From Candidatus Nanopelagicales bacterium (GTDB lineage: Bacteria > Actinomycetota > Actinomycetes > S36-B12), in NCBI GenBank assembly GCA_023253325.1, contig JALRGY010000003.1, forward strand, positions 1-59,128: a stretch of 59,128 nt of DNA, given 5' to 3'. Positions 1 to 59,128 of this stretch are shown piece by piece (positions within the stretch are counted from its first letter, which is position 1; each line of letters starts with the position of its first letter). The translations under genes were made by a program, and so were the position numbers. The notes below the pieces were generated by a model that did not search any database, was not told the DNA's origin, and saw nothing but the letters and a program-made list of their open reading frames with translations.

Positions 1-237
1 CTTCGCGCCGCGCCGAGTTAGTAGGGCATTGAGTCCCAGGGTCGTGCCATGTATGAACGCGGTTAAGTCACTGATATCGACTTGACTGGCTTCAAATCCG
101 CTCATCACACCTTGACGAGGGTCTGAGGGAGTTGTCGGTACTTTGTCGAACTTTGGAGAATTGGATTTGGAATCCAGTGTCACGACATCCGTGAACGTTC
201 CACCGACGTCAATTGCGATTCTTGAGCCCTGAGTCAT
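1..237 (-). CDS. hydantoinase/oxoprolinase family protein, N-terminal fragment (CDS continues off the left edge)
   Basis: Reverse-strand translation from the ATG at about 235-237 reads MTQGSRIAIDVGGTFTDVVTLDS..., the DxGGTFTD N-terminal motif of HyuA/oxoprolinase-type ASKHA enzymes. The frame is open to position 1. It is absent from the ORF track because no stop lies in the window. Confidence 0.7.
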   Translation of the reverse strand, partial: MTQGSRIAIDVGGTFTDVVTLDSKSNSPKFDKVPTTPSDPRQGVMSGFEASQVDISDLTAFIHGTTLGLNALLTRRGAK

Positions 238-265
238 TCGAACATCTCCAAACTAGTTGGCCAGC

Positions 266-280
266 AATATGTGACATATT
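266..280. promoter_or_regulatory. 15-bp perfect palindrome AATATGTgACATATT, candidate GntR-family operator upstream of the hydantoinase gene
   Basis: The 7-bp arms are exact reverse complements around one central base. The core GT-N-AC fits the generic GntR/FadR operator pattern. It lies about 30 nt upstream of the hydantoinase ATG and directly downstream of the GntR gene. Confidence 0.5.
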
Positions 281-342
281 ACTAATTCACCGATGCTGAA
301 CAAGGGGTTTTACCCGATTGTTACAAAGGGCAAGCCTGCTAA

Positions 343-1047
343 TCAGTGAATTTCGATGCCATCAAGGGCATGAGACATGTGCAAAAGCACGATTCGCTCC
401 ACCTGCACGAGATTTTTTGCCTGAATCGCATCAAGGAGGTCAATATGTTCTTGGGCTGTTTCAACCATCCTTCCCGACAAGGCAATAAGCGGTACTGACT
501 GAATGCGGGCTCGCGAGCGAAGGTCCTCCACGAGATCAGTCAGTGTTCTATTCCCCTTAATCTCAAGTAAGTAGCGGTGGTATTCGTAGTCAATAGACAC
601 GAATCCTCGAATGTCGTCCTCGCGCGCATAATCGAGTATTGATTCCGCTAACTCATAGAGAGTTTCCAATTGCTGATTCGAAATTACTGAAACAACGTCC
701 AGCGTCGCTGGGACTTCAATGAGCCGCCGAATTTCGACATTTTCGAGCATCTCCCGTGGACTTGTGTATGCAACTTGGAAACCTTTGTTCGGCAACACGA
801 TGACAAGCCCTTGCTGGACAAGGTCCAGAACAGCCTCTCTGACAGGTGTTGCCGAGACGCCAAACTCTTGTGCCAGGGCAGGCACGGAAAACGTTTCGCC
901 TGGAAGCATTTCACCGCTGAACAAAGACCAGCGGAGGGATTCGCCAATTTGAGCTCGCAAACTCACACGCTCTAATGGGGACCGCCGAATCAATGGCTCC
1001 TTTACCAGCTTTAATTTAGTCTTTCCCGTGGGTGATCCCATTGACAC
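343..1047 (-). CDS. GntR family transcriptional regulator (FadR-like, FCD C-terminal domain)
   Basis: N-terminal winged-HTH signature LPGETFSVPALAQEFGVSATPVREAVLDLVQQGLV, followed by a helical C-terminal domain of FCD type. Confidence 0.85.
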   Translation of the reverse strand: MSMGSPTGKTKLKLVKEPLIRRSPLERVSLRAQIGESLRWSLFSGEMLPGETFSVPALAQEFGVSATPVREAVLDLVQQGLVIVLPNKGFQVAYTSPREMLENVEIRRLIEVPATLDVVSVISNQQLETLYELAESILDYAREDDIRGFVSIDYEYHRYLLEIKGNRTLTDLVEDLRSRARIQSVPLIALSGRMVETAQEHIDLLDAIQAKNLVQVERIVLLHMSHALDGIEIH

Positions 1048-1076
1048 ACGCCCCTCTCTAGAACTTCAACCAGTTA

Positions 1077-2279
1077 CTAGATGACATAACCCTGTTTCAG
1101 AACGACACGCTTCGCCGTCTCGTCCCAGAGGATACTCGGATCATCAAATGGATTTCTTTCAAGAACGAGGAAGTCCGCCTGGGCTCCCACTGCAACCACG
1201 CCAAGATTATTCACGCCCAAGATGGCGGCGTTACGCGAAGTGACACTTCGCAAAAGTTCGAGAGTACCTTGGACTTCATGCTGAACTTTCAGGCCCTGCA
1301 ACTGCTGCGACTCCAAATCGCCCATTAAATCCGTACCGAACCCAACCATGACCCCAGCGCTGGTTGCAAGTTCGATTGCCTTCCGTCCTGCATCGAGTAC
1401 TTCCGCATTTTTGCTTAAGGCGATCGAAGTCATGCCTAGACTTTCACCGTGTTCAGCCATGGCTGCATAAGTAATTAACGTTGGCACCAGAACCGCCTCA
1501 TTTTCAGCCATGATTTCGGCAGCCTTCGCATCAATTAGATTACCGTGTTCAATGCTGCGAACTCCATTTGTCACCGCATGAATCACCGCGTCAGCAGTGT
1601 AAGCGTGTGCTGCTACATAAGAGCCCCGCCTGCGTGCTTCTTGTGCAACGACCGAGATTTCCTCTGCACTGTATTGCGTGATTCGAAGGGGATCAGTCAA
1701 GGAGACAACACCACCCGAGGCCATAATCTTGATGGCATGTGCGCCGGTTCGAAACCTTTCTCTCACCGCAACTCTTAGATTTTCAACGCCATCGACCACT
1801 TCAACCCCGTGATTATCCCTGCAGCATAAATCGAAATTTGCATCTCGTGGGTCTCCATGGCCGCCAGTTTGACTCAGTGCAGGTCCAGTGTAGAAATAGT
1901 TCGGTGTGCTAATCACTCCCTCATCGATAGCACGGGCCAAGCCAATGTCACCGCCTGCAACATCCCGCACGGTGGTGAAGCCTCGACTCAGTGCCCGAGC
2001 CAATCTTTTCGCACCCTTTAGTGCAACATAACTTTTTTTACTTGATTCCATCTGGAGCATGTTCAAGCCAATTCCATAGGCATGACAATGGTTATCTATC
2101 ATGCCTGGCATTAGAAATGATCCCGCAAAATCAGATGTAGAATCGCCGCCCGCAAGGTTTGATCCAATCTCGCGTATGACGCCATTCTCGACAAGTATGT
2201 CGCGAACAAGTACTTCTGGCGATCTTCCATCAAACATCTGAACGTTACGGATCAGCACATTGGCGTTAGCGAGGGCCAT
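1077..2279 (-). CDS. amidohydrolase family metal-dependent hydrolase
   Basis: Motif PGMIDNHCHA (HxH metal ligands) plus a downstream His/Asp pattern. I trimmed the start to MALANANVLIRN, where GGAG lies about 6 nt upstream. The ORF-track start is 2354. Confidence 0.8.
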   Translation of the reverse strand: MALANANVLIRNVQMFDGRSPEVLVRDILVENGVIREIGSNLAGGDSTSDFAGSFLMPGMIDNHCHAYGIGLNMLQMESSKKSYVALKGAKRLARALSRGFTTVRDVAGGDIGLARAIDEGVISTPNYFYTGPALSQTGGHGDPRDANFDLCCRDNHGVEVVDGVENLRVAVRERFRTGAHAIKIMASGGVVSLTDPLRITQYSAEEISVVAQEARRRGSYVAAHAYTADAVIHAVTNGVRSIEHGNLIDAKAAEIMAENEAVLVPTLITYAAMAEHGESLGMTSIALSKNAEVLDAGRKAIELATSAGVMVGFGTDLMGDLESQQLQGLKVQHEVQGTLELLRSVTSRNAAILGVNNLGVVAVGAQADFLVLERNPFDDPSILWDETAKRVVLKQGYVI

Positions 2280-2409
2280 GAAATCTCCAAAAATAGTAAT
2301 TAATTTCGCCTTGACTGTACTCCTGAGTCTTTTCTTGCCAAAAAGTGAACTCAAGTTTCGTTGACTCCGATATTAACTGCTTAACGGGCTAGGTGTCTAA
2401 ACTCATGAC

Positions 2410-3102
2410 ATGGAATTCAATCCACCGGCGCTGATCACAGGGGTGATCTTTGATCTGCACTCCACATTGGCCGACCAGGGCTCCGCTGCTCAGTGGCTCG
2501 AGGCCGCCGAAGGCAAGGCCGGGGTCCGAGCACCAGACGCGCAGGAAACTATCGAGCGTCTGGACTCGATCGTTGAATTCGCTCGGATCGAAGACCCAAC
2601 ACACCAACGCGATCTCTCGCACTCCGCGCACCGCGAGATTTTCACTCGTTTGCTCTCCGACTTCACCGAGGAGCCTCTGAGTTCAGCCCTCTACGAAACG
2701 ATCACTGACGGTTGGTTTATTTACGATGACACACTGCCGGTGCTGCGCGCCCTGCGAGACCAAGGGATCGCGACGGCAATTCTCTCCAACATCGCCGTCG
2801 ACATGGATGCCCTAATGGAGCAACTTGGACTCCATGGTGAAGTCGATGCGGTCATCGCCTCCAGCCACATTGGCGCGGTCAAACCACAAGCTGAGGCATT
2901 TTTGCATGCCGCCGATGCCCTCGGTTTGCCCGTTGAATCACTTTTGATGGTGGGCGACAACTCAATTGACGATGGCGCCGCGGCGAAAGTCGGGATTCGC
3001 TCGCTGGTACTTCCCCGCACTCGGGGCCCGATACATGGACTCGCAACAGTGCTTGGGGTTGTCGCTGCGGCACAAACTCTGGCGCTCCCCAGTCAGCCCT
3101 AA
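2410..3102 (+). CDS. HAD family hydrolase
   Basis: HAD motif I-like GVIFDLHSTLAD, motif III/IV MVGDNSIDDGAAAKVG, and a typical size of 230 aa. Confidence 0.75.
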   Translation: MEFNPPALITGVIFDLHSTLADQGSAAQWLEAAEGKAGVRAPDAQETIERLDSIVEFARIEDPTHQRDLSHSAHREIFTRLLSDFTEEPLSSALYETITDGWFIYDDTLPVLRALRDQGIATAILSNIAVDMDALMEQLGLHGEVDAVIASSHIGAVKPQAEAFLHAADALGLPVESLLMVGDNSIDDGAAAKVGIRSLVLPRTRGPIHGLATVLGVVAAAQTLALPSQP

Positions 3103-3164
3103 TTGCACGGATGCAATATCAACTCTCAATTCTTTTCACCACGATATTGCACGCGTGCAATATC
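3101..3164. repeat. two related 20-nt palindromic elements (ATTGCACnnnTGCAATATC) in a convergent intergenic region; possible bidirectional terminator or protein-binding site
   Basis: Copy 1 at about 3101-3120 (aattgcacggatgcaatatc) and copy 2 at about 3145-3164 (tattgcacgcgtgcaatatc) share 17 of 20 positions. Copy 2 is part of the perfect 10+10 palindrome GATATTGCACgcGTGCAATATC (3143-3164). Confidence 0.45.
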
Positions 3165-3177
3165 GCTCCAGAGCAAG

Positions 3178-3945
3178 CTAAGAACTCGGACTGTTTTTCG
3201 CGAACAGTAAAGCGAGCCCGAGCAAGGTGAGATCCGGTTCTTCATGCGTAATGGTTTGTGATTCAGGAACAACAACCGAACTCAATCCACCTGTTGCCAC
3301 GACAGCGGTTACCGGGCCAATTTCCTTGATTATCCGCCCGACAAGCCCATCCACTTGCCCGGCAAAGCCGTAAAGGGCACCTGCCTGCAATGCCTCAACC
3401 GTGTTCTTGCCAATGACCGAGCGTGGAGCAACTAGTTCGACCTTGCGCAAGGCGGCTGCACGGGAGGCAAGTGCATCGAGGGAAATTTCAACTCCCGGCG
3501 CGAGCGCGCCACCAAGGAACTCACCTTTTTCGGAGACCACATCAAGATTTGTTGAGGTTCCAAAGTCGACAACGATGCACGGGCCGCCAAAAAGATAGTG
3601 GGCGGCAAGGGTGTTCACAATTCGATCAGCCCCAACCTCTTTGGGGTTGTCGGTCAGGATTGGTACACCTGTCTTGATACCTGGTTCAACGATCACGGCT
3701 TCCACGTGACCGTAGTAATTCGAAATCATGAGCCGCATCTGATGCAGCACCGCTGGAACCGTGCTGCACAGGGCAATGCCGCTCACGGCAGGTTCCGCCC
3801 CTAGGAATCCTTTGAATTTCAGTGCAAGTTCATCGGCTGTCTCGGCAGCATCTGTCTTGATGCGCCACGACTTGTGAAGTTGCAACCCCTCGTAGAGGCC
3901 GATCACGGTATTGGTATTCCCAACATCAATTGTTAGAAGCATCAA
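3178..3945 (-). CDS. coaX: type III pantothenate kinase
   Basis: N-terminus MLLTIDVGNTNTVIGLY (ASKHA phosphate-1 motif of CoaX). Size 255 aa. The position next to pan genes matches other actinobacteria. Confidence 0.9.
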   Translation of the reverse strand: MMLLTIDVGNTNTVIGLYEGLQLHKSWRIKTDAAETADELALKFKGFLGAEPAVSGIALCSTVPAVLHQMRLMISNYYGHVEAVIVEPGIKTGVPILTDNPKEVGADRIVNTLAAHYLFGGPCIVVDFGTSTNLDVVSEKGEFLGGALAPGVEISLDALASRAAALRKVELVAPRSVIGKNTVEALQAGALYGFAGQVDGLVGRIIKEIGPVTAVVATGGLSSVVVPESQTITHEEPDLTLLGLALLFAKNSPSS

Positions 3946-4840
3946 GTTCGCCTTCCCTTATGTCGGCTCCGATATCAAGGATTGGAGCCGAGTGCGTGAT
4001 CGCACCAACGGCAATGTAGTCAACCCCTGTGTCTGCCACGGCTTTTGCTACATCCAGGGTCAGTCCACCTGATGCCTCGAGCGTCACTTTCCCACCAAAG
4101 CGGTCTACTGCCATTTTCATGTTCTCAACCGTGAAGTTATCGAGCAATACGAGGTCAGCACCCGCTTCTGCTACCTGTTCAAGTTGTTCCATGGAATCTA
4201 CTTCAACCTCAACCGCGAGATCTGGGTATCTTTTTTTGATTGCCGTGAACGCCTGCGTGACACCACCTGCGGCAGCGACATGATTGTCTTTGACCAGTGC
4301 CGCGTCAGAGAGGTTCATGCGGTGATTAACACCGCCGCCGCAGCGAACAGCGTATTTCTCCAGCGCCCTTAAGCCCGGGGTGGTCTTGCGGGTATCACGG
4401 ATCTTGGCGTTCGTCCCTTGTACCGCATCAACCCAGGCGCGCGTCGCCGTGGCAATTCCACTCAGGTGAGACAGGAGGTTGAGTGCTGGGCGTTCAGCCT
4501 GCAAAATCTGCCTCGCGGGACCAGTCACACTGAGTATCACCGAACCCGGCTCAACACGATCACCGTCGGCGGCAACCATGGTGACACTCCCTGATGACCC
4601 GCACACGATAAAGAAAACGGATGCTGCGACGGGTACACCCGCTATCACGCCGTGGGAGCGAGAGACGAGGTCCAATGTCGCCATTGCATCGGAGTCAATT
4701 GTGGCGATGGACGTAACGTCGCCGGACTCGTCAACATCCTCATGCAGCGCAGTCAGAACAACCTCGGTGACATCAAGTGGGTTGAGGCCAGCCGCAATCA
4801 GGGCATCAGAAATTTCTTTTTTGAGCTTATGTCTAGTCAT
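3926..4840 (-). CDS. nadC: nicotinate-nucleotide pyrophosphorylase (carboxylating)
   Basis: QPRTase-like sequence (LLSHLSGIATATR, RDTRKTTPGLR, KDNH, LLDN, EASGG). It overlaps coaX by 20 nt. Confidence 0.9.
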   Translation of the reverse strand: MTRHKLKKEISDALIAAGLNPLDVTEVVLTALHEDVDESGDVTSIATIDSDAMATLDLVSRSHGVIAGVPVAASVFFIVCGSSGSVTMVAADGDRVEPGSVILSVTGPARQILQAERPALNLLSHLSGIATATRAWVDAVQGTNAKIRDTRKTTPGLRALEKYAVRCGGGVNHRMNLSDAALVKDNHVAAAGGVTQAFTAIKKRYPDLAVEVEVDSMEQLEQVAEAGADLVLLDNFTVENMKMAVDRFGGKVTLEASGGLTLDVAKAVADTGVDYIAVGAITHSAPILDIGADIREGELDASNN

Positions 4841-6474
4841 CAGGAGTTGAGTCCCACCATTTCCGTCATAATTTCACCATCAGCGTTGCGGTGTGAAACT
4901 AGCCGAACCGCAAACCGTGGATCGCTCTCGGGGTAGTCCTCGCGCCAATGGGATCCGCGCGTCTCCTCACGCATCAATGCGTGTTGGGTGAGCACCGACG
5001 CCAACGTGTGCATATTGGCACTCTCCCAGTCCTCCGTGCATTTACGGGCACCACTCGTGTCAACGGTCTCCAACCAATGAGTTGCGTGTTTGAGTGATTC
5101 CTCGCTGCGCAAAACGCCCACATTGCGATCCATGACAGATTGCATTTCACGGCGCAGCCGGTGTGGAAGTAAGTAACCGTCATGATCGGTGACCTCGGGG
5201 ATTGACCGAACCTGCGGTTTATCGAGCGCAATTGCTTGTGCGCTGCGTCTGGCGAAAACTAAGCCCTCAAGCAATGAGTTTGATGCAAGGCGATTAGCTC
5301 CATGAACTCCTGTGCAAGCACTCTCACCGGCGGCATAAAGGCCGGGAACACTCGAGCGCCCCATTAGGTCAGTGAGCACACCACCGGAAACATAATGTTG
5401 CGCAGGCGAAACCGGGATCAAATCAATCACGGGATCGATACCACGCTGGCGGCAACTGGCCAGAATCGTGGGGAACCGTTGGACCCACATGTCTGCGCCC
5501 AACATCCGGCCATCGAGCCACACGTGTTCAGAGTTTGTCTCCCGCATGGTGCGCATGATCGCCTTGGCAACAACATCGCGCGGAGCCAGATCGCCTAACT
5601 CGTGGACATGAGCCATGAACGGCTCGTGATTAATGTCGAGTAGTCGAGCACCTTCACCGCGCACTGCTTCACTCACCAAAGGCTGCTGGCCTTTGGCCAA
5701 AGGCCCCAACCACAAGACCGTTGGGTGGAACTGGACAAACTCCAAGTCGGCCACTTTGGCTCCGGCCCGCAGCGCCATGGCAATGCCATCGCCCGTGGAG
5801 ACATATGGATTCGTTGTTTGGCCAAAGACTTGACCAAACCCACCCGTGGTGAGAACAACCGAGGGAGCAAGCCCAGCACCAATGCCATGACGCTGACCTG
5901 AACCCATCACGTGAAAGGTGACACCCTGTGCGGAGCCATCCATGGCAGTGAGCAGGTCCAGCACGAGTGCGTTCTCAATAATTTCAATGTCGGGATCGTT
6001 GAGCACAGCGGCGACCAGTGCGCGCGAAATTTCGGCGCCTGTTGCATCTCCACCCGCGTGAGCAATTCGATTGCGGTGATGACCACCTTCACGCGTCAAT
6101 GAAATTTCACCACTGGGCTCACGATCAAAATTCGCGCCAAGCGTGATCAAGTCCCGAACCGCTTGCGGGCCTTCGGTGACCAGGATGTTGACCGCTTCCG
6201 GGTTGCACAAGCCGACACCCGCGGTCAACGTGTCATCGCGGTGATCCGACGGCGAGTCATCTGTTGACAATGCGGCGGCAATACCGCCCTGCGCCCACCG
6301 CGTTGAGCCCTCATCGATCTGGGCCTTGGTTAATAGGAGAACTTTGAGACCTTGCTCGCGAAGGTGGAGCGCTGCCGAAAGCCCAGCTACTCCCGAACCG
6401 ATCACGATTGTGTCTGCGGTCACGGTCCATCCTGGTGGATCGGATGCAAGCCAACGGTCAACAGTTAAAGGCAC
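4840..6474 (-). CDS. nadB: L-aspartate oxidase
   Basis: FAD-binding GSGVAGLSAA, succinate dehydrogenase/fumarate reductase-type flavoprotein core (FVQFHPT, GLYAAGE), 544 aa. The stop overlaps the nadC start. Confidence 0.9.
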   Translation of the reverse strand: MPLTVDRWLASDPPGWTVTADTIVIGSGVAGLSAALHLREQGLKVLLLTKAQIDEGSTRWAQGGIAAALSTDDSPSDHRDDTLTAGVGLCNPEAVNILVTEGPQAVRDLITLGANFDREPSGEISLTREGGHHRNRIAHAGGDATGAEISRALVAAVLNDPDIEIIENALVLDLLTAMDGSAQGVTFHVMGSGQRHGIGAGLAPSVVLTTGGFGQVFGQTTNPYVSTGDGIAMALRAGAKVADLEFVQFHPTVLWLGPLAKGQQPLVSEAVRGEGARLLDINHEPFMAHVHELGDLAPRDVVAKAIMRTMRETNSEHVWLDGRMLGADMWVQRFPTILASCRQRGIDPVIDLIPVSPAQHYVSGGVLTDLMGRSSVPGLYAAGESACTGVHGANRLASNSLLEGLVFARRSAQAIALDKPQVRSIPEVTDHDGYLLPHRLRREMQSVMDRNVGVLRSEESLKHATHWLETVDTSGARKCTEDWESANMHTLASVLTQHALMREETRGSHWREDYPESDPRFAVRLVSHRNADGEIMTEMVGLNS

Positions 6475-6477
6475 GGT

Positions 6478-7332
6478 TCACACACCAGCCGAGATCGGAC
6501 AGTTGTCAATCAAGTGAGTGGTACCCACTCGGGCTGCAATCAGGATTCGCCCGGGAACATTGGTTGCGTCCGGTTCAAGTTCCGCCTGCAGGTCGTTGCG
6601 CATGGCTGCGAGATAGGTAACTTCAATGTCACCAACGAGTTCGGCCTGTGCGGCCGCGAGTTTCTCGCGAACACTCCCCCCACACGTTTGTGCCGCTGTC
6701 AGTGCCCGAGGGATAGCAGCGGCAATGGCACGCTCAGCATCACTCAAATACGAATTGCGCGAACTCAGAGCAAGGCCATCAGTGTCACGAACCGTGGTAA
6801 CACCCCGCACCTCAATGGGGAAATTGAGATCGCGAACCATTGCACTCACCAAAGCAAGTTGCTGGTAATCCTTCTCACCAAAGAATGCGATGTCAGGATC
6901 GGTGAGGTTAAAGAGTTTGGCAACCACGGTCAGCATCCCCGCAAAATGCCCGGGGCGCGATGCCCCCTCAAGGATTGCACCAACTGGCCCGGCCTGCACC
7001 GACGTCATATCCGCCAGCGAGACACCACCGGGATACATTTCCTCAACCAACGGAGCGAACACCACGTCAACGCCTGCCTCGGTGCACAACTTCACATCCT
7101 CATGGAACGGACGCGGATATTGGGCCAGGTCTTCATTCGCGCCAAATTGTGTCGGGTTTACAAAAATGGAGACGACCACTTCTCCATCAGGCCCGACTTC
7201 CTGGCGCGCCACCTTGACCAGTTCCAAGTGCCCTGCATGCAGTGCACCCATGGTGGGGACGAATGCGCGCTTGCCGGGCTTTCGGCCAATGAATTCACGG
7301 TATTCCGAGCGAGTGTGAGCAACAATCGTCAT
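6478..7332 (-). CDS. panC: pantoate--beta-alanine ligase
   Basis: HIGH-like motif PTMGALHAGHL, FGEKDYQQ and SSRN motifs, 284 aa. Confidence 0.92.
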   Translation of the reverse strand: MTIVAHTRSEYREFIGRKPGKRAFVPTMGALHAGHLELVKVARQEVGPDGEVVVSIFVNPTQFGANEDLAQYPRPFHEDVKLCTEAGVDVVFAPLVEEMYPGGVSLADMTSVQAGPVGAILEGASRPGHFAGMLTVVAKLFNLTDPDIAFFGEKDYQQLALVSAMVRDLNFPIEVRGVTTVRDTDGLALSSRNSYLSDAERAIAAAIPRALTAAQTCGGSVREKLAAAQAELVGDIEVTYLAAMRNDLQAELEPDATNVPGRILIAARVGTTHLIDNCPISAGV

Positions 7333-8240
7333 CTCGCTCCTCCGAAGGTGTCACCGTTAAATGGTTCACCGTTGTTGTCCTTGCCCAAAGTGATGAGCAG
7401 CTGTGCGGCTTGGTCAACACTCAGGATGCCAGCATCGAGTGCGCGGTCAACACCGAGCCTGCCGAGCACCTGATAAGCATTTCGCGTGCTGGGTCGGTGC
7501 GCCAGAGCGTCGAGATGTTTATCAATTGTTGCCGAATCTCCTCGGGCCAACGGCCCGGTGAGTGCCTTATCGCCGTAGCGCAATGCATTGTCCAGTGATG
7601 CGCTCAGCAGTGGAGTGAGAAGGCGAGTCGGGTTTTCCATACCTGCCTCGCGCAGCAACGAGAGCGATTCATTCACCAACACATTCATGTAGTTGGACCC
7701 GAGCACCATGGCCGCGTGATACACCGCGCGGGCTTCCTCAGGTACCCATACCGGTTCACCACCCATCTCAACAACGAGGGCTTCAGCAACTGGCCTGACA
7801 TTTTCGGGTGCAGTGACTCCAAAAGGTGCATCATGCAACCGGCTTAAATCAACACTTGTCCCCGTGAATGTCATGGCGGGGTGAATGGCCATTGGCTGAC
7901 ACAGGGTCGCCGGCTCCAGCACGCCAATGCCGTACCCACCCGAGGTGTGAGCCACGAACTGCCCAGCCTGAAAGATTCCTGCGCGGGCAAATCCATCGAC
8001 AAGCCCTGGTAATACGTCATCAGGCACAGCAAGAATAAGTAACTCGCAATCCCCCGCCACTTGGTCCGCGGGCAAGACGGGGACACCGGGAAGGAGGGCC
8101 TCAGCCCGCAAAAGGGAGATATCTGAAACGGCAGCAACCCCCGTTATTACGTGTCCAGCACTGCGCAACGCTGCCCCCAGCACTGCACCGACCCGGCCAG
8201 CACTAACAACACCGACGCGCAGTCGTGGGGGCGAGTCCAT
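7329..8240 (-). CDS. Rossmann-like / DUF2520 domain protein (conserved upstream partner of actinobacterial panC)
   Basis: N-terminal dinucleotide fold VGVVSAGRVGAVLG. A 4-nt overlap with the panC start. The position is as in mycobacterial and micrococcal pan loci. Confidence 0.7.
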   Translation of the reverse strand: MDSPPRLRVGVVSAGRVGAVLGAALRSAGHVITGVAAVSDISLLRAEALLPGVPVLPADQVAGDCELLILAVPDDVLPGLVDGFARAGIFQAGQFVAHTSGGYGIGVLEPATLCQPMAIHPAMTFTGTSVDLSRLHDAPFGVTAPENVRPVAEALVVEMGGEPVWVPEEARAVYHAAMVLGSNYMNVLVNESLSLLREAGMENPTRLLTPLLSASLDNALRYGDKALTGPLARGDSATIDKHLDALAHRPSTRNAYQVLGRLGVDRALDAGILSVDQAAQLLITLGKDNNGEPFNGDTFGGAR

Positions 8241-8274
8241 GTTGAAAGCCTAGGGGTCACTAGCGTCACCAACT

Positions 8275-9111
8275 ATGGCCCCTTACATCCCGTGGCAGCA
8301 GGCCTGGGAATCCGCGCACTACGGGGCTTCGGGCTTTTATCGCACACAACAAAACCCAGAAAATCATTTTCGCACGAGCGTTATGGACTCCCCTGCGATA
8401 AGTCAAAGAATTTTCCAGGTCGCACTCGAAACTTTTCTCTCACTCGGCTCGCCGCCTGAGTTCACCATCCTTGATGTGGGGGCGGGAAACAATCAACTCA
8501 CACATAATCTGCATGCCGCTGCCGTGGAATCAGGCCACGACTGGACCGTTACGGCGTACAACCTCACCGATGGCGATGCCCGCGAGCTGAAACCGCGCGG
8601 AGGTAATGGTGTTGTGATCGCACATGAGTTCCTTGATGACATTCCCTGCACGGTCGCTGAAGTGGACGCAGACCTGAACTTTTGCATTGTCCTTGTTGAA
8701 CCCGAGACTGGGCATGAACAACTGGGTGTTCAGGTCAACAACAATGAACGAGTCTGGCTGGAGAAGTGGTGGCCAGCAACAGTGATTGGTGCCCGTCGTG
8801 AGGTGGGCTTGACCCGTGATCGTGCGTGGGAAACCCTGCTAAGAATTTTTGATTCCGGCAGTGCCATCGCGATCGACTACTCACACACGCTCGACCAACG
8901 GCAATCAGGGCTCTTCGATTCCGGCACCTTGGTTGGTTACTCACACGGCAGGGCCAAGCGACCTGTTCCCGATGGCTCAATGAATATCACCGCCCACGTC
9001 AGCGTTGATTCACTCATTGAGACCGGAGCCGAACTGGGACTACCGCCTGCAATTGTCGAACGACCTCACATGGCCAGTGACTTTCGGTGGCTGATTCAGC
9101 CGCTTGCATGA
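8275..9111 (+). CDS. SAM-dependent methyltransferase, MidA/NDUFAF7-like (DUF185 family)
   Basis: Family landmarks are present in order: GFYRTQQNPENHFRTS, ILDVGAGNNQL (SAM motif I), VVIAHEFLDDIPC, AIAIDYSH, GTLVGYSHGR, NITAHVSVDSL. Confidence 0.7.
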   Translation: MAPYIPWQQAWESAHYGASGFYRTQQNPENHFRTSVMDSPAISQRIFQVALETFLSLGSPPEFTILDVGAGNNQLTHNLHAAAVESGHDWTVTAYNLTDGDARELKPRGGNGVVIAHEFLDDIPCTVAEVDADLNFCIVLVEPETGHEQLGVQVNNNERVWLEKWWPATVIGARREVGLTRDRAWETLLRIFDSGSAIAIDYSHTLDQRQSGLFDSGTLVGYSHGRAKRPVPDGSMNITAHVSVDSLIETGAELGLPPAIVERPHMASDFRWLIQPLA

Positions 9112-9114
9112 GGC

Positions 9115-10251
9115 ATGCGACGATGCCGTTGTGAAAGAGAACCAGTGCGAGAGGTAGTCGTTGGCGTCGGTCTGGCTCCCGGGGACATAACCCTCGATCT
9201 CGGTGAGTTTCACCCAATTTCTCAGGGTGGGTTTCAACTGCACCTGACCCTCGAAGGTGACACGATTCTTTCTGCGCAACCGCGCATCGGTTTCATGCAT
9301 CGCGGAGCGGAGAAACTATTTGAGGCCCGCGACTACAAACAGATCATGATGTTGGCCAACCGCCATGACTGGTTTTCCCCATTTGCATCAGAACTCGGAG
9401 TTGCACTCACGTTGGAAACCGCCATGGGCATTACGCCACCCGTTCGTGCCACGTGGATTCGCATGCTCATGGCAGAACTAACACGCATGAACGTTCACTT
9501 GGCATTCCTTGTGGGGACCATTACCGATTCGCAGTCACGCGACTGCCGCACCTTGCGCGAAAAAATCACCGTGTGGTTTGAATCCGCAACTGGCAATCGG
9601 GTGCACCCCATGTTTGCCCGCATCGGTGGCATTGCGCACGACCTTGATCCAGAGCTCATTAGCGCTGCAGGAGCGATTGCCACCGACATCGCAGGCAATC
9701 TCGCTGCATGGAGAGATTCCATTAACGCGGCGGATCTTGCCGGTGTTGCGGTACTTGGCATGGAAAGTGCACTGGGTCACGGCGCGAGCGGCCCTGTTGG
9801 TCATGCAAGTGGACTGGCCAATGACCTTCGACTCGCAAGTCCATATATGTTGTATTCGGAATTGGAATTTATTGAAAACACTGCGCCCGTTGATGGTGAT
9901 GCGAGGTCGCGGTTCCTTCAACTCACACATGAGTTAGAGCAGAGCGCGAATCTCATTGATCAGTGTGTGAGTGCCATCAACGGATCCCGTGCAACTGAAG
10001 TCAATGTCGTTCTACCCAAAGTGGTACGCGCCCCTGAAGGAACCACGTACTCCTGGAGTGAAGGCCCCACGGGTATCAACGGATGGCTGTTGGTCAGCGC
10101 GGGAGATAAAACACCTTGGCGCTTGAAGTTGCGCTCGGCATCCTTCAACAACTTTGATGCACTCACCAAAACTCTTGCGGGACTTCACATTGATCAATTG
10201 CCCGCGGCAATAAAAAGTACTTTTGTTGTTATTGGTGACTTGGATCGTTAG
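9115..10251 (+). CDS. NuoD/NDUFS2-like protein (orphan complex I 49-kDa-subunit homologue)
   Basis: HPISQGGFQLHLTLEGDTILSAQPRIGFMHRGAEKLFE aligns with the NuoD signature HPAAHGVLRLVLELDGE...HIGLLHRGTEKLIE. The C-terminus VVIGDLDR matches the NuoD end IVFGEVDR. No other nuo genes occur in the window. The start may be a GTG about 30 nt downstream. Confidence 0.75.
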   Translation: MRRCRCEREPVREVVVGVGLAPGDITLDLGEFHPISQGGFQLHLTLEGDTILSAQPRIGFMHRGAEKLFEARDYKQIMMLANRHDWFSPFASELGVALTLETAMGITPPVRATWIRMLMAELTRMNVHLAFLVGTITDSQSRDCRTLREKITVWFESATGNRVHPMFARIGGIAHDLDPELISAAGAIATDIAGNLAAWRDSINAADLAGVAVLGMESALGHGASGPVGHASGLANDLRLASPYMLYSELEFIENTAPVDGDARSRFLQLTHELEQSANLIDQCVSAINGSRATEVNVVLPKVVRAPEGTTYSWSEGPTGINGWLLVSAGDKTPWRLKLRSASFNNFDALTKTLAGLHIDQLPAAIKSTFVVIGDLDR

Positions 10252-10528
10252 CACGAATGTAGGTAGCAAACCGAGCACGCAGTAGTGGCTCGATTTCGGG
10301 GTCAATCTCCCCGTGGCCAAACATTTGCTTGGCAGCGCGCACTGTCTCAATGAACGTGCCACCGATTGAACCGAGGTCACCGCCCTCGCCCTCAATAGCC
10401 ACCATGCCGGGCATGTGGCTAAAGACATCCGTGAAGAATCCAATGTCGAGTTTCTTCTCCGCCAGATGAAATGCCTTGTGGCGAAGTTCATCAAATGGAA
10501 GGTCTTCCAACGGGATGTTTTCGCTCAT
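10229..10528 (-). CDS. hypothetical acidic protein (99 aa)
   Basis: Only the ORF and coding-like codon usage support it, and I recognise no family. Its 3-prime end overlaps the convergent NuoD-like gene by 23 nt. Confidence 0.45.
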   Translation of the reverse strand: MSENIPLEDLPFDELRHKAFHLAEKKLDIGFFTDVFSHMPGMVAIEGEGGDLGSIGGTFIETVRAAKQMFGHGEIDPEIEPLLRARFATYIRANDPSHQ

Positions 10529-10605
10529 GGGTGCAGAGTACCCATAGACCCCGAGTTTCTGAACCCTGAACCCGGACGGTCACAATCTCGCCGCTGGATA
10601 GAAAG

Positions 10606-10872
10606 TTAGCGAAGTTTTTTATAGATATCTTTTCGATTTCCCACGGCAAGTACCAAGATGACGAGTTCACCTTGGTAAATCTCATAAATGACCCGATAGT
10701 CGCCTGTGCGTACACGCCATGCGAATCCCGCTCCAACCAGGGCGACTGCACTCGGTGGTCTCGGGTTGTCAGCCAATAATTCAATTGCGGCTTGGATTCG
10801 TCGACGCGCCTGAGGATCGCATTTGCGCAAGGCCCGTGCGGCATGTGGCGATAAAACCACCTGATATTTCAT
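10606..10872 (-). CDS. type II toxin-antitoxin system toxin, RelE/ParE family
   Basis: MKYQVVLSPHAARALRKCDPQARRRIQAAIELLADNPRP...RVRTGDYRVIYEIYQGELVILVLAVGNRKDIYK is a typical RelE/ParE fold sequence. The ATG overlaps the antitoxin stop (ATGA). The ORF-track start at 10905 is rejected. Confidence 0.85.
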   Translation of the reverse strand: MKYQVVLSPHAARALRKCDPQARRRIQAAIELLADNPRPPSAVALVGAGFAWRVRTGDYRVIYEIYQGELVILVLAVGNRKDIYKKLR

Positions 10873-11144
10873 AGAAGTCCGAGGTCCGCCTTGACCGACT
10901 CCCATGGGATTGGCAGTGTCTCTGTCTCGTGCATTTCGTTGCGGGCTTCCTGGGCCTCAAGAATGTCGTTCATGTCCTCGGCGAGCTCAAGAAGCCGAGC
11001 TAAATCAGATGAATCGACAATTGCGGCAACTCGCTGGCCGTGTCGCATGAGGTAGACGGGCTCGTGATTCATGCGCGCCCGGTCAATGACTTCAGCGAGT
11101 TCACTGCGCGCCTGGGTAATGCTTATTTCCGTGGGTGCACTCAT
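10869..11144 (-). CDS. type II toxin-antitoxin system antitoxin, Phd/YefM family
   Basis: MSAPTEISITQARSELAEVIDRARMNHEPVYLMRHGQRVAAIVD is the Phd/YefM N-terminal domain. It lies immediately upstream of, and is translationally coupled to, the RelE-like gene. Confidence 0.85.
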   Translation of the reverse strand: MSAPTEISITQARSELAEVIDRARMNHEPVYLMRHGQRVAAIVDSSDLARLLELAEDMNDILEAQEARNEMHETETLPIPWESVKADLGLL

Positions 11145-11148
11145 GGCA

Positions 11149-11171
11149 TTAATGTACATTATGTACATTAA
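11149..11171. promoter_or_regulatory. 23-bp perfect palindrome TTAATGTACAT-t-ATGTACATTAA, candidate autoregulatory operator/promoter of the Phd-RelE operon
   Basis: Exact 11-bp inverted arms lie 4 nt upstream of the antitoxin ATG. The element is AT-rich and contains TACATT/TACATA -10-like hexamers. Its closeness to the ATG suggests a leaderless or very short-leader mRNA. Confidence 0.6.
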
Positions 11172-11183
11172 TCGGGCAAGAAG

Positions 11184-11642
11184 TTAGCTTTGAGAACCAT
11201 CCTCATTCCGCGCAACACACATTGATTCCAGCCACAGGCCCGAAACCACCAGAATGATGGATCCGATGGCTGCGAGAAATGCCGAAATCATGGTTGACCA
11301 TCCGGCCGGTGTTGCAGATTGCCCAACGGCAACGAGGGCGACCCCAAGATAAAACCCGGCAATGACCGCACCGGTGCGGCTCGCGGCCATGGCGAGGACC
11401 GCAATGCGCGCAGACGCTAATGGCGGGAATGGCTGGGCACCCGGTTTACGTTCAAGGCGCGGTTTGGCAAAAAGAGTCCAGAGACCAACGCTGACCCCAA
11501 GAATCCAGAGAGCAGCCGGTGCAAGACTCGGCACCGGGATACTTCGCCCCGTTTGGCCTTGAACTATTTCTGCGCTTGCCCACCCAATGGCACCAAGGAC
11601 AACAAAAATTATGGCTAGGTGCGAGACCTTGGTGTGACCCAT
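11184..11642 (-). CDS. DUF3180-like integral membrane protein (conserved downstream of folK in actinobacteria)
   Basis: Four predicted hydrophobic helices, 152 aa. The start overlaps the folK stop. The position is equivalent to the membrane protein following folK in mycobacteria. Confidence 0.65.
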   Translation of the reverse strand: MGHTKVSHLAIIFVVLGAIGWASAEIVQGQTGRSIPVPSLAPAALWILGVSVGLWTLFAKPRLERKPGAQPFPPLASARIAVLAMAASRTGAVIAGFYLGVALVAVGQSATPAGWSTMISAFLAAIGSIILVVSGLWLESMCVARNEDGSQS

Positions 11643-12157
11643 TACTCGTCCAGCCTCTCCGGGATTACCGTCAGTGAATCACGAGCACTTGGGAGTTGAT
11701 CAATGCTCCCATGCCCGGGAAGCTCACGAAACTTACTTGGTAACGCAATCTCATTCCATGGCACTGTGACAAATGACCGCTCAAATGCCCGCGGGTGCGG
11801 GATCGTGAGATCAGGTGTGTCCATGAGGACCGGAACACCGTCGCGCCAGGCGGCAATAATGTCAAGATCAAGTGTTCGAGGTCCCCACCTGACTTCACGC
11901 GTGCGACCGAATTCGTTTTCCACATGGTGAAGTTCATCCAATACCTCTGTGGGCGAGAGCTCGGTCTCGAACACGGCGACAGCGTTGGTGAAATCCCCCT
12001 GCTCAACTCCACCGACCGGTGCGGTTCGGTAAAGACCCGACGTTCCCACCACTTTCCACGATATTGCAAGTTTGATATAGGCACTTTTTAAGGTGTCAAC
12101 AGGCTGATCAAGGTTTGCACCAAAGGCGATGACATAGGTGTTCACAGCAGCGCTCAC
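11642..12157 (-). CDS. folK: 2-amino-4-hydroxy-6-hydroxymethyldihydropteridine diphosphokinase
   Basis: HPPK motifs (AFGANL, YRTAPVG, RWGPRTLDLDII, PHPR). Confidence 0.9.
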   Translation of the reverse strand: MSAAVNTYVIAFGANLDQPVDTLKSAYIKLAISWKVVGTSGLYRTAPVGGVEQGDFTNAVAVFETELSPTEVLDELHHVENEFGRTREVRWGPRTLDLDIIAAWRDGVPVLMDTPDLTIPHPRAFERSFVTVPWNEIALPSKFRELPGHGSIDQLPSARDSLTVIPERLDE

Positions 12158-12160
12158 TGA

Positions 12161-13342
12161 CTACCTGTGCTTGTAACGACTGACAACGACATCACCGAAA
12201 TCACCTTCAATGGGCGCATCAGGTTTATGAACCCTGACATTAACGGAGACTACCTGAGGAAAATTCAAACAATCCGAGGCAATGGACTCAGCAAGTTTCT
12301 CAATCAGATCAACCGGCTCACCGGTGATTCGTGCCCTGATTGCATCAGATACTTCCGCGTAATTGACTGTATCCGCGAGGTTATCGGTTTGCGCTGCATG
12401 TGCAATGGAGATTCCCAGAGTGGCATCAATGGAAAAGTACTGTCCATTCTCGCGTTCATGTTCCAGCACACCGTGATAGCCGAAATCCCTGACACCAAAT
12501 ATTTCAATCGTGTCCATGGTGGGATTGGGGTTGACCGCATTGAGCGCCTTAATTGCGTCATCCGTTGCCTTCACATCATGAACACGCACCCCCCACACTC
12601 CTCGCTGAAGCATCTGGGCACCGATAACAGCGGATGCAATATCCCTGTCCTGCTCCGAGCGTTGATTGCCGTCGGGATCAGCCAAGAGATGCCCAAGGAA
12701 ACGCTTGCGAGAAACACCAACAAGGAGTGGAAAGCCCAGACTCTGAAGATAATCGAAACGGTGAAGCAGTTCCCAATTATGTTCAAATGTCTTGCCAAAC
12801 CCAATTCCTGGATCAAGAATAATGTTGTTCTTATGGATACCGGCAGCACGTGCGCGATCCACTTGTAACTGCAACTCGGTTCGAACATCCTGCACAACGT
12901 CGGTGTAAGCAATGTTCTCTTGCATTGTTTTGCTCGGCCCACGCCAGTGCATGAGAATTATGGGCACATTTAATTCCGCGGCAGTGCTCAACATTTCTGG
13001 GTCAGAAAGTCCGCCGCTGACATCGTTGATCATCGAGGCACCTGCATCTACCGCTGCGTGAGCGACTTGAGCATGCATGGTGTCAATACTGACGTACATG
13101 CCTCTACTAACAAGCTCCTTGATAACGGGGAGCACACGGTCAAGTTCCACATCAACAGGTATGCGCTCTGCTCCGGGTCTGGTGGACTCGCCACCGACAT
13201 CAATGATCTGGGCTCCTTGGCTCACCATGTCCTCGGCCGCGAGAACTGCCGCGTTCACATCTGCGTACCGGCCGCCATCAGAGAAAGAATCAGGTGTGAC
13301 ATTGAGGATCCCCATAATGACACCGGGATTCCGAATGCTCAT
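12161..13342 (-). CDS. folP-folB: fused dihydropteroate synthase (N-terminal about 275 aa) and dihydroneopterin aldolase (C-terminal 118 aa)
   Basis: The N-terminal part carries GILNVTPDSFSDGG, DVGGESTRPG and INDVSGG (FolP). From MDTIEIFGVRDFGYHGVLEHERENGQYF (codon 276, about nt 12517) the sequence is FolB-like. There is no stop between the two parts. Confidence 0.85.
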   Translation of the reverse strand: MSIRNPGVIMGILNVTPDSFSDGGRYADVNAAVLAAEDMVSQGAQIIDVGGESTRPGAERIPVDVELDRVLPVIKELVSRGMYVSIDTMHAQVAHAAVDAGASMINDVSGGLSDPEMLSTAAELNVPIILMHWRGPSKTMQENIAYTDVVQDVRTELQLQVDRARAAGIHKNNIILDPGIGFGKTFEHNWELLHRFDYLQSLGFPLLVGVSRKRFLGHLLADPDGNQRSEQDRDIASAVIGAQMLQRGVWGVRVHDVKATDDAIKALNAVNPNPTMDTIEIFGVRDFGYHGVLEHERENGQYFSIDATLGISIAHAAQTDNLADTVNYAEVSDAIRARITGEPVDLIEKLAESIASDCLNFPQVVSVNVRVHKPDAPIEGDFGDVVVSRYKHR

Positions 13343-13346
13343 TGCG

Positions 13347-13961
13347 CTACCGTCCCGAGGAAATCAATGCCATGGCTTCAGCGCGCGTTGCGGCATCGCG
13401 CAAACTGCCACGAACCACACTCGTTGTTGTCATCGCACCGGGCTTGCGCACACCACGCAGCGACATGCACATGTGCTCGGCTTCAATGATCACGATCGCA
13501 CCGCGCGGCTGAAGTATCTCCATGATGGAGTCGGCGATCTGCGCGGTTAGCCGCTCTTGTACCTGTGGACGGTGGGCGAACACATCGGTGACGCGGGCCA
13601 ACTTGGACAGTCCCGTGATTCTCCCGTTTTCATTCGGGATGTAACCAATATGGGCAACACCATGGAACGGCAATAGGTGGTGTTCACACATGCTGTTAAC
13701 ACTGATGTCTTTAACAATTACGAGTTCGTCATGGCCCAGATCAAATGTGGTCGTGAGAACTTCTTCAGCATTCTGGTGTAGCCCACCAAAGATTTCGGCA
13801 TAACCGCGAGCCACCCGAGCAGGGGTGTCCAGCAATCCATCGCGCTCGGGGTTCTCACCGATTGCAACCAACAGGTCCCTGATGGCTCGCTCGACACCTT
13901 CATGGTTATAGGGAGCGATTGCTGCCGGTTCGGGTGAACTAATCGGATTGATATCGCCCAT
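13347..13961 (-). CDS. folE: GTP cyclohydrolase I
   Basis: Motifs [19 protein letters not shown] and HMCM. I trimmed the start to MGDINPISS, just downstream of the ftsH stop. The ORF-track start 14045 would overlap ftsH by 80 nt. Confidence 0.88.
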
Positions 13962-13965
13962 GAGC

Positions 13966-15960
13966 TCACACGCTCGATTCGACTGAATCTTCAGTGCCGG
14001 AAGACGATGTTTCATCTGGCTGCTCACCCGCGGAGACCACAACACTCTCGCGAGCTTCTAATTCCGCGACCACGACAGGACCGCTGAGATCAGGCGCTCT
14101 GCGTGCCGAACCGGTCCAGGCTCCTCGAACCTCGCGCAGATTGAGTTCACGGAAGATCTCTTCGATCTCTCCCTTGTCGAGTGTCTCTCGCTCCATGAGA
14201 GCAACGACGATGGCATCGAGTGCCTCGCGATTGGCCACGAGTAAGTCGTAGGCCTCCTGATGTGCAGCCTCAATGAATGCACGAACTTCTTCATCGATCG
14301 CGGCGGCAACTTCCTCAGAGAAGTCGCGGGTGTGACCCATGTCCCGACCCATGAATACTTCGCTGCTCTCCTTGCCGTATTTGATCGCGCCCAACCGCTC
14401 AGTCATGCCGTACTGCATCACCATGGCGCGGGCAACGGCTGTTGCCTTCTCAATGTCATTGGACGCACCCGTTGTTGGGTCATGAAAAATTAATTCCTCG
14501 GCAGCACGGCCGCCGAGCATGTATGCCAGCTGGTTGAGCATCTGGCTGCGCGTTGTTGAGTACTTCTCCTGGTCCGGCAGGACCATGGTGTAACCCAAAG
14601 CACGGCCACGCGGCATGATCGTAATTTTGTGGACCGGATCGTTGCCCGGCAATGCCGCGGCAACGAGAGCGTGGCCTGCTTCGTGATAGGCAGTGATCAA
14701 GCGTTCTTCGTGGTCCATCACTCGGGTGCGCTTTTGCGGCCCAGCAATGACACGATCGATTGCTTCATCCATGAGCACGTTGTCGATTTCAGTGTGACCA
14801 CCGCGAGCGGTCAGCAGTGCAGCCTCATTGAGCACATTGGCCAGATCTGCGCCGGTGAACCCGGGCGTGCGTCGGGCAACGGCCATGAGATCAACCTCGG
14901 GCTTGATCGGCTTGCCCTTGGCGTGCACCTGCAGAATTTCAAAGCGGCCGGTGAGATCGGGACGATCAACACCAATTTGCCGATCAAATCGACCGGGACG
15001 CAGAAGTGCTGGGTCAAGAATGTCAGGGCGGTTGGTCGCAGCGATCATGATCACGCCACCGGAGACATCGAAACCGTCCATCTCAACGAGCATCTGGTTC
15101 AGCGTCTGCTCTCGCTCGTCATGACCACCGCCCATGCCTGCACCACGATGACGACCGACTGCATCGATTTCATCCATAAAAATAATTGCGGGAGCATTTG
15201 CTTTGGCTTGTTCAAAAAGATCCCGAACGCGGCTAGCGCCAACGCCAACAAACATTTCAACGAAATCAGAACCCGAAATTGAATAGAACGGCACACCAGC
15301 CTCGCCTGCAACCGCGCGCGCGAGGAGGGTCTTACCGGTTCCCGGAGGGCCATAGAGCAATACACCCTTAGGAATCTTGGCGCCGACAGCTTTGAATTTT
15401 TCCGGATCGGCTAGGAAATCTTTGATCTCCTCGAGTTCTTCAACAGCCTCCGCCGCACCTGCGACATCAGCAAATGTTGTTTGCGGCATGTCCTTGGAAA
15501 TCATTTTTGCTTTTGATTTGCCAAAATTCATGATGCGCGAACCGCCACCCTGCATTTGACTGAAAATGAAGACCATGATCAGGACGAGGAGAATGAATGG
15601 CAGCAAGGACACTAACAGCGTGACCAGGAGACTCTCACTGGGAACAACGACGTTGTATCCCCCGGGCAGCATGCCTCCGTCAGATTTTTCTTGCAACATT
15701 TCCTGGAGCAGTACACCTTGACCCGTGACGTAGGTGGCGCGAACAATGTCGCCGTTCTTCAGCGTGAGTTCAAGAACTTGATCGCGATCCGTGATGGTCG
15801 CGGTATCGACGTTGCCCTTGGAAATCTCCGAGATCGCGACACTGGTGTCGATTTCATCGGGCGCACCCGCACCTGAAATAAGGCTGGAACCCACCAGAAC
15901 AAAAATGACGGCAAGAGCGATCCAGAAAAAGGGTCCCCGAATGATCCGCTTGAAATTCAC
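13966..15960 (-). CDS. ftsH: ATP-dependent zinc metalloprotease FtsH
   Basis: Two N-terminal TM helices, AAA+ Walker A GPPGTGKT, Walker [12 protein letters not shown], and zinc motif HEAGHA. GTG start. Confidence 0.95.
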
Positions 15961-16044
15961 TTCCTCACGGTACTACGACCCCATGGGGGGATGTGCCTTG
16001 CATTCGCCGTTATGCCCACGGCGAAAAGGTCAAAAGGCTTGAAT

Positions 16045-16602
16045 CTAGTTCTCGTACACGTGCGGCGCGAGAGTTCCCACGCATCGCAGGTTTCGGTACT
16101 TCTGGGCGTAATCCAACCCGTAACCCACCACGAATTCGTTGGGGATGTCAAAGCCGACATATTTTGCCTCAACGAGGACCTTCATGGCCTCCGGTTTGCG
16201 CAGCAGGGTGAAAACTTCAATGGACTTTGGGTGGCGCGAGCCAAGATTTTTGAGCAGCCAGGTCAAGGTCAAGCCTGAGTCCAAAATATCCTCGACCACA
16301 ATCACGTGGCGACCTTCAATGTGGGTGTCGAGATCCTTGAGAATTCGGACTACGCCGCTCGAGGTGGTTCCTGAGCCGTAGGAAGACACGGCCATCCAGT
16401 CCATCTCGACTTTGTGGGTCCGCAGTGACCGCACGAGATCTGCCATAACCATGACGGCACCTTTAAGTACGCCAACGAGCAGAATTTCTTCATCCTCATA
16501 ATCGGATTGGATCTGATCAGCGAGTACCTGGATTCGATTGAGCAGTTCCTCCTCAGTGAGCAGAACGTGTTGTAGGTCTGCACTGATGTCCGCTGAATCC
16601 AT
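16045..16602 (-). CDS. hpt: hypoxanthine phosphoribosyltransferase
   Basis: PRPP-binding motif VIVVEDILDSGLTL, 185 aa, conserved position next to tilS and ftsH. Confidence 0.92.
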   Translation of the reverse strand: MDSADISADLQHVLLTEEELLNRIQVLADQIQSDYEDEEILLVGVLKGAVMVMADLVRSLRTHKVEMDWMAVSSYGSGTTSSGVVRILKDLDTHIEGRHVIVVEDILDSGLTLTWLLKNLGSRHPKSIEVFTLLRKPEAMKVLVEAKYVGFDIPNEFVVGYGLDYAQKYRNLRCVGTLAPHVYEN

Positions 16603-16629
16603 GATTCTCCTCGTTCTGGTTGCTCACTC

Positions 16630-17628
16630 TCACGTGCGGTATATCCGTAGCCTTCCATACTCCCTCGCCGCGCTTGCACCAGATGGCAAAGCTACCTCAC
16701 CTTGGCCATGCCAATTTGTCACCAACGCATTGATTGATGCCACATGGTTAAAAGTCAAAGGTGATGATTCACGTTCGATACCAACCACTTGTTCATAGAT
16801 TCTCCGAATGACCCGTGTCCGGACCGCCTCCGGCAACTCCAGTAGGTGAGCGACTTCGACCGCGCCTTCAGTTGAGTCATGTGAAAAAACAACATTTCCG
16901 ATGCCCAAGTCAGCCCACTGCTCCAGTGCTTGGTCATCAGCACGCAGCAACTCGGCCGAGCGCACCAACCCGGCAACAATGCCCGGACCAAAATCAGTTC
17001 GAAGCGATTCGATGTGCGTGCGCATGTGAACCCGGGCAAAAGACGAATCCAGATTATGCGGATCTGACCATGGAGTGATCTCCATCGGCTCGAGTATTTC
17101 AGCGACCGCCAGAGCGATGTGGTCGCGCGGAGTGCCCAGGAACGGACGGTGAACCTGTCCATCACAGGCGCTCATGGCGCCAAGGGTGTGAGCGCCGGCG
17201 CCACGAAGGAGCCTGAGCAACACGGTTTCTGCTTGATCATCGGCCGTATGCCCCAGGAGAATCGGAATGCCCTTGGCCGCAGATGCCAATGCAACTCGCC
17301 GTGCTTTGCGCGCAGCCGATTCCATTCCCTCCCCCGAACTCTGGTCCACGGTCACGGCAACTACTTCGGCGCTGGTGGCACCAAGTGTCAAAGCATGCGC
17401 ATTGGCAACTCGGGCAATCTCTGCCGAGCCCGGCTGAAGTTGATGGTCCACGGTCACCGCATGCACGGTGAAACCCTCACGTTGGCCGACCCAGGATGCA
17501 ATAGCCGTGAGCACCAGTGAATCAGGGCCGCCCGAACAACCGACGACCACTTCAGTCGTGCCGCTCGGCAGGCAGTCCCTCAGAGCAACGCGCATGGCTA
17601 CAACTTGCTCAGACGCTGGCTTTTTCAT
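16630..17628 (-). CDS. tilS: tRNA(Ile)-lysidine synthetase
   Basis: PP-loop VGCSGGPDS. I chose the start MKKPASEQ, where the ATG overlaps the upstream gene stop (ATGA). The ORF-track start is 17709. Confidence 0.88.
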   Translation of the reverse strand: MKKPASEQVVAMRVALRDCLPSGTTEVVVGCSGGPDSLVLTAIASWVGQREGFTVHAVTVDHQLQPGSAEIARVANAHALTLGATSAEVVAVTVDQSSGEGMESAARKARRVALASAAKGIPILLGHTADDQAETVLLRLLRGAGAHTLGAMSACDGQVHRPFLGTPRDHIALAVAEILEPMEITPWSDPHNLDSSFARVHMRTHIESLRTDFGPGIVAGLVRSAELLRADDQALEQWADLGIGNVVFSHDSTEGAVEVAHLLELPEAVRTRVIRRIYEQVVGIERESSPLTFNHVASINALVTNWHGQGEVALPSGASAAREYGRLRIYRT

Positions 17629-18644
17629 GCCTCGGTGAGCATTCGCTGTTGCCACAGGGCGGGTTTCTGGATCTCCGCCGTTGTTGGCAGGTTTTCTGGT
17701 CTTTGCCAAACCTGATTGAACGCTTGCATGCCCATCGCATCAACACATGAGCTCACAAATGCAGCGCCATTGCGATACTGCGCCAACTTCTCATTCATGC
17801 CTAAAAGGTGAGATACGAAACCCTTATTCTGATCTCGACGTTCCTCAAATCGTTGGCGGATTACGTCGACGGTTGGAATCACTTCGGGACCACCAAGGTC
17901 CATGACGAAATCTGCATGGCCCTCTAGGAGGGTCATGAGCGCACTAATTTTCAAGTAAATTTCTTTTTGTTCATCACTTTGCACGAGTTCAATAATGCTT
18001 TGGTCATTACGAGTGATGACGCTATGAACAACTTGCACAATTCGGCGGGTCAACTCGATGGGGTTCAGTTTCGATGCATTGACAAATTCATTTATAAGTT
18101 GAACGAAATAATCCCGCATCCACGGAACAGCACCAAATTGCACCCGGTGGGTTTCCTCGTGCAGACACACCCACATGCGGAAATCAGTGGGATCAACATC
18201 GAGTGCCTGTTCCACTTTCACAATATTGGGGGCGACAAGCAGCAAGGTTCCTTCCTGCGAAAAAGCTTCATACTGGCCCAGCACTCGCCCTGATGCCCAA
18301 CCCAACACCAAACCCGTTTGAACTGCATTCGCTCGATCGCTCAATGGATCAAAAACGGATGACTCTTTGCTGATCATGCCCATCAACACATCGAGGGCAT
18401 GCGCATTGGACGCTATCCATGTCGGCCTATCAACAACGAGTGCAGGTCGAGCAGCATCCGCGTACATGCCGGTAATCCGTGCGATGTGTTCGCTGGCCAG
18501 CACCGACAGCGATTGCAACTCACTCACCGCCTGCAACGCATCTGCCTGGGTGACAGGTGGTCCCAGGGGTGTTGTGCGCTGGGCTGACTTGAGAATCAAC
18601 TCCAAGTGTGGATTGAGCAAATCGGTACTCACGCGCAGCCACAC
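17625..18644 (-). CDS. zinc-dependent metalloprotease (DUF2342-type, HExxH)
   Basis: Motif LHEETHRVQF. It lies in the conserved actinobacterial position between dacB and tilS. Confidence 0.7.
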   Translation of the reverse strand: MWLRVSTDLLNPHLELILKSAQRTTPLGPPVTQADALQAVSELQSLSVLASEHIARITGMYADAARPALVVDRPTWIASNAHALDVLMGMISKESSVFDPLSDRANAVQTGLVLGWASGRVLGQYEAFSQEGTLLLVAPNIVKVEQALDVDPTDFRMWVCLHEETHRVQFGAVPWMRDYFVQLINEFVNASKLNPIELTRRIVQVVHSVITRNDQSIIELVQSDEQKEIYLKISALMTLLEGHADFVMDLGGPEVIPTVDVIRQRFEERRDQNKGFVSHLLGMNEKLAQYRNGAAFVSSCVDAMGMQAFNQVWQRPENLPTTAEIQKPALWQQRMLTEA

Positions 18645-20002
18645 TTGGCGAGTTTTGTTGCAATGCGGTCCATGGTGTTTCGCGCAGTATAAACGGATGG
18701 AACATCATTGCCCAACATGACGAACACGAGTAAGCGTCCACTTTCATCGAGCACGGTGCCCGCCAAAGACGAGACTCCTGTCAGTGAACCTGTTTTGGCC
18801 CTAATGACCTCCGCGCCCGCTTTCGTACCCTTGGAATCGAAACGATCCGCAAGCGTTCCCGTGCGTCCTGCGACAGGGAGCCCCGTGGCAATGGATGCCC
18901 ATTCAGGTTGATCACCCCTGACCATTTCAGTGAGAACCTTCGCAACCGCGGCTGCACTCACCCTGTTCTTGGTGGACAGTCCGCTACCGTCTGCCAAACG
19001 CAGGCCCGTGGCATTAACACCTTGACTAGCGAGTACCGATGTGACCGCGCGCGAGGACCCAAAGAAACTGCCATCACCGTTAACGCGAACACCCACGAGG
19101 TGCGCAAGGATTTCAGCGACATCATTATCCGAATCACTGAGCATCAGGTCCACCGCTGCGGCCATGGTCTCTGACTGAACAGAGGCAACCGCGACAGAAC
19201 CCGTTGGAGCTTTACCCCGATCGATCTTTCTAACAGCGATGCCCTTCTTTTTCAACCGTTGAGCAAAAAGTTGGGCGCTCTGTTGGGCCGGGTCGTCCAC
19301 GCGGGCAGAAGCACCCGGGCGCACGCGCGCTGCACCTACCGTGAGCGCAGAAACCGGAGCTGCCACACCAAGTTTGGGGTAACTGCTTTTCCACCCCGGT
19401 CCCAATGCTGGACCGGTGAACAACGAGTCGTCATAGGTAAGTGCTATTGATTTTGTACCTGACATTAATAGTCTGTCCGCCGTTGCCTGAGCAAGTGCCT
19501 TGAGCGAGTTTGTGCCTTTTGTCCGCGACATCATGGGATCACCGCCACCAATAAGGAACACCTGATCACCTTGACGAGTCACCTTGGTAGTTGTTCGATA
19601 CAGCGGCCCCAGGGAACTGAGAACAGCAGCAGCCGTCAAAACTTTATTCACCGACGCCGGCGTGCGGCGTTTTGTGGCCTTCTCAGCAAATAGTTCCTTG
19701 CCCGTGATCGGATCAACAACCAGCATGGAAAGTGCGCCCACCGTCGGGTCTTGGGATAACTTGCCAATCGCACGATCCACACCCGTTGGCGTGGGAATGG
19801 GTGCGCGTTGGTTCAGCGGTCGATACTCACTGGGGATTGGACCAGGGGGTGGGCCATCAACCGTTGGTATCACTCCGAATGCGGGACCCGTCAGTGCAAC
19901 GCTGACCATACTGAACAAAGCGAGAATCGTGCTGATGATCATGACCGAAAATGTGACTTGACAAGTTCTGCCCAGCGCGCGCGATTGAGTAGCCATCCCC
20001 AC
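18629..20002 (-). CDS. dacB: D-alanyl-D-alanine carboxypeptidase/endopeptidase (PBP4, peptidase S13)
   Basis: Signal/TM segment, SxxK (PASVNKV), SxN-like (SDSDN) and KTG (AKTGSL) motifs. Confidence 0.88.
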   Translation of the reverse strand: MGMATQSRALGRTCQVTFSVMIISTILALFSMVSVALTGPAFGVIPTVDGPPPGPIPSEYRPLNQRAPIPTPTGVDRAIGKLSQDPTVGALSMLVVDPITGKELFAEKATKRRTPASVNKVLTAAAVLSSLGPLYRTTTKVTRQGDQVFLIGGGDPMMSRTKGTNSLKALAQATADRLLMSGTKSIALTYDDSLFTGPALGPGWKSSYPKLGVAAPVSALTVGAARVRPGASARVDDPAQQSAQLFAQRLKKKGIAVRKIDRGKAPTGSVAVASVQSETMAAAVDLMLSDSDNDVAEILAHLVGVRVNGDGSFFGSSRAVTSVLASQGVNATGLRLADGSGLSTKNRVSAAAVAKVLTEMVRGDQPEWASIATGLPVAGRTGTLADRFDSKGTKAGAEVIRAKTGSLTGVSSLAGTVLDESGRLLVFVMLGNDVPSVYTARNTMDRIATKLAKCGCA

Positions 20003-20016
20003 TACTCTAAGTCACC

Positions 20017-20514
20017 ATGGAACCTCTTGCGTTTGATGTGACGATTGAAATCCCCGCTGGCAGTCGTAATAAGTACGAAGTTGACCACAAAACCGGCCGG
20101 ATTCGCCTCGATCGCATGTTGTTCACCTCGACCCGCTACCCCCATGACTACGGGTTTATCGATGACACCCTTGGCCTCGATGGTGACCCCCTCGACGCCC
20201 TCGTCCTCCTTCAGGAGCCCACGTTCCCCGGTGTTGTCATCAGCTGCCGCACGGTGGGCATGTTCCGCATGACCGATGAAGCAGGCGGTGACGACAAACT
20301 CCTATGCGTCCCTGCGGGAGATCCCCGCATGGAGCACCTACGTGATATCCACCATGTTGCCGAATTCGATCGCTTGGAAATTCAGCATTTCTTTGAGGTG
20401 TACAAGGACCTCGAGCCCGGAAAATCCGTTGAAGGCGCCACCTGGACCGGTCGCGTTGAAGCCGAAGCGGAAATCCGTGAATCGTGGGCTCGCGCGAAAA
20501 ATGTTGAGCACTAG
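20017..20514 (+). CDS. ppa: inorganic pyrophosphatase (family I)
   Basis: Motifs [19 protein letters not shown] and [10 protein letters not shown], 165 aa. Confidence 0.95.
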
Positions 20515-20537
20515 AGTCGCGAAAGAACGCAACTCTG

Positions 20538-20553
20538 TGGGACCAATGTCCCA
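20538..20553 (+). terminator. short hairpin TGGGAC-caat-GTCCCA followed by TTAATTA; weak candidate terminator after ppa
   Basis: 6-bp stem, 4-nt loop and a T/A-rich tail, about 25 nt downstream of the ppa stop. Confidence 0.3.
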
Positions 20554-20609
20554 TTAATTACAGTCTCTTGGCGCAACTGGGACCCGCCTTTTAGTTCTAC
20601 CGTGGACAT

Positions 20610-21875
20610 GTGAAAAGACTTCTAATTCTCGGCGGCGGAACCGCCGGCACAATGTCCGCTAACCGCCTCTCCGCGAAACTAAAAGATTGGCACATCACCG
20701 TTATCGATCGGGATGACAATCACCGCTATCAGCCAGGGTTCCTGTTCATGCCGTTTGGCATCTACTCTCCCGAACAGCTCACAAAATCACGCCGTGAGAC
20801 TCTGAGCAAGAAAGTGAACCTCGTGTTCGGGGAAATCGACCGGATCAATGGCGACGAGAACAAAGTCATGCTCACCAACGGCCAAGTCTTTGATTACGAC
20901 TACCTGATCATTGCCACAGGTGTCGCACCTCGCCCGGATCAGACACCAGGTCTTGCTGAGGGCATTGAGTCAAATGACGCCGTTCACGAGTTTTATAGCT
21001 ACGACGGGTCATTGGCTCTTGCTAAGAAGCTCAAGAACTTCCAAGGCGGGCGCGTAGTTCTCAATATTGTTGAAATGCCCATCAAGTGCCCCGTTGCTCC
21101 ACTTGAGTTTTCATTCTTGGCTGACGACTACTTCAAGACCCAGGGAATACGCAACAAGGTGGCAATGACCTACTCAACGCCACTAGGAGCCGCATTCACC
21201 CAGCCCATTGCGGCAAAGGCGTTCGGTGCGACGTTGGAAGAAAAGCAAATCGCAGTCGAACCTGACTTCATGATTATGGAAGTTAATAATGAGACAAATG
21301 AAATCGTGTCTTATGACGAGCGAAGGATTCCTTTCGACCTGCTGATTTCGGTTCCCGTCAACATGGGACAGGATTTCTTGAGCAGGTCCGGATTGGGCAA
21401 TGAACTCAACCTTGTGCCAGTGGACAAGTTCACTCAGGTATCCGACAAATACAGCAACGTGTTCGCCTTGGGTGATGCCAACAACATTCCAGCTTCAAAG
21501 GCGGGATCGGTTGCACACTTTGAAGTCGATGTGTTTGTTGAGAACTTTATTCAACACATTGCCGGTCAGGAGATGACTCACAGATTCGATGGCCATGCGA
21601 ACTGTTTCATTGAAACTGGTGGCGGCAAAGCGATGTTGATTGACTTCAACTACAACGTCCAGCCGCTCCCCGGCAAGTATCCCTATTCCATTATCGGTCC
21701 AATGCGTTTGCTCAAACAAACACGCATGAACCATTTGGGCAAAATGGCATTTCGTTGGATGTACTGGCACATATTGATGCCTGGGCGCCCCATGCCCGTC
21801 TCCGCTCAGATGAGTCTGAGCGGCAAAGAAACTGAACTACTTGATCACCAACAACTCGCAAAAGTTGCAAGCTAA
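20610..21875 (+). CDS. NAD(P)/FAD-dependent oxidoreductase, sulfide:quinone oxidoreductase-like
   Basis: N-terminal FAD fold LILGGGTAGT. Candidate redox Cys in PIKCPVAPLE and HANCFIETGG. GDANNIP...KAGSVAH motif. GTG start. Confidence 0.7.
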   Translation: MKRLLILGGGTAGTMSANRLSAKLKDWHITVIDRDDNHRYQPGFLFMPFGIYSPEQLTKSRRETLSKKVNLVFGEIDRINGDENKVMLTNGQVFDYDYLIIATGVAPRPDQTPGLAEGIESNDAVHEFYSYDGSLALAKKLKNFQGGRVVLNIVEMPIKCPVAPLEFSFLADDYFKTQGIRNKVAMTYSTPLGAAFTQPIAAKAFGATLEEKQIAVEPDFMIMEVNNETNEIVSYDERRIPFDLLISVPVNMGQDFLSRSGLGNELNLVPVDKFTQVSDKYSNVFALGDANNIPASKAGSVAHFEVDVFVENFIQHIAGQEMTHRFDGHANCFIETGGGKAMLIDFNYNVQPLPGKYPYSIIGPMRLLKQTRMNHLGKMAFRWMYWHILMPGRPMPVSAQMSLSGKETELLDHQQLAKVAS

Positions 21876-21904
21876 AAGAAATTTCACCCACGAAAGGAAT
21901 TGAT

Positions 21905-22219
21905 ATGCCAACAACAATTATTGAGGGACACGAACTTTCGGTCGACGACGAGGGCTTCCTCACCGAATACGATCAATGGGACCCCCAAATCGCTGAAGCA
22001 CTAGCACAAGCAATTGATGTCCCACTCACTGATGAGCACTGGAAAGTCATCAACTTCCTACGCGAGGACTTCAAAGCGCATGGCGCAACCCCAACGCTTC
22101 GACGCGTATCAACCGAAGGCGGAGTTGATACCAAAACTCTCTTTGCACTATTTCCCAAGAAGCCTGCCAAAAAGATGTCCTACATCGCGGGTTTGCCCAA
22201 GCCTGCTGGCTGCGTTTAA
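21905..22219 (+). CDS. TusE/DsrC/DsvC family sulfur relay protein (single C-terminal Cys)
   Basis: The C-terminus AGLPKPAGCV is nearly identical to the TusE/DsrC terminal motif. Size 104 aa. It lacks the second Cys found 10 residues upstream in true DsrC. Confidence 0.85.
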   Translation: MPTTIIEGHELSVDDEGFLTEYDQWDPQIAEALAQAIDVPLTDEHWKVINFLREDFKAHGATPTLRRVSTEGGVDTKTLFALFPKKPAKKMSYIAGLPKPAGCV

Positions 22220-22230
22220 AGGAATCTGAC

Positions 22231-22749
22231 ATGACAACCACAACCGCACCAATGGAAATGATCGTTCCATCTTTTGGATCCGATGCGGAGAGTGGCCGAA
22301 AGTTGGCCGTCATCTGCTCCAAGGGCGCCCTCGACATGGCGTACCCCGGATTGATCTTGGGCAACGCGGCCCTCGGCGAAGGCGTTGAACTCGATCTGTT
22401 CTTCACCTTCTGGGGGTTTGACATGATTACCAAGAGTCGCATGTATGACCTCAAGTTCTCCCCCGTGGGCAACACAGCCACACACATGCCCGCCGCTCTC
22501 AGCCCGCTGCCCGGGGTCACGGCCATGGCCACTCACTCACTCAAAAAGTCACTCGCTGATCTCAATATTCCTGAAGTCCCCGATTTTCTTGACCTGCTGA
22601 AAGATTCTGGCGCCCGCCTTTGGGCATGCCGGCTCAGTGCAGACATGAACCACCTCAAAGAGGAAGACCTCTATGACGGTGTGGACGGAATCATTAGCGC
22701 AAGTGACTTCATTGAAATGACGGATGGCTCGCAACTACTCTTCATTTGA
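22231..22749 (+). CDS. DsrE/DsrF-like family protein
   Basis: KLAVICSKGALDMAYPGLILGNAA...LFFTFWG resembles the DsrE_2-type fold with a Cys near the N-terminal beta strand. Adjacent to the TusE-like gene. Confidence 0.65.
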   Translation: MTTTTAPMEMIVPSFGSDAESGRKLAVICSKGALDMAYPGLILGNAALGEGVELDLFFTFWGFDMITKSRMYDLKFSPVGNTATHMPAALSPLPGVTAMATHSLKKSLADLNIPEVPDFLDLLKDSGARLWACRLSADMNHLKEEDLYDGVDGIISASDFIEMTDGSQLLFI

Positions 22750-22779
22750 TCAAGTCGCATTAGCTCTATCCAACAGTGG

Positions 22780-23928
22780 CTACTCAGCGTTTGATTCCTT
22801 GAGTGTGACCTGCAATGGCGTGAACGTTTGCACTCTGATTGGTTCAGGCAGCGGGGTTAGCCCATAAGTTTCAAAGGAGCCTTGCCCAGAAAGCCTGACC
22901 AGGAATTGAACGGTGGACAGGGGCAATGGATTCGCTGGGTCATTGCACACCATCGCGTGCGCGGTTCCCATAATCGGCCAACCAATAAGCGGTTGGCCTT
23001 CTGCCAAAACAATTTTCGATGCAGCAATGTCAAAGTTTCCTTCAACGGGAACTCCGCCCGTGGCTGGTGTGGCAATAAGGCGATTTGGATCAGCCAATAC
23101 TTCCATGGCACCTGAACCGACCTTTTGCAACTGGGTGTCATCCGGGTTGATGAACTCGCCCTGAATGTCCACGGCGGCCATGGGAATCAGGTTGTTAATG
23201 GCAACCACGATCGGCAGAATCGCGACCGTGCCTTCATAGGCGATTACCCCATTGAGCAGCTCTGTTTCATCGGCAAACTTTTCACCATATTCCAAAGTGC
23301 CGCTGGGAGCGGTTGTCCACGCTTGCGGCGCTTCTTGGGAGAGCCACGTTGTCATCGCTTCTACAGACCCGGTGGGGCCATCAACACTCATTACAGCGAT
23401 TTCGGGGAGCATGGTTAAGTCATAGTCCTGATTCAGGTCTTGGATCGCACTGTCATCCCAGGTGGTGATTGATCCGGTGAGGATTCCGGCAACGACTTCG
23501 GGGCTGAGGATCAATCCATCAAGCCCGATGATGTTGTAAGACAGTGCCACGCCGTAACTGAAAATTGGCACCGTGATGACTTCACCGGTGCACATCTCAG
23601 CGAATGTTGCCGCTTGATCAGCTGATGGGGCGTGGTCGAGAATTTCGACGCCGGCGGACGTCCCTGCCGGAACTTCTGTGATCAACTGCTCAGGACACAT
23701 ACCACCGAGCGTCACGTTGACCATGTCGAGACTGCCCATGAAATCTGCAGGAACAGCAACTTCCTGTGAACCTGATTTGCAGTCAATTTGGTTTTCCACC
23801 TGAGCCGCTAGTACGTCAGGTGGCATGGGTGGAGTGCATCCGCTCAATGCTAGAGATGCTGCTAGCCCGGAGACCGCGATGAGGGCAATGCCCCAGCGAC
23901 GATTAAGAAACTGGTTCATTGCCCTCAC
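22780..23928 (-). CDS. PstS-like periplasmic-binding-fold lipoprotein with degenerate phosphate-binding motifs
   Basis: Lipobox LALSGC. The central segment ILSPEVVAGILTGSITTWDDSAIQDLNQ parallels PstS (ILGGKITKWNDREI). The PstS anion-binding loops are replaced (see findings). Confidence 0.65.
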   Translation of the reverse strand: MRAMNQFLNRRWGIALIAVSGLAASLALSGCTPPMPPDVLAAQVENQIDCKSGSQEVAVPADFMGSLDMVNVTLGGMCPEQLITEVPAGTSAGVEILDHAPSADQAATFAEMCTGEVITVPIFSYGVALSYNIIGLDGLILSPEVVAGILTGSITTWDDSAIQDLNQDYDLTMLPEIAVMSVDGPTGSVEAMTTWLSQEAPQAWTTAPSGTLEYGEKFADETELLNGVIAYEGTVAILPIVVAINNLIPMAAVDIQGEFINPDDTQLQKVGSGAMEVLADPNRLIATPATGGVPVEGNFDIAASKIVLAEGQPLIGWPIMGTAHAMVCNDPANPLPLSTVQFLVRLSGQGSFETYGLTPLPEPIRVQTFTPLQVTLKESNAE

Positions 23929-23960
23929 CTTTGGTCGTTTTTTACTTTTAAGAAACTTAC

Positions 23961-25028
23961 TTACTTGATAGCAAGAGCAAGTGACTTAGCCTTTGCAAGC
24001 ACCTTGCCACCCACTGGGACGTATCCGAGTGAAGCCGCACGCTGTGGTCCACACTTCTGGATCAAGTAGTCAGCGAACTGACGCACTCCCAAACCGTTGG
24101 GACCCTTGCCATCGGTGCGTGCCAACAGGTAGCTGAAGATCGCCACCGGGTAGGCGCCCTTGGACTTGACGTTGTAGTTCAAGCTCACGAGACCGTTGGA
24201 ACCAATGTTGGTCTGGTTCGCAAGGTTCTTGGCAGCGGATGCTGACGAGGGAGCAACGAACTCGCCGAGAGCGTTCTGAACACGAGCGGCGGGGTAGCCC
24301 TTGGCATCGCCGAGGTCGACGTAACCGATTGTTCCTTCTTTGCCTGTGACAAGTGCCATGACGCCTGCGTTGCCTTTGCCTGCGACGCTGTTTGAAGGTG
24401 GGTTGCCACCGGGAAACGCCGAAGTCATGCTGTCACCAACCTTGGCGAAGATGCTTGGTGCCCAGGCATTCAGGTACTGCAACGTGTTGTTGGTCGTACC
24501 CGAGTTGTCTGACCGGTAAGCAACGGTGATTGGTGTTGCCGGAATACCGCTTGCAATACGTGGATTGGACCTCAGGATTTCCCTGTCGTTCCACTTGGTG
24601 ATCTTTCCACCCAGAATCTTGGCAAGAGTGGTCTGCTTGAGCTGGATAGATGAACCCAGTGAGCGGCCAGTCTTCTTGTTTTTCAGGTTGATGGGGAAGG
24701 TCACAGCTCCACCGATGTTGGGAATGTACTCCCAACCAAATGATGGCTCACCGGATGAGTACTTGCTATCGGTCTGTGCGTAGTCAAAAACACCCTTGGT
24801 GAAGTTTGACTTGCCCGTGCCGGATCCGGTGCTGGTGTACTGGATTTTGAAGTTGCTCTGTGATGCATTGAAATCTGAGGCGCATGCCTGAATCCATGGG
24901 TATGGGAAGGAAGCACCACCACCGCTGATTGTTTCTGCAGCATTTGCAGGAACTGCAACCATGAGTGACGACGCTACGAGTGCAGTGGTACCTGCGACGC
25001 TTGCTGCGAGTGCAACGATTCTTCGCAC
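23961..25028 (-). CDS. pstS: phosphate ABC transporter substrate-binding protein
   Basis: GGGASFPYP, YTSTGSGTG, SDNSGTT and KITKWND motifs plus a signal peptide. I set the start at the GTG preceded by AAGGAG at 5-nt spacing. The ORF-track start is 25109. Confidence 0.9.
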   Translation of the reverse strand: MRRIVALAASVAGTTALVASSLMVAVPANAAETISGGGASFPYPWIQACASDFNASQSNFKIQYTSTGSGTGKSNFTKGVFDYAQTDSKYSSGEPSFGWEYIPNIGGAVTFPINLKNKKTGRSLGSSIQLKQTTLAKILGGKITKWNDREILRSNPRIASGIPATPITVAYRSDNSGTTNNTLQYLNAWAPSIFAKVGDSMTSAFPGGNPPSNSVAGKGNAGVMALVTGKEGTIGYVDLGDAKGYPAARVQNALGEFVAPSSASAAKNLANQTNIGSNGLVSLNYNVKSKGAYPVAIFSYLLARTDGKGPNGLGVRQFADYLIQKCGPQRAASLGYVPVGGKVLAKAKSLALAIK

Positions 25029-25129
25029 TTTTACTCCTTTATTGGGGTTGGATTTACATTTCTTGATTCGTAATCTAGGTAGTGAAAGTGGATGAAAATG
25101 ATCGCTCACTTGTCATCCGGCTAACCTTT

Positions 25130-25168
25130 AGGTGAACAGTTGGTGTCCCGCCATGAGGTTGTTCACCT
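25130..25168 (-). promoter_or_regulatory. inverted repeat AGGTGAACA-N21-TGTTCACCT in the pstB-pstS spacer (PHO-box-like half sites or a stem-loop)
   Basis: 9-bp perfect arms, each containing the GTTCACC core, lie 6 nt downstream of the pstB stop within a 145-nt spacer that precedes pstS. Confidence 0.4.
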
Positions 25169-25173
25169 GCTAG

Positions 25174-26031
25174 TTATCCAAATCGTCCATTGACGTAATC
25201 CAGAGTGCGCTGATCCTGCGGGTTGCCAAAGATTTCTGTCGTTGCACCCTGCTCGACCACGTAACCAGGCTTGTTCTCCTCGGCGAGGAAAAAGGCGGTG
25301 TAGTCAGAAACACGGACCGCCTGCTGCATGTTATGGGTGACAATGATGATGGTGATTTCTTTGGACAACTGGCGAATCGTCTCTTCGATCTTGAGCGTCG
25401 ATGCTGGATCAAGGGCGGAGCATGGTTCATCCATAAGAAGAACATGAGGATTGACAGCAAGTGCGCGAGCAATCACCAGTCGTTGTTGCTGGCCACCGGA
25501 AAGATCCCCCGCGTGAGCATTAAGTCGATCCTTAACTTCTTTCCATAGTCCCGCTGACGTCAAAGTTTGCTCAACAATGTCGTCGTGGTCGCTGCGCTTC
25601 ATGCCTGAGAGTTTCAAGCCCGAAAGAACATTGCCGCGGATCGTCATGGAAGGGAATGGATTTGGCTTTTGAAAAACCATTCCGATGGAAAGGCGAATAT
25701 GCACTGGATCAACGTTCTGGGCATAAATATCGCTGCCCTCGTATAGGACTTCACCTGCAAGCGCAGCCCCGGGGATCAATTCATGGAGGCGATTGAGCGT
25801 GCGAATGAAGGTCGACTTGCCACAGCCTGATGGACCAATAAGAGCGGTGACCGAATTCTTGGGAAACGCCATGTTCACATCCTCGAGAACCTTGCGCTTG
25901 CCAAACCACACGCTGACATTCTTGGCTTCCATCTCGGTTGTGCCAACAGGAGCTTTGCTCTTGTCAACTTCGACTTCGAGTTCACTCATGTTGTTCATCA
26001 TTTCCTGTGTCGCCGTCTTAACACTGTCCAT
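25174..26031 (-). CDS. pstB: phosphate ABC transporter ATP-binding protein
   Basis: Walker A GPSGCGKST, signature LSGGQQQRL, Walker B LLMDEP. The PstB-typical C-terminus ends in GRFG. Confidence 0.95.
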   Translation of the reverse strand: MDSVKTATQEMMNNMSELEVEVDKSKAPVGTTEMEAKNVSVWFGKRKVLEDVNMAFPKNSVTALIGPSGCGKSTFIRTLNRLHELIPGAALAGEVLYEGSDIYAQNVDPVHIRLSIGMVFQKPNPFPSMTIRGNVLSGLKLSGMKRSDHDDIVEQTLTSAGLWKEVKDRLNAHAGDLSGGQQQRLVIARALAVNPHVLLMDEPCSALDPASTLKIEETIRQLSKEITIIIVTHNMQQAVRVSDYTAFFLAEENKPGYVVEQGATTEIFGNPQDQRTLDYVNGRFG

Positions 26032-26069
26032 GTCATTTCCTTCCTAATGATTGTCAAAAGAATTGCTGT

Positions 26070-27155
26070 TTACGCGCTTCGCTTTCTTCCCCCCAGATAG
26101 CGGGTCACCGTGAACAAAATCGCTACTAAAATCATGAGCGCCAATGCCGCCCCCCACGCACGAGTCACCGCATCGGGGTAGGGCTGCGCAACGTTGTCGA
26201 AAATATATGTGGGCAGCGCCGAGATCGGATCAGAAATCGGGTTGACCACGGTTTGGTCGTTTTTGAGAGCCGTGAGCAACAGCGGTGCGGTCTCACCCAC
26301 GACGCGAGCCACGCCAAGCAAGATTGCCGTGATGATTCCTGTTTTCGCCGCAGGAATGACCACCTTGGAAACAACTCGAGCTCGGGTTGAACCCAATGCG
26401 AGTGCACCAGTGCGAAGTTCTTCAGGCACAAGACGAAGGACTTCTTCTGCGGTACGGGCAACGGTCGGCAACATCAGGATTGCATAGGCAATTGCACCGG
26501 CAAGTGCGCTCTGACGCAGGACTCCCGTGAGAATGAACACTGTGAGCACAAACAAACCCGCAACAACGGATGGAACGCCACTCATCGCTTGGACAAAGAA
26601 CCTGACATAAGGAACGGCCTTGCCCCGCACTTCAGTGACGTAGACAGCTGTTGCGATTCCCAAGGGCACCGAGATGATGACTGCGATGCCAACGATCAGG
26701 AACGTACCAATAATTGCGTGACCAATGCCACCGTAATCCAAAGGTGTGCTCGGGCTGATGTACACGCTATTTTGAAAGATGAATGATGGCCTAAAGGCCT
26801 CAATCCCCCGTGCAATGATTGTGAACAGCATTGATCCAAGAACTATCGCACTTAACGCAGTGGCACCAATGGCCAGGACGATTATGCATGAGTCAAGGAT
26901 TCCGTGTTTGCCCTTTGTTGCGAGTGCAGCCAACCCTGCCGCCACGAGTTGCAAGGGGAAGTAGATAACCGTGAGCAATATCGCTGGTGGGATGACGTCC
27001 GCTGAGTAAATTAACCCAACCACCGCGATGGGAACCACTACCGCAATGGCCGTTGCAAGCCAGAATTTTGCTGGTCGTTTACTCCACGGCCGCCGTGGCA
27101 TTTGTTCAATCGCTGGGCCATTCAAACTGTCTGGCCGCTCCATCACCGTTGTCAT
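26070..27155 (-). CDS. pstA: phosphate ABC transporter permease PstA
   Basis: Six or more TM helices, PstA-like GIGHAIIGT...VPLGIATAVYVTE, and an EAA-like loop ALGSTRARVVSKVVIP. Confidence 0.88.
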   Translation of the reverse strand: MTTVMERPDSLNGPAIEQMPRRPWSKRPAKFWLATAIAVVVPIAVVGLIYSADVIPPAILLTVIYFPLQLVAAGLAALATKGKHGILDSCIIVLAIGATALSAIVLGSMLFTIIARGIEAFRPSFIFQNSVYISPSTPLDYGGIGHAIIGTFLIVGIAVIISVPLGIATAVYVTEVRGKAVPYVRFFVQAMSGVPSVVAGLFVLTVFILTGVLRQSALAGAIAYAILMLPTVARTAEEVLRLVPEELRTGALALGSTRARVVSKVVIPAAKTGIITAILLGVARVVGETAPLLLTALKNDQTVVNPISDPISALPTYIFDNVAQPYPDAVTRAWGAALALMILVAILFTVTRYLGGRKRSA

Positions 27156-28117
27156 GATCGTAGCCGTTCTGTCCGTCGGACGATTAGATTTGCAAGTGCG
27201 TTGACAAGCAATGTGCCGAGAAACAGGAAGAAGCCCGCGGCAAGGAGTACTTGGACTTCGAACTCTCCATTGGTCTCACCAAATTTGGAAACAATGAGTG
27301 TTGCGACGGACCCACCGCCTGACTCGAGAATGTTGAAAAAGTTGATGTCAAAGACAATTTTCAGAACAAAGAAGACCGCGATTGTTTCCCCTAGTGCCCG
27401 GCCCAAGCCCAGCATGATGCCGCCGACGATTCCACCACGACCGAATGGCAGAGCGACATAGCGCAACATGGTCCACATGGAGCATCCCAGTGACTCCGCC
27501 GCATTGATCAACTCAGGAGGTGTTCGCTTAAGCACTTCAGCCGTAATCGACGTGACGATTGGAATCATCATGATCGCCAAAACCAAACCGGCCATGAACG
27601 GGGTGCCACTGAAGTTGCCCGAGTCATTGGCAAACAATGGAATCCAGCCGAGATACTGGTTCAACAACTGCTGCCATTCCTCGGCCGGTGGGACCAAAAC
27701 ATAAAAGGCCCACAATCCAATGATCACGCTCGGAATTGCAGCCATCAGATCAATCAGATTTGTCAGAATCTTGGACAGTTTGGCTGGTGCCAAGAACACC
27801 ATGAACACGGCGAGGAACAAACTGACGGGCACCGCAATCACCAACGCAATCACGGCGAGGAGAAGTGAGCCGTAAAGCATGCCCGCAATGCCATACTCAG
27901 GTGGTACGCCTGTTGTATCCCACACTGTGGTGGTTAAGAAACTCAAACCTTGGTCTTGTAAAACCGGAATTGTTTGAGCCCCCAGAAAAATTGTGATTCC
28001 AGCAAGGACTACCAGTGAAGTGAATGCCGCGCCCGTAATTGTGCGATTAAAAACTCGGTCTCCGCGGTGAGCTCTCTTGCCGCCGGAGAGATCCCGCAAG
28101 GGGGTGTCGGTTGCCAC
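27152..28117 (-). CDS. pstC: phosphate ABC transporter permease PstC
   Basis: PstC-like TM pattern and EAA loop AAESLGCSMWTMLRYVALP. 4-nt overlap with pstA. GTG start. Confidence 0.88.
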   Translation of the reverse strand: MATDTPLRDLSGGKRAHRGDRVFNRTITGAAFTSLVVLAGITIFLGAQTIPVLQDQGLSFLTTTVWDTTGVPPEYGIAGMLYGSLLLAVIALVIAVPVSLFLAVFMVFLAPAKLSKILTNLIDLMAAIPSVIIGLWAFYVLVPPAEEWQQLLNQYLGWIPLFANDSGNFSGTPFMAGLVLAIMMIPIVTSITAEVLKRTPPELINAAESLGCSMWTMLRYVALPFGRGGIVGGIMLGLGRALGETIAVFFVLKIVFDINFFNILESGGGSVATLIVSKFGETNGEFEVQVLLAAGFFLFLGTLLVNALANLIVRRTERLRS

Positions 28118-28161
28118 AGGGCAAACTTTCCAGTTCCAGGTTTATGCGGAGGCGCAATTGC

Positions 28162-28227
28162 GTGAACCTTGAACGCCCAGTTGGTGAACAACAAGTGAAC
28201 GAATTCATCTGTGAACAAAAAGTGAAC
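28162..28227 (-). promoter_or_regulatory. PHO-box-like array: five GTTCAC hexamers (read on the pstC strand) phased at 11-nt multiples
   Basis: GTGAAC occurs on the plus strand at about 28162, 28184, 28195, 28211 and 28222 (spacings 22, 11, 16, 11 nt), 45-110 nt upstream of the pstC start. One copy extends to GTTCACC, the conserved core of actinobacterial PhoP direct-repeat units. Confidence 0.65.
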
Positions 28228-28231
28228 TAGT

Positions 28232-28711
28232 TCAGTGGTCGCTGCCTGAAATCTGTTCCAGGGCGTGGATCACGATCGGCATGAGCACGGCCATTGCATC
28301 TTTTGCCCCACCGGGCGATCCAGGGGCGTTTACCACCAGAGACTTGCCGCTTTGGCCGGCAATTCCTCGGGAGAGAGCCGCGGTAGGAATTCCGTTACTG
28401 AGTCCAAAGGCCCGGATGGCATCGGCAATGCCCGGGATCTCCCGATCAATGACTGGGATCGTCATTTCAGGGGTGAAATCCGTGGGGGTTAAGCCTGTGC
28501 CTCCTGTTGTGATCACAAGATCATGACCACTGTCAATGGCGGTTCGAAGCGCTGATGTGACGTCGGGGCCGTCGGGGATTACGACCGTGGGAGAAACATC
28601 AAATCCACCGGCTTCCAAAGCCGCAACAATGATTTCACCCGAGGTATCCGGTCGAGTTCCTGCCGCTCCACGCGTTGAAACAGTGATTACCTGAGCCTTA
28701 AATGCACTCAT
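28232..28711 (-). CDS. MogA/MoaB family molybdenum cofactor biosynthesis protein
   Basis: MoCF_biosynth fold motifs (ITVSTRGAAG, LVITTGGTGLTPTD, PGSPGGA), 159 aa. Confidence 0.85.
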   Translation of the reverse strand: MSAFKAQVITVSTRGAAGTRPDTSGEIIVAALEAGGFDVSPTVVIPDGPDVTSALRTAIDSGHDLVITTGGTGLTPTDFTPEMTIPVIDREIPGIADAIRAFGLSNGIPTAALSRGIAGQSGKSLVVNAPGSPGGAKDAMAVLMPIVIHALEQISGSDH

Positions 28712-29200
28712 TTACGAATCCGCGCTTTCACGAACCCAATGCCCTGAACGACCACCCTTTTTCTCGAGCAATTCAACGGTACGAATGTGTGCGGTTCGAT
28801 CCAATCCCTTCACCATGTCAATGAGGGTTAAGCCACCAACGGCTGCCGCGGTGAGCGCTTCCATTTCCACACCTGTGCGATCCGCCGTGGTCACGGTTAC
28901 AAGTATTGAGACACCTGAATCTTCAACAGTGAGATCAACATCAACACCATGAATTGCTAGCGGGTGGCACAGCGGGATCAATTCACTTGTCTTCTTGGTT
29001 GCAGAAATAGCTGCGATACGAGCAACTGAAAGCGCATCGCCTTTGGGGACAGATCCTGTGCGTAACTTCTCAATCACTTCTGGGGAGATAACCACAAAAC
29101 CGCGGGCGGTCGCGCTGCGCTCACTGATGTCTTTTTGTGCGACGTTGACCATGCGTGCTTCACCGGATGCATTGAGGTGGGTAAATCCTTCACTGGACAT
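28712..29200 (-). CDS. moaC: cyclic pyranopterin monophosphate synthase
   Basis: MoaC motifs (MVNV..K, KGDALSVARIAAI.A.KKTSELIPLCHPL, TGVEMEALTA). Confidence 0.92.
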   Translation of the reverse strand: MSSEGFTHLNASGEARMVNVAQKDISERSATARGFVVISPEVIEKLRTGSVPKGDALSVARIAAISATKKTSELIPLCHPLAIHGVDVDLTVEDSGVSILVTVTTADRTGVEMEALTAAAVGGLTLIDMVKGLDRTAHIRTVELLEKKGGRSGHWVRESADS

Positions 29201-29206
29201 AACAGG

Positions 29207-30421
29207 TTACCTGCCTTCTCGGATATCAATGACTTCAACAACGGTTCCTGCGTCAACAGTTGCCACACCCGCGGGTATGACAATGAAACATTCAGCTTGT
29301 GCCAAGCCGCCCATCACATGGGACCCTTGGCCCGCACCAACTGGCTCAACATGATCTGCATCAATAAACCTGCCCCGCGCAAACTGACACTTGTGTTCAG
29401 GTGAGGTCATGGACACTGCAAGTTCAACTTTTTTGCTGCGATCAGACACTGGGTCAAGTCCGCGCAACTTGCGCAACGCCGGACGAACAAATACTTCAAA
29501 TGACACATATGCGCTCACCGGATTTCCTGGCAGTGTGATGACCGGAATGCCCGGGTCCCCGAGACTGCCACAGCCTTGCGGCATACCGGGTTGCATAGCG
29601 ACCTTGTAAAACTCCGCCGAGCCCAGCTTCTGAAAAACTGCCTTGACAGGGTCGTAGGCACCCATGCTGACGCCGCCAGTAGTGATCAAAATGTCAGCAC
29701 GGTGCACTTGATCATTAAGAGCTCGTTCCAATTCCTCTTCATCATCTTGTACTGGCGCGGCCCTGTAGGCGAGTGCGCCGGCACTATTCGCCGCTGCAAC
29801 AAGCATGAAAGAGTTTGAGTCACTGATCAGGCCGTGGGCCAACGGTGTGCCTGGCTCGACGAGCTCTGTCCCCGTTGACATAACAGCCACGCGAGGCCGA
29901 GGAACCACAAGAACCCGTGATTGACCAACGGCGGCGAGTAACGCAATGGATCGTGCATTGAGAAGTGTGCCTCTGCGCAAGACGATCTCGCCGATGAGAA
30001 TGTCCTCCCCCATCTTTCGCACATACCCGCCAAAGTCGACCGATGCACTCACCGTGACGTTTTCCGTACCGCCATCGGTCATCTCGACCGGGACAACACA
30101 CTGTGTGCCATCAGGGGTTGGCGCACCTGTCATGATTCTTATCGCGGTCCCCGAGACCAAAGTTTCCAGTGATCGAAAACCGGCGGGAACGTCATCGATG
30201 ACTCGCAAAGTCACCGGATTTTCGGTGCTCGCCCCAGCAATATCTGCCTGCAGGACCGCATAGCCGTCCATGGACGAGTTATCAAATGAGGGCAACGGCC
30301 ATGGGGCCGCGACGTCTTGGGCCAACAGGCATCCGTCAACTTCGCTCAGGGGTAATTCAATGGGATGCAATGATTCGATACCGGCAAGAACTAAATCGCG
30401 GTATTCCTCAACACTGAGCAT
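29207..30421 (-). CDS. moeA: molybdopterin molybdotransferase
   Basis: MoeA/gephyrin E-domain organisation, SSMDGYAV and ITTGGVSMGAYD motifs, 404 aa. Confidence 0.9.
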   Translation of the reverse strand: MLSVEEYRDLVLAGIESLHPIELPLSEVDGCLLAQDVAAPWPLPSFDNSSMDGYAVLQADIAGASTENPVTLRVIDDVPAGFRSLETLVSGTAIRIMTGAPTPDGTQCVVPVEMTDGGTENVTVSASVDFGGYVRKMGEDILIGEIVLRRGTLLNARSIALLAAVGQSRVLVVPRPRVAVMSTGTELVEPGTPLAHGLISDSNSFMLVAAANSAGALAYRAAPVQDDEEELERALNDQVHRADILITTGGVSMGAYDPVKAVFQKLGSAEFYKVAMQPGMPQGCGSLGDPGIPVITLPGNPVSAYVSFEVFVRPALRKLRGLDPVSDRSKKVELAVSMTSPEHKCQFARGRFIDADHVEPVGAGQGSHVMGGLAQAECFIVIPAGVATVDAGTVVEVIDIREGR

Positions 30422-30566
30422 GTCTTAACCCTATCGATCCGGCCTTAACTGGCAGGACGGACAATGCGATCAACCCTGCCGATCAAACCGATCTGGAGTA
30501 ACGTTGAGGTGCTACCAGTTCCCCTCTGGTTCAGCCACCCGAATGTTTCACCAGGAAGGCTCCCTC

Positions 30567-31670
30567 ATGCGCGAAGTTTTGCCCGAGTTGCTCGCGGCAT
30601 ATGACAACGGAGGCGCGGCCATGGCCACGGTGGTCAACACCTGGCGCTCAGCCCCTCGCCCGGTCGGCGCGGCCATGCTGGTTACAGCAGACCAAGAGGC
30701 CGTGGGCTCGGTCAGCGGTGGCTGCGTTGAAGGAGCCCTCTTCGATGTCGGCATTGAAGTCCTTGACAACGCCCAACCCCAATTCCACCACTATGGAGTC
30801 AGCGACGACGATGCATTCGCGGTCGGCCTGACCTGCGGCGGACTACTCGATGTATTCGTGGAGTCAGTCACGCCAGAGTCCTGGCCCGAACTGCCTTTCG
30901 TTGCCGAGCAAATCGAAGCACAAAAACCTGTCGCGGTTGCCACCATTGTCAAAGGCCCTCACCTCGTTGGTAACCACCTCGTCATTACACCCACATCAAC
31001 CTTAGGGACATTGGGAACGCAACGACTCGATGACACTGTTCGCGAGGATGCACTTGGCATGCTCGCTGGAGGCCGAACGGCAACAATTGAATATGGCCCT
31101 GAAGGTGAACGCCTCGGTGAGGGGCTCCAAGTTTTTGTGGCAAGTTATGCGCCGCCGGCTGACATGTTTGTTTTCGGTGCAATCGATTTCTCAGCCGCGC
31201 TCGTGCGCGTTGCCAAGATTCTCGGTTACCGCGTAACGGTTTGTGATGCGAGACCCGTCTTTGCAACCAAGAAAAGATTCCCTGATGCGGATGAAGTGGT
31301 TGTCGACTGGCCGCACCGCTGGTTAGAGCAACAGGAAGTCAGTGAGCGCACCGTTATCGCTGTCCTGACTCATGACCCTAAATTCGACGTGCCCGCGATC
31401 AAAGCAGCGTTAAAAACAAATGCCGGCTACATCGGCGCTATGGGTTCACGTAAAACTCACAATGACCGCACCCGCCGACTGGTTGAAGCAGGCATCACTG
31501 CTGAGGAGATCGCTCGCATCCAGTCGCCCATTGGGCTCGACATCGGTGCGCGCACGCCCGAAGAAACCGCCATCAGCATTTGCGCCGAGATCGTGCAAAA
31601 CCGTTGGGGTGGCTCCGGCCAGAAGTTGGCCAGCACCGAAGGTCCCATCCATCCCGGTGCACCACGATGA
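30567..31670 (+). CDS. XdhC/CoxI family molybdoenzyme maturation protein
   Basis: N-terminal XdhC_CoxI segment (ATVVNTWRSAPRPVGAAMLV) and a C-terminal Rossmann-like segment (VFGAIDFSAALVRVAKILGYRVTVCDARP). Start trimmed to MREVLPELL. The ORF-track start is 30504. Confidence 0.8.
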   Translation: MREVLPELLAAYDNGGAAMATVVNTWRSAPRPVGAAMLVTADQEAVGSVSGGCVEGALFDVGIEVLDNAQPQFHHYGVSDDDAFAVGLTCGGLLDVFVESVTPESWPELPFVAEQIEAQKPVAVATIVKGPHLVGNHLVITPTSTLGTLGTQRLDDTVREDALGMLAGGRTATIEYGPEGERLGEGLQVFVASYAPPADMFVFGAIDFSAALVRVAKILGYRVTVCDARPVFATKKRFPDADEVVVDWPHRWLEQQEVSERTVIAVLTHDPKFDVPAIKAALKTNAGYIGAMGSRKTHNDRTRRLVEAGITAEEIARIQSPIGLDIGARTPEETAISICAEIVQNRWGGSGQKLASTEGPIHPGAPR

Positions 31671-31909
31671 ACGTAACTGTAAATCTCTTTGCCGCCGCAC
31701 GACATGCAGCTCAACGGGACAGCGTCACAATGGATGCGACGACGTTGAATGAATTGCGTCTGTTACTCGTCAAACAATTTCCTGCCTTGGTTCGGGTTAT
31801 CCCTCAATGTTCCATGCTCGTTGATGGACTGTCCTTCGGCATAGACGGCGATATCGAACTTGTTGATGGGGCCAGGGTTGATGTAATGCCACCGTTCTCT
31901 GGTGGCTAA
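31667..31909 (+). CDS. moaD: molybdopterin synthase sulfur carrier subunit (MoaD/ThiS family)
   Basis: 80-aa beta-grasp-sized protein ending in MPPFSGG (C-terminal Gly-Gly). The ATG overlaps the xdhC-like stop (ATGA). Confidence 0.8.
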   Translation: MNVTVNLFAAARHAAQRDSVTMDATTLNELRLLLVKQFPALVRVIPQCSMLVDGLSFGIDGDIELVDGARVDVMPPFSGG

Positions 31910-31948
31910 ATCAAACATGCCACCGTTCTCTGGTGGCTAAATCAGACA
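31887..31948. repeat. 2 x 31-bp tandem direct repeat duplicating the last 7 codons plus stop of moaD
   Basis: atgccaccgttctctggtggctaaatca(a/g)ac occurs twice back to back with 1 mismatch. Copy 1 contains the real moaD stop. Confidence 0.9.
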
Positions 31949-31991
31949 GGGCATTGGCGTGCTGAAAATTGACCTCGCCGTCCAGCGTGTG

Positions 31992-32070
31992 ATCGGCGCA
32001 AACTACCCGCCAGACCCACGATCGGCGCAAACTACCCGCCAGACTCACGATCGGCGCAAACTACCCGCCG
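31992..32070. repeat. about 2.7 x 29-bp tandem direct repeat duplicating the 3-prime end plus stop of moaA (minus strand)
   Basis: gatcggcgcaaactacccgccagac(c/t)cac occurs twice, followed by a partial third copy gatcggcgcaaactacccgcc that runs into the genuine moaA terminal codons (GGC GGG TAG on the minus strand). Confidence 0.9.
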
Positions 32071-33080
32071 ATGGCACTCATCGGGCGGTCCGGCTTGATG
32101 AAGTTCGGGTCATTGATTCCGTGTCCAGGGAGTTTGGCCTTGGTGACCACCTGAAGGATGTCGCGCACACCTTGAATCTTTTCTTCCTGACTGAGATCTG
32201 AGCGCATGATGCTACGGACATCAGTTTCATCGCGGGCAAATAGGCAGTTTCGGAACTGGCCATCAGCGGTGAGTCGCAAGCGATCGCATGCGCTGCAGAA
32301 CGGGCGAGTCACGCTGGCAATGATGCCAACCGTTGCAGGCCCACCATTGACATAAAACTCCTCAGCAGGTGCCGATCCACGAGTCGGTACAGGTGTCAGC
32401 GTGAATTCCTGCTCCAGCTGTGACTGAATGTCATCGGCGGTAACCATTACCGGGCGTGCCCAAAGATCACCTGCGTCAAGAGGCATCTGTTCAATGAACC
32501 GAAGGTTCCAGTCATTCTCAAGTGCATGACGCAGCAGTGGAATTGCCTCATCGTCGTTCACACCCTTAAGCAACACTGAATTAACTTTCAACGGCGTGAG
32601 GCCAGCAGCTTGCGCGGCTTTGATCCCCTCGATCACATCATTGAATCGATCGCGATGCGTCATGGCTTTGAATCTTTCGGCAGAGAGAGTGTCCAACGAA
32701 ACATTGACACGCTGTAAACCTGCATCTTTAAGGTCCTGGGCAACCTCGGCCAAGCGAAGCGCGTTGGTGGTCAGAGAAATGCGCGGTGGTTGCGGCAAAG
32801 CGTTAATTCCGCGGATAACATCAACGATGTCTCTGCGAAGCAGCGGTTCGCCACCTGTTAAGCGAACTTGAGTGATTCCACTTTCTACCGCGACACCAAT
32901 AACAGTGAGCAACTCTTCTGTCGTGAGAAGGGATTCATTCGCAATCCAATCAGAAAAGTCTGCAGGCATGCAGTAGGTGCACCGCAGCGAGCACCTATCT
33001 GTCAGTGAAACCCGAAGGTCCCTATGCACACGTCCATAACTGTCGACCAGTTCGGATTTACTCACGCGCAGTTCACCCAC
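32061..33080 (-). CDS. moaA: GTP 3',8-cyclase (radical SAM)
   Basis: Radical SAM CSLRCTYC motif, C-terminal cluster Cys (CSACDRLRLT), and the C-terminal Gly-Gly typical of MoaA. Confidence 0.93.
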   Translation of the reverse strand: MGELRVSKSELVDSYGRVHRDLRVSLTDRCSLRCTYCMPADFSDWIANESLLTTEELLTVIGVAVESGITQVRLTGGEPLLRRDIVDVIRGINALPQPPRISLTTNALRLAEVAQDLKDAGLQRVNVSLDTLSAERFKAMTHRDRFNDVIEGIKAAQAAGLTPLKVNSVLLKGVNDDEAIPLLRHALENDWNLRFIEQMPLDAGDLWARPVMVTADDIQSQLEQEFTLTPVPTRGSAPAEEFYVNGGPATVGIIASVTRPFCSACDRLRLTADGQFRNCLFARDETDVRSIMRSDLSQEEKIQGVRDILQVVTKAKLPGHGINDPNFIKPDRPMSAIGG

Positions 33081-33496
33081 TCATCTGTTCCATCGGCAAA
33101 ATATTGATGCTTCCACACGGGAAGTTGTTCCTTGATCTGGTCCACGATCTCACGGCAGGCACTGAATGCATCACCCCGGTGCGAACTTCCCACCGCCACG
33201 ACCAATGCAGACTCCCCAATCGGGATCGGGCCCACTCGGTGCGCAGCCGCAATATGAGTGACATCGAGAGTCTGTGCCAGCGAATCCATCACCGATCGAA
33301 TTACGTCCCCTGCACTTGGGTGGGCCTCATATGTCAGGGAGAGTACTTCTTTGCCATGATCGTGATTACGAACATCTCCCGAGAAGACAACAACGGCACC
33401 GGTCGAGCTGTCGCTTACGAGCGCAGTAATGGCAACGGCGTCCAGGGGATCCGTGGTCACGGTCGCGAGGTGAACTGTTACTGACATGGTCAACAC
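33062..33496 (-). CDS. moaE: molybdopterin synthase catalytic subunit
   Basis: MoaE-like sequence (GAVVVFSGDVRNHD, LTYEAHP, HRVG.IPIGE, PVWKHQ). It overlaps the moaA start by 19 nt. The start may be 33487. Confidence 0.88.
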   Translation of the reverse strand: MLTMSVTVHLATVTTDPLDAVAITALVSDSSTGAVVVFSGDVRNHDHGKEVLSLTYEAHPSAGDVIRSVMDSLAQTLDVTHIAAAHRVGPIPIGESALVVAVGSSHRGDAFSACREIVDQIKEQLPVWKHQYFADGTDEWVNCA

Positions 33497-34088
33497 ATTA
33501 TGGTGGAGTATGGCCAGTTCGTCTCGAGATGCATCAACTCACGAGGACAATTGCGCAGGAATCGTGCTGGCAGCGGGCTCAGGAACTCGATTTGGTGGAC
33601 CAAAAGCACCTTATGAATTCGAAGGGCAGAGACTCATTGACCGGGCTGTGGACACCCTGGCGCGGGGTGGAGCCGACCCAATTGTCGCCGTCTTGGGTGC
33701 TTGGGTCGGTGACGTTCCCAATTGTGAGCTAGTGATCAACCCCGATTTCGAGAGTGGGATGGGGTCTTCGCTCAAAGTTGCTCTGAAGCACTTGATCGAA
33801 AGTCACCCTGAAGCAGACGCTGCAATCATTACTTTGGTCGACCTCATTGACCTCACACCTGAAGCCGTTGAGCGTATGCGCCTGTCCACCGGAGATCTAC
33901 TCCAAGCCACCTACAACGGCGAGATCGGGCACCCCGTGAAATTAGGGCGTGAACATTGGGCACCCTTGCTCCATGAATTAAGCGGTGACATGGGCGCTCG
34001 TGCTTATCTCAAGAAACATGGCGTGACAGAGATTGAACTGAGTGAATTCGGAAACGGAACCGATTTAGATTTTCGGCCTACTGTTTAA
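33486..34088 (+). CDS. MobA-like NTP transferase domain protein (MocA-like molybdenum cofactor nucleotidyltransferase)
   Basis: GIVLAAGSGTRFGGPK motif and TLVD motif (ITLVDLIDL), 200 aa. The start may be the internal ATG at 33510. Confidence 0.7.
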   Translation: MVNTLWWSMASSSRDASTHEDNCAGIVLAAGSGTRFGGPKAPYEFEGQRLIDRAVDTLARGGADPIVAVLGAWVGDVPNCELVINPDFESGMGSSLKVALKHLIESHPEADAAIITLVDLIDLTPEAVERMRLSTGDLLQATYNGEIGHPVKLGREHWAPLLHELSGDMGARAYLKKHGVTEIELSEFGNGTDLDFRPTV

Positions 34089-34563
34089 CCACGTTGCGTT
34101 TGCCTTTGGCACCCATATAGACCGTGAGCAATCGAACTGTTTCTTCACTCTTATTAATCCCGTTGTAGTTCGTCTTTGTCGCCTGCATCAAAGAACTACC
34201 AGCCGGGAATTCTTTGGTAACGCCCGCCTCATATTCCACCGTGTAGGTGCCGCTCATGACGTACACGTAAACGGGAATGCGATGCAACTGCCATCCTGTT
34301 TCCTGACCAGGCTCAAGTGTGGTGATCGCACTGGAGATCTTTGCGGCACCCTTTGGCGGATAAGCCAGTTCTTGGTCCAGTACGGTGATCTCTTGATCAA
34401 CCATGAGTTCCTGCGTCCCGGTTGCAGTTCCATCAACCGCTTGGCCGTCGGTCGCACCGTCAACTGTTGCCGCGCCCTCGTCCCCCGAACCACCGCACCC
34501 GCTCAGTAGGGTTGCCCCTAGAAAAAGGCCGGCGGTAACCAGCGCGATTTTCTTTAATCGCAT
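34078..34563 (-). CDS. cupin domain lipoprotein
   Basis: Lipobox TLLSGC, and a C-terminal beta-barrel-like segment (LEPGQETGWQLHRIPVYVYVMSGTYTVEYE). The 3-prime end overlaps the convergent mocA-like gene by 11 nt. Confidence 0.6.
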   Translation of the reverse strand: MRLKKIALVTAGLFLGATLLSGCGGSGDEGAATVDGATDGQAVDGTATGTQELMVDQEITVLDQELAYPPKGAAKISSAITTLEPGQETGWQLHRIPVYVYVMSGTYTVEYEAGVTKEFPAGSSLMQATKTNYNGINKSEETVRLLTVYMGAKGKRNVVKQ

Positions 34564-34615
34564 TCCACCAACCTAACCCACTCACGCTATTTCCGTCCGA
34601 AGGAGTGCAAAATCC

Positions 34616-35320
34616 ATGGCATTTATTCCTGGATTCCTCACTCCCTCACGCAGCGTTCCCCTCACACGCTGGCGCTCAGAATCCCGATGGTCGGCTAAGC
34701 CATCTACTTTCGCAATCCTTATTGGCGGTCTCTGGCTCTTTGGCACCGGAGAGGCGCTTCTCGTCATTGCTGACCTGGGAGTTGGTCCGTGGACCGTCCT
34801 AGCTCAGGGAATTTCCACCAAGGCACCCATCGACATTGGCGTGGCAACATTTCTCATCAGTTTGACCGTTTTGCTGGTGTGGATACCCCTGCGTGAACGC
34901 CCCGGGCTTGGAACAATTGCTAATGCCATTGTCATTGCGACGGCCCTGCAGGTGATGAGCTCAGTCATTCCGCACCCCGAGAATCCTGTCGTTCGGTTGA
35001 TCGTGGTGATCGTTGGCATTGCTTTCGTGGGAATCGGTAGCGGCCTCTACCTCACCACCAACCTCGGACCGGGTCCACGTGATGGCATGATGACCGGAAT
35101 TCATTTCAGGACAGGTTGGCCCGTTTCGACCGTGCGACTTGGGATCGAGGCCACAGTTCTCGTCATCGGTTGGTTCCTCGGGGGGACGGTCGGCATTGGA
35201 ACGGTCCTATTTGCCCTTCTCATCGGTCCCTTTGTTGGCTATGGCCTTAAAGGTGTCGGAATACTTGCCGGAGCAAAAGCAACGGTTGAGAGTGACTCTG
35301 AGCCAGAATTAGATGCATGA
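34616..35320 (+). CDS. integral membrane protein (YczE/YitT-like)
   Basis: Five to six hydrophobic helices. The segment LFGTGEALLVIADLGVGPWTVLAQGIS resembles YczE-type membrane proteins. The start is uncertain. Confidence 0.55.
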   Translation: MAFIPGFLTPSRSVPLTRWRSESRWSAKPSTFAILIGGLWLFGTGEALLVIADLGVGPWTVLAQGISTKAPIDIGVATFLISLTVLLVWIPLRERPGLGTIANAIVIATALQVMSSVIPHPENPVVRLIVVIVGIAFVGIGSGLYLTTNLGPGPRDGMMTGIHFRTGWPVSTVRLGIEATVLVIGWFLGGTVGIGTVLFALLIGPFVGYGLKGVGILAGAKATVESDSEPELDA

Positions 35321-35538
35321 GCGAGCCACTGTCACCTGAAATTCGTGAACTTCGAAAATTAAAATTTGCATCCGTCTTGCAACTCATTGCAGCAATCGTC
35401 TTTTTTGGTGCGGGTCTTTTGAGCGGGCTAAATATTGGTTGGGGCATTGCGGCTTTCGCGCTGCTCTTTTTCGCAGCCTTCAACATTTTTCTTTTCGTGG
35501 TTACCCGCAAAGCAATTGCGGCCCGCACAAACTCCTAG
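35317..35538 (+). CDS. small two-helix membrane protein (73 aa)
   Basis: ATGA overlap with the preceding gene and two clear hydrophobic helices. I recognise no family. Confidence 0.5.
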   Translation: MSEPLSPEIRELRKLKFASVLQLIAAIVFFGAGLLSGLNIGWGIAAFALLFFAAFNIFLFVVTRKAIAARTNS

Positions 35539-36380
35539 GAACCAAGCGCAAGAAGTACCGCCGCACAAAATGCCAACGCAACTCCTACTCCTTGTAGTCC
35601 GTTCATCCGCTCCTTAATGACGAATCGGGCTAGCACAACAGTGGCTGCCGGATATAGCGATCCCAGCACCGCAACAACGGAAAGAAGGCCTCGCTGGGAT
35701 GCGAGTTGGAAAATCCCATTGGCCATCGCATCCAATACTCCTGCACTAATGGCGAGCAACCAGGGAAATGCCACGCGGTCAAACTTGCGAACCACAATGA
35801 AAACAAAAGTCAACATGATGATGGTTGAAACCCAACGGCCTAAAGCTGCAACCCACACCCCAGAGTTCTCAGGAGCAAGTCCGAGTGATGTGAGATAGAA
35901 CCCAATGGCAATGCCTGAACCAATCGCCATGACGATTGCCACCGGTGGAGTGCGGCCATGATGGTGGGCGGACTCTCGACTGACCAGAACCACAGCAAAT
36001 ACGGCGAATGCCATACCCAGGTAAGCCCACGTGGATGGCTGCTCACCAAGTACAACTCCAACGATCACCGGCACTGCACCGCTCATCACGGCTGTAATCG
36101 GGGAGACAATTCCCATCTGGCCCCGGGTCAACGCGGCATAGAGCAGCGCGATTGCTATCGACCCAATGATGCCCGTGACGAGTGCATAGCCGATGAGTCC
36201 TGTGGACAACTCACCGGGAATTACCGTCAAAGCAAAAATCGTAATGACGATTCCGCCCGCTGGATACGTCACAGCGAGAACTTGGGCGGACCCTGCACGT
36301 CGTGCAGCTAGGCCACCAAGAAAGTCGGCGACACCCCAGGAGAAACTTGAAAGGAGAGCAAGGAGCGCGGCCACGCGCAC
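35535..36380 (-). CDS. EamA/DMT family transporter
   Basis: About 10 TM helices in two EamA-like halves, 281 aa. Confidence 0.8.
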   Translation of the reverse strand: MRVAALLALLSSFSWGVADFLGGLAARRAGSAQVLAVTYPAGGIVITIFALTVIPGELSTGLIGYALVTGIIGSIAIALLYAALTRGQMGIVSPITAVMSGAVPVIVGVVLGEQPSTWAYLGMAFAVFAVVLVSRESAHHHGRTPPVAIVMAIGSGIAIGFYLTSLGLAPENSGVWVAALGRWVSTIIMLTFVFIVVRKFDRVAFPWLLAISAGVLDAMANGIFQLASQRGLLSVVAVLGSLYPAATVVLARFVIKERMNGLQGVGVALAFCAAVLLALGS

Positions 36381-36463
36381 CTACCTCTCCCACGCAGATT
36401 CAGGCTATACCTAACGGCGTCACCGTGTGTGAAGCCCGCCTGGGAGAGGCTAGTGCAACGTAA

Positions 36464-38143
36464 CTACTTGATGCGAATTGGCTTGGACATGGTGGAAATC
36501 GGGTAGACCGTGGTCTGCTCGACCCTCGGGGTGTAAACAGCCTTCAGGGTGTAATAGCCCTTGGGCAGCGACCGTGGGATCCGCTTTACCTTCTTTGCAA
36601 TCCCATTCCCTTTAACCCACTTGCCCTTTGCAATGACGAGCACCTCGAGTCCGGCAGCATTCACAATGCTCATGCGTACTTTGCCCTTAACCGAGTTGCT
36701 ACTAAATATCGTGCGGAATAATCTGCGATCTCCTCGCTTGATGGCCTTAGCGGCTTTGAGAGTTGCAGTCACCCCAGGAACGAGTTGCACAGTTTGTGCA
36801 CCAACAACCGGTGTCGGTGGCAATTTGGGCGGTAACCCATCAATAGCAAGGCGCGCACTCTTGTCTGCAACATTTGATGTTCCATTGAGGTTCGTTGCCT
36901 TGACAGAGACCCGAACAAATTGGCTCGCATCGTCATCCGTCAGAACGTAGGAGTCCTTGGTTGCTCCAGTGATCGCCTGACATGATGCGTCAGTGTTCGC
37001 ACTGCAACGTTCCCATTGGTAGGTGTAAGACGATGGCAGGTAATTCCACTTACCAGGATTTGCCGTCACGGTGGCGCCAGTTTTTGTGCTCGTTGCCGTC
37101 AGATTGGGGTCCGCATCTGGTGTTGGAACAACACCTGTCAGTAGTCGACCCAGGTTGTTCGATGTCTTGCTGGTAAACCACATGTTGCCATCAACACCGG
37201 CGGCGATTCCAAAAGGACCGGTGTTCGATCCTGGCAGAATAAACTCGGTTGCAATGCCTGCGGTGGTCACGCGGCTGATCCGATTGGCACCCGGCTGCGT
37301 CACCCACAGATCTCCCTGCGCCCCCAAAGCAATTTGCTCAGGCAGCGAATTTGCCGTTGGGAGCGAGAACTCAGCAAGTAAACCCTTGGCGCTCATGCGA
37401 CCAAGTCGGTTTCCGTCTCGCTCGGTGAACCAGAGATTGTTGTCTTCGCCGAGAGTGATGTCCGTGGGGGCTGATTTTGAGTTCGGGAGTGCATACGGGG
37501 TCAAAACTCCTGATGTGGTCATGCGACCAATGGTGTTTCCTGTCTGCATGGTGATCCACAGCGCACCATCAGGTCCTGTCACGATAGCTGTGGGACCACT
37601 GTCGGCAGGCAGGGCAAACTCGGTAATCGCACCAGTTTTGGTGATTCGCCCAATTTTGTTTCCAGCAAATTCGGTGAACCACATGGCTCCATCGGGGCCT
37701 GCTGTGATCCCCATGGGCTGGGAGTCCTTGGTGGGAATGTCATATGCCTGATAGGTATTGGTGTCGGCATTGAAGGCGCCGATTCGGTTACCGAGACGCT
37801 CGGTGAGCCACATGCGCGAGTCGGAACCCAATGCGAAACTGTGAGACCCCGCATTCGCATCGCCGTTTGCAATGGCGATGGTTGCCATCACCCCGGTCGG
37901 AGTTGCTTTAGCAACTTGATCCACGGCGCTCATCGCAATCCACATCGCACCCGAGTTATCAAGGGCTAGGCCCTCAGGGGCGGCATTGGCAAATGCAAGG
38001 GGAAAATTCGTGACATCGCCCGTTGCTGCCTGCGCCGTAGTGCTCGAGGCAACCAAGCCGACACCACTGGCAATCAGTCCGAGGGACATGGACATGGACA
38101 CTATTTTTCGCGGTACTGCGCGATTCAGGGGAAGTATGTGCAT
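36464..38143 (-). CDS. secreted seven-bladed beta-propeller protein with Vgb (streptogramin B lyase)-like repeats plus a C-terminal Ig-like domain and a basic tail
   Basis: Signal peptide ending AQA-A. Seven repeats of about 42 aa of the form P.GI..GPDGAMWFTE..GN.IGR.T..G...EF.LP. Then an Ig-like YTYQWERC...C..ITGAT module. Start trimmed to MHILPLNR (GGAGG just upstream). The ORF-track start is 38185. Confidence 0.75.
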   Translation of the reverse strand: MHILPLNRAVPRKIVSMSMSLGLIASGVGLVASSTTAQAATGDVTNFPLAFANAAPEGLALDNSGAMWIAMSAVDQVAKATPTGVMATIAIANGDANAGSHSFALGSDSRMWLTERLGNRIGAFNADTNTYQAYDIPTKDSQPMGITAGPDGAMWFTEFAGNKIGRITKTGAITEFALPADSGPTAIVTGPDGALWITMQTGNTIGRMTTSGVLTPYALPNSKSAPTDITLGEDNNLWFTERDGNRLGRMSAKGLLAEFSLPTANSLPEQIALGAQGDLWVTQPGANRISRVTTAGIATEFILPGSNTGPFGIAAGVDGNMWFTSKTSNNLGRLLTGVVPTPDADPNLTATSTKTGATVTANPGKWNYLPSSYTYQWERCSANTDASCQAITGATKDSYVLTDDDASQFVRVSVKATNLNGTSNVADKSARLAIDGLPPKLPPTPVVGAQTVQLVPGVTATLKAAKAIKRGDRRLFRTIFSSNSVKGKVRMSIVNAAGLEVLVIAKGKWVKGNGIAKKVKRIPRSLPKGYYTLKAVYTPRVEQTTVYPISTMSKPIRIK

Positions 38144-38328
38144 GACCTCCACGGTGCCATAGTCAAAGGCTCGACCCAAGAACATGAGTCTTTGCTCGTG
38201 TCGCTAGGGCATTACTTGACCGAGAGTTCGTCCTCGGGCACCGCAAATATAAATGAGGCCAGGCGCGCAAAGCCAGTGCATAGACCCTTGATTCAGTGGT
38301 CACTGCACGAGTATGGCTGGGCAGGGGA

Positions 38329-38556
38329 CTAGCCGCCGCACATAGGGTTCTGATTTACGTTTTGGGTGCTGGGCTCACAGCCTCCACCTAAGCCCGTGCC
38401 CCCAGCCACAGCCTCCAGATCGGTGTCGGTGAGATCTTCATTGTGGTCTGGCTGCGGCTCATTCATGAGCGTAGTGTGCACCACTCCAATGGGAATCTGC
38501 AGGAGCCCAAAGCGGCTGAACTTCTGGTTCGTGTCCATGCCGCATCCGTTTCCCAC
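38329..38556 (-). CDS. small ORF encoding a canonical double-glycine leader peptide and a 22-aa Gly/Cys-containing core (candidate bacteriocin/RiPP precursor)
   Basis: ...MNEPQPDHNEDLTDTDLEAVAGG / TGLGGGCEPSTQNVNQNPMCGG. LTDTDLEAVAGG fits the LSxxELxxIxGG leader consensus at every conserved position. Possible starts are GTG 38556, ATG 38538 and ATG 38466. Confidence 0.55.
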   Translation of the reverse strand: MGNGCGMDTNQKFSRFGLLQIPIGVVHTTLMNEPQPDHNEDLTDTDLEAVAGGTGLGGGCEPSTQNVNQNPMCGG

Positions 38557-38625
38557 GGCCCCACTTTCGAGTATCTGGAGAGCTGAAGAAAATCAGCACC
38601 GTAGTCCTAGATCTCAATTGAAGAA

Positions 38626-40155
38626 TTACACGTGCGCGGCATTCACCGCGTCACCCTTGGCCATGTCCTTCTTACTCATGTTCACGAGACTGACCCAAAT
38701 GATTGCGGCACCGACCAAGATGATCGCACTCCAACCAAATGCATCGGTGAATCCTTCAACGAGAGCATCAGGTGTTGGACCTTGAAGTTGGTTTGCCACG
38801 ATGTAAGCGGCAGTGGCAGATGTCGCAATGGTGTTCAGGAATGCGATGCCCACCGAGCCACCAATTTGCTGGCTTGTGTTCAAAACGGCAGACGCAACAC
38901 CAGCATCGTGGTCACCAACGGCGTAAAGCGCGGTTGCCGAAAGCGGTACAAAGATCAATCCCATTCCGAGGGAGATGAGAATCATGGGAGGCAAAATTCC
39001 AGACACATAAGAAGTGTCGGCCGCCATCTTTGTGAACCAGGCAAGTCCGGAGATGGCAAGTATGAAACCGCCAAAGGTGACAAAGCGTGGTCCAAAACGT
39101 GGGAGTAATTGACTCGCAATTCCAGCACTGACAATCACACCTGCAGAGAATGGCAGGAATAGCATTCCTGATTTGAGGGCGGAATAACCCAAGACTGCTT
39201 GGAAGAAGTAGGTGAGGAACAGGAACATGGAGAAAATTCCAATACCGACGAAGAAGCTCGCAAGATAGGCGCCACCACGGTTGCGGTTACGAATTATCTT
39301 CAGTGGCAACAGCGGATGCGATGAACGCATTTCAATGAAGATGAACAGTGTCAAGAGCGCAAGACCAAGACCCATGAAGCCGAGGGTTGTTTGACCGGTC
39401 CAGCCATTGGCTTCAGCCTGCGTGATGCCGTAAACCAAAGAGACAAGACCGAGGGTCGCGGTCACAGCGCCGGGGATGTCGTACTTAGTGTCTCCGTGAG
39501 CACGACTTTCATGCACAAAAGGAATAGCGAGAAGCACGGCGAAAATTGCGATGGGAACGTTCACCCACAGGGTCCAGTGCCAGGAAACGAATTCGGTGAG
39601 CACGCCACCCATGACTAGACCAATTGCCGCACCGGCACCCGAGATCGCACCGTAGACACCGAACGCTCGCGCACGTTCTTTGGATTCGGTGAAAGTGACA
39701 GAGATCAAGCTGAGCGCAGCGGGTGCCAGCAACGCAGCGAAAACGCCTTGTAATCCGCGAGCGGCGAAAAGCATTGCACTGTTGACTGCCAATCCACCGA
39801 GCGCAGAAGCACCCGCGAATCCCAGTAGGCCCACTATCAACATTCGCTTGCGACCTGCGAAGTCGGCGATACGCCCACCAAGTAGGAGCAGACCTCCGAA
39901 TGCGAGGGTGTAAGCCGTCACGACCCATTGGCGCTGTACGTCATCAAAGCCAAGATCGGCCTGCATAGTTGGCAATGCGATGTTCACGATTGACGCATCA
40001 AGAACCACCATCAACTGAGCGATGGCGATCACGATCAGCGCGCGCCACCGATTGGGATCTGGAACAACAGCAGCGGAAAGGGGGACGGCGGACGCGCTCA
40101 CGAGGACTCCTGACAAAAAGCATTGATGCCGCGCATCAGATAGTTGCGCGTTCAA
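38626..40155 (-). CDS. MFS transporter, DHA2 (EmrB/QacA) family, 14 TMS
   Basis: Motif A-like GGRIADFAGRKR, about 14 hydrophobic segments, 509 aa. The start is uncertain. Confidence 0.85.
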   Translation of the reverse strand: MNAQLSDARHQCFLSGVLVSASAVPLSAAVVPDPNRWRALIVIAIAQLMVVLDASIVNIALPTMQADLGFDDVQRQWVVTAYTLAFGGLLLLGGRIADFAGRKRMLIVGLLGFAGASALGGLAVNSAMLFAARGLQGVFAALLAPAALSLISVTFTESKERARAFGVYGAISGAGAAIGLVMGGVLTEFVSWHWTLWVNVPIAIFAVLLAIPFVHESRAHGDTKYDIPGAVTATLGLVSLVYGITQAEANGWTGQTTLGFMGLGLALLTLFIFIEMRSSHPLLPLKIIRNRNRGGAYLASFFVGIGIFSMFLFLTYFFQAVLGYSALKSGMLFLPFSAGVIVSAGIASQLLPRFGPRFVTFGGFILAISGLAWFTKMAADTSYVSGILPPMILISLGMGLIFVPLSATALYAVGDHDAGVASAVLNTSQQIGGSVGIAFLNTIATSATAAYIVANQLQGPTPDALVEGFTDAFGWSAIILVGAAIIWVSLVNMSKKDMAKGDAVNAAHV

Positions 40156-40166
40156 GTAACCACTGG

Positions 40167-41693
40167 ATGGTACATGATGATCCCGTGAGTCATGCGGTGG
40201 TTATCTCCTTCGATCAATTGAGTCTCACCCATGGGGCGTTGGCAAGCGCCGACCCGCAAACTGATCACGTTGTTTTCATCGAGAGCGTCTCCATGCTCAC
40301 GTCTAGGAGTTGGCACGCACAACGACTCTATTTCCTACTCTCTGCTGCCGAGCATTTCCGGCAGGAACTGGTCCAACGCGGTTTCACTGTTACTTACATT
40401 GCCAGTGACACGTTCGCTAGCGGAGTTGACCAGTTCATCCGGGCAAATCCCGGAGTGGCACTTCGGGCTACAACTCCCAGCTCGCGAGCGCAGAAAGAAT
40501 TACTCCTCAAACTGGGCGTAGAGCTACTCCCCAACGATTTGTTCCTCACACCCCACGATGACTTTGTGGAGTGGGCGTCGGGCTACAAGTCGCTGACCAT
40601 GGAGTACTTCTATCGATGGCAGCGCAAGCGGCTCGATCTCCTCATGGATGGTAACCAGCCAGAAGGTGGCCAATGGAACTTCGATGCCGACAATCGCTTG
40701 CCTCCGCCAAAGAACCGCAAAGGCCAAGCCCCGCACATGTGGCCGCAACCGCTGCATTTTGAATTCGATGACATTGATTTAGCGTCAATAGATCGCCTCA
40801 ACGAATTCACCGCGTGGGGTGACATGCCCAACGGGACATGGGCAACAACGCGACAGGGTGCATTGAAACAACTGGATCACTTTGTGACAAATGCGCTCGC
40901 GGATTTCGGTCCATATGAGGACGCAATGCCCACTGATACGTGGACGGTCAACCACTCCTTGATCAGCCCCTACTTGAACATCGGCTTACTACACCCCAGT
41001 GAAGTTGTTGCCGCAGCGATTGAAAGATACGAACAAGGCGGCGTGCCCATTCAATCGATTGAGGGTTTCATCCGGCAGGTAATCGGCTGGCGCGAATACA
41101 TCAATGGCGTCTATTGGCTTTTCGAGAACGACTACAGGGAGCAAAATCAACTCAACGCTCAACGTTCGCTGTTGCCCCTCTTTGAAGATTCCGAATCAAC
41201 TCAAATGAATTGCATGCGCACAGTGATCAGTGACGTCGAACTAAGAGCATGGACACATCACATTCCACGCCTGATGCTCCTGGCCAACCTCGCGCTGCTC
41301 ACGGGAGTCAACCCGCAGGAATTTCTCGACTGGATGCGCCGCTCCTTTATCGATGCGGCGGATTGGGTCATGGTTCCCAATGTGATTGGTATGGGTGTCC
41401 ATGCTGATGGTGGTCGCATGATGACCAAGCCCTACGCGGCAGGGGGTGCATACATCTCGCGCATGAGTAACTTCTGCGGTGGCTGCGTGTATGACCCAAA
41501 GAAGCGCACTGGTGATGACGCCTGCCCATTCACCACACTCTATTGGGATTTCCTCGACCGGAATCGGCAGGAATTTTCAGGAAACCATCGCATGGGCCAG
41601 CAACTGCGAGGTCTCGATCGATTGAGCGAGCTAGAAGAAATCCGCTCTCGAGCCAAGGACGTCATCCAAGGACTCGAACGTGGAGAAATTTAA
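40167..41693 (+). CDS. cryptochrome/photolyase family protein, FeS-BCP / (6-4) photolyase PhrB-like
   Basis: Cys pattern C-x87-C-x2-C-x12-C (NCMRTV...FCGGCVYDPKKRTGDDACPF) matches the 4Fe-4S ligand spacing of the FeS-BCP class. Start trimmed to the first ATG past the divergent MFS gene. The ORF-track start is 39969. Confidence 0.8.
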   Translation: MVHDDPVSHAVVISFDQLSLTHGALASADPQTDHVVFIESVSMLTSRSWHAQRLYFLLSAAEHFRQELVQRGFTVTYIASDTFASGVDQFIRANPGVALRATTPSSRAQKELLLKLGVELLPNDLFLTPHDDFVEWASGYKSLTMEYFYRWQRKRLDLLMDGNQPEGGQWNFDADNRLPPPKNRKGQAPHMWPQPLHFEFDDIDLASIDRLNEFTAWGDMPNGTWATTRQGALKQLDHFVTNALADFGPYEDAMPTDTWTVNHSLISPYLNIGLLHPSEVVAAAIERYEQGGVPIQSIEGFIRQVIGWREYINGVYWLFENDYREQNQLNAQRSLLPLFEDSESTQMNCMRTVISDVELRAWTHHIPRLMLLANLALLTGVNPQEFLDWMRRSFIDAADWVMVPNVIGMGVHADGGRMMTKPYAAGGAYISRMSNFCGGCVYDPKKRTGDDACPFTTLYWDFLDRNRQEFSGNHRMGQQLRGLDRLSELEEIRSRAKDVIQGLERGEI

Positions 41694-41801
41694 CAGCGAT
41701 GACCATAGTGAATGGTTCACGTGGACAACGATAAAACTCAACCCTGAAAGTCACAGTTCAAAAATCCTTGTGAGATGCAGGGCCCAGGCAGTTACGGCCT
41801 G

Positions 41802-41837
41802 TTAGTACATGGGCTAGTACATGGGCTAGTACATGGG
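41802..41837. repeat. 3 x 12-bp tandem repeat (c/t)tagtacatggg duplicating the last three codons plus stop of the proline-racemase-family gene
   Basis: On the minus strand this reads CCC ATG TAC TAG / CCC ATG TAC TAG / CCC ATG TAC TAA, that is PMY-stop three times in frame. The first unit is the real gene end. Confidence 0.9.
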
Positions 41838-42884
41838 CCAGGTATCAGAAACTCGATACCCCGAGGGCCATGGGTCCGCCGGGTCAACGTAGAACTGACT
41901 GGTGCCGTAAATGTAGGCCTGCCCCTGAATCGATGGAACTATCGCAGGAACGCCAGCGAGATCTAACGGCTCAACAATGGAACCAGTGAACTCTGAACCA
42001 ATAATTGAGCGGCCAATAAACTCGTCACCGACACTCATTTCACCTCGACTGTGCATTACTGCCATGAGTGCACTGCACCCTGTTCCAGTGGGCGATCTAT
42101 CAAGTTTTCCCGGATTAATCACACACACGTTCGTGGATGTCAACTGATTCCGTTCATTGCGACTCCGAGGGCCAGTGAAATATGTAAATGAATGATGCCT
42201 CCATTCAGGTATTTCAGGATGCACAAAGTCCAATTGATCATTGGCTGCAGCACGAATGCTCATTCCGATGCGGGCCAGATCGTGCGCCTCGGAGGGCACG
42301 AGATCAAAGCCCAAATCACGCGCTTCAGTCATGACAAAACTGTCACCACCAAAAGCGGTCGTGACCGTGATTGTTCCCAATCCCTCGACTTCAATTGGCA
42401 CTAAATCGTGCATGACAAAACTTGGCAGGTTATTCAGCCGAACAGACGTGACTTTGCCATCTTTACAACTGGCGCGCACTGTGACTAAACCTGCCGGCGC
42501 CTCAAGGACTATGTCAGTAACCGGCTCGCTCATGGGAACAATGCCAGTTTCCAAGAGCACAGTTGCCACGCACATTGTGTTTGATCCTGACATTGGAGGT
42601 GTATCTCCCGGCTCCATAATGATGAAAGCTGCATCAGCGTCAGGATTGATGGGAGGAACCAAGAGGTTGTAATGACGAAATACGCCGCCACGTGGTTCAT
42701 TGAGCAGAAAATTGCGCAGTGAATCGTCACTTGCAATGAAGCGCGATTGTTCCCATACCGATGCACCAGGAGGTGGCGCTACTCCTCCGACAACGACGTC
42801 GCCTACTTCACCCTCAGCATGTACATGAACAACATGCACTATTTTTCCCGTTTTCACGTGAACAGGTTCTAATTCATCTGCCAA
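41826..42884 (-). CDS. proline racemase / hydroxyproline epimerase / 3-hydroxyproline dehydratase family protein (non-canonical catalytic pair)
   Basis: Family motifs HAEGE, NEPRGG, PMSGSNTM (in place of MCGH) and DRSPTGTG (in place of DRSPCGTG), 352 aa. Confidence 0.8.
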   Translation of the reverse strand: MADELEPVHVKTGKIVHVVHVHAEGEVGDVVVGGVAPPPGASVWEQSRFIASDDSLRNFLLNEPRGGVFRHYNLLVPPINPDADAAFIIMEPGDTPPMSGSNTMCVATVLLETGIVPMSEPVTDIVLEAPAGLVTVRASCKDGKVTSVRLNNLPSFVMHDLVPIEVEGLGTITVTTAFGGDSFVMTEARDLGFDLVPSEAHDLARIGMSIRAAANDQLDFVHPEIPEWRHHSFTYFTGPRSRNERNQLTSTNVCVINPGKLDRSPTGTGCSALMAVMHSRGEMSVGDEFIGRSIIGSEFTGSIVEPLDLAGVPAIVPSIQGQAYIYGTSQFYVDPADPWPSGYRVSDTWPMY

Positions 42885-43465
42885 GGACCAGTTGCAACAA
42901 CTGCCACATACTTAGTGCCTGGTGGCAAGTAGGCCTTGCCTGTGAAGGGTCCTGCCTGGTCAATCAGGGAAAACCCACTCATCCCTTTTGCAGAGATGGG
43001 GAAGACCTTGAATAACCCTTGGCCCTGAAAGGTAAACTTCTTGACCAGGGTTCCGCTTGCTCGCTTTTTGAGTTGAATCACTTGGGAGTTAACGCCCCTC
43101 GTCACTTTCGGAGCACGTGCCAGAGGCTTGACAACTACGCTCCACGGTCCAGGTGCAGTCACTCTCGCAGCGATTACCGGCTTACTTTCCTGCTCCTGAA
43201 AGACCGTTCCCGCCCAAGGTCCAATCGAATTCACCCACGCAAAAGTCTTTCCGCCACCCTTGAGAACCGGTTTTACTTTCACCGGGCCGTCACCTTCAGA
43301 CCTGATCTCAACTATGACAGGCTCCGTGATCGGTGCCAGCTTGGCGGATGCAATTCCCTCACCTCGAACAATTTGGTCAGCGAGGGCGGTGCTCAGACCG
43401 GTGGTGGATATGAGACCCACGAGTACCGCACATACAACCGCTTTGGCTCGGAGATTCGGTGTCAT
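42869..43465 (-). CDS. secreted hypothetical protein (198 aa)
   Basis: N-terminal signal peptide (AVVCAVLVGLISTTGLSTALA-DQ). I recognise no family. It lies tightly between flanking genes (4-nt gap, 16-nt overlap). Confidence 0.5.
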   Translation of the reverse strand: MTPNLRAKAVVCAVLVGLISTTGLSTALADQIVRGEGIASAKLAPITEPVIVEIRSEGDGPVKVKPVLKGGGKTFAWVNSIGPWAGTVFQEQESKPVIAARVTAPGPWSVVVKPLARAPKVTRGVNSQVIQLKKRASGTLVKKFTFQGQGLFKVFPISAKGMSGFSLIDQAGPFTGKAYLPPGTKYVAVVATGPWQMN

Positions 43466-43469
43466 AATT

Positions 43470-45497
43470 TCAGTCTAATACGGGGTGCAGCCCAGCACTC
43501 ACAATTGATTGCAGTTCCGCTTCATCAACAGTGTGACCCACATACTTGGATGCATTGGTCAGCACTTTCTCTTTAGCCTTATCGATGTCCTGACCTGGTT
43601 TTGCCTCTGCAGAAGTCCAATCGCGATACAACTCCCACGCAAGTTCGCGCTGACGGAGCGCGCGATTCATGCGCTCCATGGACACGTCGTCCACCGGAAG
43701 ACCCCAAGTTTTGCTAATCGCGGTTGGGAGGACCATGCGGTAGTCGTGACCGCCTTCAGCGAAAGTTCCAGGCGTGGGCACAAGGGCATTCATCATGTCC
43801 AAGAAAGTCATGAGGAATGTGGTGAATGGAACCCAGGTTGTCCAAACAGGTGTGCCCAAAGGACGTATTTCTTGTGGGCCAAGCCAATCTGGCCTTCGCC
43901 ACAGCACCTGTGAGCCAAACTTTGGAATTGGGTCGTCGCCGTTCATCAACAACAAGAACCGCACCTTGTCCCGCTCCGCGGCGGGAAGTTCGTTCCAGTC
44001 TTTGAGGTTTCGCGGCAGGAAGATATTGCCCGGTCCCACCTCAGGGGCTTGAGCGATGGTCCGCGTTCCCCACAACTGCTTGCGCCATTTGGTCGCAGAC
44101 GGTGTACCGATCCACAGCGCCGCCTCAAGGCCCGTGCCTTGGAGTCCCATGGTCCCCAGCCCGGTGAACATTTCTTCACTGACCTGAGATCCGAGACTCT
44201 CGCCAAAGAGGAAGAAGCGTGGACGTTTGTCCTCTGGCATTGCCATAAGTCGTTCAACGATTCCCTGGACGACCATGCGGGTCTGTTCAGTGCCTTCATC
44301 TACTCGAGTTAAGGACAGCGCGGAAGGCAACACCGAATATTGAATTGCTGCGGATGCGCAATCCCCACCCATGAGGTATTCAAAAGTTTCGTTGGCAACG
44401 TAATTGACGTAGCCCGAACCAGTGGGCGAAAACAAAGCGAACGCCTTTCGATTCAAAGCACCGGTTCGGTCGATCTCATTAAGCAAAACCTGAGCACGTT
44501 GTTCCTCACCTGATGCAATTTCAAGTGAGCCATAAACACGAATGGGTTGCATGGCGTTATCAATTTGCATAACACTGTTAATCGTCTCGGGTCTCAGCGC
44601 CATGCTCAACCAACGCGCGCCTTCACGGGTTTGCTTATTCCACGGCAATCCAGATGCCGGTGATCCCGTGATCTCAGGAGCCTCCGGTGGTGTCATGAGA
44701 CCTGGCTCAATGCCTCCACCACCTTTGCTGAGCCAAGTGTCGACCTGGCTTACCGCAAACCAACCTGCGCCCGCGAAAATTGCAAGGCTGGTCATTCGGC
44801 CGAGGGCTCGATGATCCTGCGGCTGACCACCCAACACGATGCTTGCTCCGTGCGCGAGGGCATTGGTCAAAGCCGACTCCGCATAGGAGAGTCCAAGAGT
44901 CGTGGCAGCAACGCCAACGCCAATTCCTGCCGCCTTCGCGGGGGTGACCTCGCGGGCCTGGTCTTCAAAGAAGTACTTGCCACCCACTTCGATCGCACCT
45001 TCCACATTGCCATAGGTGGCCGAGCCAGGCAGCGATCTCCAGGGCTGAGTAGAAGCCCAGGCTGCAGCCCCCACGGCTACGGCAGCGATTATTTGCTTGC
45101 GACCTGGACCCGCGTTGAAATTCTTATTCGTTGCTGTTGCGAGTGCGCTGGCGCCCGCGGTGGTGACCATTCCGTGTGCCACAAGTCGTCCAATGGCTCG
45201 GATGTCTGGCTCATGCTCGCGCCATTTGAGGGCATATGCAGCTCCCAGACCAACTGCGGCAGAAGCTCCCGCAACCACCAAACGAGATGTGGCAGACGGC
45301 TCATCGGTTCGGCCAAGACGCGATGCCGTAGCAGCTAGCAGTGAATCTGCGGCGCTGAAGATTTGGTAGGCGATACCCGAGGAAGTCCCCGTGATGATTG
45401 CCTGATCAGTTGACCCCCTGGTCAAAAGGTTCGGTTGAAAGGATCGACCAATGGCAAATGCCGCCCCGATAATTCCTGCGCTCGCGGACCTATCCAT
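43470..45497 (-). CDS. membrane-anchored alpha/beta hydrolase family protein (Abhydrolase_9-like)
   Basis: The N-terminal about 270 aa contains several TM helices. The C-terminal domain has the nucleophile elbow FGESLGS. 675 aa. Confidence 0.65.
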   Translation of the reverse strand: MDRSASAGIIGAAFAIGRSFQPNLLTRGSTDQAIITGTSSGIAYQIFSAADSLLAATASRLGRTDEPSATSRLVVAGASAAVGLGAAYALKWREHEPDIRAIGRLVAHGMVTTAGASALATATNKNFNAGPGRKQIIAAVAVGAAAWASTQPWRSLPGSATYGNVEGAIEVGGKYFFEDQAREVTPAKAAGIGVGVAATTLGLSYAESALTNALAHGASIVLGGQPQDHRALGRMTSLAIFAGAGWFAVSQVDTWLSKGGGGIEPGLMTPPEAPEITGSPASGLPWNKQTREGARWLSMALRPETINSVMQIDNAMQPIRVYGSLEIASGEEQRAQVLLNEIDRTGALNRKAFALFSPTGSGYVNYVANETFEYLMGGDCASAAIQYSVLPSALSLTRVDEGTEQTRMVVQGIVERLMAMPEDKRPRFFLFGESLGSQVSEEMFTGLGTMGLQGTGLEAALWIGTPSATKWRKQLWGTRTIAQAPEVGPGNIFLPRNLKDWNELPAAERDKVRFLLLMNGDDPIPKFGSQVLWRRPDWLGPQEIRPLGTPVWTTWVPFTTFLMTFLDMMNALVPTPGTFAEGGHDYRMVLPTAISKTWGLPVDDVSMERMNRALRQRELAWELYRDWTSAEAKPGQDIDKAKEKVLTNASKYVGHTVDEAELQSIVSAGLHPVLD

Positions 45498-45558
45498 GTT
45501 CGTACCCTATCTTTCAAAGTGCTCCCAAACTTTGGAGCGATGTCCAAATATTCGGGCC

Positions 45559-45849
45559 CTATCCGAGTGAATCGAGATAGGCATCAAGCCTGTCTTGATC
45601 CCACTCTGCATCAAGTACTTGTGATCTTTGCTGCGAGGCCTCAATGGGATCTCCTTCATATTCCTCCCATGGAGATCGGGTCCATCCTGCGAGATAATCA
45701 TCGGAGCTGGACTCTCCCAGCCTCATGGCTGCCTCGTCGATTGCCTCTTGGAATCTCTGGGGCAACTGCACCTTGGCAACTTCCTCACCAGCGCGAGCCG
45801 CAACCATGGAAGGGATTTCACGCCAATAGGTCACTTGGATTTCGGTCAT
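45559..45849 (-). CDS. small conserved-looking acidic protein (96 aa), translationally coupled to fdsD
   Basis: ATGA overlap with the fdsD stop. The N-terminus VTYWREIPSMV resembles the small, poorly characterised family annotated as virulence factor domain. That assignment is from memory and is uncertain. Confidence 0.5.
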   Translation of the reverse strand: MTEIQVTYWREIPSMVAARAGEEVAKVQLPQRFQEAIDEAAMRLGESSSDDYLAGWTRSPWEEYEGDPIEASQQRSQVLDAEWDQDRLDAYLDSLG

Positions 45850-46070
45850 TTCTCCTCTTTCTGCTTCAGGTACTTCAAAGCCCCTCGAACTTCCGCCGAG
45901 GCCTCTTGGGGGTGGTTGCCAACATAAGCATCCAACTGGGCGATCATGGATGGCGCCCAGAAAGTGCGCAAGTGATCTCCAACAGCTTGAGTGACATGAG
46001 ACCTGTCAGGAATATTGCGAGCTATCTGTTCAACCATTTTGATCAAAGTTTGATTGTCGCCAGCGCTCAC
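45846..46070 (-). CDS. fdsD: NAD-dependent formate dehydrogenase delta subunit
   Basis: MVEQIARNI...VGDHLRTFWAPSM resembles FdsD (ANQIA..F...HI..FWEPRM). The GTG start overlaps the fdsA stop (GTGA). The ORF-track start is 46130. Confidence 0.7.
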   Translation of the reverse strand: MSAGDNQTLIKMVEQIARNIPDRSHVTQAVGDHLRTFWAPSMIAQLDAYVGNHPQEASAEVRGALKYLKQKEEK

Positions 46071-48844
46071 GCTTTCACCGCATGACTGGAAGGTTGCACT
46101 TGGACCGCAGTGACCTTGTATTCCGGACAATTAGTCGCCCAATCGGAGTTATCAGTGGTAATGACGTTTGCCCCACTAACGGGGTAATGGAAAGTGGTAA
46201 ATACAACTCCAGCCGGAACTTGATCAGTGATGCGAGCGCGCAGTTGAGTCGCGCCAACTCGGCTGGAGACCTCGACCCAGGAACCATCAGTGATCCCGCG
46301 CTCAAGAGCATCCGACTCATGAATATCTAACACGTCTTCCTGATGCCACACGACATTGTTGGTGCGTCGAGTTTGAGCACCAACGTTGTACTGACTCAAA
46401 ATCCGACCGGTCGTGAGCAGCAATGGATACTTGCGGGTGCTTTTTTCATCGGTCGGGACGTATGGGGTAGTGATGAATTGGCCCTCACCACGCACAAATT
46501 TTTCCACGTGCATGATGGGCGTGCCATCTGGTGCATTGTCGTTACACGGCCATTGCACACTGCCCACCGCATCGAGTTTGGCAAATGAAACGCCAGCGAA
46601 TGTAGGTGTGACAGTCGCAATTTCATCCATGATCTGAGCTGCATCGGAATAATGCATGTCATAACCCATTGCTTGAGCCAATGCGCAGGTCACTTCCCAC
46701 TCGGCCATTCCTGTTTGCGTTGGCATCACTGGCCGCACTCGATTTATGCGGCGTTCGGCATTGGTGAACGTTCCATCCTTTTCCAAGAATGATGTGCCCG
46801 GGAGGAAAACATGCGCATACTTCGCCGTTTCGTTCAAGAATAAGTCTTGAACGATGACCATGTCCATGGCAGAGAGTGCAGCCGTTACATGCTCGGTGTT
46901 CGGATCAGACTGAGCAATGTCCTCACCCTGAATGTAGATTCCGCGGAATGACTTGGAGAGTGCAGCATCAAGCATGTTGGGGATTCGCAAGCCCGGTTCG
47001 GCTCGCATGTCGGTCCCCCAAAGTGATGCAAACAACTCTCTGGTGGACTCGTCTGACACGTGTCGATAGCCACTGAACTCGTGTGGAAAGGACCCCATGT
47101 CACATGAGCCCTGAACATTATTTTGGCCTCGCAGCGGATTGACACCAACTCCTGCTCGGCCAATGTTTCCCGTTGCCATGGCAAGGTTCGCCATCGCCAT
47201 CACCATGGTCGAACCTTGGGAATGTTCCGTGACGCCGAGACCGTAATAGATTGCAGCGTTCGGCGCGGACGCGAATAGGTGCGCAGCAGCCCGAAGCTCC
47301 TGGGCACTCACACCCGTAATCGACTGCAAGGTCTCCGGACTGTTTTCCGGGAGAGAGATGAAGTCCTGCCACGCATTGAACGACACCATGTCACAACGGT
47401 CCTCGACGAACCCTTTGTCTACCAACCCTTCCGTGACCACGACATGGCCCATGGCGTTGACTATCGCGACATTCGTTCCGGGGCGTAGTTGCAAGTGATG
47501 CGCAGCCTTGATGTGCGGCGTTTCCACCAGAGCGATTTTGCGTGGATCAACCACTACCAGTTGTGCGCCCTTGCGAAGCGCTTGCTTCATGCGCGAAGCA
47601 AATACCGGGTGCGCATCGGTCGGGTTCGCACCGATAAGCAGAATGACGTCAGACTGCTCCACCGACTGGAAGTCTTGAGTCCCTGCGCTCGTGCCAAAAG
47701 TTTGCTTCAAGCCATAGCCAGTTGGAGAGTGACATACGCGAGCACAGGTATCAACATTGTTGTTGCCGAATCCTGCCCGGACCAATTTCTGGACTACATA
47801 CACTTCCTCGTTGGTGCAACGAGATGATGTAATTCCTCCAATTGCATCGATTCCGGACTCCGCTTGTATTGCTTTGAGCCCTCGAGATGCAAAATCAATT
47901 GCCTCCTGCCAGGAAACAACTTTCCAAGCATCGGTGATGCGATCACGGATCATGGGCTCTGTGACTCGATCGGCATGCGAGGCGTATCCCCAGGCGAATC
48001 GACCCTTGACGCATGAGTGTCCCTCGTTCGCTCCACCGTTTTTGTCAGGAACCATGCGCACGAGTTCATTGCCTCGGAGTTCGGCGATGAAAGAGCAGCC
48101 CACACCACAATAGGCACAGGTGGTTTTTACTTGGCGAGTTGGAACGCCTAGTTCAATAACTGTTTTTTCCTGCAGAGTGGATGTGGGACACGCCTGAACA
48201 CACGCACCACATGACACGCATTCACTATCAATAAATTTCAGACCCTCGCTCGCGGAGACCTTGGAGTCAAATCCACGACCAGAAATGGTCAAAGCAAATG
48301 TTCCTTGGATTTCATCGCAGGCGCGAACGCATCGACTGCAAGCAATGCACTTTGACTCATCAAACGAGAAATAGGGATTGGAGTCATCGGTTGGTGCAGC
48401 CAAGTGGTTATGGCCCTCGAAGCCGTATCGGACATCGCGCAATCCAACAACGCCGGCCATGTCTTGCAGTTCACAGTCCCCGTTGGCAGGACATGTCAGG
48501 CAATCAAGTGGATGGTCAGAGATGTACAGCTCCATGACGCCCTTGCGCAGCTTGTCCAATCGTGGCGACTGAGTAGTAACAGACATTCCCGGCTCACACG
48601 GAGTTGTGCATGATGCAGGCGTCCCCTTGCGCCCATCAATTTCAACCAAACACAGCCGGCAAGAGCCGAATGGATCGAGGGAATCGGTCGCACAAAGCTT
48701 GGGAACACTCTTGCCCGCGAGGGCGGCAGCGCGCATGACTGACGTTCCTGATGGGATCTCCACCTGCTGACCATCGATGGTGACCTGCACCGTCTCCTGT
48801 GAATCAACCTCAGGCGTGCCTAGGTCGGAAGTGGTGATACTCAT
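46067..48844 (-). CDS. fdsA: NAD-dependent formate dehydrogenase alpha subunit (molybdopterin, Fe-S)
   Basis: N-terminal 2Fe-2S and 4Fe-4S Cys clusters, molybdopterin oxidoreductase domains, and an active-site segment ARVCHSPTGYG (Cys, not Sec). 925 aa. Confidence 0.92.
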   Translation of the reverse strand: MSITTSDLGTPEVDSQETVQVTIDGQQVEIPSGTSVMRAAALAGKSVPKLCATDSLDPFGSCRLCLVEIDGRKGTPASCTTPCEPGMSVTTQSPRLDKLRKGVMELYISDHPLDCLTCPANGDCELQDMAGVVGLRDVRYGFEGHNHLAAPTDDSNPYFSFDESKCIACSRCVRACDEIQGTFALTISGRGFDSKVSASEGLKFIDSECVSCGACVQACPTSTLQEKTVIELGVPTRQVKTTCAYCGVGCSFIAELRGNELVRMVPDKNGGANEGHSCVKGRFAWGYASHADRVTEPMIRDRITDAWKVVSWQEAIDFASRGLKAIQAESGIDAIGGITSSRCTNEEVYVVQKLVRAGFGNNNVDTCARVCHSPTGYGLKQTFGTSAGTQDFQSVEQSDVILLIGANPTDAHPVFASRMKQALRKGAQLVVVDPRKIALVETPHIKAAHHLQLRPGTNVAIVNAMGHVVVTEGLVDKGFVEDRCDMVSFNAWQDFISLPENSPETLQSITGVSAQELRAAAHLFASAPNAAIYYGLGVTEHSQGSTMVMAMANLAMATGNIGRAGVGVNPLRGQNNVQGSCDMGSFPHEFSGYRHVSDESTRELFASLWGTDMRAEPGLRIPNMLDAALSKSFRGIYIQGEDIAQSDPNTEHVTAALSAMDMVIVQDLFLNETAKYAHVFLPGTSFLEKDGTFTNAERRINRVRPVMPTQTGMAEWEVTCALAQAMGYDMHYSDAAQIMDEIATVTPTFAGVSFAKLDAVGSVQWPCNDNAPDGTPIMHVEKFVRGEGQFITTPYVPTDEKSTRKYPLLLTTGRILSQYNVGAQTRRTNNVVWHQEDVLDIHESDALERGITDGSWVEVSSRVGATQLRARITDQVPAGVVFTTFHYPVSGANVITTDNSDWATNCPEYKVTAVQVQPSSHAVKA

Positions 48845-50400
48845 GCCCGTTCCTTCCCTGCTGGCTCAAAATCTGATCGGAATTTGTGGAGTGCACTCAG
48901 GACAGGTAAAGGAGTAAGCCCGCCCATTGCGCACAAAGATCCATCCCTCATAACTTCACATAGATCTTCCAATAATTCAATATTCTCTGCTCTATCGTGC
49001 CCACTAATAATCAGGTCAATGACTTCAGAGCCACGAGTTGACCCAATTCGACACGGCGTGCACTTGCCACAGGACTCTTCAGCGCAAAATTCCATGGCGA
49101 ACTTTGCTTGACGAGACATGTCCACGGTGTCATCGAAAACGACGACGCCTCCATGGCCCAGCATCCCGCCGATCTCTAGAAGTGATTCGTAATCTGCCGA
49201 AGTGTCCAATTCGGCTTCATTGAGATAAGCCCCGAGAGGGCCGCCAACCTGCACCGCGCGAATGGGGCGACCAGAAAGAGTAGATGCGCCATAACCGTCA
49301 ATGAGTTCGCGCAATGTGATGCCAAACCCCGTTTCAACGATGCCCCCCTGCGCAATATTCCCTGCGAGCTGAAAGACCGAGGTGCCTCGTGATCGACCTG
49401 TGCCTAGTTCAGCGTAGGCACCTGCACCCTTGGCCAGGATTGCTGGAACGCTGCCAATAGAAATGACATTGTTAATGACAGTGGGAACCCCAAAAAGTCC
49501 TTCGAGTGCAGGAAGCGGTGGCTTCGGTCGAACCATCCCGCGCTTGCCTTCCAAGCTATCCAACATGGCGGTTTCTTCACCACAGACATAGGAGCCGGCT
49601 CCGACCCTCACGTGCACGTCGAATGAGAAGTCTGAATCAAGTATGGATTGACCGAGCCAGCCCAATGCGCGAGCTGCGTCAATTGCCTGCTGCATAGAGT
49701 GAATGGCAGAGGGATACTCACTCCTTATGTAGATGTATCCCGTGTCAGCCCCGACCGCGAATCCAGCAATGATCATTCCCTCCAGCAGAGTGAATGGGTC
49801 CCCTTCCATCAACATGCGATCCGCAAAAGTTCCACTGTCGCCTTCATCGGCGTTCACGCACACGTATTTATGCAACGGAGAACCCAGTGGATCTCCTGAA
49901 TGCACTGCCGCCTGAGCATCAGCGACAGTTTTCCACTTAACGCCCGTGGGGAAACCTGCCCCGCCACGGCCCCGAAGACCCGACTCGGTCACCTGAGTGA
50001 TGGTTGCCTCTGGCCCAATCTGGAGTGCGGTTCTCAAACCATTGAGGCCCCCGTGTGCAAGAAAATCGTCGCTCGACGTTGGGTCAATGATTCCCACGCG
50101 CTCAAAGGTCCACCGCTGTTGATTTTTTAACCATGTCAACTCATGAGTTATTCCAAGATAGGAAGGAGATGATGCAAAGTCTCCTGAAAGGTTGAGTGCG
50201 TCAACATCCTCTGGTTGAACCGACCCGAATGCATGACGAGCTCCACCTACTTCAATTTCAACGAGTGGCTCGAGCCAGAGCATTCCACGCGAGCCATTGC
50301 GCACGATGACCGCTTGAGGGTGCGCCTTTTGCAGCGCCGCCGCAACCCTGTCCGCTCCAACAGAAACTGCGGCACTATCGCGTGGAACAAATATTTTCAT
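48841..50400 (-). CDS. fdsB: formate dehydrogenase beta subunit (NuoF-like, FMN/NAD/4Fe-4S)
   Basis: GLRGRGGAGFPTG, NADEGDSGTF, and the C-terminal ESCGKCTPCR cluster motif. Confidence 0.92.
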   Translation of the reverse strand: MKIFVPRDSAAVSVGADRVAAALQKAHPQAVIVRNGSRGMLWLEPLVEIEVGGARHAFGSVQPEDVDALNLSGDFASSPSYLGITHELTWLKNQQRWTFERVGIIDPTSSDDFLAHGGLNGLRTALQIGPEATITQVTESGLRGRGGAGFPTGVKWKTVADAQAAVHSGDPLGSPLHKYVCVNADEGDSGTFADRMLMEGDPFTLLEGMIIAGFAVGADTGYIYIRSEYPSAIHSMQQAIDAARALGWLGQSILDSDFSFDVHVRVGAGSYVCGEETAMLDSLEGKRGMVRPKPPLPALEGLFGVPTVINNVISIGSVPAILAKGAGAYAELGTGRSRGTSVFQLAGNIAQGGIVETGFGITLRELIDGYGASTLSGRPIRAVQVGGPLGAYLNEAELDTSADYESLLEIGGMLGHGGVVVFDDTVDMSRQAKFAMEFCAEESCGKCTPCRIGSTRGSEVIDLIISGHDRAENIELLEDLCEVMRDGSLCAMGGLTPLPVLSALHKFRSDFEPAGKERA

Positions 50401-50888
50401 GATCCACCAACCATGCTGGAGACAAGCGACTCAATCTTTCGTGCCGTGGCACGCCCAAGGAGTTCGTTATTAACCATCACGGCAGGTCCCAGTGCACAAT
50501 TCCCCAGACAAAAGACCTCTTTCGTGGCGACACTTTCACCAGCGAATTCGCCAGCGCAAAGGTCTTTCCACTCACTTTCCAATTCCCGTGAGCCAACAGC
50601 CTGACAGGCCTCGGCTGCACACAAACGGACGGTAACTTGCGCAGGCGGCTCGGTCACAAGATCCGAGTAGTACGTCAGGACGCCAAAAGTTTCAGCTTTC
50701 GAAACATTGCATAGTCGAGCGATCACTGGAATCCCAGACTCGGGTACATAACCAAAATGTTCTTGGATTCTTTGCAAGCAACGCAATAGCGAACCGGGTT
50801 CCTGAGACAGTTGATCTAACAAGACCGTTATTTCCTGATCAAACTCCCCTTCTGGCAGGGCGACCTCTTCCTGTCTCTTCTTGGCCAT
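50397..50888 (-). CDS. fdsG: formate dehydrogenase gamma subunit (NuoE-like 2Fe-2S)
   Basis: Thioredoxin-like 2Fe-2S Cys pattern (CAAEAC...CLGNCALGP). I chose the start MAKKRQ, where the ATG overlaps the fdhD stop (TAATG). The ORF-track start is 50900. Confidence 0.88.
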   Translation of the reverse strand: MAKKRQEEVALPEGEFDQEITVLLDQLSQEPGSLLRCLQRIQEHFGYVPESGIPVIARLCNVSKAETFGVLTYYSDLVTEPPAQVTVRLCAAEACQAVGSRELESEWKDLCAGEFAGESVATKEVFCLGNCALGPAVMVNNELLGRATARKIESLVSSMVGGS

Positions 50889-51757
50889 TACGCCACCCAC
50901 TCCTGACCACTATAAACATTCATGCGACCTTCGCGGGCGAAACCAATGAGTAATTGATCATGTTCGCGGGCCAATTCTACCGCCAAACTTGTTGGACCCG
51001 ACACCGCAACAATGGCTCCAATGCATGCGGTTAACGCTTTGGCCACTATTTCGTATGAAACTCGACCACTCACCACGAGGACATGGTCTGTCAATGGCAG
51101 GAGGTTGCTGGTTAATGCGTGTCCAATAACTTTGTCCACTGCATTGTGTCGACCGACATCCTCGCGCACAAATAGAACTTCGTTGCCCGGACCAACCAGT
51201 GCGGCTGCATGAAGCGCACCGGTCATGTCGAACATTTTTTGACGCGATCGCATTTGCTCGACCATTTGTGATGCCTGACGTGGGTCGAATTTCCATTTTG
51301 GTCCATGCAATGGAGCCCAAGGCGGTGTGAATTCATCAAGGACATCAGCGCTGCACACACCACATGATGAAGATGTGATGTAAGCACGTGGCCTCGGTGG
51401 GATGACATTCTCGGCTAGCGTCACTCGCACGGTGTCAATCTCTGGATTCGTAATATCATCATGGTCAACTTCGTAGTCTGTCCCAACAGCACGTAATCGC
51501 GTTGACCCAGCGAATGCCCGCATGGTTGTGATCTGGTCTGGCATTCGTAATCCGGCTTCGCTTACCAGCCAACCTGCCGCCAAATCCAAGTCGTGCCCCG
51601 GTGTTCTCATTGTGGTTGCCAATACTTGTTCGCCCAACGCAATGGTGAGCGGCGCTTCAACAACAACACGATCAATTCGGTCCCCGCGCAGTGCACGCGC
51701 GCCTTCCTTCTCGCTCTCCCAGCGAAGAGTGGTGAAAGGGCGAGTAGTTTGTGACAT
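50888..51757 (-). CDS. fdhD: formate dehydrogenase accessory sulfurtransferase
   Basis: FdhD motifs (TPG.D.DLA.G, SSCGVCS, GRHNA.DK). Confidence 0.9.
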   Translation of the reverse strand: MSQTTRPFTTLRWESEKEGARALRGDRIDRVVVEAPLTIALGEQVLATTMRTPGHDLDLAAGWLVSEAGLRMPDQITTMRAFAGSTRLRAVGTDYEVDHDDITNPEIDTVRVTLAENVIPPRPRAYITSSSCGVCSADVLDEFTPPWAPLHGPKWKFDPRQASQMVEQMRSRQKMFDMTGALHAAALVGPGNEVLFVREDVGRHNAVDKVIGHALTSNLLPLTDHVLVVSGRVSYEIVAKALTACIGAIVAVSGPTSLAVELAREHDQLLIGFAREGRMNVYSGQEWVA

Positions 51758-51760
51758 GGT

Positions 51761-53443
51761 TTAAAACAATCCCACAATCGCTCCATCGACCAGGTCAATG
51801 CGCTCACTGGACGGCACTTTGGGGAGCCCTGGCATGGTCATGATGTCGCCACACACTGCGACGATGAAACCAGCGCCCGCCGAAAGTCGAACTTCTCGGA
51901 TATTGAGGCTGTGCCCCTCGGGTGCTCCCTTGAGCGCAGGGTCCGTTGAAAATGAATACTGCGTCTTTGCAATACACACGGGGAAGTCTCCATAGAGCTC
52001 CTGGAGCTCTTTGAGTTGGGCACGCACCTTGGCATCAGCCGTGACTTCACTAGCACCATAAATTGTGCTTGCTATGGCCGAAATTTTCTCAAGGAGCGTT
52101 AACTTGTCTTCATAAACGAATGATTCGTGCGGTTGTGTTGCAGGTCTGGCATCCGCATCACAGAGACCCGCGACAACGTCGGCTAATGCGGTTGCTCCTG
52201 CACCACCTTGAGCCCAATGCATTGAGACGACAATGGGGATTCCCATTGCCTCAACATGCGTGGTCAAAAGGTCAATTTCCGCTTGAGTGTCCGCGGTGAA
52301 ATGATTGATTGAGACAACAACCGGTAAGCCATAGTTGTTGCGAATATTGTCCAGGTGGCGGTCCAAGTTGGCGAACCCCAACTCAAGCGCCTCAAGGTTC
52401 TCTTCACTCAGATTCTTTGGATCCGCACCGCCATGAAATTTCAAAGCTCGGACGGTGGCAACGATGACGGCCGCGGACGGATGGATTCCTGCGGCCCTGC
52501 ACTTTATATCAATGAATTTCTCAGCGCCGAGGTCCGCACCAAAACCTGCCTCGGTAACAACGTAATCCGCCAGCTTCAACGCATTCGTCGTCGCGATTAC
52601 CGTGTTGCAGCCATGCGCGATGTTGGCAAATGGACCACCGTGCACAAACGCGGGTGTCCCTTCAAGAGTCTGAACAAGATTCGGTGCCAGTGCATTCTTG
52701 AGTAGCACGGTCATGGCACCTTGGGCATTGAGCTGACTTGCCGTCACTGGCTCTTTGCCCCTGGTGTAGCCCACAACAATGCGCCCAATGCGCTCGCGCA
52801 GGTCTTCTTCATCAGTTGCCAAACAGAAGATGGCCATGATTTCTGATGCAACAACGATGTCAAAGCCGTCCTGACGTGGAAAGCCATTCCCTGGACCACC
52901 CAAGCCAACGGTGATATCACGCAATGCTCGATCGTTCATGTCAAGCACGCGCTTCCAAGTGATTCGCCGAACATCGATACCGAGTGCATTTCCGTGATGA
53001 ATATGGTTATCAATCAATGCAGCGAGAAGGTTATTGGCCAGTCCAATTGCATTGAAGTCACCGGTGAAATGAAGGTTGATGTCTTCCATGGGTACGACCT
53101 GAGCGTAACCACCGCCTGCAGCCCCGCCCTTCATGCCAAAGACCGGGCCCAATGATGGTTCCCGCAGACACACCATGGTGTTCTTGCCAATCTTGCGCAG
53201 TCCATCACCCAGCCCGACAGTTGTTGTTGTCTTGCCTTCACCCGGAGGAGTTGGACTGATTGCCGTGACCAAAATCAATCGCGCGGTCTGGCGCTCCGGC
53301 AATGTTGCTAACCAGCCAAGATCGATTTTTGCTTTTGTCCGACCGTATGGCTCGACTGCGCTTTCTGGAATGTTGAGCTCAGCAGCGATCTCAGCAATGG
53401 GTCGCAGAGTTGCAGCTTGAGCGATATCAATATCACTGGGCAT
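51761..53443 (-). CDS. fhs: formate--tetrahydrofolate ligase
   Basis: [16 protein letters not shown]-loop and the FTHFS signature [14 protein letters not shown]. 560 aa. Confidence 0.95.
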
Positions 53444-53471
53444 TAATTTTCCCGTTCCACTATATGGCTCA

Positions 53472-54431
53472 TCAGTTGGTTGCGGCTTTTAATTTTTCAA
53501 TGAAGAGCGGGAGGAACGTGTGAACATTGTCCACCACCATGTAGTCCGCGTATCCCATGATTGGAGCCTGCGAATCGGTATTGATTGCAATGAGTGTTTT
53601 CGCAGACTTGCAGCCGGCAATGTGCTGGGTTGCACCACTAATTCCGCAGGCAAGGTAAAGGTCGGGTGCCACTTTCGTGCCAGTCTGACCCACCTGTTCT
53701 GCATGCGGCCGCCAGCCCGCACTGGTCACCACGCGGGAGCAACCGACAGCACCGCCAATTGAGCCAGCGATTTCCTCCAACATGACGAATGCGTCAGGGC
53801 CATCCATGCCACGTCCACCGGAAACAACAACCTTGGCCTCAGCCAAGCCAACCCCGCCCGCGGATGAACCCACACGATCCTCGACACGAACGAGTACGTC
53901 ACCGTCGGCTAATTCGACATCGAATTCGCTCACGACAAGTGGGGAATCAGCAGGAATTGCTGCGAAAGCATGCGCCTGAACCGTTGCGATCAGCAGGCTT
54001 GATTTCACTGTTGCCTCATCGAGCAGGTTGCCTCCCCAGCGCGCACGCACGATTTCTGCGGTGTCACCGCTGGCAAGTTCAATGGAGACACACTCGCTCG
54101 CGAATGGTTCATCACGCATCGCTGCCAAATGACCGAGTACTTCATTTCCGCGTGGTGTTCCACCCGCTATCACCGCTCGGGGAGAATTGGCCGTCACGAG
54201 TGCATTCACAGCGCGCGCATGTGCGCGTGGAGTGAAGTCGAGCAGTTCGGGGTGATTGCCCACGTGAACGCTCACGGCACCAAACGCCGCGAGTTCGGTC
54301 GCAACGTCCTTGGCACCGTGACCAACGACTACTGCTTGCACATCTGCGTCCAGTGCCTTGGCAGCTGAGATTGCCTGCAGAGTTACTGGGTCGAGCTCTC
54401 CACGATCATGTTCTGCGTACACCAGGATCAT
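53472..54431 (-). CDS. etfA: electron transfer flavoprotein alpha subunit
   Basis: C-terminal FAD-binding motif (VGQTG..V.P.LY.A.GISGA.QH..G). Confidence 0.92.
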
Positions 54432-55186
54432 GACAAAACTCCGATCTGCTTCATAACTTCAACGAGGGCATCTGCTGCCTCGGCACCCGTGCCGAGGTTT
54501 GTTGCTCCCTTTGCCTCTTGAACGGGAACGACCAACTGCTTGGTGGTGATGCGTGAATCAGCAAATGAAACCTGCTTGATGTCAACGGGCTTTTTACGTG
54601 CTTTCATGCGACCCGGTACCGATGCATACCGCGGAATGTTGAGACCGTCTTTCACTGTTATCACAGCGGGAAGCGGCACCGTGTACACCTCTCGGGTTGA
54701 ACCCACGGCGCGCTCGCATGTGGCTATGCCGCCATCAATCTTGAGTCCCTTGACGGATGTCACAACCGGTAATCCAAGTTTGTGAGCAACGCGGATACCC
54801 GTTTGTGAGCCGCCGTAGTCCGCACTCTCTGAACCCATGAGCACCAAATCAAAGTCGGTGTCATCGGCACTAATTGCATCGGCCAGCGCCGCTGCCGCCG
54901 CCTGTGGATCAGGCTCAACACCATTGGTGTCGATCAAAATTGCTCGATCAGCACCAATGGCCATTTGCTCCCGGATCTGTTCTTCACCATCAACGTGTCC
55001 CATGTTGATGAGTGTGACCGAGCCGCCGTTTTCTTCGACCAGCTTCACGGCCGCCTCAACCGCGCACTCTTCGTGCGGACTCAGACCAAAGCCAACTTTT
55101 GACGTGTCAATGGCCATGTTGTCCGCGGTGAGCACGATTGCACTGCCAAGTAGTGGCACTCGTTTGATGCATACAGCAATGTCCAT
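54428..55186 (-). CDS. etfB: electron transfer flavoprotein beta subunit
   Basis: EtfB-like N-terminus (IAVCIKRVP) and overall fold. 4-nt overlap with etfA. Confidence 0.92.
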   Translation of the reverse strand: MDIAVCIKRVPLLGSAIVLTADNMAIDTSKVGFGLSPHEECAVEAAVKLVEENGGSVTLINMGHVDGEEQIREQMAIGADRAILIDTNGVEPDPQAAAAALADAISADDTDFDLVLMGSESADYGGSQTGIRVAHKLGLPVVTSVKGLKIDGGIATCERAVGSTREVYTVPLPAVITVKDGLNIPRYASVPGRMKARKKPVDIKQVSFADSRITTKQLVVPVQEAKGATNLGTGAEAADALVEVMKQIGVLS

Positions 55187-57705
55187 TACGCCATGATCCG
55201 TTCATTTGTTGGGTCGAAGAGACCTGCGATACCCGTTCGCTCCACAACAACCGGGTAGTGCTCGCCCATGTATTCCACGAGCAGTTCGGTTCCTTCGACG
55301 GCATACTCGGGGGGCAAGTAGCTCATGATGATGTGCTTGCCCAGCGATGGTGCACTGCCTGCACTTGTGGCAAATGACCGGCGGCCCTTGGCATCAGTGA
55401 TGGGTTGGCCATCCTTGGTAAGAATGGGTTCTCCACCAAGTGGGTACCGCTTCTCACCCGTTGAACTGGTGTGATCAGTGATGGTCAGGCCGCACATATG
55501 GGCAACCACAGGTTCATCGCGATGACGCAAATGGGCTGCTTTACCCGTGAAGTCTTGGTCCTTGACCTTCTTCATAGCCATGCCTGCCTCCAGCACGGTG
55601 TACTCGGAATCAAGTTCAGCGCCATAAGCGCGGTAGCCCTTTTCCAAACGTCCCGTTGTGCCGTAAACGCCAATGCCGACCGGAATCAAACCGAATTCCT
55701 GTCCCGCATCCCACACGGCATCCCAGAGTTTTGCGCCCTGCTCTGCAGGGATGTACAACTCCCAGCCCAGATCACCGACATAAGAGATTCTCGATGCAAG
55801 CACCCGCTGCGTCCCAATCTCGATCACTCTGCAGGTACCGAATGGGAATCCCTCGTGAGACAAATCCGCACTGGTGACTTTTTCCATGATCTTGCGTGCA
55901 TTGGGTCCCCAGATACCAATTGTTGACATCGCGGACGTCAGATCTGAAACAGATGCGGTTCCGTCTGCTGGCAAGTGATCGCGGAACCACTTCAGATCCG
56001 CCATGCCGTGCGCTCCACCGGTCACCACTCGGAAGTGATCGTGGCCAAGGCGCATGATGGTCAAGTCCGACTGGTAGCCACCATTGGGTTTGAGCACTGG
56101 CGTGTAAATAACCTTGCCCACGGCAACATCCATTTGACGCAACGCTGCTCGCTGTACGACGTCGAGCGCCGATGGTCCGGTGACATCGAAAATAGCGAAT
56201 GCCGAAAGGTCAACGAGTCCTGCAGTCTCGCGCATCTGCAAGTGCTCCGCATTGATAATTGGCGACCACCACCGTGATTCCCACTCTGATGTGCGTGGCA
56301 TGACTGCCTCGCCGAATTTTTCGACTAATGGGGCATTCACCTCGTACCAGAATGGACGCTCCCAGCCAACACCTTCGTAGAAGACCGCACCCAGGGCTTT
56401 TTCGCGCTCGTAATAGGGCGAGAGGCGAACATTGCGGTTGCTGTCCCATTGCTCAGCGGGATGCACGATTCCGTAGGTCTTGTTAAAACCTTCAGATGTT
56501 CGCGCACGAATGTGAGTGCGGGTCTTGTGATGGTCATAGAAGCGTGCAACATTCGATTGGTGGAGATCGATCTCTGGCTCACCGAGAACCATCCATTGGG
56601 CCATCATGCGCCCAACGCCCGGGCCCTCTTTGATCCAGACTGCAGCGGCTGACCACAAGCCTTTGACCTCAGGGGTCTCTCCAAGAATGGGCATGCCGTC
56701 AGGGGTCAATGAGAGCAGGCCATTAATGGCGTACTTTTGACCAACACTCTCGTTGCCAATGATTTGAGGCATGAGTTCATAGGAATGCTCATCCTGCAGA
56801 TCAAAGTCTTTTTGGGTGAATGGCATCTCGGTTGGTGAGAGGGCCGCTTCAGCGTTTGAAGGAATCTCATCAACGTCGTGCAGGATCGGGCGGTGAGCGT
56901 AAGACCCAACCTCAAGTCCTGTTCCATGCTGACGCTCGTACATGTTTGTGTCCATGTCGCGAACGATGGGGTACTCAATGTCACCCTTGGCATCGGCGAA
57001 TTCAGGAACTGGGCCGATGTCCTTCATCTGGTGAACTGCCGGCGTTAGTGGGATAGATGCCCCCGCCATTGCGGCGATCTTGGGACTCCAGCAACCGCAT
57101 GCGATAACAACGTATTCGGTCTTGATGGTGCCCTTGTCTGTGACAACGCCGCTGACCTTGCCGTTGGTGACTTCAATGTCCAGGACCTCGGTGTTCGCGG
57201 AGACCGTCAATGCACTGAGCGCCATTGCCTTTTCGCGCATGATCGTGCCCGCGCGGAGCGAGTCAACAACGCCAACGCTTGGGGTGTAAAAACCCGCGAG
57301 AATGACGGACTCGTCAATGAATGGAACAAGTTCCTTTACGCGTGCTGGTGTGATGATTTCTGTGTCTTCGATTTCAAATGATTTTGCAGAAGCCATCCGG
57401 CGATGCAATTCCTGTACGCGCTCGGGTGTGCGAGCAACTTCAATGCCGCCACACTCGGTGAAAACACCCATGTCTCGGTATTGGCGCACGCTGTCGGCGG
57501 TGAGTTGGGTGATTTCCTTGCCGTGGTCCACGGGGAAAATGAAGTTTGATGCGTGACCTGTCGAACCACCCGGGTTGGGCAGCGGTCCCTTGTCAACTTG
57601 CACAAGATCGCGCCAGCCGAGGTCGGCGAGATGGAAGGCAACGGAGTTGCCCACGATTCCTGCTCCAATAATTACGGCCTTGGCGGAGCTAGGCAGATCA
57701 CTCAT
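55186..57705 (-). CDS. FAD-dependent oxidoreductase fused to a GcvT-like aminomethyltransferase domain (dimethylglycine/sarcosine dehydrogenase family)
   Basis: N-terminal DAO fold AVIIGAGIVGNS and C-terminal folate-binding GcvT domains. About 839 aa from the ATG at 57705 (SD-like AAGGGA upstream). The ORF-track start is 57720. Confidence 0.88.
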   Translation of the reverse strand: MSDLPSSAKAVIIGAGIVGNSVAFHLADLGWRDLVQVDKGPLPNPGGSTGHASNFIFPVDHGKEITQLTADSVRQYRDMGVFTECGGIEVARTPERVQELHRRMASAKSFEIEDTEIITPARVKELVPFIDESVILAGFYTPSVGVVDSLRAGTIMREKAMALSALTVSANTEVLDIEVTNGKVSGVVTDKGTIKTEYVVIACGCWSPKIAAMAGASIPLTPAVHQMKDIGPVPEFADAKGDIEYPIVRDMDTNMYERQHGTGLEVGSYAHRPILHDVDEIPSNAEAALSPTEMPFTQKDFDLQDEHSYELMPQIIGNESVGQKYAINGLLSLTPDGMPILGETPEVKGLWSAAAVWIKEGPGVGRMMAQWMVLGEPEIDLHQSNVARFYDHHKTRTHIRARTSEGFNKTYGIVHPAEQWDSNRNVRLSPYYEREKALGAVFYEGVGWERPFWYEVNAPLVEKFGEAVMPRTSEWESRWWSPIINAEHLQMRETAGLVDLSAFAIFDVTGPSALDVVQRAALRQMDVAVGKVIYTPVLKPNGGYQSDLTIMRLGHDHFRVVTGGAHGMADLKWFRDHLPADGTASVSDLTSAMSTIGIWGPNARKIMEKVTSADLSHEGFPFGTCRVIEIGTQRVLASRISYVGDLGWELYIPAEQGAKLWDAVWDAGQEFGLIPVGIGVYGTTGRLEKGYRAYGAELDSEYTVLEAGMAMKKVKDQDFTGKAAHLRHRDEPVVAHMCGLTITDHTSSTGEKRYPLGGEPILTKDGQPITDAKGRRSFATSAGSAPSLGKHIIMSYLPPEYAVEGTELLVEYMGEHYPVVVERTGIAGLFDPTNERIMA

Positions 57706-57750
57706 GTGTTTCCCTTTCATAATGTTCTGCGTTCGGTGCAGAAGATTTAT

Positions 57751-58386
57751 TTAGATTGCTTGTGCCATTTCGGCTTCGAACTCACAAACATGCTTGTTCA
57801 TCACGTTAAACGCTCGGTCACTGTCACCTTCAATGACAGCCTCAACCAATTCCTTGTGCTCGAGCACCGCTTGACGCAAATGTCCAATGCGCCCCAATCC
57901 CAGATTCCAAATTCGCAGTGAATGCATGTAATAACGGTCCAGGTCTGCGGCGAGGTACGTGTTCTTGGTTGACTGGTAGATGTAGTGATGGATCCGTGAA
58001 TCAAGATCGATCAGTGCCCGCTCCTGATCCCTCAAGTTGCTGTTTTCCAGCACCTCAAGCTCATTGAGTGCGGTTCGCAGATTCATCAGGTCCTCGCTGG
58101 TACGGCGCTCTGCGGCCAATCGAGCAGCCATGGGCTCCAGGATTGCGCGCACCTCACTCATGGCACGTAGGTTGCGCGGGTCAACCCCAGCTACAAACAT
58201 GCCGCGGCGAGGGAAAACATCGATGAGGTGTTCGGCCGCGAGCATGCGGATGGCCTCACGAATGGGAGTGCGCCCAAGACCCAGGGATTCCTGTAGAGCC
58301 GGCTCTGAAACAACATCGCCAGGAGCCAATTCCCCCGTGCATATAAGGGTGCGAAGCCCCTCATAAGCCTCCTGAGTCAACGTCAT
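57751..58386 (-). CDS. GntR family transcriptional regulator (FadR-like FCD domain)
   Basis: wHTH segment LAPGDVVSEPALQESLGLGRTPIREAIRMLAAEHLI plus an FCD-like C-terminal domain. Confidence 0.85.
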   Translation of the reverse strand: MTLTQEAYEGLRTLICTGELAPGDVVSEPALQESLGLGRTPIREAIRMLAAEHLIDVFPRRGMFVAGVDPRNLRAMSEVRAILEPMAARLAAERRTSEDLMNLRTALNELEVLENSNLRDQERALIDLDSRIHHYIYQSTKNTYLAADLDRYYMHSLRIWNLGLGRIGHLRQAVLEHKELVEAVIEGDSDRAFNVMNKHVCEFEAEMAQAI

Positions 58387-58618
58387 GGGATAGATATATC
58401 AGTTATATATAAGTCTGCACAACCCCTTTGCCCTTTTTGGGAACTCTTTCTGGTCCCTCATGCGGGACTTCTGGGAGACTTTCGAGGAATCCTTGGCGCA
58501 CTTACGTTGGTTTGCGAGGTTTGAGGCCCGAATTATCCGATTTAATGGATGAGATCCAAGAATTTGCCGCACACCAACTGCACCACGCGACAAAGGCAAG
58601 CAGGTGGCTTCCCACGAA

Positions 58619-58655
58619 CTATTCGGGGGGAAGCAAGTTATCCGGGGAAAGCAAG
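58619..58655. repeat. imperfect tandem duplication of the 3-prime end plus stop of the ASKHA gene
   Basis: ttatccggggaaagcaag (real end, LAFPG-stop on the minus strand) is preceded on the plus strand by ctattcggggggaagcaag. Identity is about 80 percent with one indel. Confidence 0.4.
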
Positions 58656-59128
58656 TTCTCCCACAAAGCGGTCATTGAAGTCTTCGCGGTCAGAAAGTTC
58701 GACGTAGTGCACCAGATTCATGAGTGACTTCGCTCCATTGCGTTCAGAACCCGACAGGAGCACCATTTTTGCTCCCTCACCTGCGACATTCCCAGCACTC
58801 AGAATTCGCGTCGTAGCAATATCGGGGACCAGGCCAATCGCCTTCGCACTCTTGGCCGAGAGGTAACTGCCAAATGAACCGGCCAGGAGCACCTGTTGCA
58901 CGTCCTTTTGCTCAATGCCGTACTCCTCGAGCAAAATGGCCCAACCTGTTGAGATGGCAGCCTTGGCAAATTGAAGTTCGCGAACATCACGCTGCGACAG
59001 GAACACCTCCCGCTCGCCGGGTTCGGTCAACATGAAAATTCGTTCTTGCCCGCGCATGACGAGCCGTTGGGCCAGAGCTGGGCTGATGCTCTGTGCGAGC
59101 TCATCGGTGACATAGCGACCCGATTCAT
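58638..59128 (-). CDS. ASKHA-domain protein (DUF4445, RACo-like corrinoid reductive activase), C-terminal fragment (CDS continues off the right edge)
   Basis: The frame is open to the window end. The C-terminal sequence QFAKAAISTGWAILLEEYGI...VLLAGSFGSYL...IGLVP...SAGNVAGEGA is typical of DUF4445 ASKHA proteins. Confidence 0.6.
   Translation of the reverse strand, partial: ESGRYVTDELAQSISPALAQRLVMRGQERIFMLTEPGEREVFLSQRDVRELQFAKAAISTGWAILLEEYGIEQKDVQQVLLAGSFGSYLSAKSAKAIGLVPDIATTRILSAGNVAGEGAKMVLLSGSERNGAKSLMNLVHYVELSDREDFNDRFVGELAFPG

Follow-up and report, generated by a model that had tools for sequence, protein, structure and literature searches.

The window analysed here, a stretch of 59,128 nucleotides, carries two neighbouring genes on the forward strand. 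The first encodes a compact methyltransferase of the MidA/NDUFAF7 family, and the second encodes a paralogue of the complex I subunit NuoD, referred to here as NuoD2. Their features are as follows.

8275..9111, forward strand: MidA-like ORF of 278 aa, a compact MidA/NDUFAF7-family (PF02636, COG1565) SAM-dependent methyltransferase.
8473..8487, forward strand: motif I for SAM binding (predicted), D67-V-G69-A-G71 (within TILDVGAGNNQL), located where the predicted strand beta1 (64-67) ends.
8620..8646, forward strand: post-beta4 family signature A116-H-E118-F-L120-D121-D-I-P124 (AHEFLDDIP), comparable to (A)NE(F/Y)(F/L)DA(L/M)P of solved MidA structures.
9115..10251, forward strand: NuoD2 ORF of 378 aa, a NuoD paralogue with the 49-kDa/NuoD fold and the signature HRGAEK...NRHDW.
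9223..9225, forward strand: Gln37 codon (FHPISQG), aligned with the quinone-ligand His (bovine His59) of the beta1-beta2 loop.
9301..9303, forward strand: Arg63 codon in HRGAEK, homologue of bovine/human NDUFS2 Arg85 (Yarrowia R121) and predicted methylation site.
9358..9372, forward strand: NRHDW signature, in which Arg83 (bovine Arg105) is kept and Trp86 replaces the quinone-ligand Tyr108 (canonical DRLDY).
9604..9606, forward strand: His164 codon (in GNRVHPMFARIGG), which the alignment pairs with the His of the canonical 49-kDa 'GARMH' motif (bovine His190 by residue count).

The MidA-like gene stops at a TGA codon (9109-9111), which is followed by GGC and the NuoD2 ATG at 9115. A GTG at 9145, preceded by GAAAGAG, is also a plausible start and agrees with the N-termini of most NuoD2 homologues (MR..VG.GLAP). 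The two genes are thus tight co-directional neighbours, as originally described, with a gap of 3 nt, or of 33 nt if the GTG start is used. No promoter or terminator signal exceeding shuffled expectation turned up in 7900-10900, and the NuoD2 protein of the window had no exact record in the assembly index. Pfam scans covered 56 long ORFs, namely all those of at least 150 aa except shadow ORFs overlapping matched genes, together with three 99-aa ORFs (10229-11168), and found no nuoA, nuoB, nuoC or nuoH-N in the 59-kb window. The window does contain a formate-dehydrogenase-type trio homologous to NuoE/NuoF/NuoG at 46067-50900 on the reverse strand.

The assignment of the 278-aa protein to the MidA/DUF185 family was confirmed. 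It matches PF02636 (Methyltransf_28, the DUF185/MidA model) above the gathering threshold (E 3.4e-13; 50.1 bits, cutoff 23.3), with the match confined to residues 106-256, and no NCBIfam model matched it. Its homologues are named 'SAM-dependent MidA family methyltransferase' in the source records. A single-sequence phmmer search against the PDB gave nothing meaningful and a profile of 35 homologues was needed, which matched 4F3N (COG1565; E 1.8e-15), 1ZKD (DUF185; 5.1e-11) and 5ZTZ, the Dictyostelium NDUFAF7 homologue (1.1e-07). The AF2 model (pLDDT 93, pTM 0.91) has a class I (seven-beta-strand) fold. Its best six Foldseek matches are MidA/COG1565 structures (4G67, 4F3N, two chains of 1ZKD, 5ZTZ and 5ZU0) with TMq 0.67-0.78, or 0.54-0.60 with TM normalised to the target chains, and the next match falls to TM 0.33. 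Of the solved folds, the proteobacterial MidA structures 1ZKD and 4F3N come closest.

Among the 35 homologues, D67 of motif I never varies, conservation of G69 and G71 is at least 90%, and DVGAG (67-71) aligns with GAGTG / GPGRG of 4F3N, 1ZKD and 5ZTZ. In the AHEFLDDIP signature, whose peptide pattern was itself the query used to retrieve MidA-like relatives, the residues A116, E118, L120 and P124 do not vary, and D121 reaches a conservation of at least 90%. Its counterparts are 'gnEvLDamPv' in 4F3N, 'ANEYFDVLP' in 1ZKD and 'AQEFFDALP' in 5ZTZ. Since both motifs are conserved, the enzyme looks active, judging by its residues. At 278 aa it is, however, much shorter than the solved MidA chains, which have roughly 390-430 aa, and most of the C-terminal helical region seen in the full-length MidA architecture (about 320-430 aa) is missing. 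It has no counterpart of about 60 C-terminal residues that precede the final strand in most actinobacterial homologues, nor of a segment near beta2 carried by longer homologues. The short protein is a compact subclade and not a non-member of the family. After beta2, at the position of the acidic ribose-binding residue usual in class I methyltransferases, this protein has Asn96.

The second gene had been called a clear NuoD homologue, which is right with regard to family and fold but does not extend to orthology. NuoD2 matches PF00346 (Complex1_49kDa; E 1.8e-41, 142.4 bits, cutoff 24), and its AF2 model (pLDDT 88) resembles complex I NDUFS2/NuoD/Nqo4 chains with a Foldseek TMq of 0.74-0.84. Its best NCBIfam matches are NuoD models, every one under its curated cutoff (NF004739, 242.7 vs 360 bits; NF008974, 223.1 vs 522; TIGR01962, 217.6 vs 459). 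The long N-terminal extension of canonical NuoD is absent, and about 22 internal residues are missing. The NuoD2 family of Actinomycetota was defined here by HR[GS]xEK ... [ND]RHDW, and the window protein carries HRGAEK, NRHDW, Arg63 and His164, belongs to the class of about 360-390 aa and has the pan/nad-to-fol location. A total of 203 sequences were aligned, and the family comprises more than 100 clusters at 50% identity. Across distant Actinomycetota the mean column identity is 59%. H84 and W86 are present in 103 of 144 informative 50%-cluster representatives, nearly all the others being NuoD/NuoCD-like proteins of the DR.DY type. A hydrogenase-type large subunit was considered for NuoD2 and ruled out, as the best matches are NuoD and no Cys is invariant in a 26-sequence alignment; a NiFe site is thus not indicated. 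Group 4 [NiFe]-hydrogenase-type large subunits (MbhL, MBS NuoD-like, HycE) share the NuoD2 fold and a similar length (about 360-390 aa), and NuoD2 aligns in one stretch with 6U8Y chain L, 6CFW chain L and 7Z0S chain E, but the similarity is far weaker (E 1e-31 to 1e-18) than to NDUFS2/NuoD (1e-42).

NuoD2 residues 23-288 align with positions 45-318 in mature mammalian chains of 430 aa. The alignment is gap-free ahead of residue 63, and R63 therefore corresponds to NDUFS2 R85. Arginine is found here in 203/203 NuoD2 sequences and in 101/101 informative 50%-cluster representatives; in the AF2 model it falls in the least confident internal block (residues 61-70, pLDDT 67). Canonical actinobacterial NuoD (M. 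smegmatis 8E9G chain D) and Thermus Nqo4 have Thr at the Arg85 position. Going by the aligned residues, the arginine is offered by NuoD2 and not by canonical actinobacterial NuoD where this was checked. Two further residues around cluster N2 in the bovine enzyme, R105 and H190, correspond to Arg83 and His164, which are likewise invariant (203/203 each). His164 was placed by the alignment of 'gnrvhpmfarigg' with 'garmhaayirpgg', and we take it to be the N2-associated redox-Bohr His (Yarrowia H226); a tabulation of position 164 for canonical sequences was discarded because MAFFT indels make that column unreliable. Bovine H59 and Y108 are established as quinone head-group ligands of the 49-kDa subunit. 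The Tyr is Trp in all 203 NuoD2 sequences (W86), and Gln37 of the window protein was placed at the His by the alignment of 'gefhpisqggfql' with 'gpqhpaahgvlrl'; this column contains H in 137, Q in 60 and N in 4 of the 203 sequences and is highly variable among 50%-cluster representatives. Because the Tyr is always Trp and the His is Gln here, NuoD2 is not a NuoD orthologue and is not expected to reduce quinone in the canonical manner.

To our knowledge, NDUFAF7/MidA is the sole protein arginine methyltransferase of mitochondria, and the NuoD/NDUFS2 family is the only experimentally known substrate family of MidA. We know of no proteobacterial midA encoded beside nuoD. NDUFAF7 methylates NDUFS2 Arg85 and binds NDUFS2 (PMC3829151, PMC9006661), and the binding is direct in both Dictyostelium and human (PMC9006661). 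The actinobacterial pair shares with this system both protein families, the target arginine (HRGxEK, Arg85 = Arg63) and the MidA fold and motifs. It differs in that the genes are adjacent in a bacterium, NuoD2 lies outside a nuo operon, and NuoD2 has the altered quinone-ligand positions and the shorter chain described above. The methylation of NDUFS2 is established in mitochondria, whereas that of NuoD2 is predicted. The parallel drawn in the original prediction is strengthened by the presence and invariance of the arginine that NDUFAF7 targets. A bacterial precedent for dimethylarginine on a NuoD-type protein is Paracoccus denitrificans Nqo4, which carries symmetric dimethyl-Arg65, whereas the E. 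coli NuoCD arginine is unmodified (PMC3750175), and therefore the presence of the arginine alone does not imply its modification. In Paracoccus a genuine complex I subunit is modified, whereas in actinobacteria the arginine is on the paralogue and canonical NuoD has Thr (one actinobacterium checked). The function of MidA in prokaryotes is 'only inferred in silico' according to a 2025 paper (PMC12455994). No description of the MidA/NuoD2 pair was found in the literature; the MidA structure paper (Cell Rep 2018, doi 10.1016/j.celrep.2018.07.075) lay outside the search.

Conservation of the two genes as neighbours, which the original prediction had named in advance as a refuting test, was found across Actinomycetota. 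In 80 species genomes anchored on NuoD2, a MidA-like gene lies within 10 kb in 74; it is directly upstream on the same strand at less than 300 nt in 43, and upstream on the same strand in another 24. NuoD2 was present on 20 of 20 MidA-anchored metagenome contigs having at least 5 kb downstream. The MidA-like gene is the most tightly linked neighbour of NuoD2, located less than 300 nt away in 46/80 genomes compared with at most 1 for pan/fol block genes; a small convergent gene, orf99, is this close in 15 loci. The pairing is far beyond chance, as it was found again in dozens of species. The pair is kept in aquatic Nanopelagicales-type metagenome lineages, and it stays adjacent despite changed flanks, both in Kitasatospora loci, which have no fol genes within 10 kb, and in a locus with the pan genes on the opposite side (L061). 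In Streptomyces the two genes are still adjacent and often convergent, and in Streptosporangiales they are 3-6 kb apart; co-transcription is therefore not universal. Among unusually long matches, no MidA-NuoD2 (Rosetta-stone) fusion was found. Two candidates were rejected: P0207 (574 aa) owes its extra N-terminal stretch to a mis-called start, and the length of P0099 (478 aa) comes from low-complexity inserts in a MidA.

The pair sits in an old housekeeping synteny block, nadB-panC-DUF2520 | pair | DUF3180-folK-folB/P-folE-ftsH, and within 10 kb of NuoD2, DUF2520 is found in 67/80 loci, PanC in 63/80 and FolK in 54/80. The frequencies of DUF2520 and PanC indicate that the co-occurrence of the pair is partly inherited gene order. 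NuoD2 also occurs without MidA, either in the same synteny (L169, L004) or as an lsr2-adjacent subfamily with no adjacent MidA gene (L164-L168), and it retains Arg63 in all of these lineages. Arg63 is thus conserved for more than methyl-acceptor reasons. The coupling is thus asymmetric, since MidA was always found with NuoD2 but NuoD2 sometimes without MidA, as would be expected of an accessory enzyme dependent on its substrate. In L169, the one usable case, NuoD2 identity is 39% against 43-48% in comparators of equal FtsH identity, an effect too small to indicate that NuoD2 evolves much faster where MidA is absent.

From these findings, we infer, with a probability of roughly 0.55, that the two genes form a conserved actinobacterial module in which the MidA-type enzyme modifies Arg63 of NuoD2 before this protein docks onto an Fe-S partner. 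The midA-like gene and NuoD2 would be co-transcribed, and their translation may be coupled across the short spacer (3 or 33 nt). The methyltransferase would bind newly made NuoD2 and methylate the guanidino group of Arg63, which is predicted to sit in the flexible beta3-alpha1 loop (HRGAEK). The product would probably be symmetric dimethylarginine, as in mitochondria. The modified NuoD2 could then dock onto a NuoB-type subunit with a [4Fe-4S] cluster, and Arg63, Arg83 and His164 would be placed in the second shell of this cluster. The partner might come from a Nuo2-type membrane complex without an N-module, of the kind annotated in Streptomyces, or from the canonical Nuo subunits. The original interpretation is partly supported overall, and the conserved pair suggests a putative bacterial version of the mitochondrial assembly step. 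It sets MidA beside a paralogue of the one substrate established for it, a paralogue whose target arginine does not vary, and it offers a compact, genetically tractable system for how MidA recognises NuoD-type proteins. It also bears on the effect of methylating an arginine close to cluster N2.

The two proteins could instead be neighbours by descent only, within an ancient and rarely rearranged block, with NuoD2 independent of MidA and the enzyme methylating another target, such as another protein, canonical complex I or nucleic acid. This would account for the synteny of the entire block (DUF2520, PanC and FolK), for the survival of NuoD2 without MidA in otherwise identical synteny or beside lsr2, and for the convergent gene pair in Streptomyces; moreover, Wolbachia MidA expressed in E. 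coli has been reported to methylate DNA (PMC12455994). Shared descent does not readily explain why MidA has the tightest linkage in the block (74/80 present, 46/80 at less than 300 nt), why adjacency outlasts lost or rearranged flanks, or why all 20 MidA-anchored contigs carry NuoD2. Furthermore, the neighbour belongs to the only substrate family experimentally known for MidA, with the homologous arginine invariant, and that arginine is absent from canonical mycobacterial NuoD. This alternative is considered unlikely.

A reading that is held to be just as improbable retains the methylation and changes the role of the substrate. NuoD2 may be non-respiratory and form a self-contained arginine methylation module with its dedicated MidA-type enzyme, its pocket having been rebuilt (RHDW, variable beta1-beta2 loop) for a new role. 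For example, it might sense redox state or a ligand, or act as a carrier docking to an Fe-S protein, with Arg63 methylation as a switch or maturation step. If this is true, the pair would be the first genetically defined bacterial enzyme-substrate pair for arginine methylation that is independent of complex I.

A slightly less probable possibility is that NuoD2 is soluble and stand-alone and forms a stable heterocomplex with the MidA-like protein, either as a scaffold or specificity subunit for a third substrate or with the MidA-like protein acting mainly as a chaperone. Direct binding of MidA to NDUFS2 in Dictyostelium and human (PMC9006661) is in line with this, as are the missing N-terminal extension and the approximately 22 missing residues, the loss of quinone ligands with a hypervariable beta1-beta2 loop, and the occurrence of the pair in aquatic Nanopelagicales-like lineages. 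Gene calls or Pfam scans at eight loci or places (L001, L002/L003, L019, L073, L164-L171) and in the window, the other loci being screened for block genes only, showed no other nuo genes beside NuoD2. The nuo2 genes expected near the MidA-less loci L019 and L073 were not found in a neighbour scan, where the neighbours are unrelated (glycosyltransferases, sulfotransferase, molybdo-dehydrogenase and a two-component system). However, Arg63, Arg83 and His164, the counterparts of residues flanking N2 in complex I, are invariant, and this would be difficult to account for if NuoD2 had no Fe-S partner. Near the pair there is no sign of a third conserved partner gene, and orf99 is convergent and moves with the fol side of the block. 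The second nuo set of Streptomyces also argues against a stand-alone protein, since it has no D subunit and nuoD2 is encoded elsewhere (PMC3765725, PMC8388888).

The isolation of NuoD2 from nuo genes, its scores under the NuoD equivalog cutoffs and its lost quinone ligands could also mark a functionless, decaying remnant of a nuo operon or of a horizontally acquired mitochondrion- or alphaproteobacterium-type pair, the original prediction having raised a remnant as one option, but this is extremely improbable given that both frames are intact, the AF2 models are confident (pLDDT 88 and 93), the 203 NuoD2 sequences have many invariant positions, there are more than 100 clusters at 50% identity, mean column identity across distant Actinomycetota is 59%, and aquatic Nanopelagicales-type metagenome lineages retain the pair.

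In Streptomyces loci L002, L026 and L038, NuoD2 is flanked by pan genes on one side and fol genes on the other and is not near other nuo genes, and we take the synteny of S. coelicolor to match this arrangement. On the basis of its description and this synteny, the published Streptomyces 'nuoD2' is probably the NuoD2 family described here. It is encoded apart from the second partial nuo cluster, nuoA2, B2, H2-N2, and the papers only list it, giving no function, MidA-type link or RHDW signature (PMC3765725, PMC8388888). This separation implies that NuoD2 may have partners encoded elsewhere; the term orphan thus calls for qualification. The finding also has a bearing on the question of whether Streptomyces builds a working complex from its second, N-module-less nuo set. 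The analysis further marks out NuoD2 as a large and so far uncharacterised family, comprising more than 100 clusters at 50% identity, whose members are currently named 'NADH-quinone oxidoreductase subunit D' by automatic pipelines despite lacking the quinone ligands.

The MidA-like gene and the gene for NuoD2, a NuoD paralogue of 378 aa, are arranged with their flanking genes as follows.

7329-8240, minus strand: Rossmann-like + DUF2520 gene, divergent, upstream of the MidA-like gene
8275-9111, plus strand: MidA-like ORF, stop codon TGA at 9109-9111
9115-10251, plus strand: NuoD2 ORF, ATG at 9115 after a 3-nt GGC spacer
10229-10528, minus strand: conserved acidic ORF of 99 aa, its 3' end overlapping the NuoD2 gene by 23 nt
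10606-11168, minus strand: ParE toxin / Phd-YefM antitoxin pair, between DUF3180 and the 99-aa ORF
12161-13342, minus strand: DHPS-DHNA aldolase fusion (Pterin_bind + FolB), 393 aa

The DUF2520 gene adjoins panC, nadB, nadC, and coaX. On the 3' side of NuoD2, the 99-aa ORF, the ParE/Phd pair, DUF3180, and folK follow in this order, and beyond folK lie the folP-folB fusion, folE, ftsH, hpt, and tilS, all on the minus strand. The original prediction placed NuoD2 3 nt downstream of the MidA-like gene, which holds for the ATG at 9115, but an alternative GTG at 9145 would make the gap 33 nt. This GTG is codon 11 of the ORF, has GAAAGAG in front of it, and aligns with the typical N-terminus of NuoD2 homologues, MR..(V/A)G(V/I)GLAP. 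The called starts of the closest NuoD2 relatives (approximately 90% identity) are four to six codons off the window ATG. These N-termini and called starts indicate that NuoD2 begins at either 9115 or 9145.

The MidA-like protein matches the Pfam model PF02636 (Methyltransf_28, the DUF185/MidA model) over residues 106-256 with an E-value of 3.4e-13, above the gathering cutoff. A PDB search with the single sequence failed, and a profile of 35 homologues reached PDB entries 4F3N/4G67 (COG1565), 1ZKD (DUF185), and 5ZTZ, which is MidA, the Dictyostelium NDUFAF7 homologue. A 2018 Cell Reports paper reportedly describes the MidA structure and a proteobacterial origin. Those MidA-family entries are the six best structural matches of the AlphaFold model (pLDDT 93, pTM 0.91), with TM scores of 0.67-0.78, and non-MidA methyltransferases score at most 0.4. 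Motif I (DVGAG, 67-71) and the post-beta4 family signature (AHEFLDDIP, 116-124) are both present and conserved. The MidA-like protein falls in a compact subclade (271-288 aa); compared with most actinobacterial homologues (median 330 aa), it is missing approximately 60 C-terminal residues and also a segment close to beta2. The Pfam, profile, and structural matches confirm the predicted DUF185/MidA assignment, and the conserved motifs are those of a genuine family member that is probably active.

NuoD2 matches PF00346 (E 1.8e-41) and aligns to NDUFS2/NuoD/Nqo4 chains from numerous complex I structures with E-values of about 1e-42. Its model (pLDDT 88, pTM 0.89) superimposes on such chains with TM scores of 0.74-0.84. 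The description of the second gene as a clear NuoD homologue therefore stands for domain and fold, but the protein scores far under every curated NuoD equivalog cutoff and is a distinct paralogue. It lacks approximately 22 canonical NuoD residues (query ~288 to 304) and the N-terminal extension. Residues were mapped through an ungapped stretch against the 430-aa mature mammalian chains, in which query residue 23 corresponds to chain residue 45. In this alignment, Arg63 of NuoD2 (HRGAEK) is the homologue of NDUFS2 Arg85, Gln37 occupies the His59 position, Arg83 corresponds to Arg105, and Trp86 replaces Tyr108. His164 aligns with the histidine of the GARMH motif.

Arg63, Arg83, Trp86, and His164 are each invariant in 203 of 203 family sequences, and the His59 position is occupied by His in 137, Gln in 60, and Asn in 4 of them. 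The best 150 matches in a library clustered at 50% identity gave 144 informative representatives, 103 of which carry the H84/W86 signature (RH.W; mostly [ND]RHDW). Position 63 is occupied in 101 of these signature-bearing representatives, always by Arg; nearly all of those lacking the signature are NuoD or NuoCD-like proteins of the DR.DY type. The spread of the signature and the invariance of these residues mark NuoD2 as a large, distinct paralogous family, and the idea that the pair is a remnant is excluded by this conservation. Some of these positions lie near cluster N2 in complex I and others hold quinone ligands there. Judged from the alignments, NuoD2 keeps the residues that surround cluster N2 of real complex I and has lost the quinone head-group ligands. 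These roles are assigned in the complex I literature, including PMC8042128. The nearest relatives of the two proteins stem from aquatic metagenomes, and the handful with an organism name belong to 'Candidatus Nanopelagicales bacterium', so the window is probably from an uncultivated Nanopelagicales-like actinobacterium. The 90%-identity cluster of P0140, a 361-aa NuoD2, also holds MidA-like proteins of 286-288 aa (P0421, P0426, and P0429-P0431) unrelated in sequence to NuoD2. This mixture could reflect a fused or read-through ORF call across both genes, or a clustering artefact.

NDUFS2 Arg85 is the symmetric dimethylation target of NDUFAF7 (PMC3829151, PMC3750175). In the PDB sequences, the canonical NuoD of Mycobacterium smegmatis (8E9G chain D) and Thermus Nqo4 read LHTG(I/F)EK, with Thr at the position of NDUFS2 Arg85 and NuoD2 Arg63; the Thr of Nqo4 is also stated in PMC3750175. 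Arginine methylation at this site is not possible in M. smegmatis NuoD, a subunit of the only actinobacterial complex I whose structure has been solved. In Paracoccus, Nqo4 bears the same symmetric dimethylarginine as NDUFS2, and the arginine of E. coli NuoCD is present but unmodified (PMC3750175). NuoD2 has the homologous Arg, which is a predicted methylation site.

Conservation of the pair was surveyed by scanning one genome per species for NuoD2, retaining the best 80 loci, and locating MidA-like genes by tblastn. A MidA-like gene lies within 10 kb of NuoD2 in 74 of the 80 loci, so the two genes are neighbours in other genomes as well. It is directly upstream on the same strand (within 300 nt) in 43 loci, upstream on the same strand at a greater distance in 24 more, and on the opposite strand in 7, typically as convergent genes in Streptomyces. 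The other 6 loci have no MidA-like gene, and 2 of them have less than 500 nt of upstream sequence. In a reciprocal survey of 80 metagenome contigs anchored on the MidA-like gene, NuoD2 was present in 20 of 20 contigs with at least 5 kb downstream, and contigs without it were mostly too short to reveal it. One acI-type freshwater contig matches the window in gene-for-gene order, and a 12-nt spacer separates its pair.

The best-supported reading of the pair is an enzyme-substrate module in which the MidA-like enzyme would methylate Arg63 of NuoD2, as NDUFAF7 does NDUFS2. Methylation would precede the association of NuoD2 with a NuoB-type Fe-S partner. This reading draws on comparative evidence: the family identity of both proteins, the conserved adjacency of their genes, the invariance of the target residue, and Thr at that position in canonical mycobacterial NuoD. 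A serious, although unlikely, alternative is that the two genes are neighbours by descent only. The pair is embedded in an old synteny block, with DUF2520, PanC, and FolK within 10 kb of NuoD2 in 67, 63, and 54 of the 80 loci, respectively, and part of the co-occurrence is thus inherited order. NuoD2 without MidA, both in window-like synteny and beside lsr2, also fits descent alone. However, MidA is the tightest-linked neighbour of NuoD2 among the 80 loci, and the pair remains adjacent in Kitasatospora, whose fol genes lie over 10 kb off, and in locus L061, where the pan genes flank it on the opposite side.

From the NuoD2 side, the coupling is not universal. Locus L169 (9074-11095) has the window synteny and an FtsH 82% identical, and DUF2520 is directly followed by NuoD2, with no MidA-like gene in 21 kb. 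Locus L004 (1-1596) is similar, with DUF2520 directly before NuoD2 and without a MidA-like gene. NuoD2 of L169 is somewhat more divergent, at 39% identity against 43-48% for comparators matched in FtsH identity, and reads AGRHAW in place of ANRHDW. This type may represent a natural MidA-loss lineage. In loci L164-L168, a divergent NuoD2 subfamily adjoins the nucleoid protein gene lsr2 (followed by murT/gatD in L167), with the loop HP(S/T)R(A/T)G, RHDW followed by H or Q, and no MidA-like gene in view. Arg63 is retained in all of these MidA-less cases.

Two Streptomyces transcriptome papers describe a second complex I gene set (nuoA2, B2, H2-N2) without the N-module, with 'nuoD2' encoded apart from the nuo2 operon (PMC3765725, PMC8388888). 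The surveyed Streptomyces NuoD2 loci sit between pan and fol genes. This location fits the S. coelicolor map, and the published nuoD2 is probably a member of the NuoD2 family. NuoD2 may join a Nuo2-type membrane complex or canonical Nuo subunits, or may have no such partner. A literature search found no paper tying nuoD2 to a MidA-type methyltransferase, and according to a 2025 paper, the function of MidA in prokaryotes is known solely from in silico inference (PMC12455994).

The remainder of the window contains the following genes related to electron transfer and molybdenum cofactor.

22780-28117: ABC transporter with two PBP_like_2 binding proteins, beside the molybdenum cofactor cluster
28232-34088: molybdenum cofactor cluster (MoCF_biosynth, MoaC, MoeA, XdhC, MoaA-type radical SAM, MobA-like)
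46067-50900, minus strand: NuoE/NuoF/NuoG-homologous trio, 36 kb from the pair
Trio gene 1: 2Fe-2S_thioredx, 167 aa, nuoE-homologous
Trio gene 2: Complex1_51K + NADH_4Fe-4S, 519 aa, nuoF-homologous
Trio gene 3: Fer2_4 + NADH-G_4Fe-4S_3 + Molybdopterin, 925 aa, nuoG-homologous
46067-51757, minus strand: trio with fdhD, which is immediately upstream of it
51761-58386, minus strand: one-carbon/electron-transfer group with formate-tetrahydrofolate ligase, ETF beta + alpha, an 844-aa DAO+GCV_T (dimethylglycine/sarcosine dehydrogenase-like) protein, and a GntR/FCD regulator

The earlier statement that no other nuo genes occur in the 59 kb is correct for nuoA/B/C/H-N, none of which were found. The trio comprises the only N-module-like genes of the window. 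In domain composition, it corresponds to an NAD-linked formate dehydrogenase (FdsG/B/A type) rather than to complex I. The molybdenum cofactor cluster is consistent with a molybdo-formate dehydrogenase farther along the window.

The start codons of the divergent DUF2520 and MidA-like genes are only 34 nt apart (8241-8274), and no sigma-70-like promoter was detected in a scan of window positions 7900-10900. Either start may be misannotated, or the promoters may be located within coding sequence. The 99-aa ORF has no Pfam or NCBIfam match and is always convergent with NuoD2, and its 3' overlap is retained in the collinear acI-type locus L170. It is 89-94% identical to its counterparts in loci where NuoD2 is approximately 61% and MidA 43-48% identical, far above its neighbours, and stays with the fol/DUF3180 side where the block is split. 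The ParE/Phd pair is absent from the collinear acI-type loci L170 and L171, indicating that it was inserted, in a lineage-specific manner, into a housekeeping block that is otherwise fixed. The Pterin_bind-FolB fusion also occurs in L170 and L171; L169 and L164-L168 have two separate genes, and the FolB of Terrabacter is fused to HPPK instead.

What the first reader, a model, noticed from the sequence alone, without database searches (positions are those of the whole stretch)
38329..38556. Orphan ORF with a textbook double-glycine secretion leader and a 22-aa Gly/Cys core
The last 45 codons read MNEPQPDHNEDLTDTDLEAVAGG followed by TGLGGGCEPSTQNVNQNPMCGG. Counting back from the GG, the conserved leader positions are all occupied as in class II bacteriocin, microcin and prochlorosin-type leaders: L-12, T-11, D-8, L-7, V-4, G-2, G-1. 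The predicted core is glycine-rich with two Cys (core positions 7 and 20) and three Ser/Thr. That composition suits either a disulfide-bridged colicin V-like peptide or a thioether (lanthionine) peptide. Nothing in this 59-kb window encodes a C39-peptidase ABC exporter, a lanthipeptide synthetase or an immunity protein, so the gene is orphan. The start codon is ambiguous. GC3 stays high upstream of the ATG at 38466, so the leader could be 23 to 53 aa long. An automated annotation would easily miss or mislabel a precursor like this in what looks like a streamlined actinobacterial genome.
Basis: partly seen in the sequence, partly recalled or inferred. Interest (0 to 1): 0.78.

Follow-up and report, generated by a model that had tools for sequence, protein, structure and literature searches.

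The report
Conserved orphan double-glycine leader peptide gene
A real, conserved 45-50-codon gene in an estuarine planktonic actinobacterium encodes a peptide whose front half looks like an export-and-cleave tag, but no processing or export genes lie nearby and its function is untested.

Summary
The sequence is as described: window 38329-38466 (-) encodes MNEPQPDHNEDLTDTDLEAVAGG|TGLGGGCEPSTQNVNQNPMCGG. It is a genuine protein-coding gene. Near-identical 45-aa homologues occur in about 30 estuarine metagenome contigs and two 'Candidatus Nanopelagicales' MAGs. A 60%-identical homologue in a second lineage gives dN/dS of about 0.14 with saturated synonymous sites.

The last 13 leader residues meet every known rule for peptidase-C39 ABC exporter (PCAT) substrates: L-12, L-7, V-4, A-3, GG, or GA in the distant lineage. 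All weak database hits are to double-glycine RiPP leaders (Nif11, NHLP, lacticin 481). It belongs to no curated family.

The leader is 23 or 28-29 aa, not up to 53. The sequence upstream is a remnant of an alcohol dehydrogenase gene.

The gene sits in a recombining islet. Relatives have three more genes downstream: a 172-aa membrane ORFan, a PCuAC copper chaperone and a DyP peroxidase. A deletion of about 2.25 kb removed them here. The sister MAG with the same deletion has a nonsense codon in the peptide gene. The window's copy keeps every family-invariant residue.

No maturation or export gene was found in the 59 kb or within 10 kb in relatives. Best reading: a secreted two-Cys peptide processed by a distant PCAT. 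Confidence is moderate and function is untested.

The parts
38329..38466 (-). Peptide gene, 45 codons plus TAG (ATG start)
   Evidence: Sequence and ORF. Homologues P0002-P0008, P0010 and P0013. Coding test against L021.
38467..38484 (-). Conserved 18 nt upstream, holding alternative in-frame GTG starts at 38484 and 38481 (51- or 50-aa product). It could instead hold a -10-like element for a leaderless mRNA.
   Evidence: Homology with L001-type loci ends exactly at 38484. Codon -5 is a start codon in every allele: GTG, or ATG in L028. L020 has ATG(+1) changed to ACG. No Shine-Dalgarno sequence is in a suitable position (read from the sequence).
38398..38466 (-). Acidic leader, MNEPQPDHNEDLTDTDLEAVAGG (23 aa, charge about -7)
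   Evidence: It aligns to residues 58-77 of the PDB 9zn4_A Nif11 leader at E 0.0036.
38398..38436 (-). 13-residue double-glycine recognition motif, DLTDTDLEAVAGG (L-12, L-7, V-4, A-3, G-2, G-1)
   Evidence: Invariant L, L, V and G-2 across both lineages. Recognition rules from PMC6363468. Regex test.
38332..38397 (-). Putative 22-aa core, TGLGGGCEPSTQNVNQNPMCGG (Cys7, Cys20)
   Evidence: T1, G2, GGGCE, T, Q, N, N and the C-terminal Cys are conserved. Monoisotopic mass 2119.87 Da, GRAVY -0.63.
38504..38578 (+). Fragments of a deleted Zn-dependent alcohol dehydrogenase gene. They explain the high GC3 upstream of the ATG.
   Evidence: Matches L009 4447-4477 and 4534-4582, inside the intact ADH at L009 3690-4727.
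38232..38303 (-). Stub of the 172-aa membrane ORFan gene (codons 1-10 and about 33-48), followed by the deletion junction
   Evidence: Matches L001 10192-10221 and 10289-10336. From 38241 the window continues with L001 12590 onwards. L001 10337-12589 (rest of the 172-aa gene, PCuAC and DyP) is therefore missing.
38626..40155 (-). Upstream neighbour: DHA2/EmrB-type MFS efflux permease. In relatives it is possibly co-transcribed, with a 35-nt gap.
   Evidence: PF07690 at 8e-54. TIGR00711 at 246 bits, above its 230.2 cut-off. Synteny.
36464..38185 (-). Downstream neighbour after the deletion: Vgb_lyase-family beta-propeller protein. Not part of the system.
   Evidence: PF24684 at 2.6e-118.

Best explanation
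Window 38329-38466 (possibly starting at GTG 38481 or 38484) is a genuine small gene. Its product has two parts: a short, very acidic double-glycine leader and a 22-residue hydrophilic, Gly/Asn/Gln-rich C-terminal part with two conserved Cys.

Proposed mechanism, all inferred. Residues -12 to -4 of the leader form a two-turn helix. That helix docks L-12, L-7 and V-4 into the hydrophobic groove of a peptidase-C39 domain of an ABC exporter (AMS/PCAT) encoded elsewhere in the genome. The leader is cut after G-2 G-1 during export. This releases TGLGGGCEPSTQNVNQNPMCGG, in which Cys7 and Cys20 probably close a disulfide loop. The released peptide would be a signal or a metal/redox-active peptide rather than a pore-forming toxin.

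Shown: the gene belongs to a tiny family that is clade-restricted and patchily distributed. It lies in a recombining, gene-gain/loss islet. In this genome the three downstream genes (172-aa membrane ORFan, PCuAC copper chaperone, DyP peroxidase) have been deleted. The peptide gene is therefore a survivor that is still intact.
For: - Real gene. Homologues occur in 28+ contigs and two Nanopelagicales MAGs at the same syntenic site.
- Coding signal against the distant homologue L021. Differences by codon position are 10/10/22. Amino-acid identity is 26 of 43, against 17.5 +/- 2.1 in permutations (0 of 20000 reached the observed value). dS is saturated, dN is 0.265 and omega is about 0.14.
- The sense frame beats the antisense frame on BLOSUM score (148 versus 92), on absence of stops and on GC1/2/3.
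- Leader. L-12, L-7, V-4 and G-2 are invariant. Position -1 is G, or A in the distant lineage. These are exactly the determinants shown for LahT150, which also cleaves after GA and GS. A 13-residue leader tail is sufficient for that enzyme (PMC6363468).
- The family profile hits a single PDB chain, the C-terminal 20 residues of a Nif11 leader (E 0.0036).
- The only NCBIfam hits are three double-glycine RiPP leader families.
- A profile search of 1.84 billion proteins also pulled out a protein built of 8 repeats of a canonical 'EDLEAIVGG + Gly-rich + 2 Cys' unit.
- The window allele keeps every family-invariant residue. Its lineage-specific changes are conservative and fall at variable positions.
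Against: - No PCAT, modifying enzyme or recognisable immunity gene lies in the 59-kb window or within 10 kb in any relative.
- All family-model scores are far below cut-off, for example 13.4 against 50.9 bits.
- Among close relatives dN/dS is 0.5-0.9.
- The sister MAG L019, which has the same deletion, has a nonsense codon at E18 and changes at invariant G27.
- L020 has lost the ATG.
- Conservation runs straight across the putative cleavage site and is as strong in the 'core' as in the leader. That is not typical of bacteriocins.
- The core is neither cationic nor hydrophobic.
- There is no expression or peptide evidence.
Confidence: 0.5

Rival explanations
1. It is a real small protein that is not an exported double-glycine peptide. 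On this reading it is an acidic cytoplasmic or membrane-associated accessory of the copper-handling module that follows it in relatives (172-aa His/Met-rich membrane protein, PCuAC, DyP). It might, for example, be a two-thiolate Cu(I)-binding or regulatory peptide. The GG-like motif would be convergent.
For: - In most relatives it lies 35 nt after the MFS gene and 53 nt before the 172-aa, PCuAC and DyP genes, on the same strand.
- Two conserved Cys are present.
- Conservation is continuous across the 'cleavage site'.
- Where the module was deleted, one of two copies is a pseudogene.
- No exporter or protease is nearby.
Against: - The second lineage (L021, L028) carries the peptide with no MFS, PCuAC, DyP or 172-aa gene nearby.
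- L009 has an ADH gene inserted between the MFS and the peptide, so the linkage is loose.
- A match at all of L-12, L-7, V-4, A-3, GG plus acidic -5, -6 and -8, and hits only to GG-leader families, is hard to explain by convergence.
- The 172-aa ORF has no homologues at all.
Confidence: 0.2
2. The family is functional elsewhere, but the copy in this window is a decaying relic. It would have been left behind after the deletions that removed ADH upstream and the 172-aa, PCuAC and DyP genes downstream, and would no longer be expressed or selected.
For: - Gene remnants lie on both sides of the ORF.
- Sister MAG L019 has the same architecture and a premature stop plus substitutions at invariant sites.
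- Between window and L019 the ORF is less conserved (95.7%, all 6 differences nonsynonymous or nonsense) than the adjacent upstream remnants (98.3%).
- No promoter-like or terminator-like site was found by the simple scan.
Against: - Polarising with outgroups, 4 of the 6 differences, including the stop, are on the L019 branch. The window has one conservative V-to-L change at a variable site and one ambiguous change.
- All 23 family-invariant residues, the start codons and the stop are intact in the window.
- The ORF block survived while both neighbours were removed.
Confidence: 0.25
3. It is the precursor of a heavily modified RiPP (lanthipeptide, thiazoline-containing, lasso-like or radical-SAM-crosslinked) whose enzymes are encoded far away in the genome.
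For: - The core has Thr/Ser plus Cys and a GGGC motif.
- Weak hits to the TIGR04149 rSAM-modified family and the lacticin-481 family.
- Nif11-type precursors are often encoded away from their enzyme, as in the prochlorosins (my own knowledge; Prochlorococcus MIT9313 with 30 substrates is mentioned in PMC6363468).
- If the core began at G25 it would have Cys6 and Cys19 and Glu7. From memory this resembles the class III lasso peptide BI-32169. That is a lead only.
Against: - The leader has only about 10-15 residues before the protease motif, leaving little for an enzyme recognition element.
- No Lan, YcaO, lasso B/C or rSAM-SPASM gene lies in any of the contexts.
- For a lasso reading, Thr would be at -1 rather than -2.
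- The genome is streamlined.
Confidence: 0.12
4. It is not a protein-coding gene. The conserved block would be a structured RNA or regulatory DNA element, or the antisense ORF (38366..38785, +) would be the real gene.
For: - Among close relatives the variable sites are spread 9/5/11 over codon positions. Synonymous divergence is 4-fold lower than in flanking genes (P = 7e-4).
- An antisense ORF sharing wobble positions is open in all alleles, including L019.
Against: - No Rfam match.
- RNAalifold gives no covariation and many pairs are broken in L021.
- The low dS is regional: the 172-aa and PCuAC genes share it, which points to recombination history.
- The distant comparison gives a clear sense-frame coding signal.
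- The antisense ORF runs into non-homologous sequence and through the MFS gene. It has stops within the block, radical substitutions and a GC2 of 0.73.
Confidence: 0.03

Closest known systems
Nif11-type and NHLP-type double-glycine leaders of RiPP precursors (prochlorosin ProcA, LahA; TIGR03793/TIGR03798; PDB 9zn4_A)
   Same: The last ~20 leader residues align: EPqpddkEdLTDtDLEgVaGG against [20 protein letters not shown]. Both share the '...L(S/T)D..LE.VAGG' ending, the hydrophobic -12/-7/-4 pattern and Ala at -3. Precursors can be encoded away from their enzymes.
   Different: It lacks the ~50-60-residue Nif11/NHLP domain entirely. TIGR03793 matches only model positions 63-77, at 13.4 bits against a 50.9 cut-off. 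No LanM, cyclodehydratase or PCAT lies nearby. The host is a Nanopelagicales-type actinobacterium.
Short double-glycine leaders of class II bacteriocins, microcins (colicin V) and peptide pheromones (ComC/BlpC type), exported by AMS/PCAT transporters
   Same: The leader length (23-28 aa) is similar. It is acidic, with GG cleavage-site determinants as defined for LahT150. The small core has a possible single disulfide, as at the C-terminus of colicin V (my own knowledge).
   Different: The core is hydrophilic and slightly anionic, not cationic or amphipathic. No transporter, accessory or immunity gene is adjacent. There is no hit to any bacteriocin family model.
P0012 (481 aa, locus L024, GCA_039815185.1): eight tandem repeats of 'IELSEEDLEAIVGG-xGGGG..C....CG.NHNETL', in a cluster with many 45-57-aa GG-leader peptides and an MvdD-type ATP-grasp
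   Same: It is the only other protein, apart from low-complexity noise, found by the family profile among 1.84 billion representatives (E 6.5e-4, 8 stretches). Each repeat has a GG leader tail, then a Gly run, then two Cys. A 'HNE(D/T)L' element precedes the leader tail, as in 'DHNEDL' here.
   Different: It is a multi-core polyprotein in a different phylum-level background (47% GC), with candidate tailoring enzymes nearby. The Cys spacing is CxxxxC rather than Cx12-13C. The similarity is confined to the leader-like motif and may be convergent.

Membership tests
Double-glycine (AMS/PCAT, peptidase C39) leader peptides | Gly at -2 and Gly/Ala/Ser at -1 at the leader-core junction | tested here: met
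   GG in all Nanopelagicales-clade alleles and GA in P0010/P0013. Cleavage after GA and GS is documented for LahT150.
Double-glycine (AMS/PCAT, peptidase C39) leader peptides | Hydrophobic residues at -4, -7 and -12 on one face of a short helix, with small or Ala at -3 | tested here: met
   V-4, L-7 and L-12 are invariant in both lineages. Position -3 is A, or I in the distant lineage. Requirement taken from PMC6363468.
Double-glycine (AMS/PCAT, peptidase C39) leader peptides | A cognate C39-domain ABC transporter in the same genome | not testable with these tools
   None in the 59-kb window or within 10 kb in relatives. The whole genome could not be searched.
Double-glycine (AMS/PCAT, peptidase C39) leader peptides | Cleavage after GG and export of the C-terminal part | not testable with these tools
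   Needs biochemistry or mass spectrometry.
Nif11 / NHLP leader RiPP precursor families (TIGR03798, TIGR03793) | Full-length leader domain scoring above the curated cut-off | tested here: not met
   TIGR03793 scores 13.4 bits against a 50.9 cut-off and matches only model positions 63-77 of 77. TIGR03798 did not hit. Only about 10 residues precede the motif.
Lanthipeptide precursors (class I-IV) | A LanB/LanC, LanM, LanKC or LanL gene in the neighbourhood | tested here: not met
   No such Pfam family in the window or in any relative's context.
Lanthipeptide precursors (class I-IV) | Core with Ser/Thr and Cys able to form thioether rings, and a match to a precursor family model | tested here: inconclusive
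   The core has T1, S10, T11, C7 and C20. The only model hit is NF040664 (lacticin 481) at E 0.021, in 1 of 6 members.
Class II bacteriocins / colicin V-like microcins | Cationic and/or amphipathic-hydrophobic mature peptide | tested here: not met
   The core has GRAVY -0.63, charge about -1.6 at pH 7 and no Lys, Arg or His.
Class II bacteriocins / colicin V-like microcins | Adjacent immunity gene | tested here: inconclusive
   A 172-aa multi-TM ORFan follows the peptide gene in most relatives. It is deleted in the window and absent in the second lineage. Nothing shows that it confers immunity.
Lasso peptides | Thr at -2, Gly/Ala/Ser/Cys at core position 1, Asp/Glu at 7-9, and lasso B and C genes | tested here: not met
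   If the core starts at G25, then E is at position 7 but Thr is at -1. If Thr is at -2, the core starts with L/V/I and E is at position 6. No B or C genes are nearby. The defining features are from my own knowledge.

The most novel reading that the evidence does not exclude
The peptide gene would be a self-contained unit of about 200-450 nt, a 'minimal Nif11-tail' double-glycine peptide cassette. It would move by recombination between loci and lineages of genome-streamlined planktonic actinobacteria without any dedicated maturation genes, relying on a distal or shared exporter. In the Nanopelagicales clade it would have been recruited next to a copper module (His/Met-rich membrane protein, PCuAC, DyP). 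There the secreted two-Cys 22-mer would act as an extracellular Cu(I)-handling or redox peptide, a new kind of unmodified, ribosomal chalkophore-like factor.
Probability: 0.08. Interest if true: 0.75.

Novelty: new member of a known kind. Interest (0 to 1): 0.4.

Why it matters
Nanopelagicales-type actinobacteria are among the most abundant bacteria in fresh and brackish water. They are thought to have almost no secondary metabolism or peptide signalling. A conserved secreted double-glycine peptide would be a rare handle on cell-cell interaction, or on extracellular metal or redox chemistry, in these mostly uncultured, streamlined organisms.

The case also shows how a short RiPP-like precursor can persist as a lone ORF in a decaying islet and escape curated family models, although the source gene call gave it an over-long start. 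The practical value is limited until a cognate protease/exporter and the mature peptide are shown.

Tried and rejected
1. Long leader (GTG 38556, 75 aa): rejected. The upstream part is an ADH remnant, and relatives have in-frame stops there.
2. Structured RNA: no Rfam hit and no covariation.
3. Antisense ORF as the true gene: rejected on stops, substitution quality and GC2.
4. Selection on synonymous sites as the cause of the low dS: replaced by a regional recombination history, because the 172-aa and PCuAC genes share the low dS.
5. Paralogues: none in the window or in any locus.
6. Phage origin: no hit in viral contigs.
7. More family members: the exhaustive profile search found only two true clusters. 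The metagenome and genome contig scans added only close relatives.
8. Identity of the 172-aa neighbour: no Pfam or NCBIfam hit and no homologues beyond its own cluster.
9. An immunity-like small membrane ORF next to the peptide in the second lineage: none.
10. Obligatory linkage to the 259-295-aa Lcl_C-like protein: rejected, because L030-L032 have that gene without the peptide.
11. Taxonomy of the second lineage: not resolved.
12. Literature on RiPPs or bacteriocins in Nanopelagicales, or on GG peptides with PCuAC: nothing useful.
13. Simple promoter and terminator scan: no sites.

Full report
**Observation.** The minus strand of the window carries an ORF at 38329..38556 (75 aa from GTG). Its last 45 codons (ATG at 38466) read MNEPQPDHNEDLTDTDLEAVAGGTGLGGGCEPSTQNVNQNPMCGG. 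Every detail in the finding checks out: L-12, T-11, D-8, L-7, V-4, G-2, G-1, Cys at core positions 7 and 20, and three Ser/Thr. A strict double-glycine regex (L[ST]..[DE]L..[IV].GG) hits the six-frame translation of the window once, at this ORF. It hit 0 times in 200 shuffles, and a loose version is expected 0.2 times per window. The ORF lies in a gap of about 440 bp. Upstream is a DHA2/EmrB-type MFS permease (38626..40155; PF07690, and TIGR00711 at 246 bits). Downstream is a Vgb_lyase-family protein (36464..38185).

**Is it a gene?** A search of 5.8 billion proteins returned 45-51-aa homologues (P0002-P0008, 76-84% identical) from estuarine metagenomes. P0005 alone is seen on 28 contigs. The two GTDB species representatives that carry it are both 'Candidatus Nanopelagicales bacterium' MAGs, from San Francisco Bay and Chesapeake Bay.
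- These relatives are about 88% identical to the window in DNA across the flanks, so they say little by themselves.
- Against L001 the flanking genes have dS of about 0.52 and omega of 0.04-0.09. The peptide ORF has dS 0.126, dN 0.086 and omega of about 0.68.
- An exhaustive profile search of 1.84 billion representatives found one more distant cluster, P0010/P0013: MNEPRQNDDEELTDSDLESVIGATGIGGGCEPITQNSNTSGSC, 60% identical.
- Against that homologue the coding signal is unambiguous. Differences fall 10/10/22 over codon positions. Synonymous differences number 19.5 over 28 sites (saturated), dN is 0.265 and omega is about 0.14.
- Amino-acid identity is 26 of 43, against 17.5 +/- 2.1 when the same number of differences is placed at random (0 of 20000 permutations reached it).
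- The antisense frame that shares wobble positions scores worse on BLOSUM (92 against 148). It contains stops and has a non-genic GC2 of 0.73. The sense frame has GC1/2/3 of 0.65/0.46/0.63, like the neighbouring genes.
- Rfam finds nothing, and RNAalifold finds no covariation.
- I conclude that it is a protein-coding gene under purifying selection at the family level.

**Why dS is low among close relatives.** The 172-aa gene and the PCuAC gene that follow the peptide in relatives share the low dS (0.07-0.08, against 0.19 for the MFS gene in the L001-L009 pair). The whole segment downstream of the MFS gene therefore has a younger common ancestry than the flanks. It is a recombining islet, and selection on the peptide's synonymous sites is not needed to explain the pattern.

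**Start codon.**
- Homology with L001-type loci ends at 38484.
- In L001, L009 and L019 in-frame stops lie 17-22 codons upstream, and no canonical start codon precedes the GTG GTG at codons -6 and -5.
- Codon -5 is a start codon in every allele (GTG, or ATG in L028). L020 has ATG(+1) mutated to ACG.
- The product is therefore 45 aa (ATG 38466) or 50-51 aa (GTG 38481 or 38484), which gives a leader of 23 or 28-29 residues.
- The high GC3 further upstream comes from fragments of a Zn-ADH gene on the other strand (window 38504-38578 matches L009 4447-4582). That gene is intact in L009.

**Local anatomy.** Relatives show four arrangements:
- MFS, peptide, 172-aa membrane ORFan, PCuAC copper chaperone, DyP peroxidase, Vgb. 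This is the most common.
- The same without DyP (L020).
- With ADH inserted between the MFS gene and the peptide (L009).
- MFS, ADH remnant, peptide, Vgb. This is found in the window and in L019.

In the window, 38303-38274 and 38279-38232 are codons 1-10 and about 33-48 of the 172-aa gene. From 38241 the sequence continues with the last 39 nt of DyP. L001 10337-12589 (about 2.25 kb) has therefore been deleted. The peptide ORF is an intact survivor between two gene wrecks.

Its sister L019 has the same architecture, but its peptide reads MNEPQSDQNEDLTDTDL*AVAGGTGVSGGCEASTQ.... Between window and L019 the ORF is 95.7% identical, and all six differences are nonsynonymous or nonsense. The upstream remnants are 98.3% identical. 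Polarised with outgroups, four of the six changes are on the L019 branch: the stop, G27S, P32A and P6S. The window has one conservative V26L change and one ambiguous change at a variable site. So L019 is decaying. The window allele retains all 23 family-invariant residues.

**Second lineage.** In L021-L023, L028 and L029 the peptide segment is about 450 nt. It lies between a direct duplication of about 170 nt. The duplicated sequence is the promoter and first 32 codons of a 259-295-aa membrane-anchored protein with a PT-linker and an Lcl_C-like domain. Relatives L030-L032 have that gene without the peptide. There is no MFS, PCuAC, DyP or 172-aa gene there. The peptide gene therefore behaves as a small, patchily distributed cassette, and its linkage to the copper module is not obligatory. 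The 172-aa ORFan has no homologue outside its own 90% cluster and no family assignment.

**What the leader resembles.**
- Pfam gives nothing.
- NCBIfam gives only sub-threshold hits, and all are to double-glycine RiPP precursor families. TIGR03793 NHLP hits 5 of 6 members (model positions 63-77 only; 13.4 bits against a 50.9 cut-off). TIGR04149 hits 3 of 6. The lacticin-481 family hits 1 of 6.
- The family profile hits exactly one PDB chain, residues 58-77 of a 'Nif11 domain-containing protein' (9zn4_A). Its sequence [20 protein letters not shown] aligns with EPqpddkEdLTDtDLEgVaGG at E 0.0036.
- Bobeica et al. (PMC6363468) showed the following for the C39 protease LahT150. The last 13 leader residues suffice. 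[quoted passage not shown] Ala-3 is near-invariant but tolerant of change. GG, GA and GS are all cleaved.
- This peptide meets all of these rules, and L-12, L-7, V-4 and G-2 are invariant across both lineages.
- It is not a member of the Nif11 or NHLP families, because it lacks the large N-terminal domain. It works like their C-terminal tail, or like a short class II leader.

**Machinery.** Pfam scans covered 30 further ORFs of the window. They show NAD, pantothenate and folate biosynthesis, FtsH, TilS, PstSCAB, Moco synthesis, formate dehydrogenase, FTHFS, ETF and a DMGDH-like enzyme. Precomputed Pfam annotation of the syntenic 20 kb in relatives adds nothing else. There is no C39 peptidase, ABC exporter, Lan enzyme, YcaO, lasso B/C or rSAM-SPASM gene. 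No paralogue exists in the window or in any locus, and there are no phage copies. The whole genome could not be searched with these tools.

**Most likely mechanism (inferred).** The leader is recognised and cut after GG by a PCAT encoded elsewhere. This releases a 22-mer (2119.87 Da reduced; GRAVY -0.63; charge about -1.6). Its Cys7 and Cys20 can form a disulfide loop. The hydrophilic, anionic core argues against a colicin V-like or class II pore-former. A signal, or a metal/redox-active peptide, fits better.

Points against the model:
- The protease/exporter has not been found.
- Conservation runs straight across the putative cleavage site.
- Omega is high at short range.
- One relative carries a nonsense allele and another has lost its start codon.

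Rivals and my confidence in each:
- A non-exported accessory of the copper module: 0.2.
- A relic copy in this genome: 0.25, not exclusive of the others.
- A heavily modified RiPP with distant enzymes: 0.12.
- A non-coding element: 0.03.

**Novelty and interest.** The peptide belongs to no curated family. In 15 billion proteins it has only two detectable clusters. In kind it is a new member of the well-known double-glycine leader peptides. Its occurrence as a lone cassette in streamlined Nanopelagicales-type plankton is moderately interesting. So is its position next to a copper-chaperone module in most relatives. Without the protease/exporter, expression data or a detected product, I rate it 0.4.

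Noticed in passing
window 38504-38578 (+ strand sense); L009 3690-4727; L019 1243-1470: Fragments of a Zn-dependent alcohol dehydrogenase/quinone oxidoreductase gene lie between the MFS gene and the peptide gene. The gene is intact in L009, partly deleted in L019 and more deleted in the window. This gives a stepwise deletion series within one clade.
   Followed up: partly
window 38232-38303 and junction near 38241; L001 10192-12628: A deletion of about 2.25 kb removed a copper-handling trio present in most relatives. The trio is a 172-aa His/Met-rich membrane ORFan, a PCuAC with a Met-rich MSSGMSSG tail, and a DyP peroxidase. L020 lacks only DyP. The 172-aa ORF has no homologues outside this clade, and some gene callers pick its opposite strand (a 94-aa call).
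   Followed up: partly
L024 (GCA_039815185.1, JBCBZT010000027.1) 589-1920, 8780-11446, 13031-13228: This is a dense cluster of canonical double-glycine peptides, such as ...LSEADLSLIAGG|KPKEDDQPIDGE. It also holds three multi-repeat precursors (142, 146 and 481 aa) in which leader-like 'EDLEAIVGG' units alternate with short Gly/Cys cores and 'NHNETL' spacers. Neighbours include an MvdD-type ATP-grasp and a haem-oxygenase-like/cupin protein. It looks like a multi-core RiPP system.
   Followed up: no
L028 350-523 versus 990-1163; L021 2850-3106; L030 5900-6100: In the second lineage the peptide segment is flanked by a direct duplication of about 170 nt (promoter plus first 32 codons of the downstream membrane-anchored protein). 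This creates an in-frame 96-aa fusion ORF in L028 (P0013). The hydrophobic stretch MILVGVNLTGSMLPMTIGAMFTV precedes MNEP. Whether this acts as a captured signal-anchor is unknown.
   Followed up: partly
L001/L009/L013: peptide, 172-aa and PCuAC genes versus the MFS gene: The segment downstream of the MFS gene has 2-4-fold lower synonymous divergence than the flanking core genes, yet higher dN/dS. The L013 PCuAC allele is very divergent from that of L001 (dN of about 0.2). These are signs of a recombining, allele-swapping islet.
   Followed up: partly
protein cluster of P0003: A 387-aa RNase D-like protein (P0009) is listed as a member of the 45-aa peptide's 90% cluster. It is evidently a clustering or database artefact.
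   Followed up: no
L020 4671-4826: The Chesapeake Bay MAG allele has the canonical ATG changed to ACG. Translation there, if any, must start at the upstream GTG GTG.
   Followed up: yes
window 46067-57720: A run of one-carbon and methylated-amine genes lies on the minus strand. It includes formate dehydrogenase (alpha subunit plus an Nuo51-like subunit), FdhD, formate-tetrahydrofolate ligase, ETF alpha and beta, and an 844-aa DAO/GCV_T (dimethylglycine or sarcosine dehydrogenase-like) enzyme with a GntR/FCD regulator.
   Followed up: no
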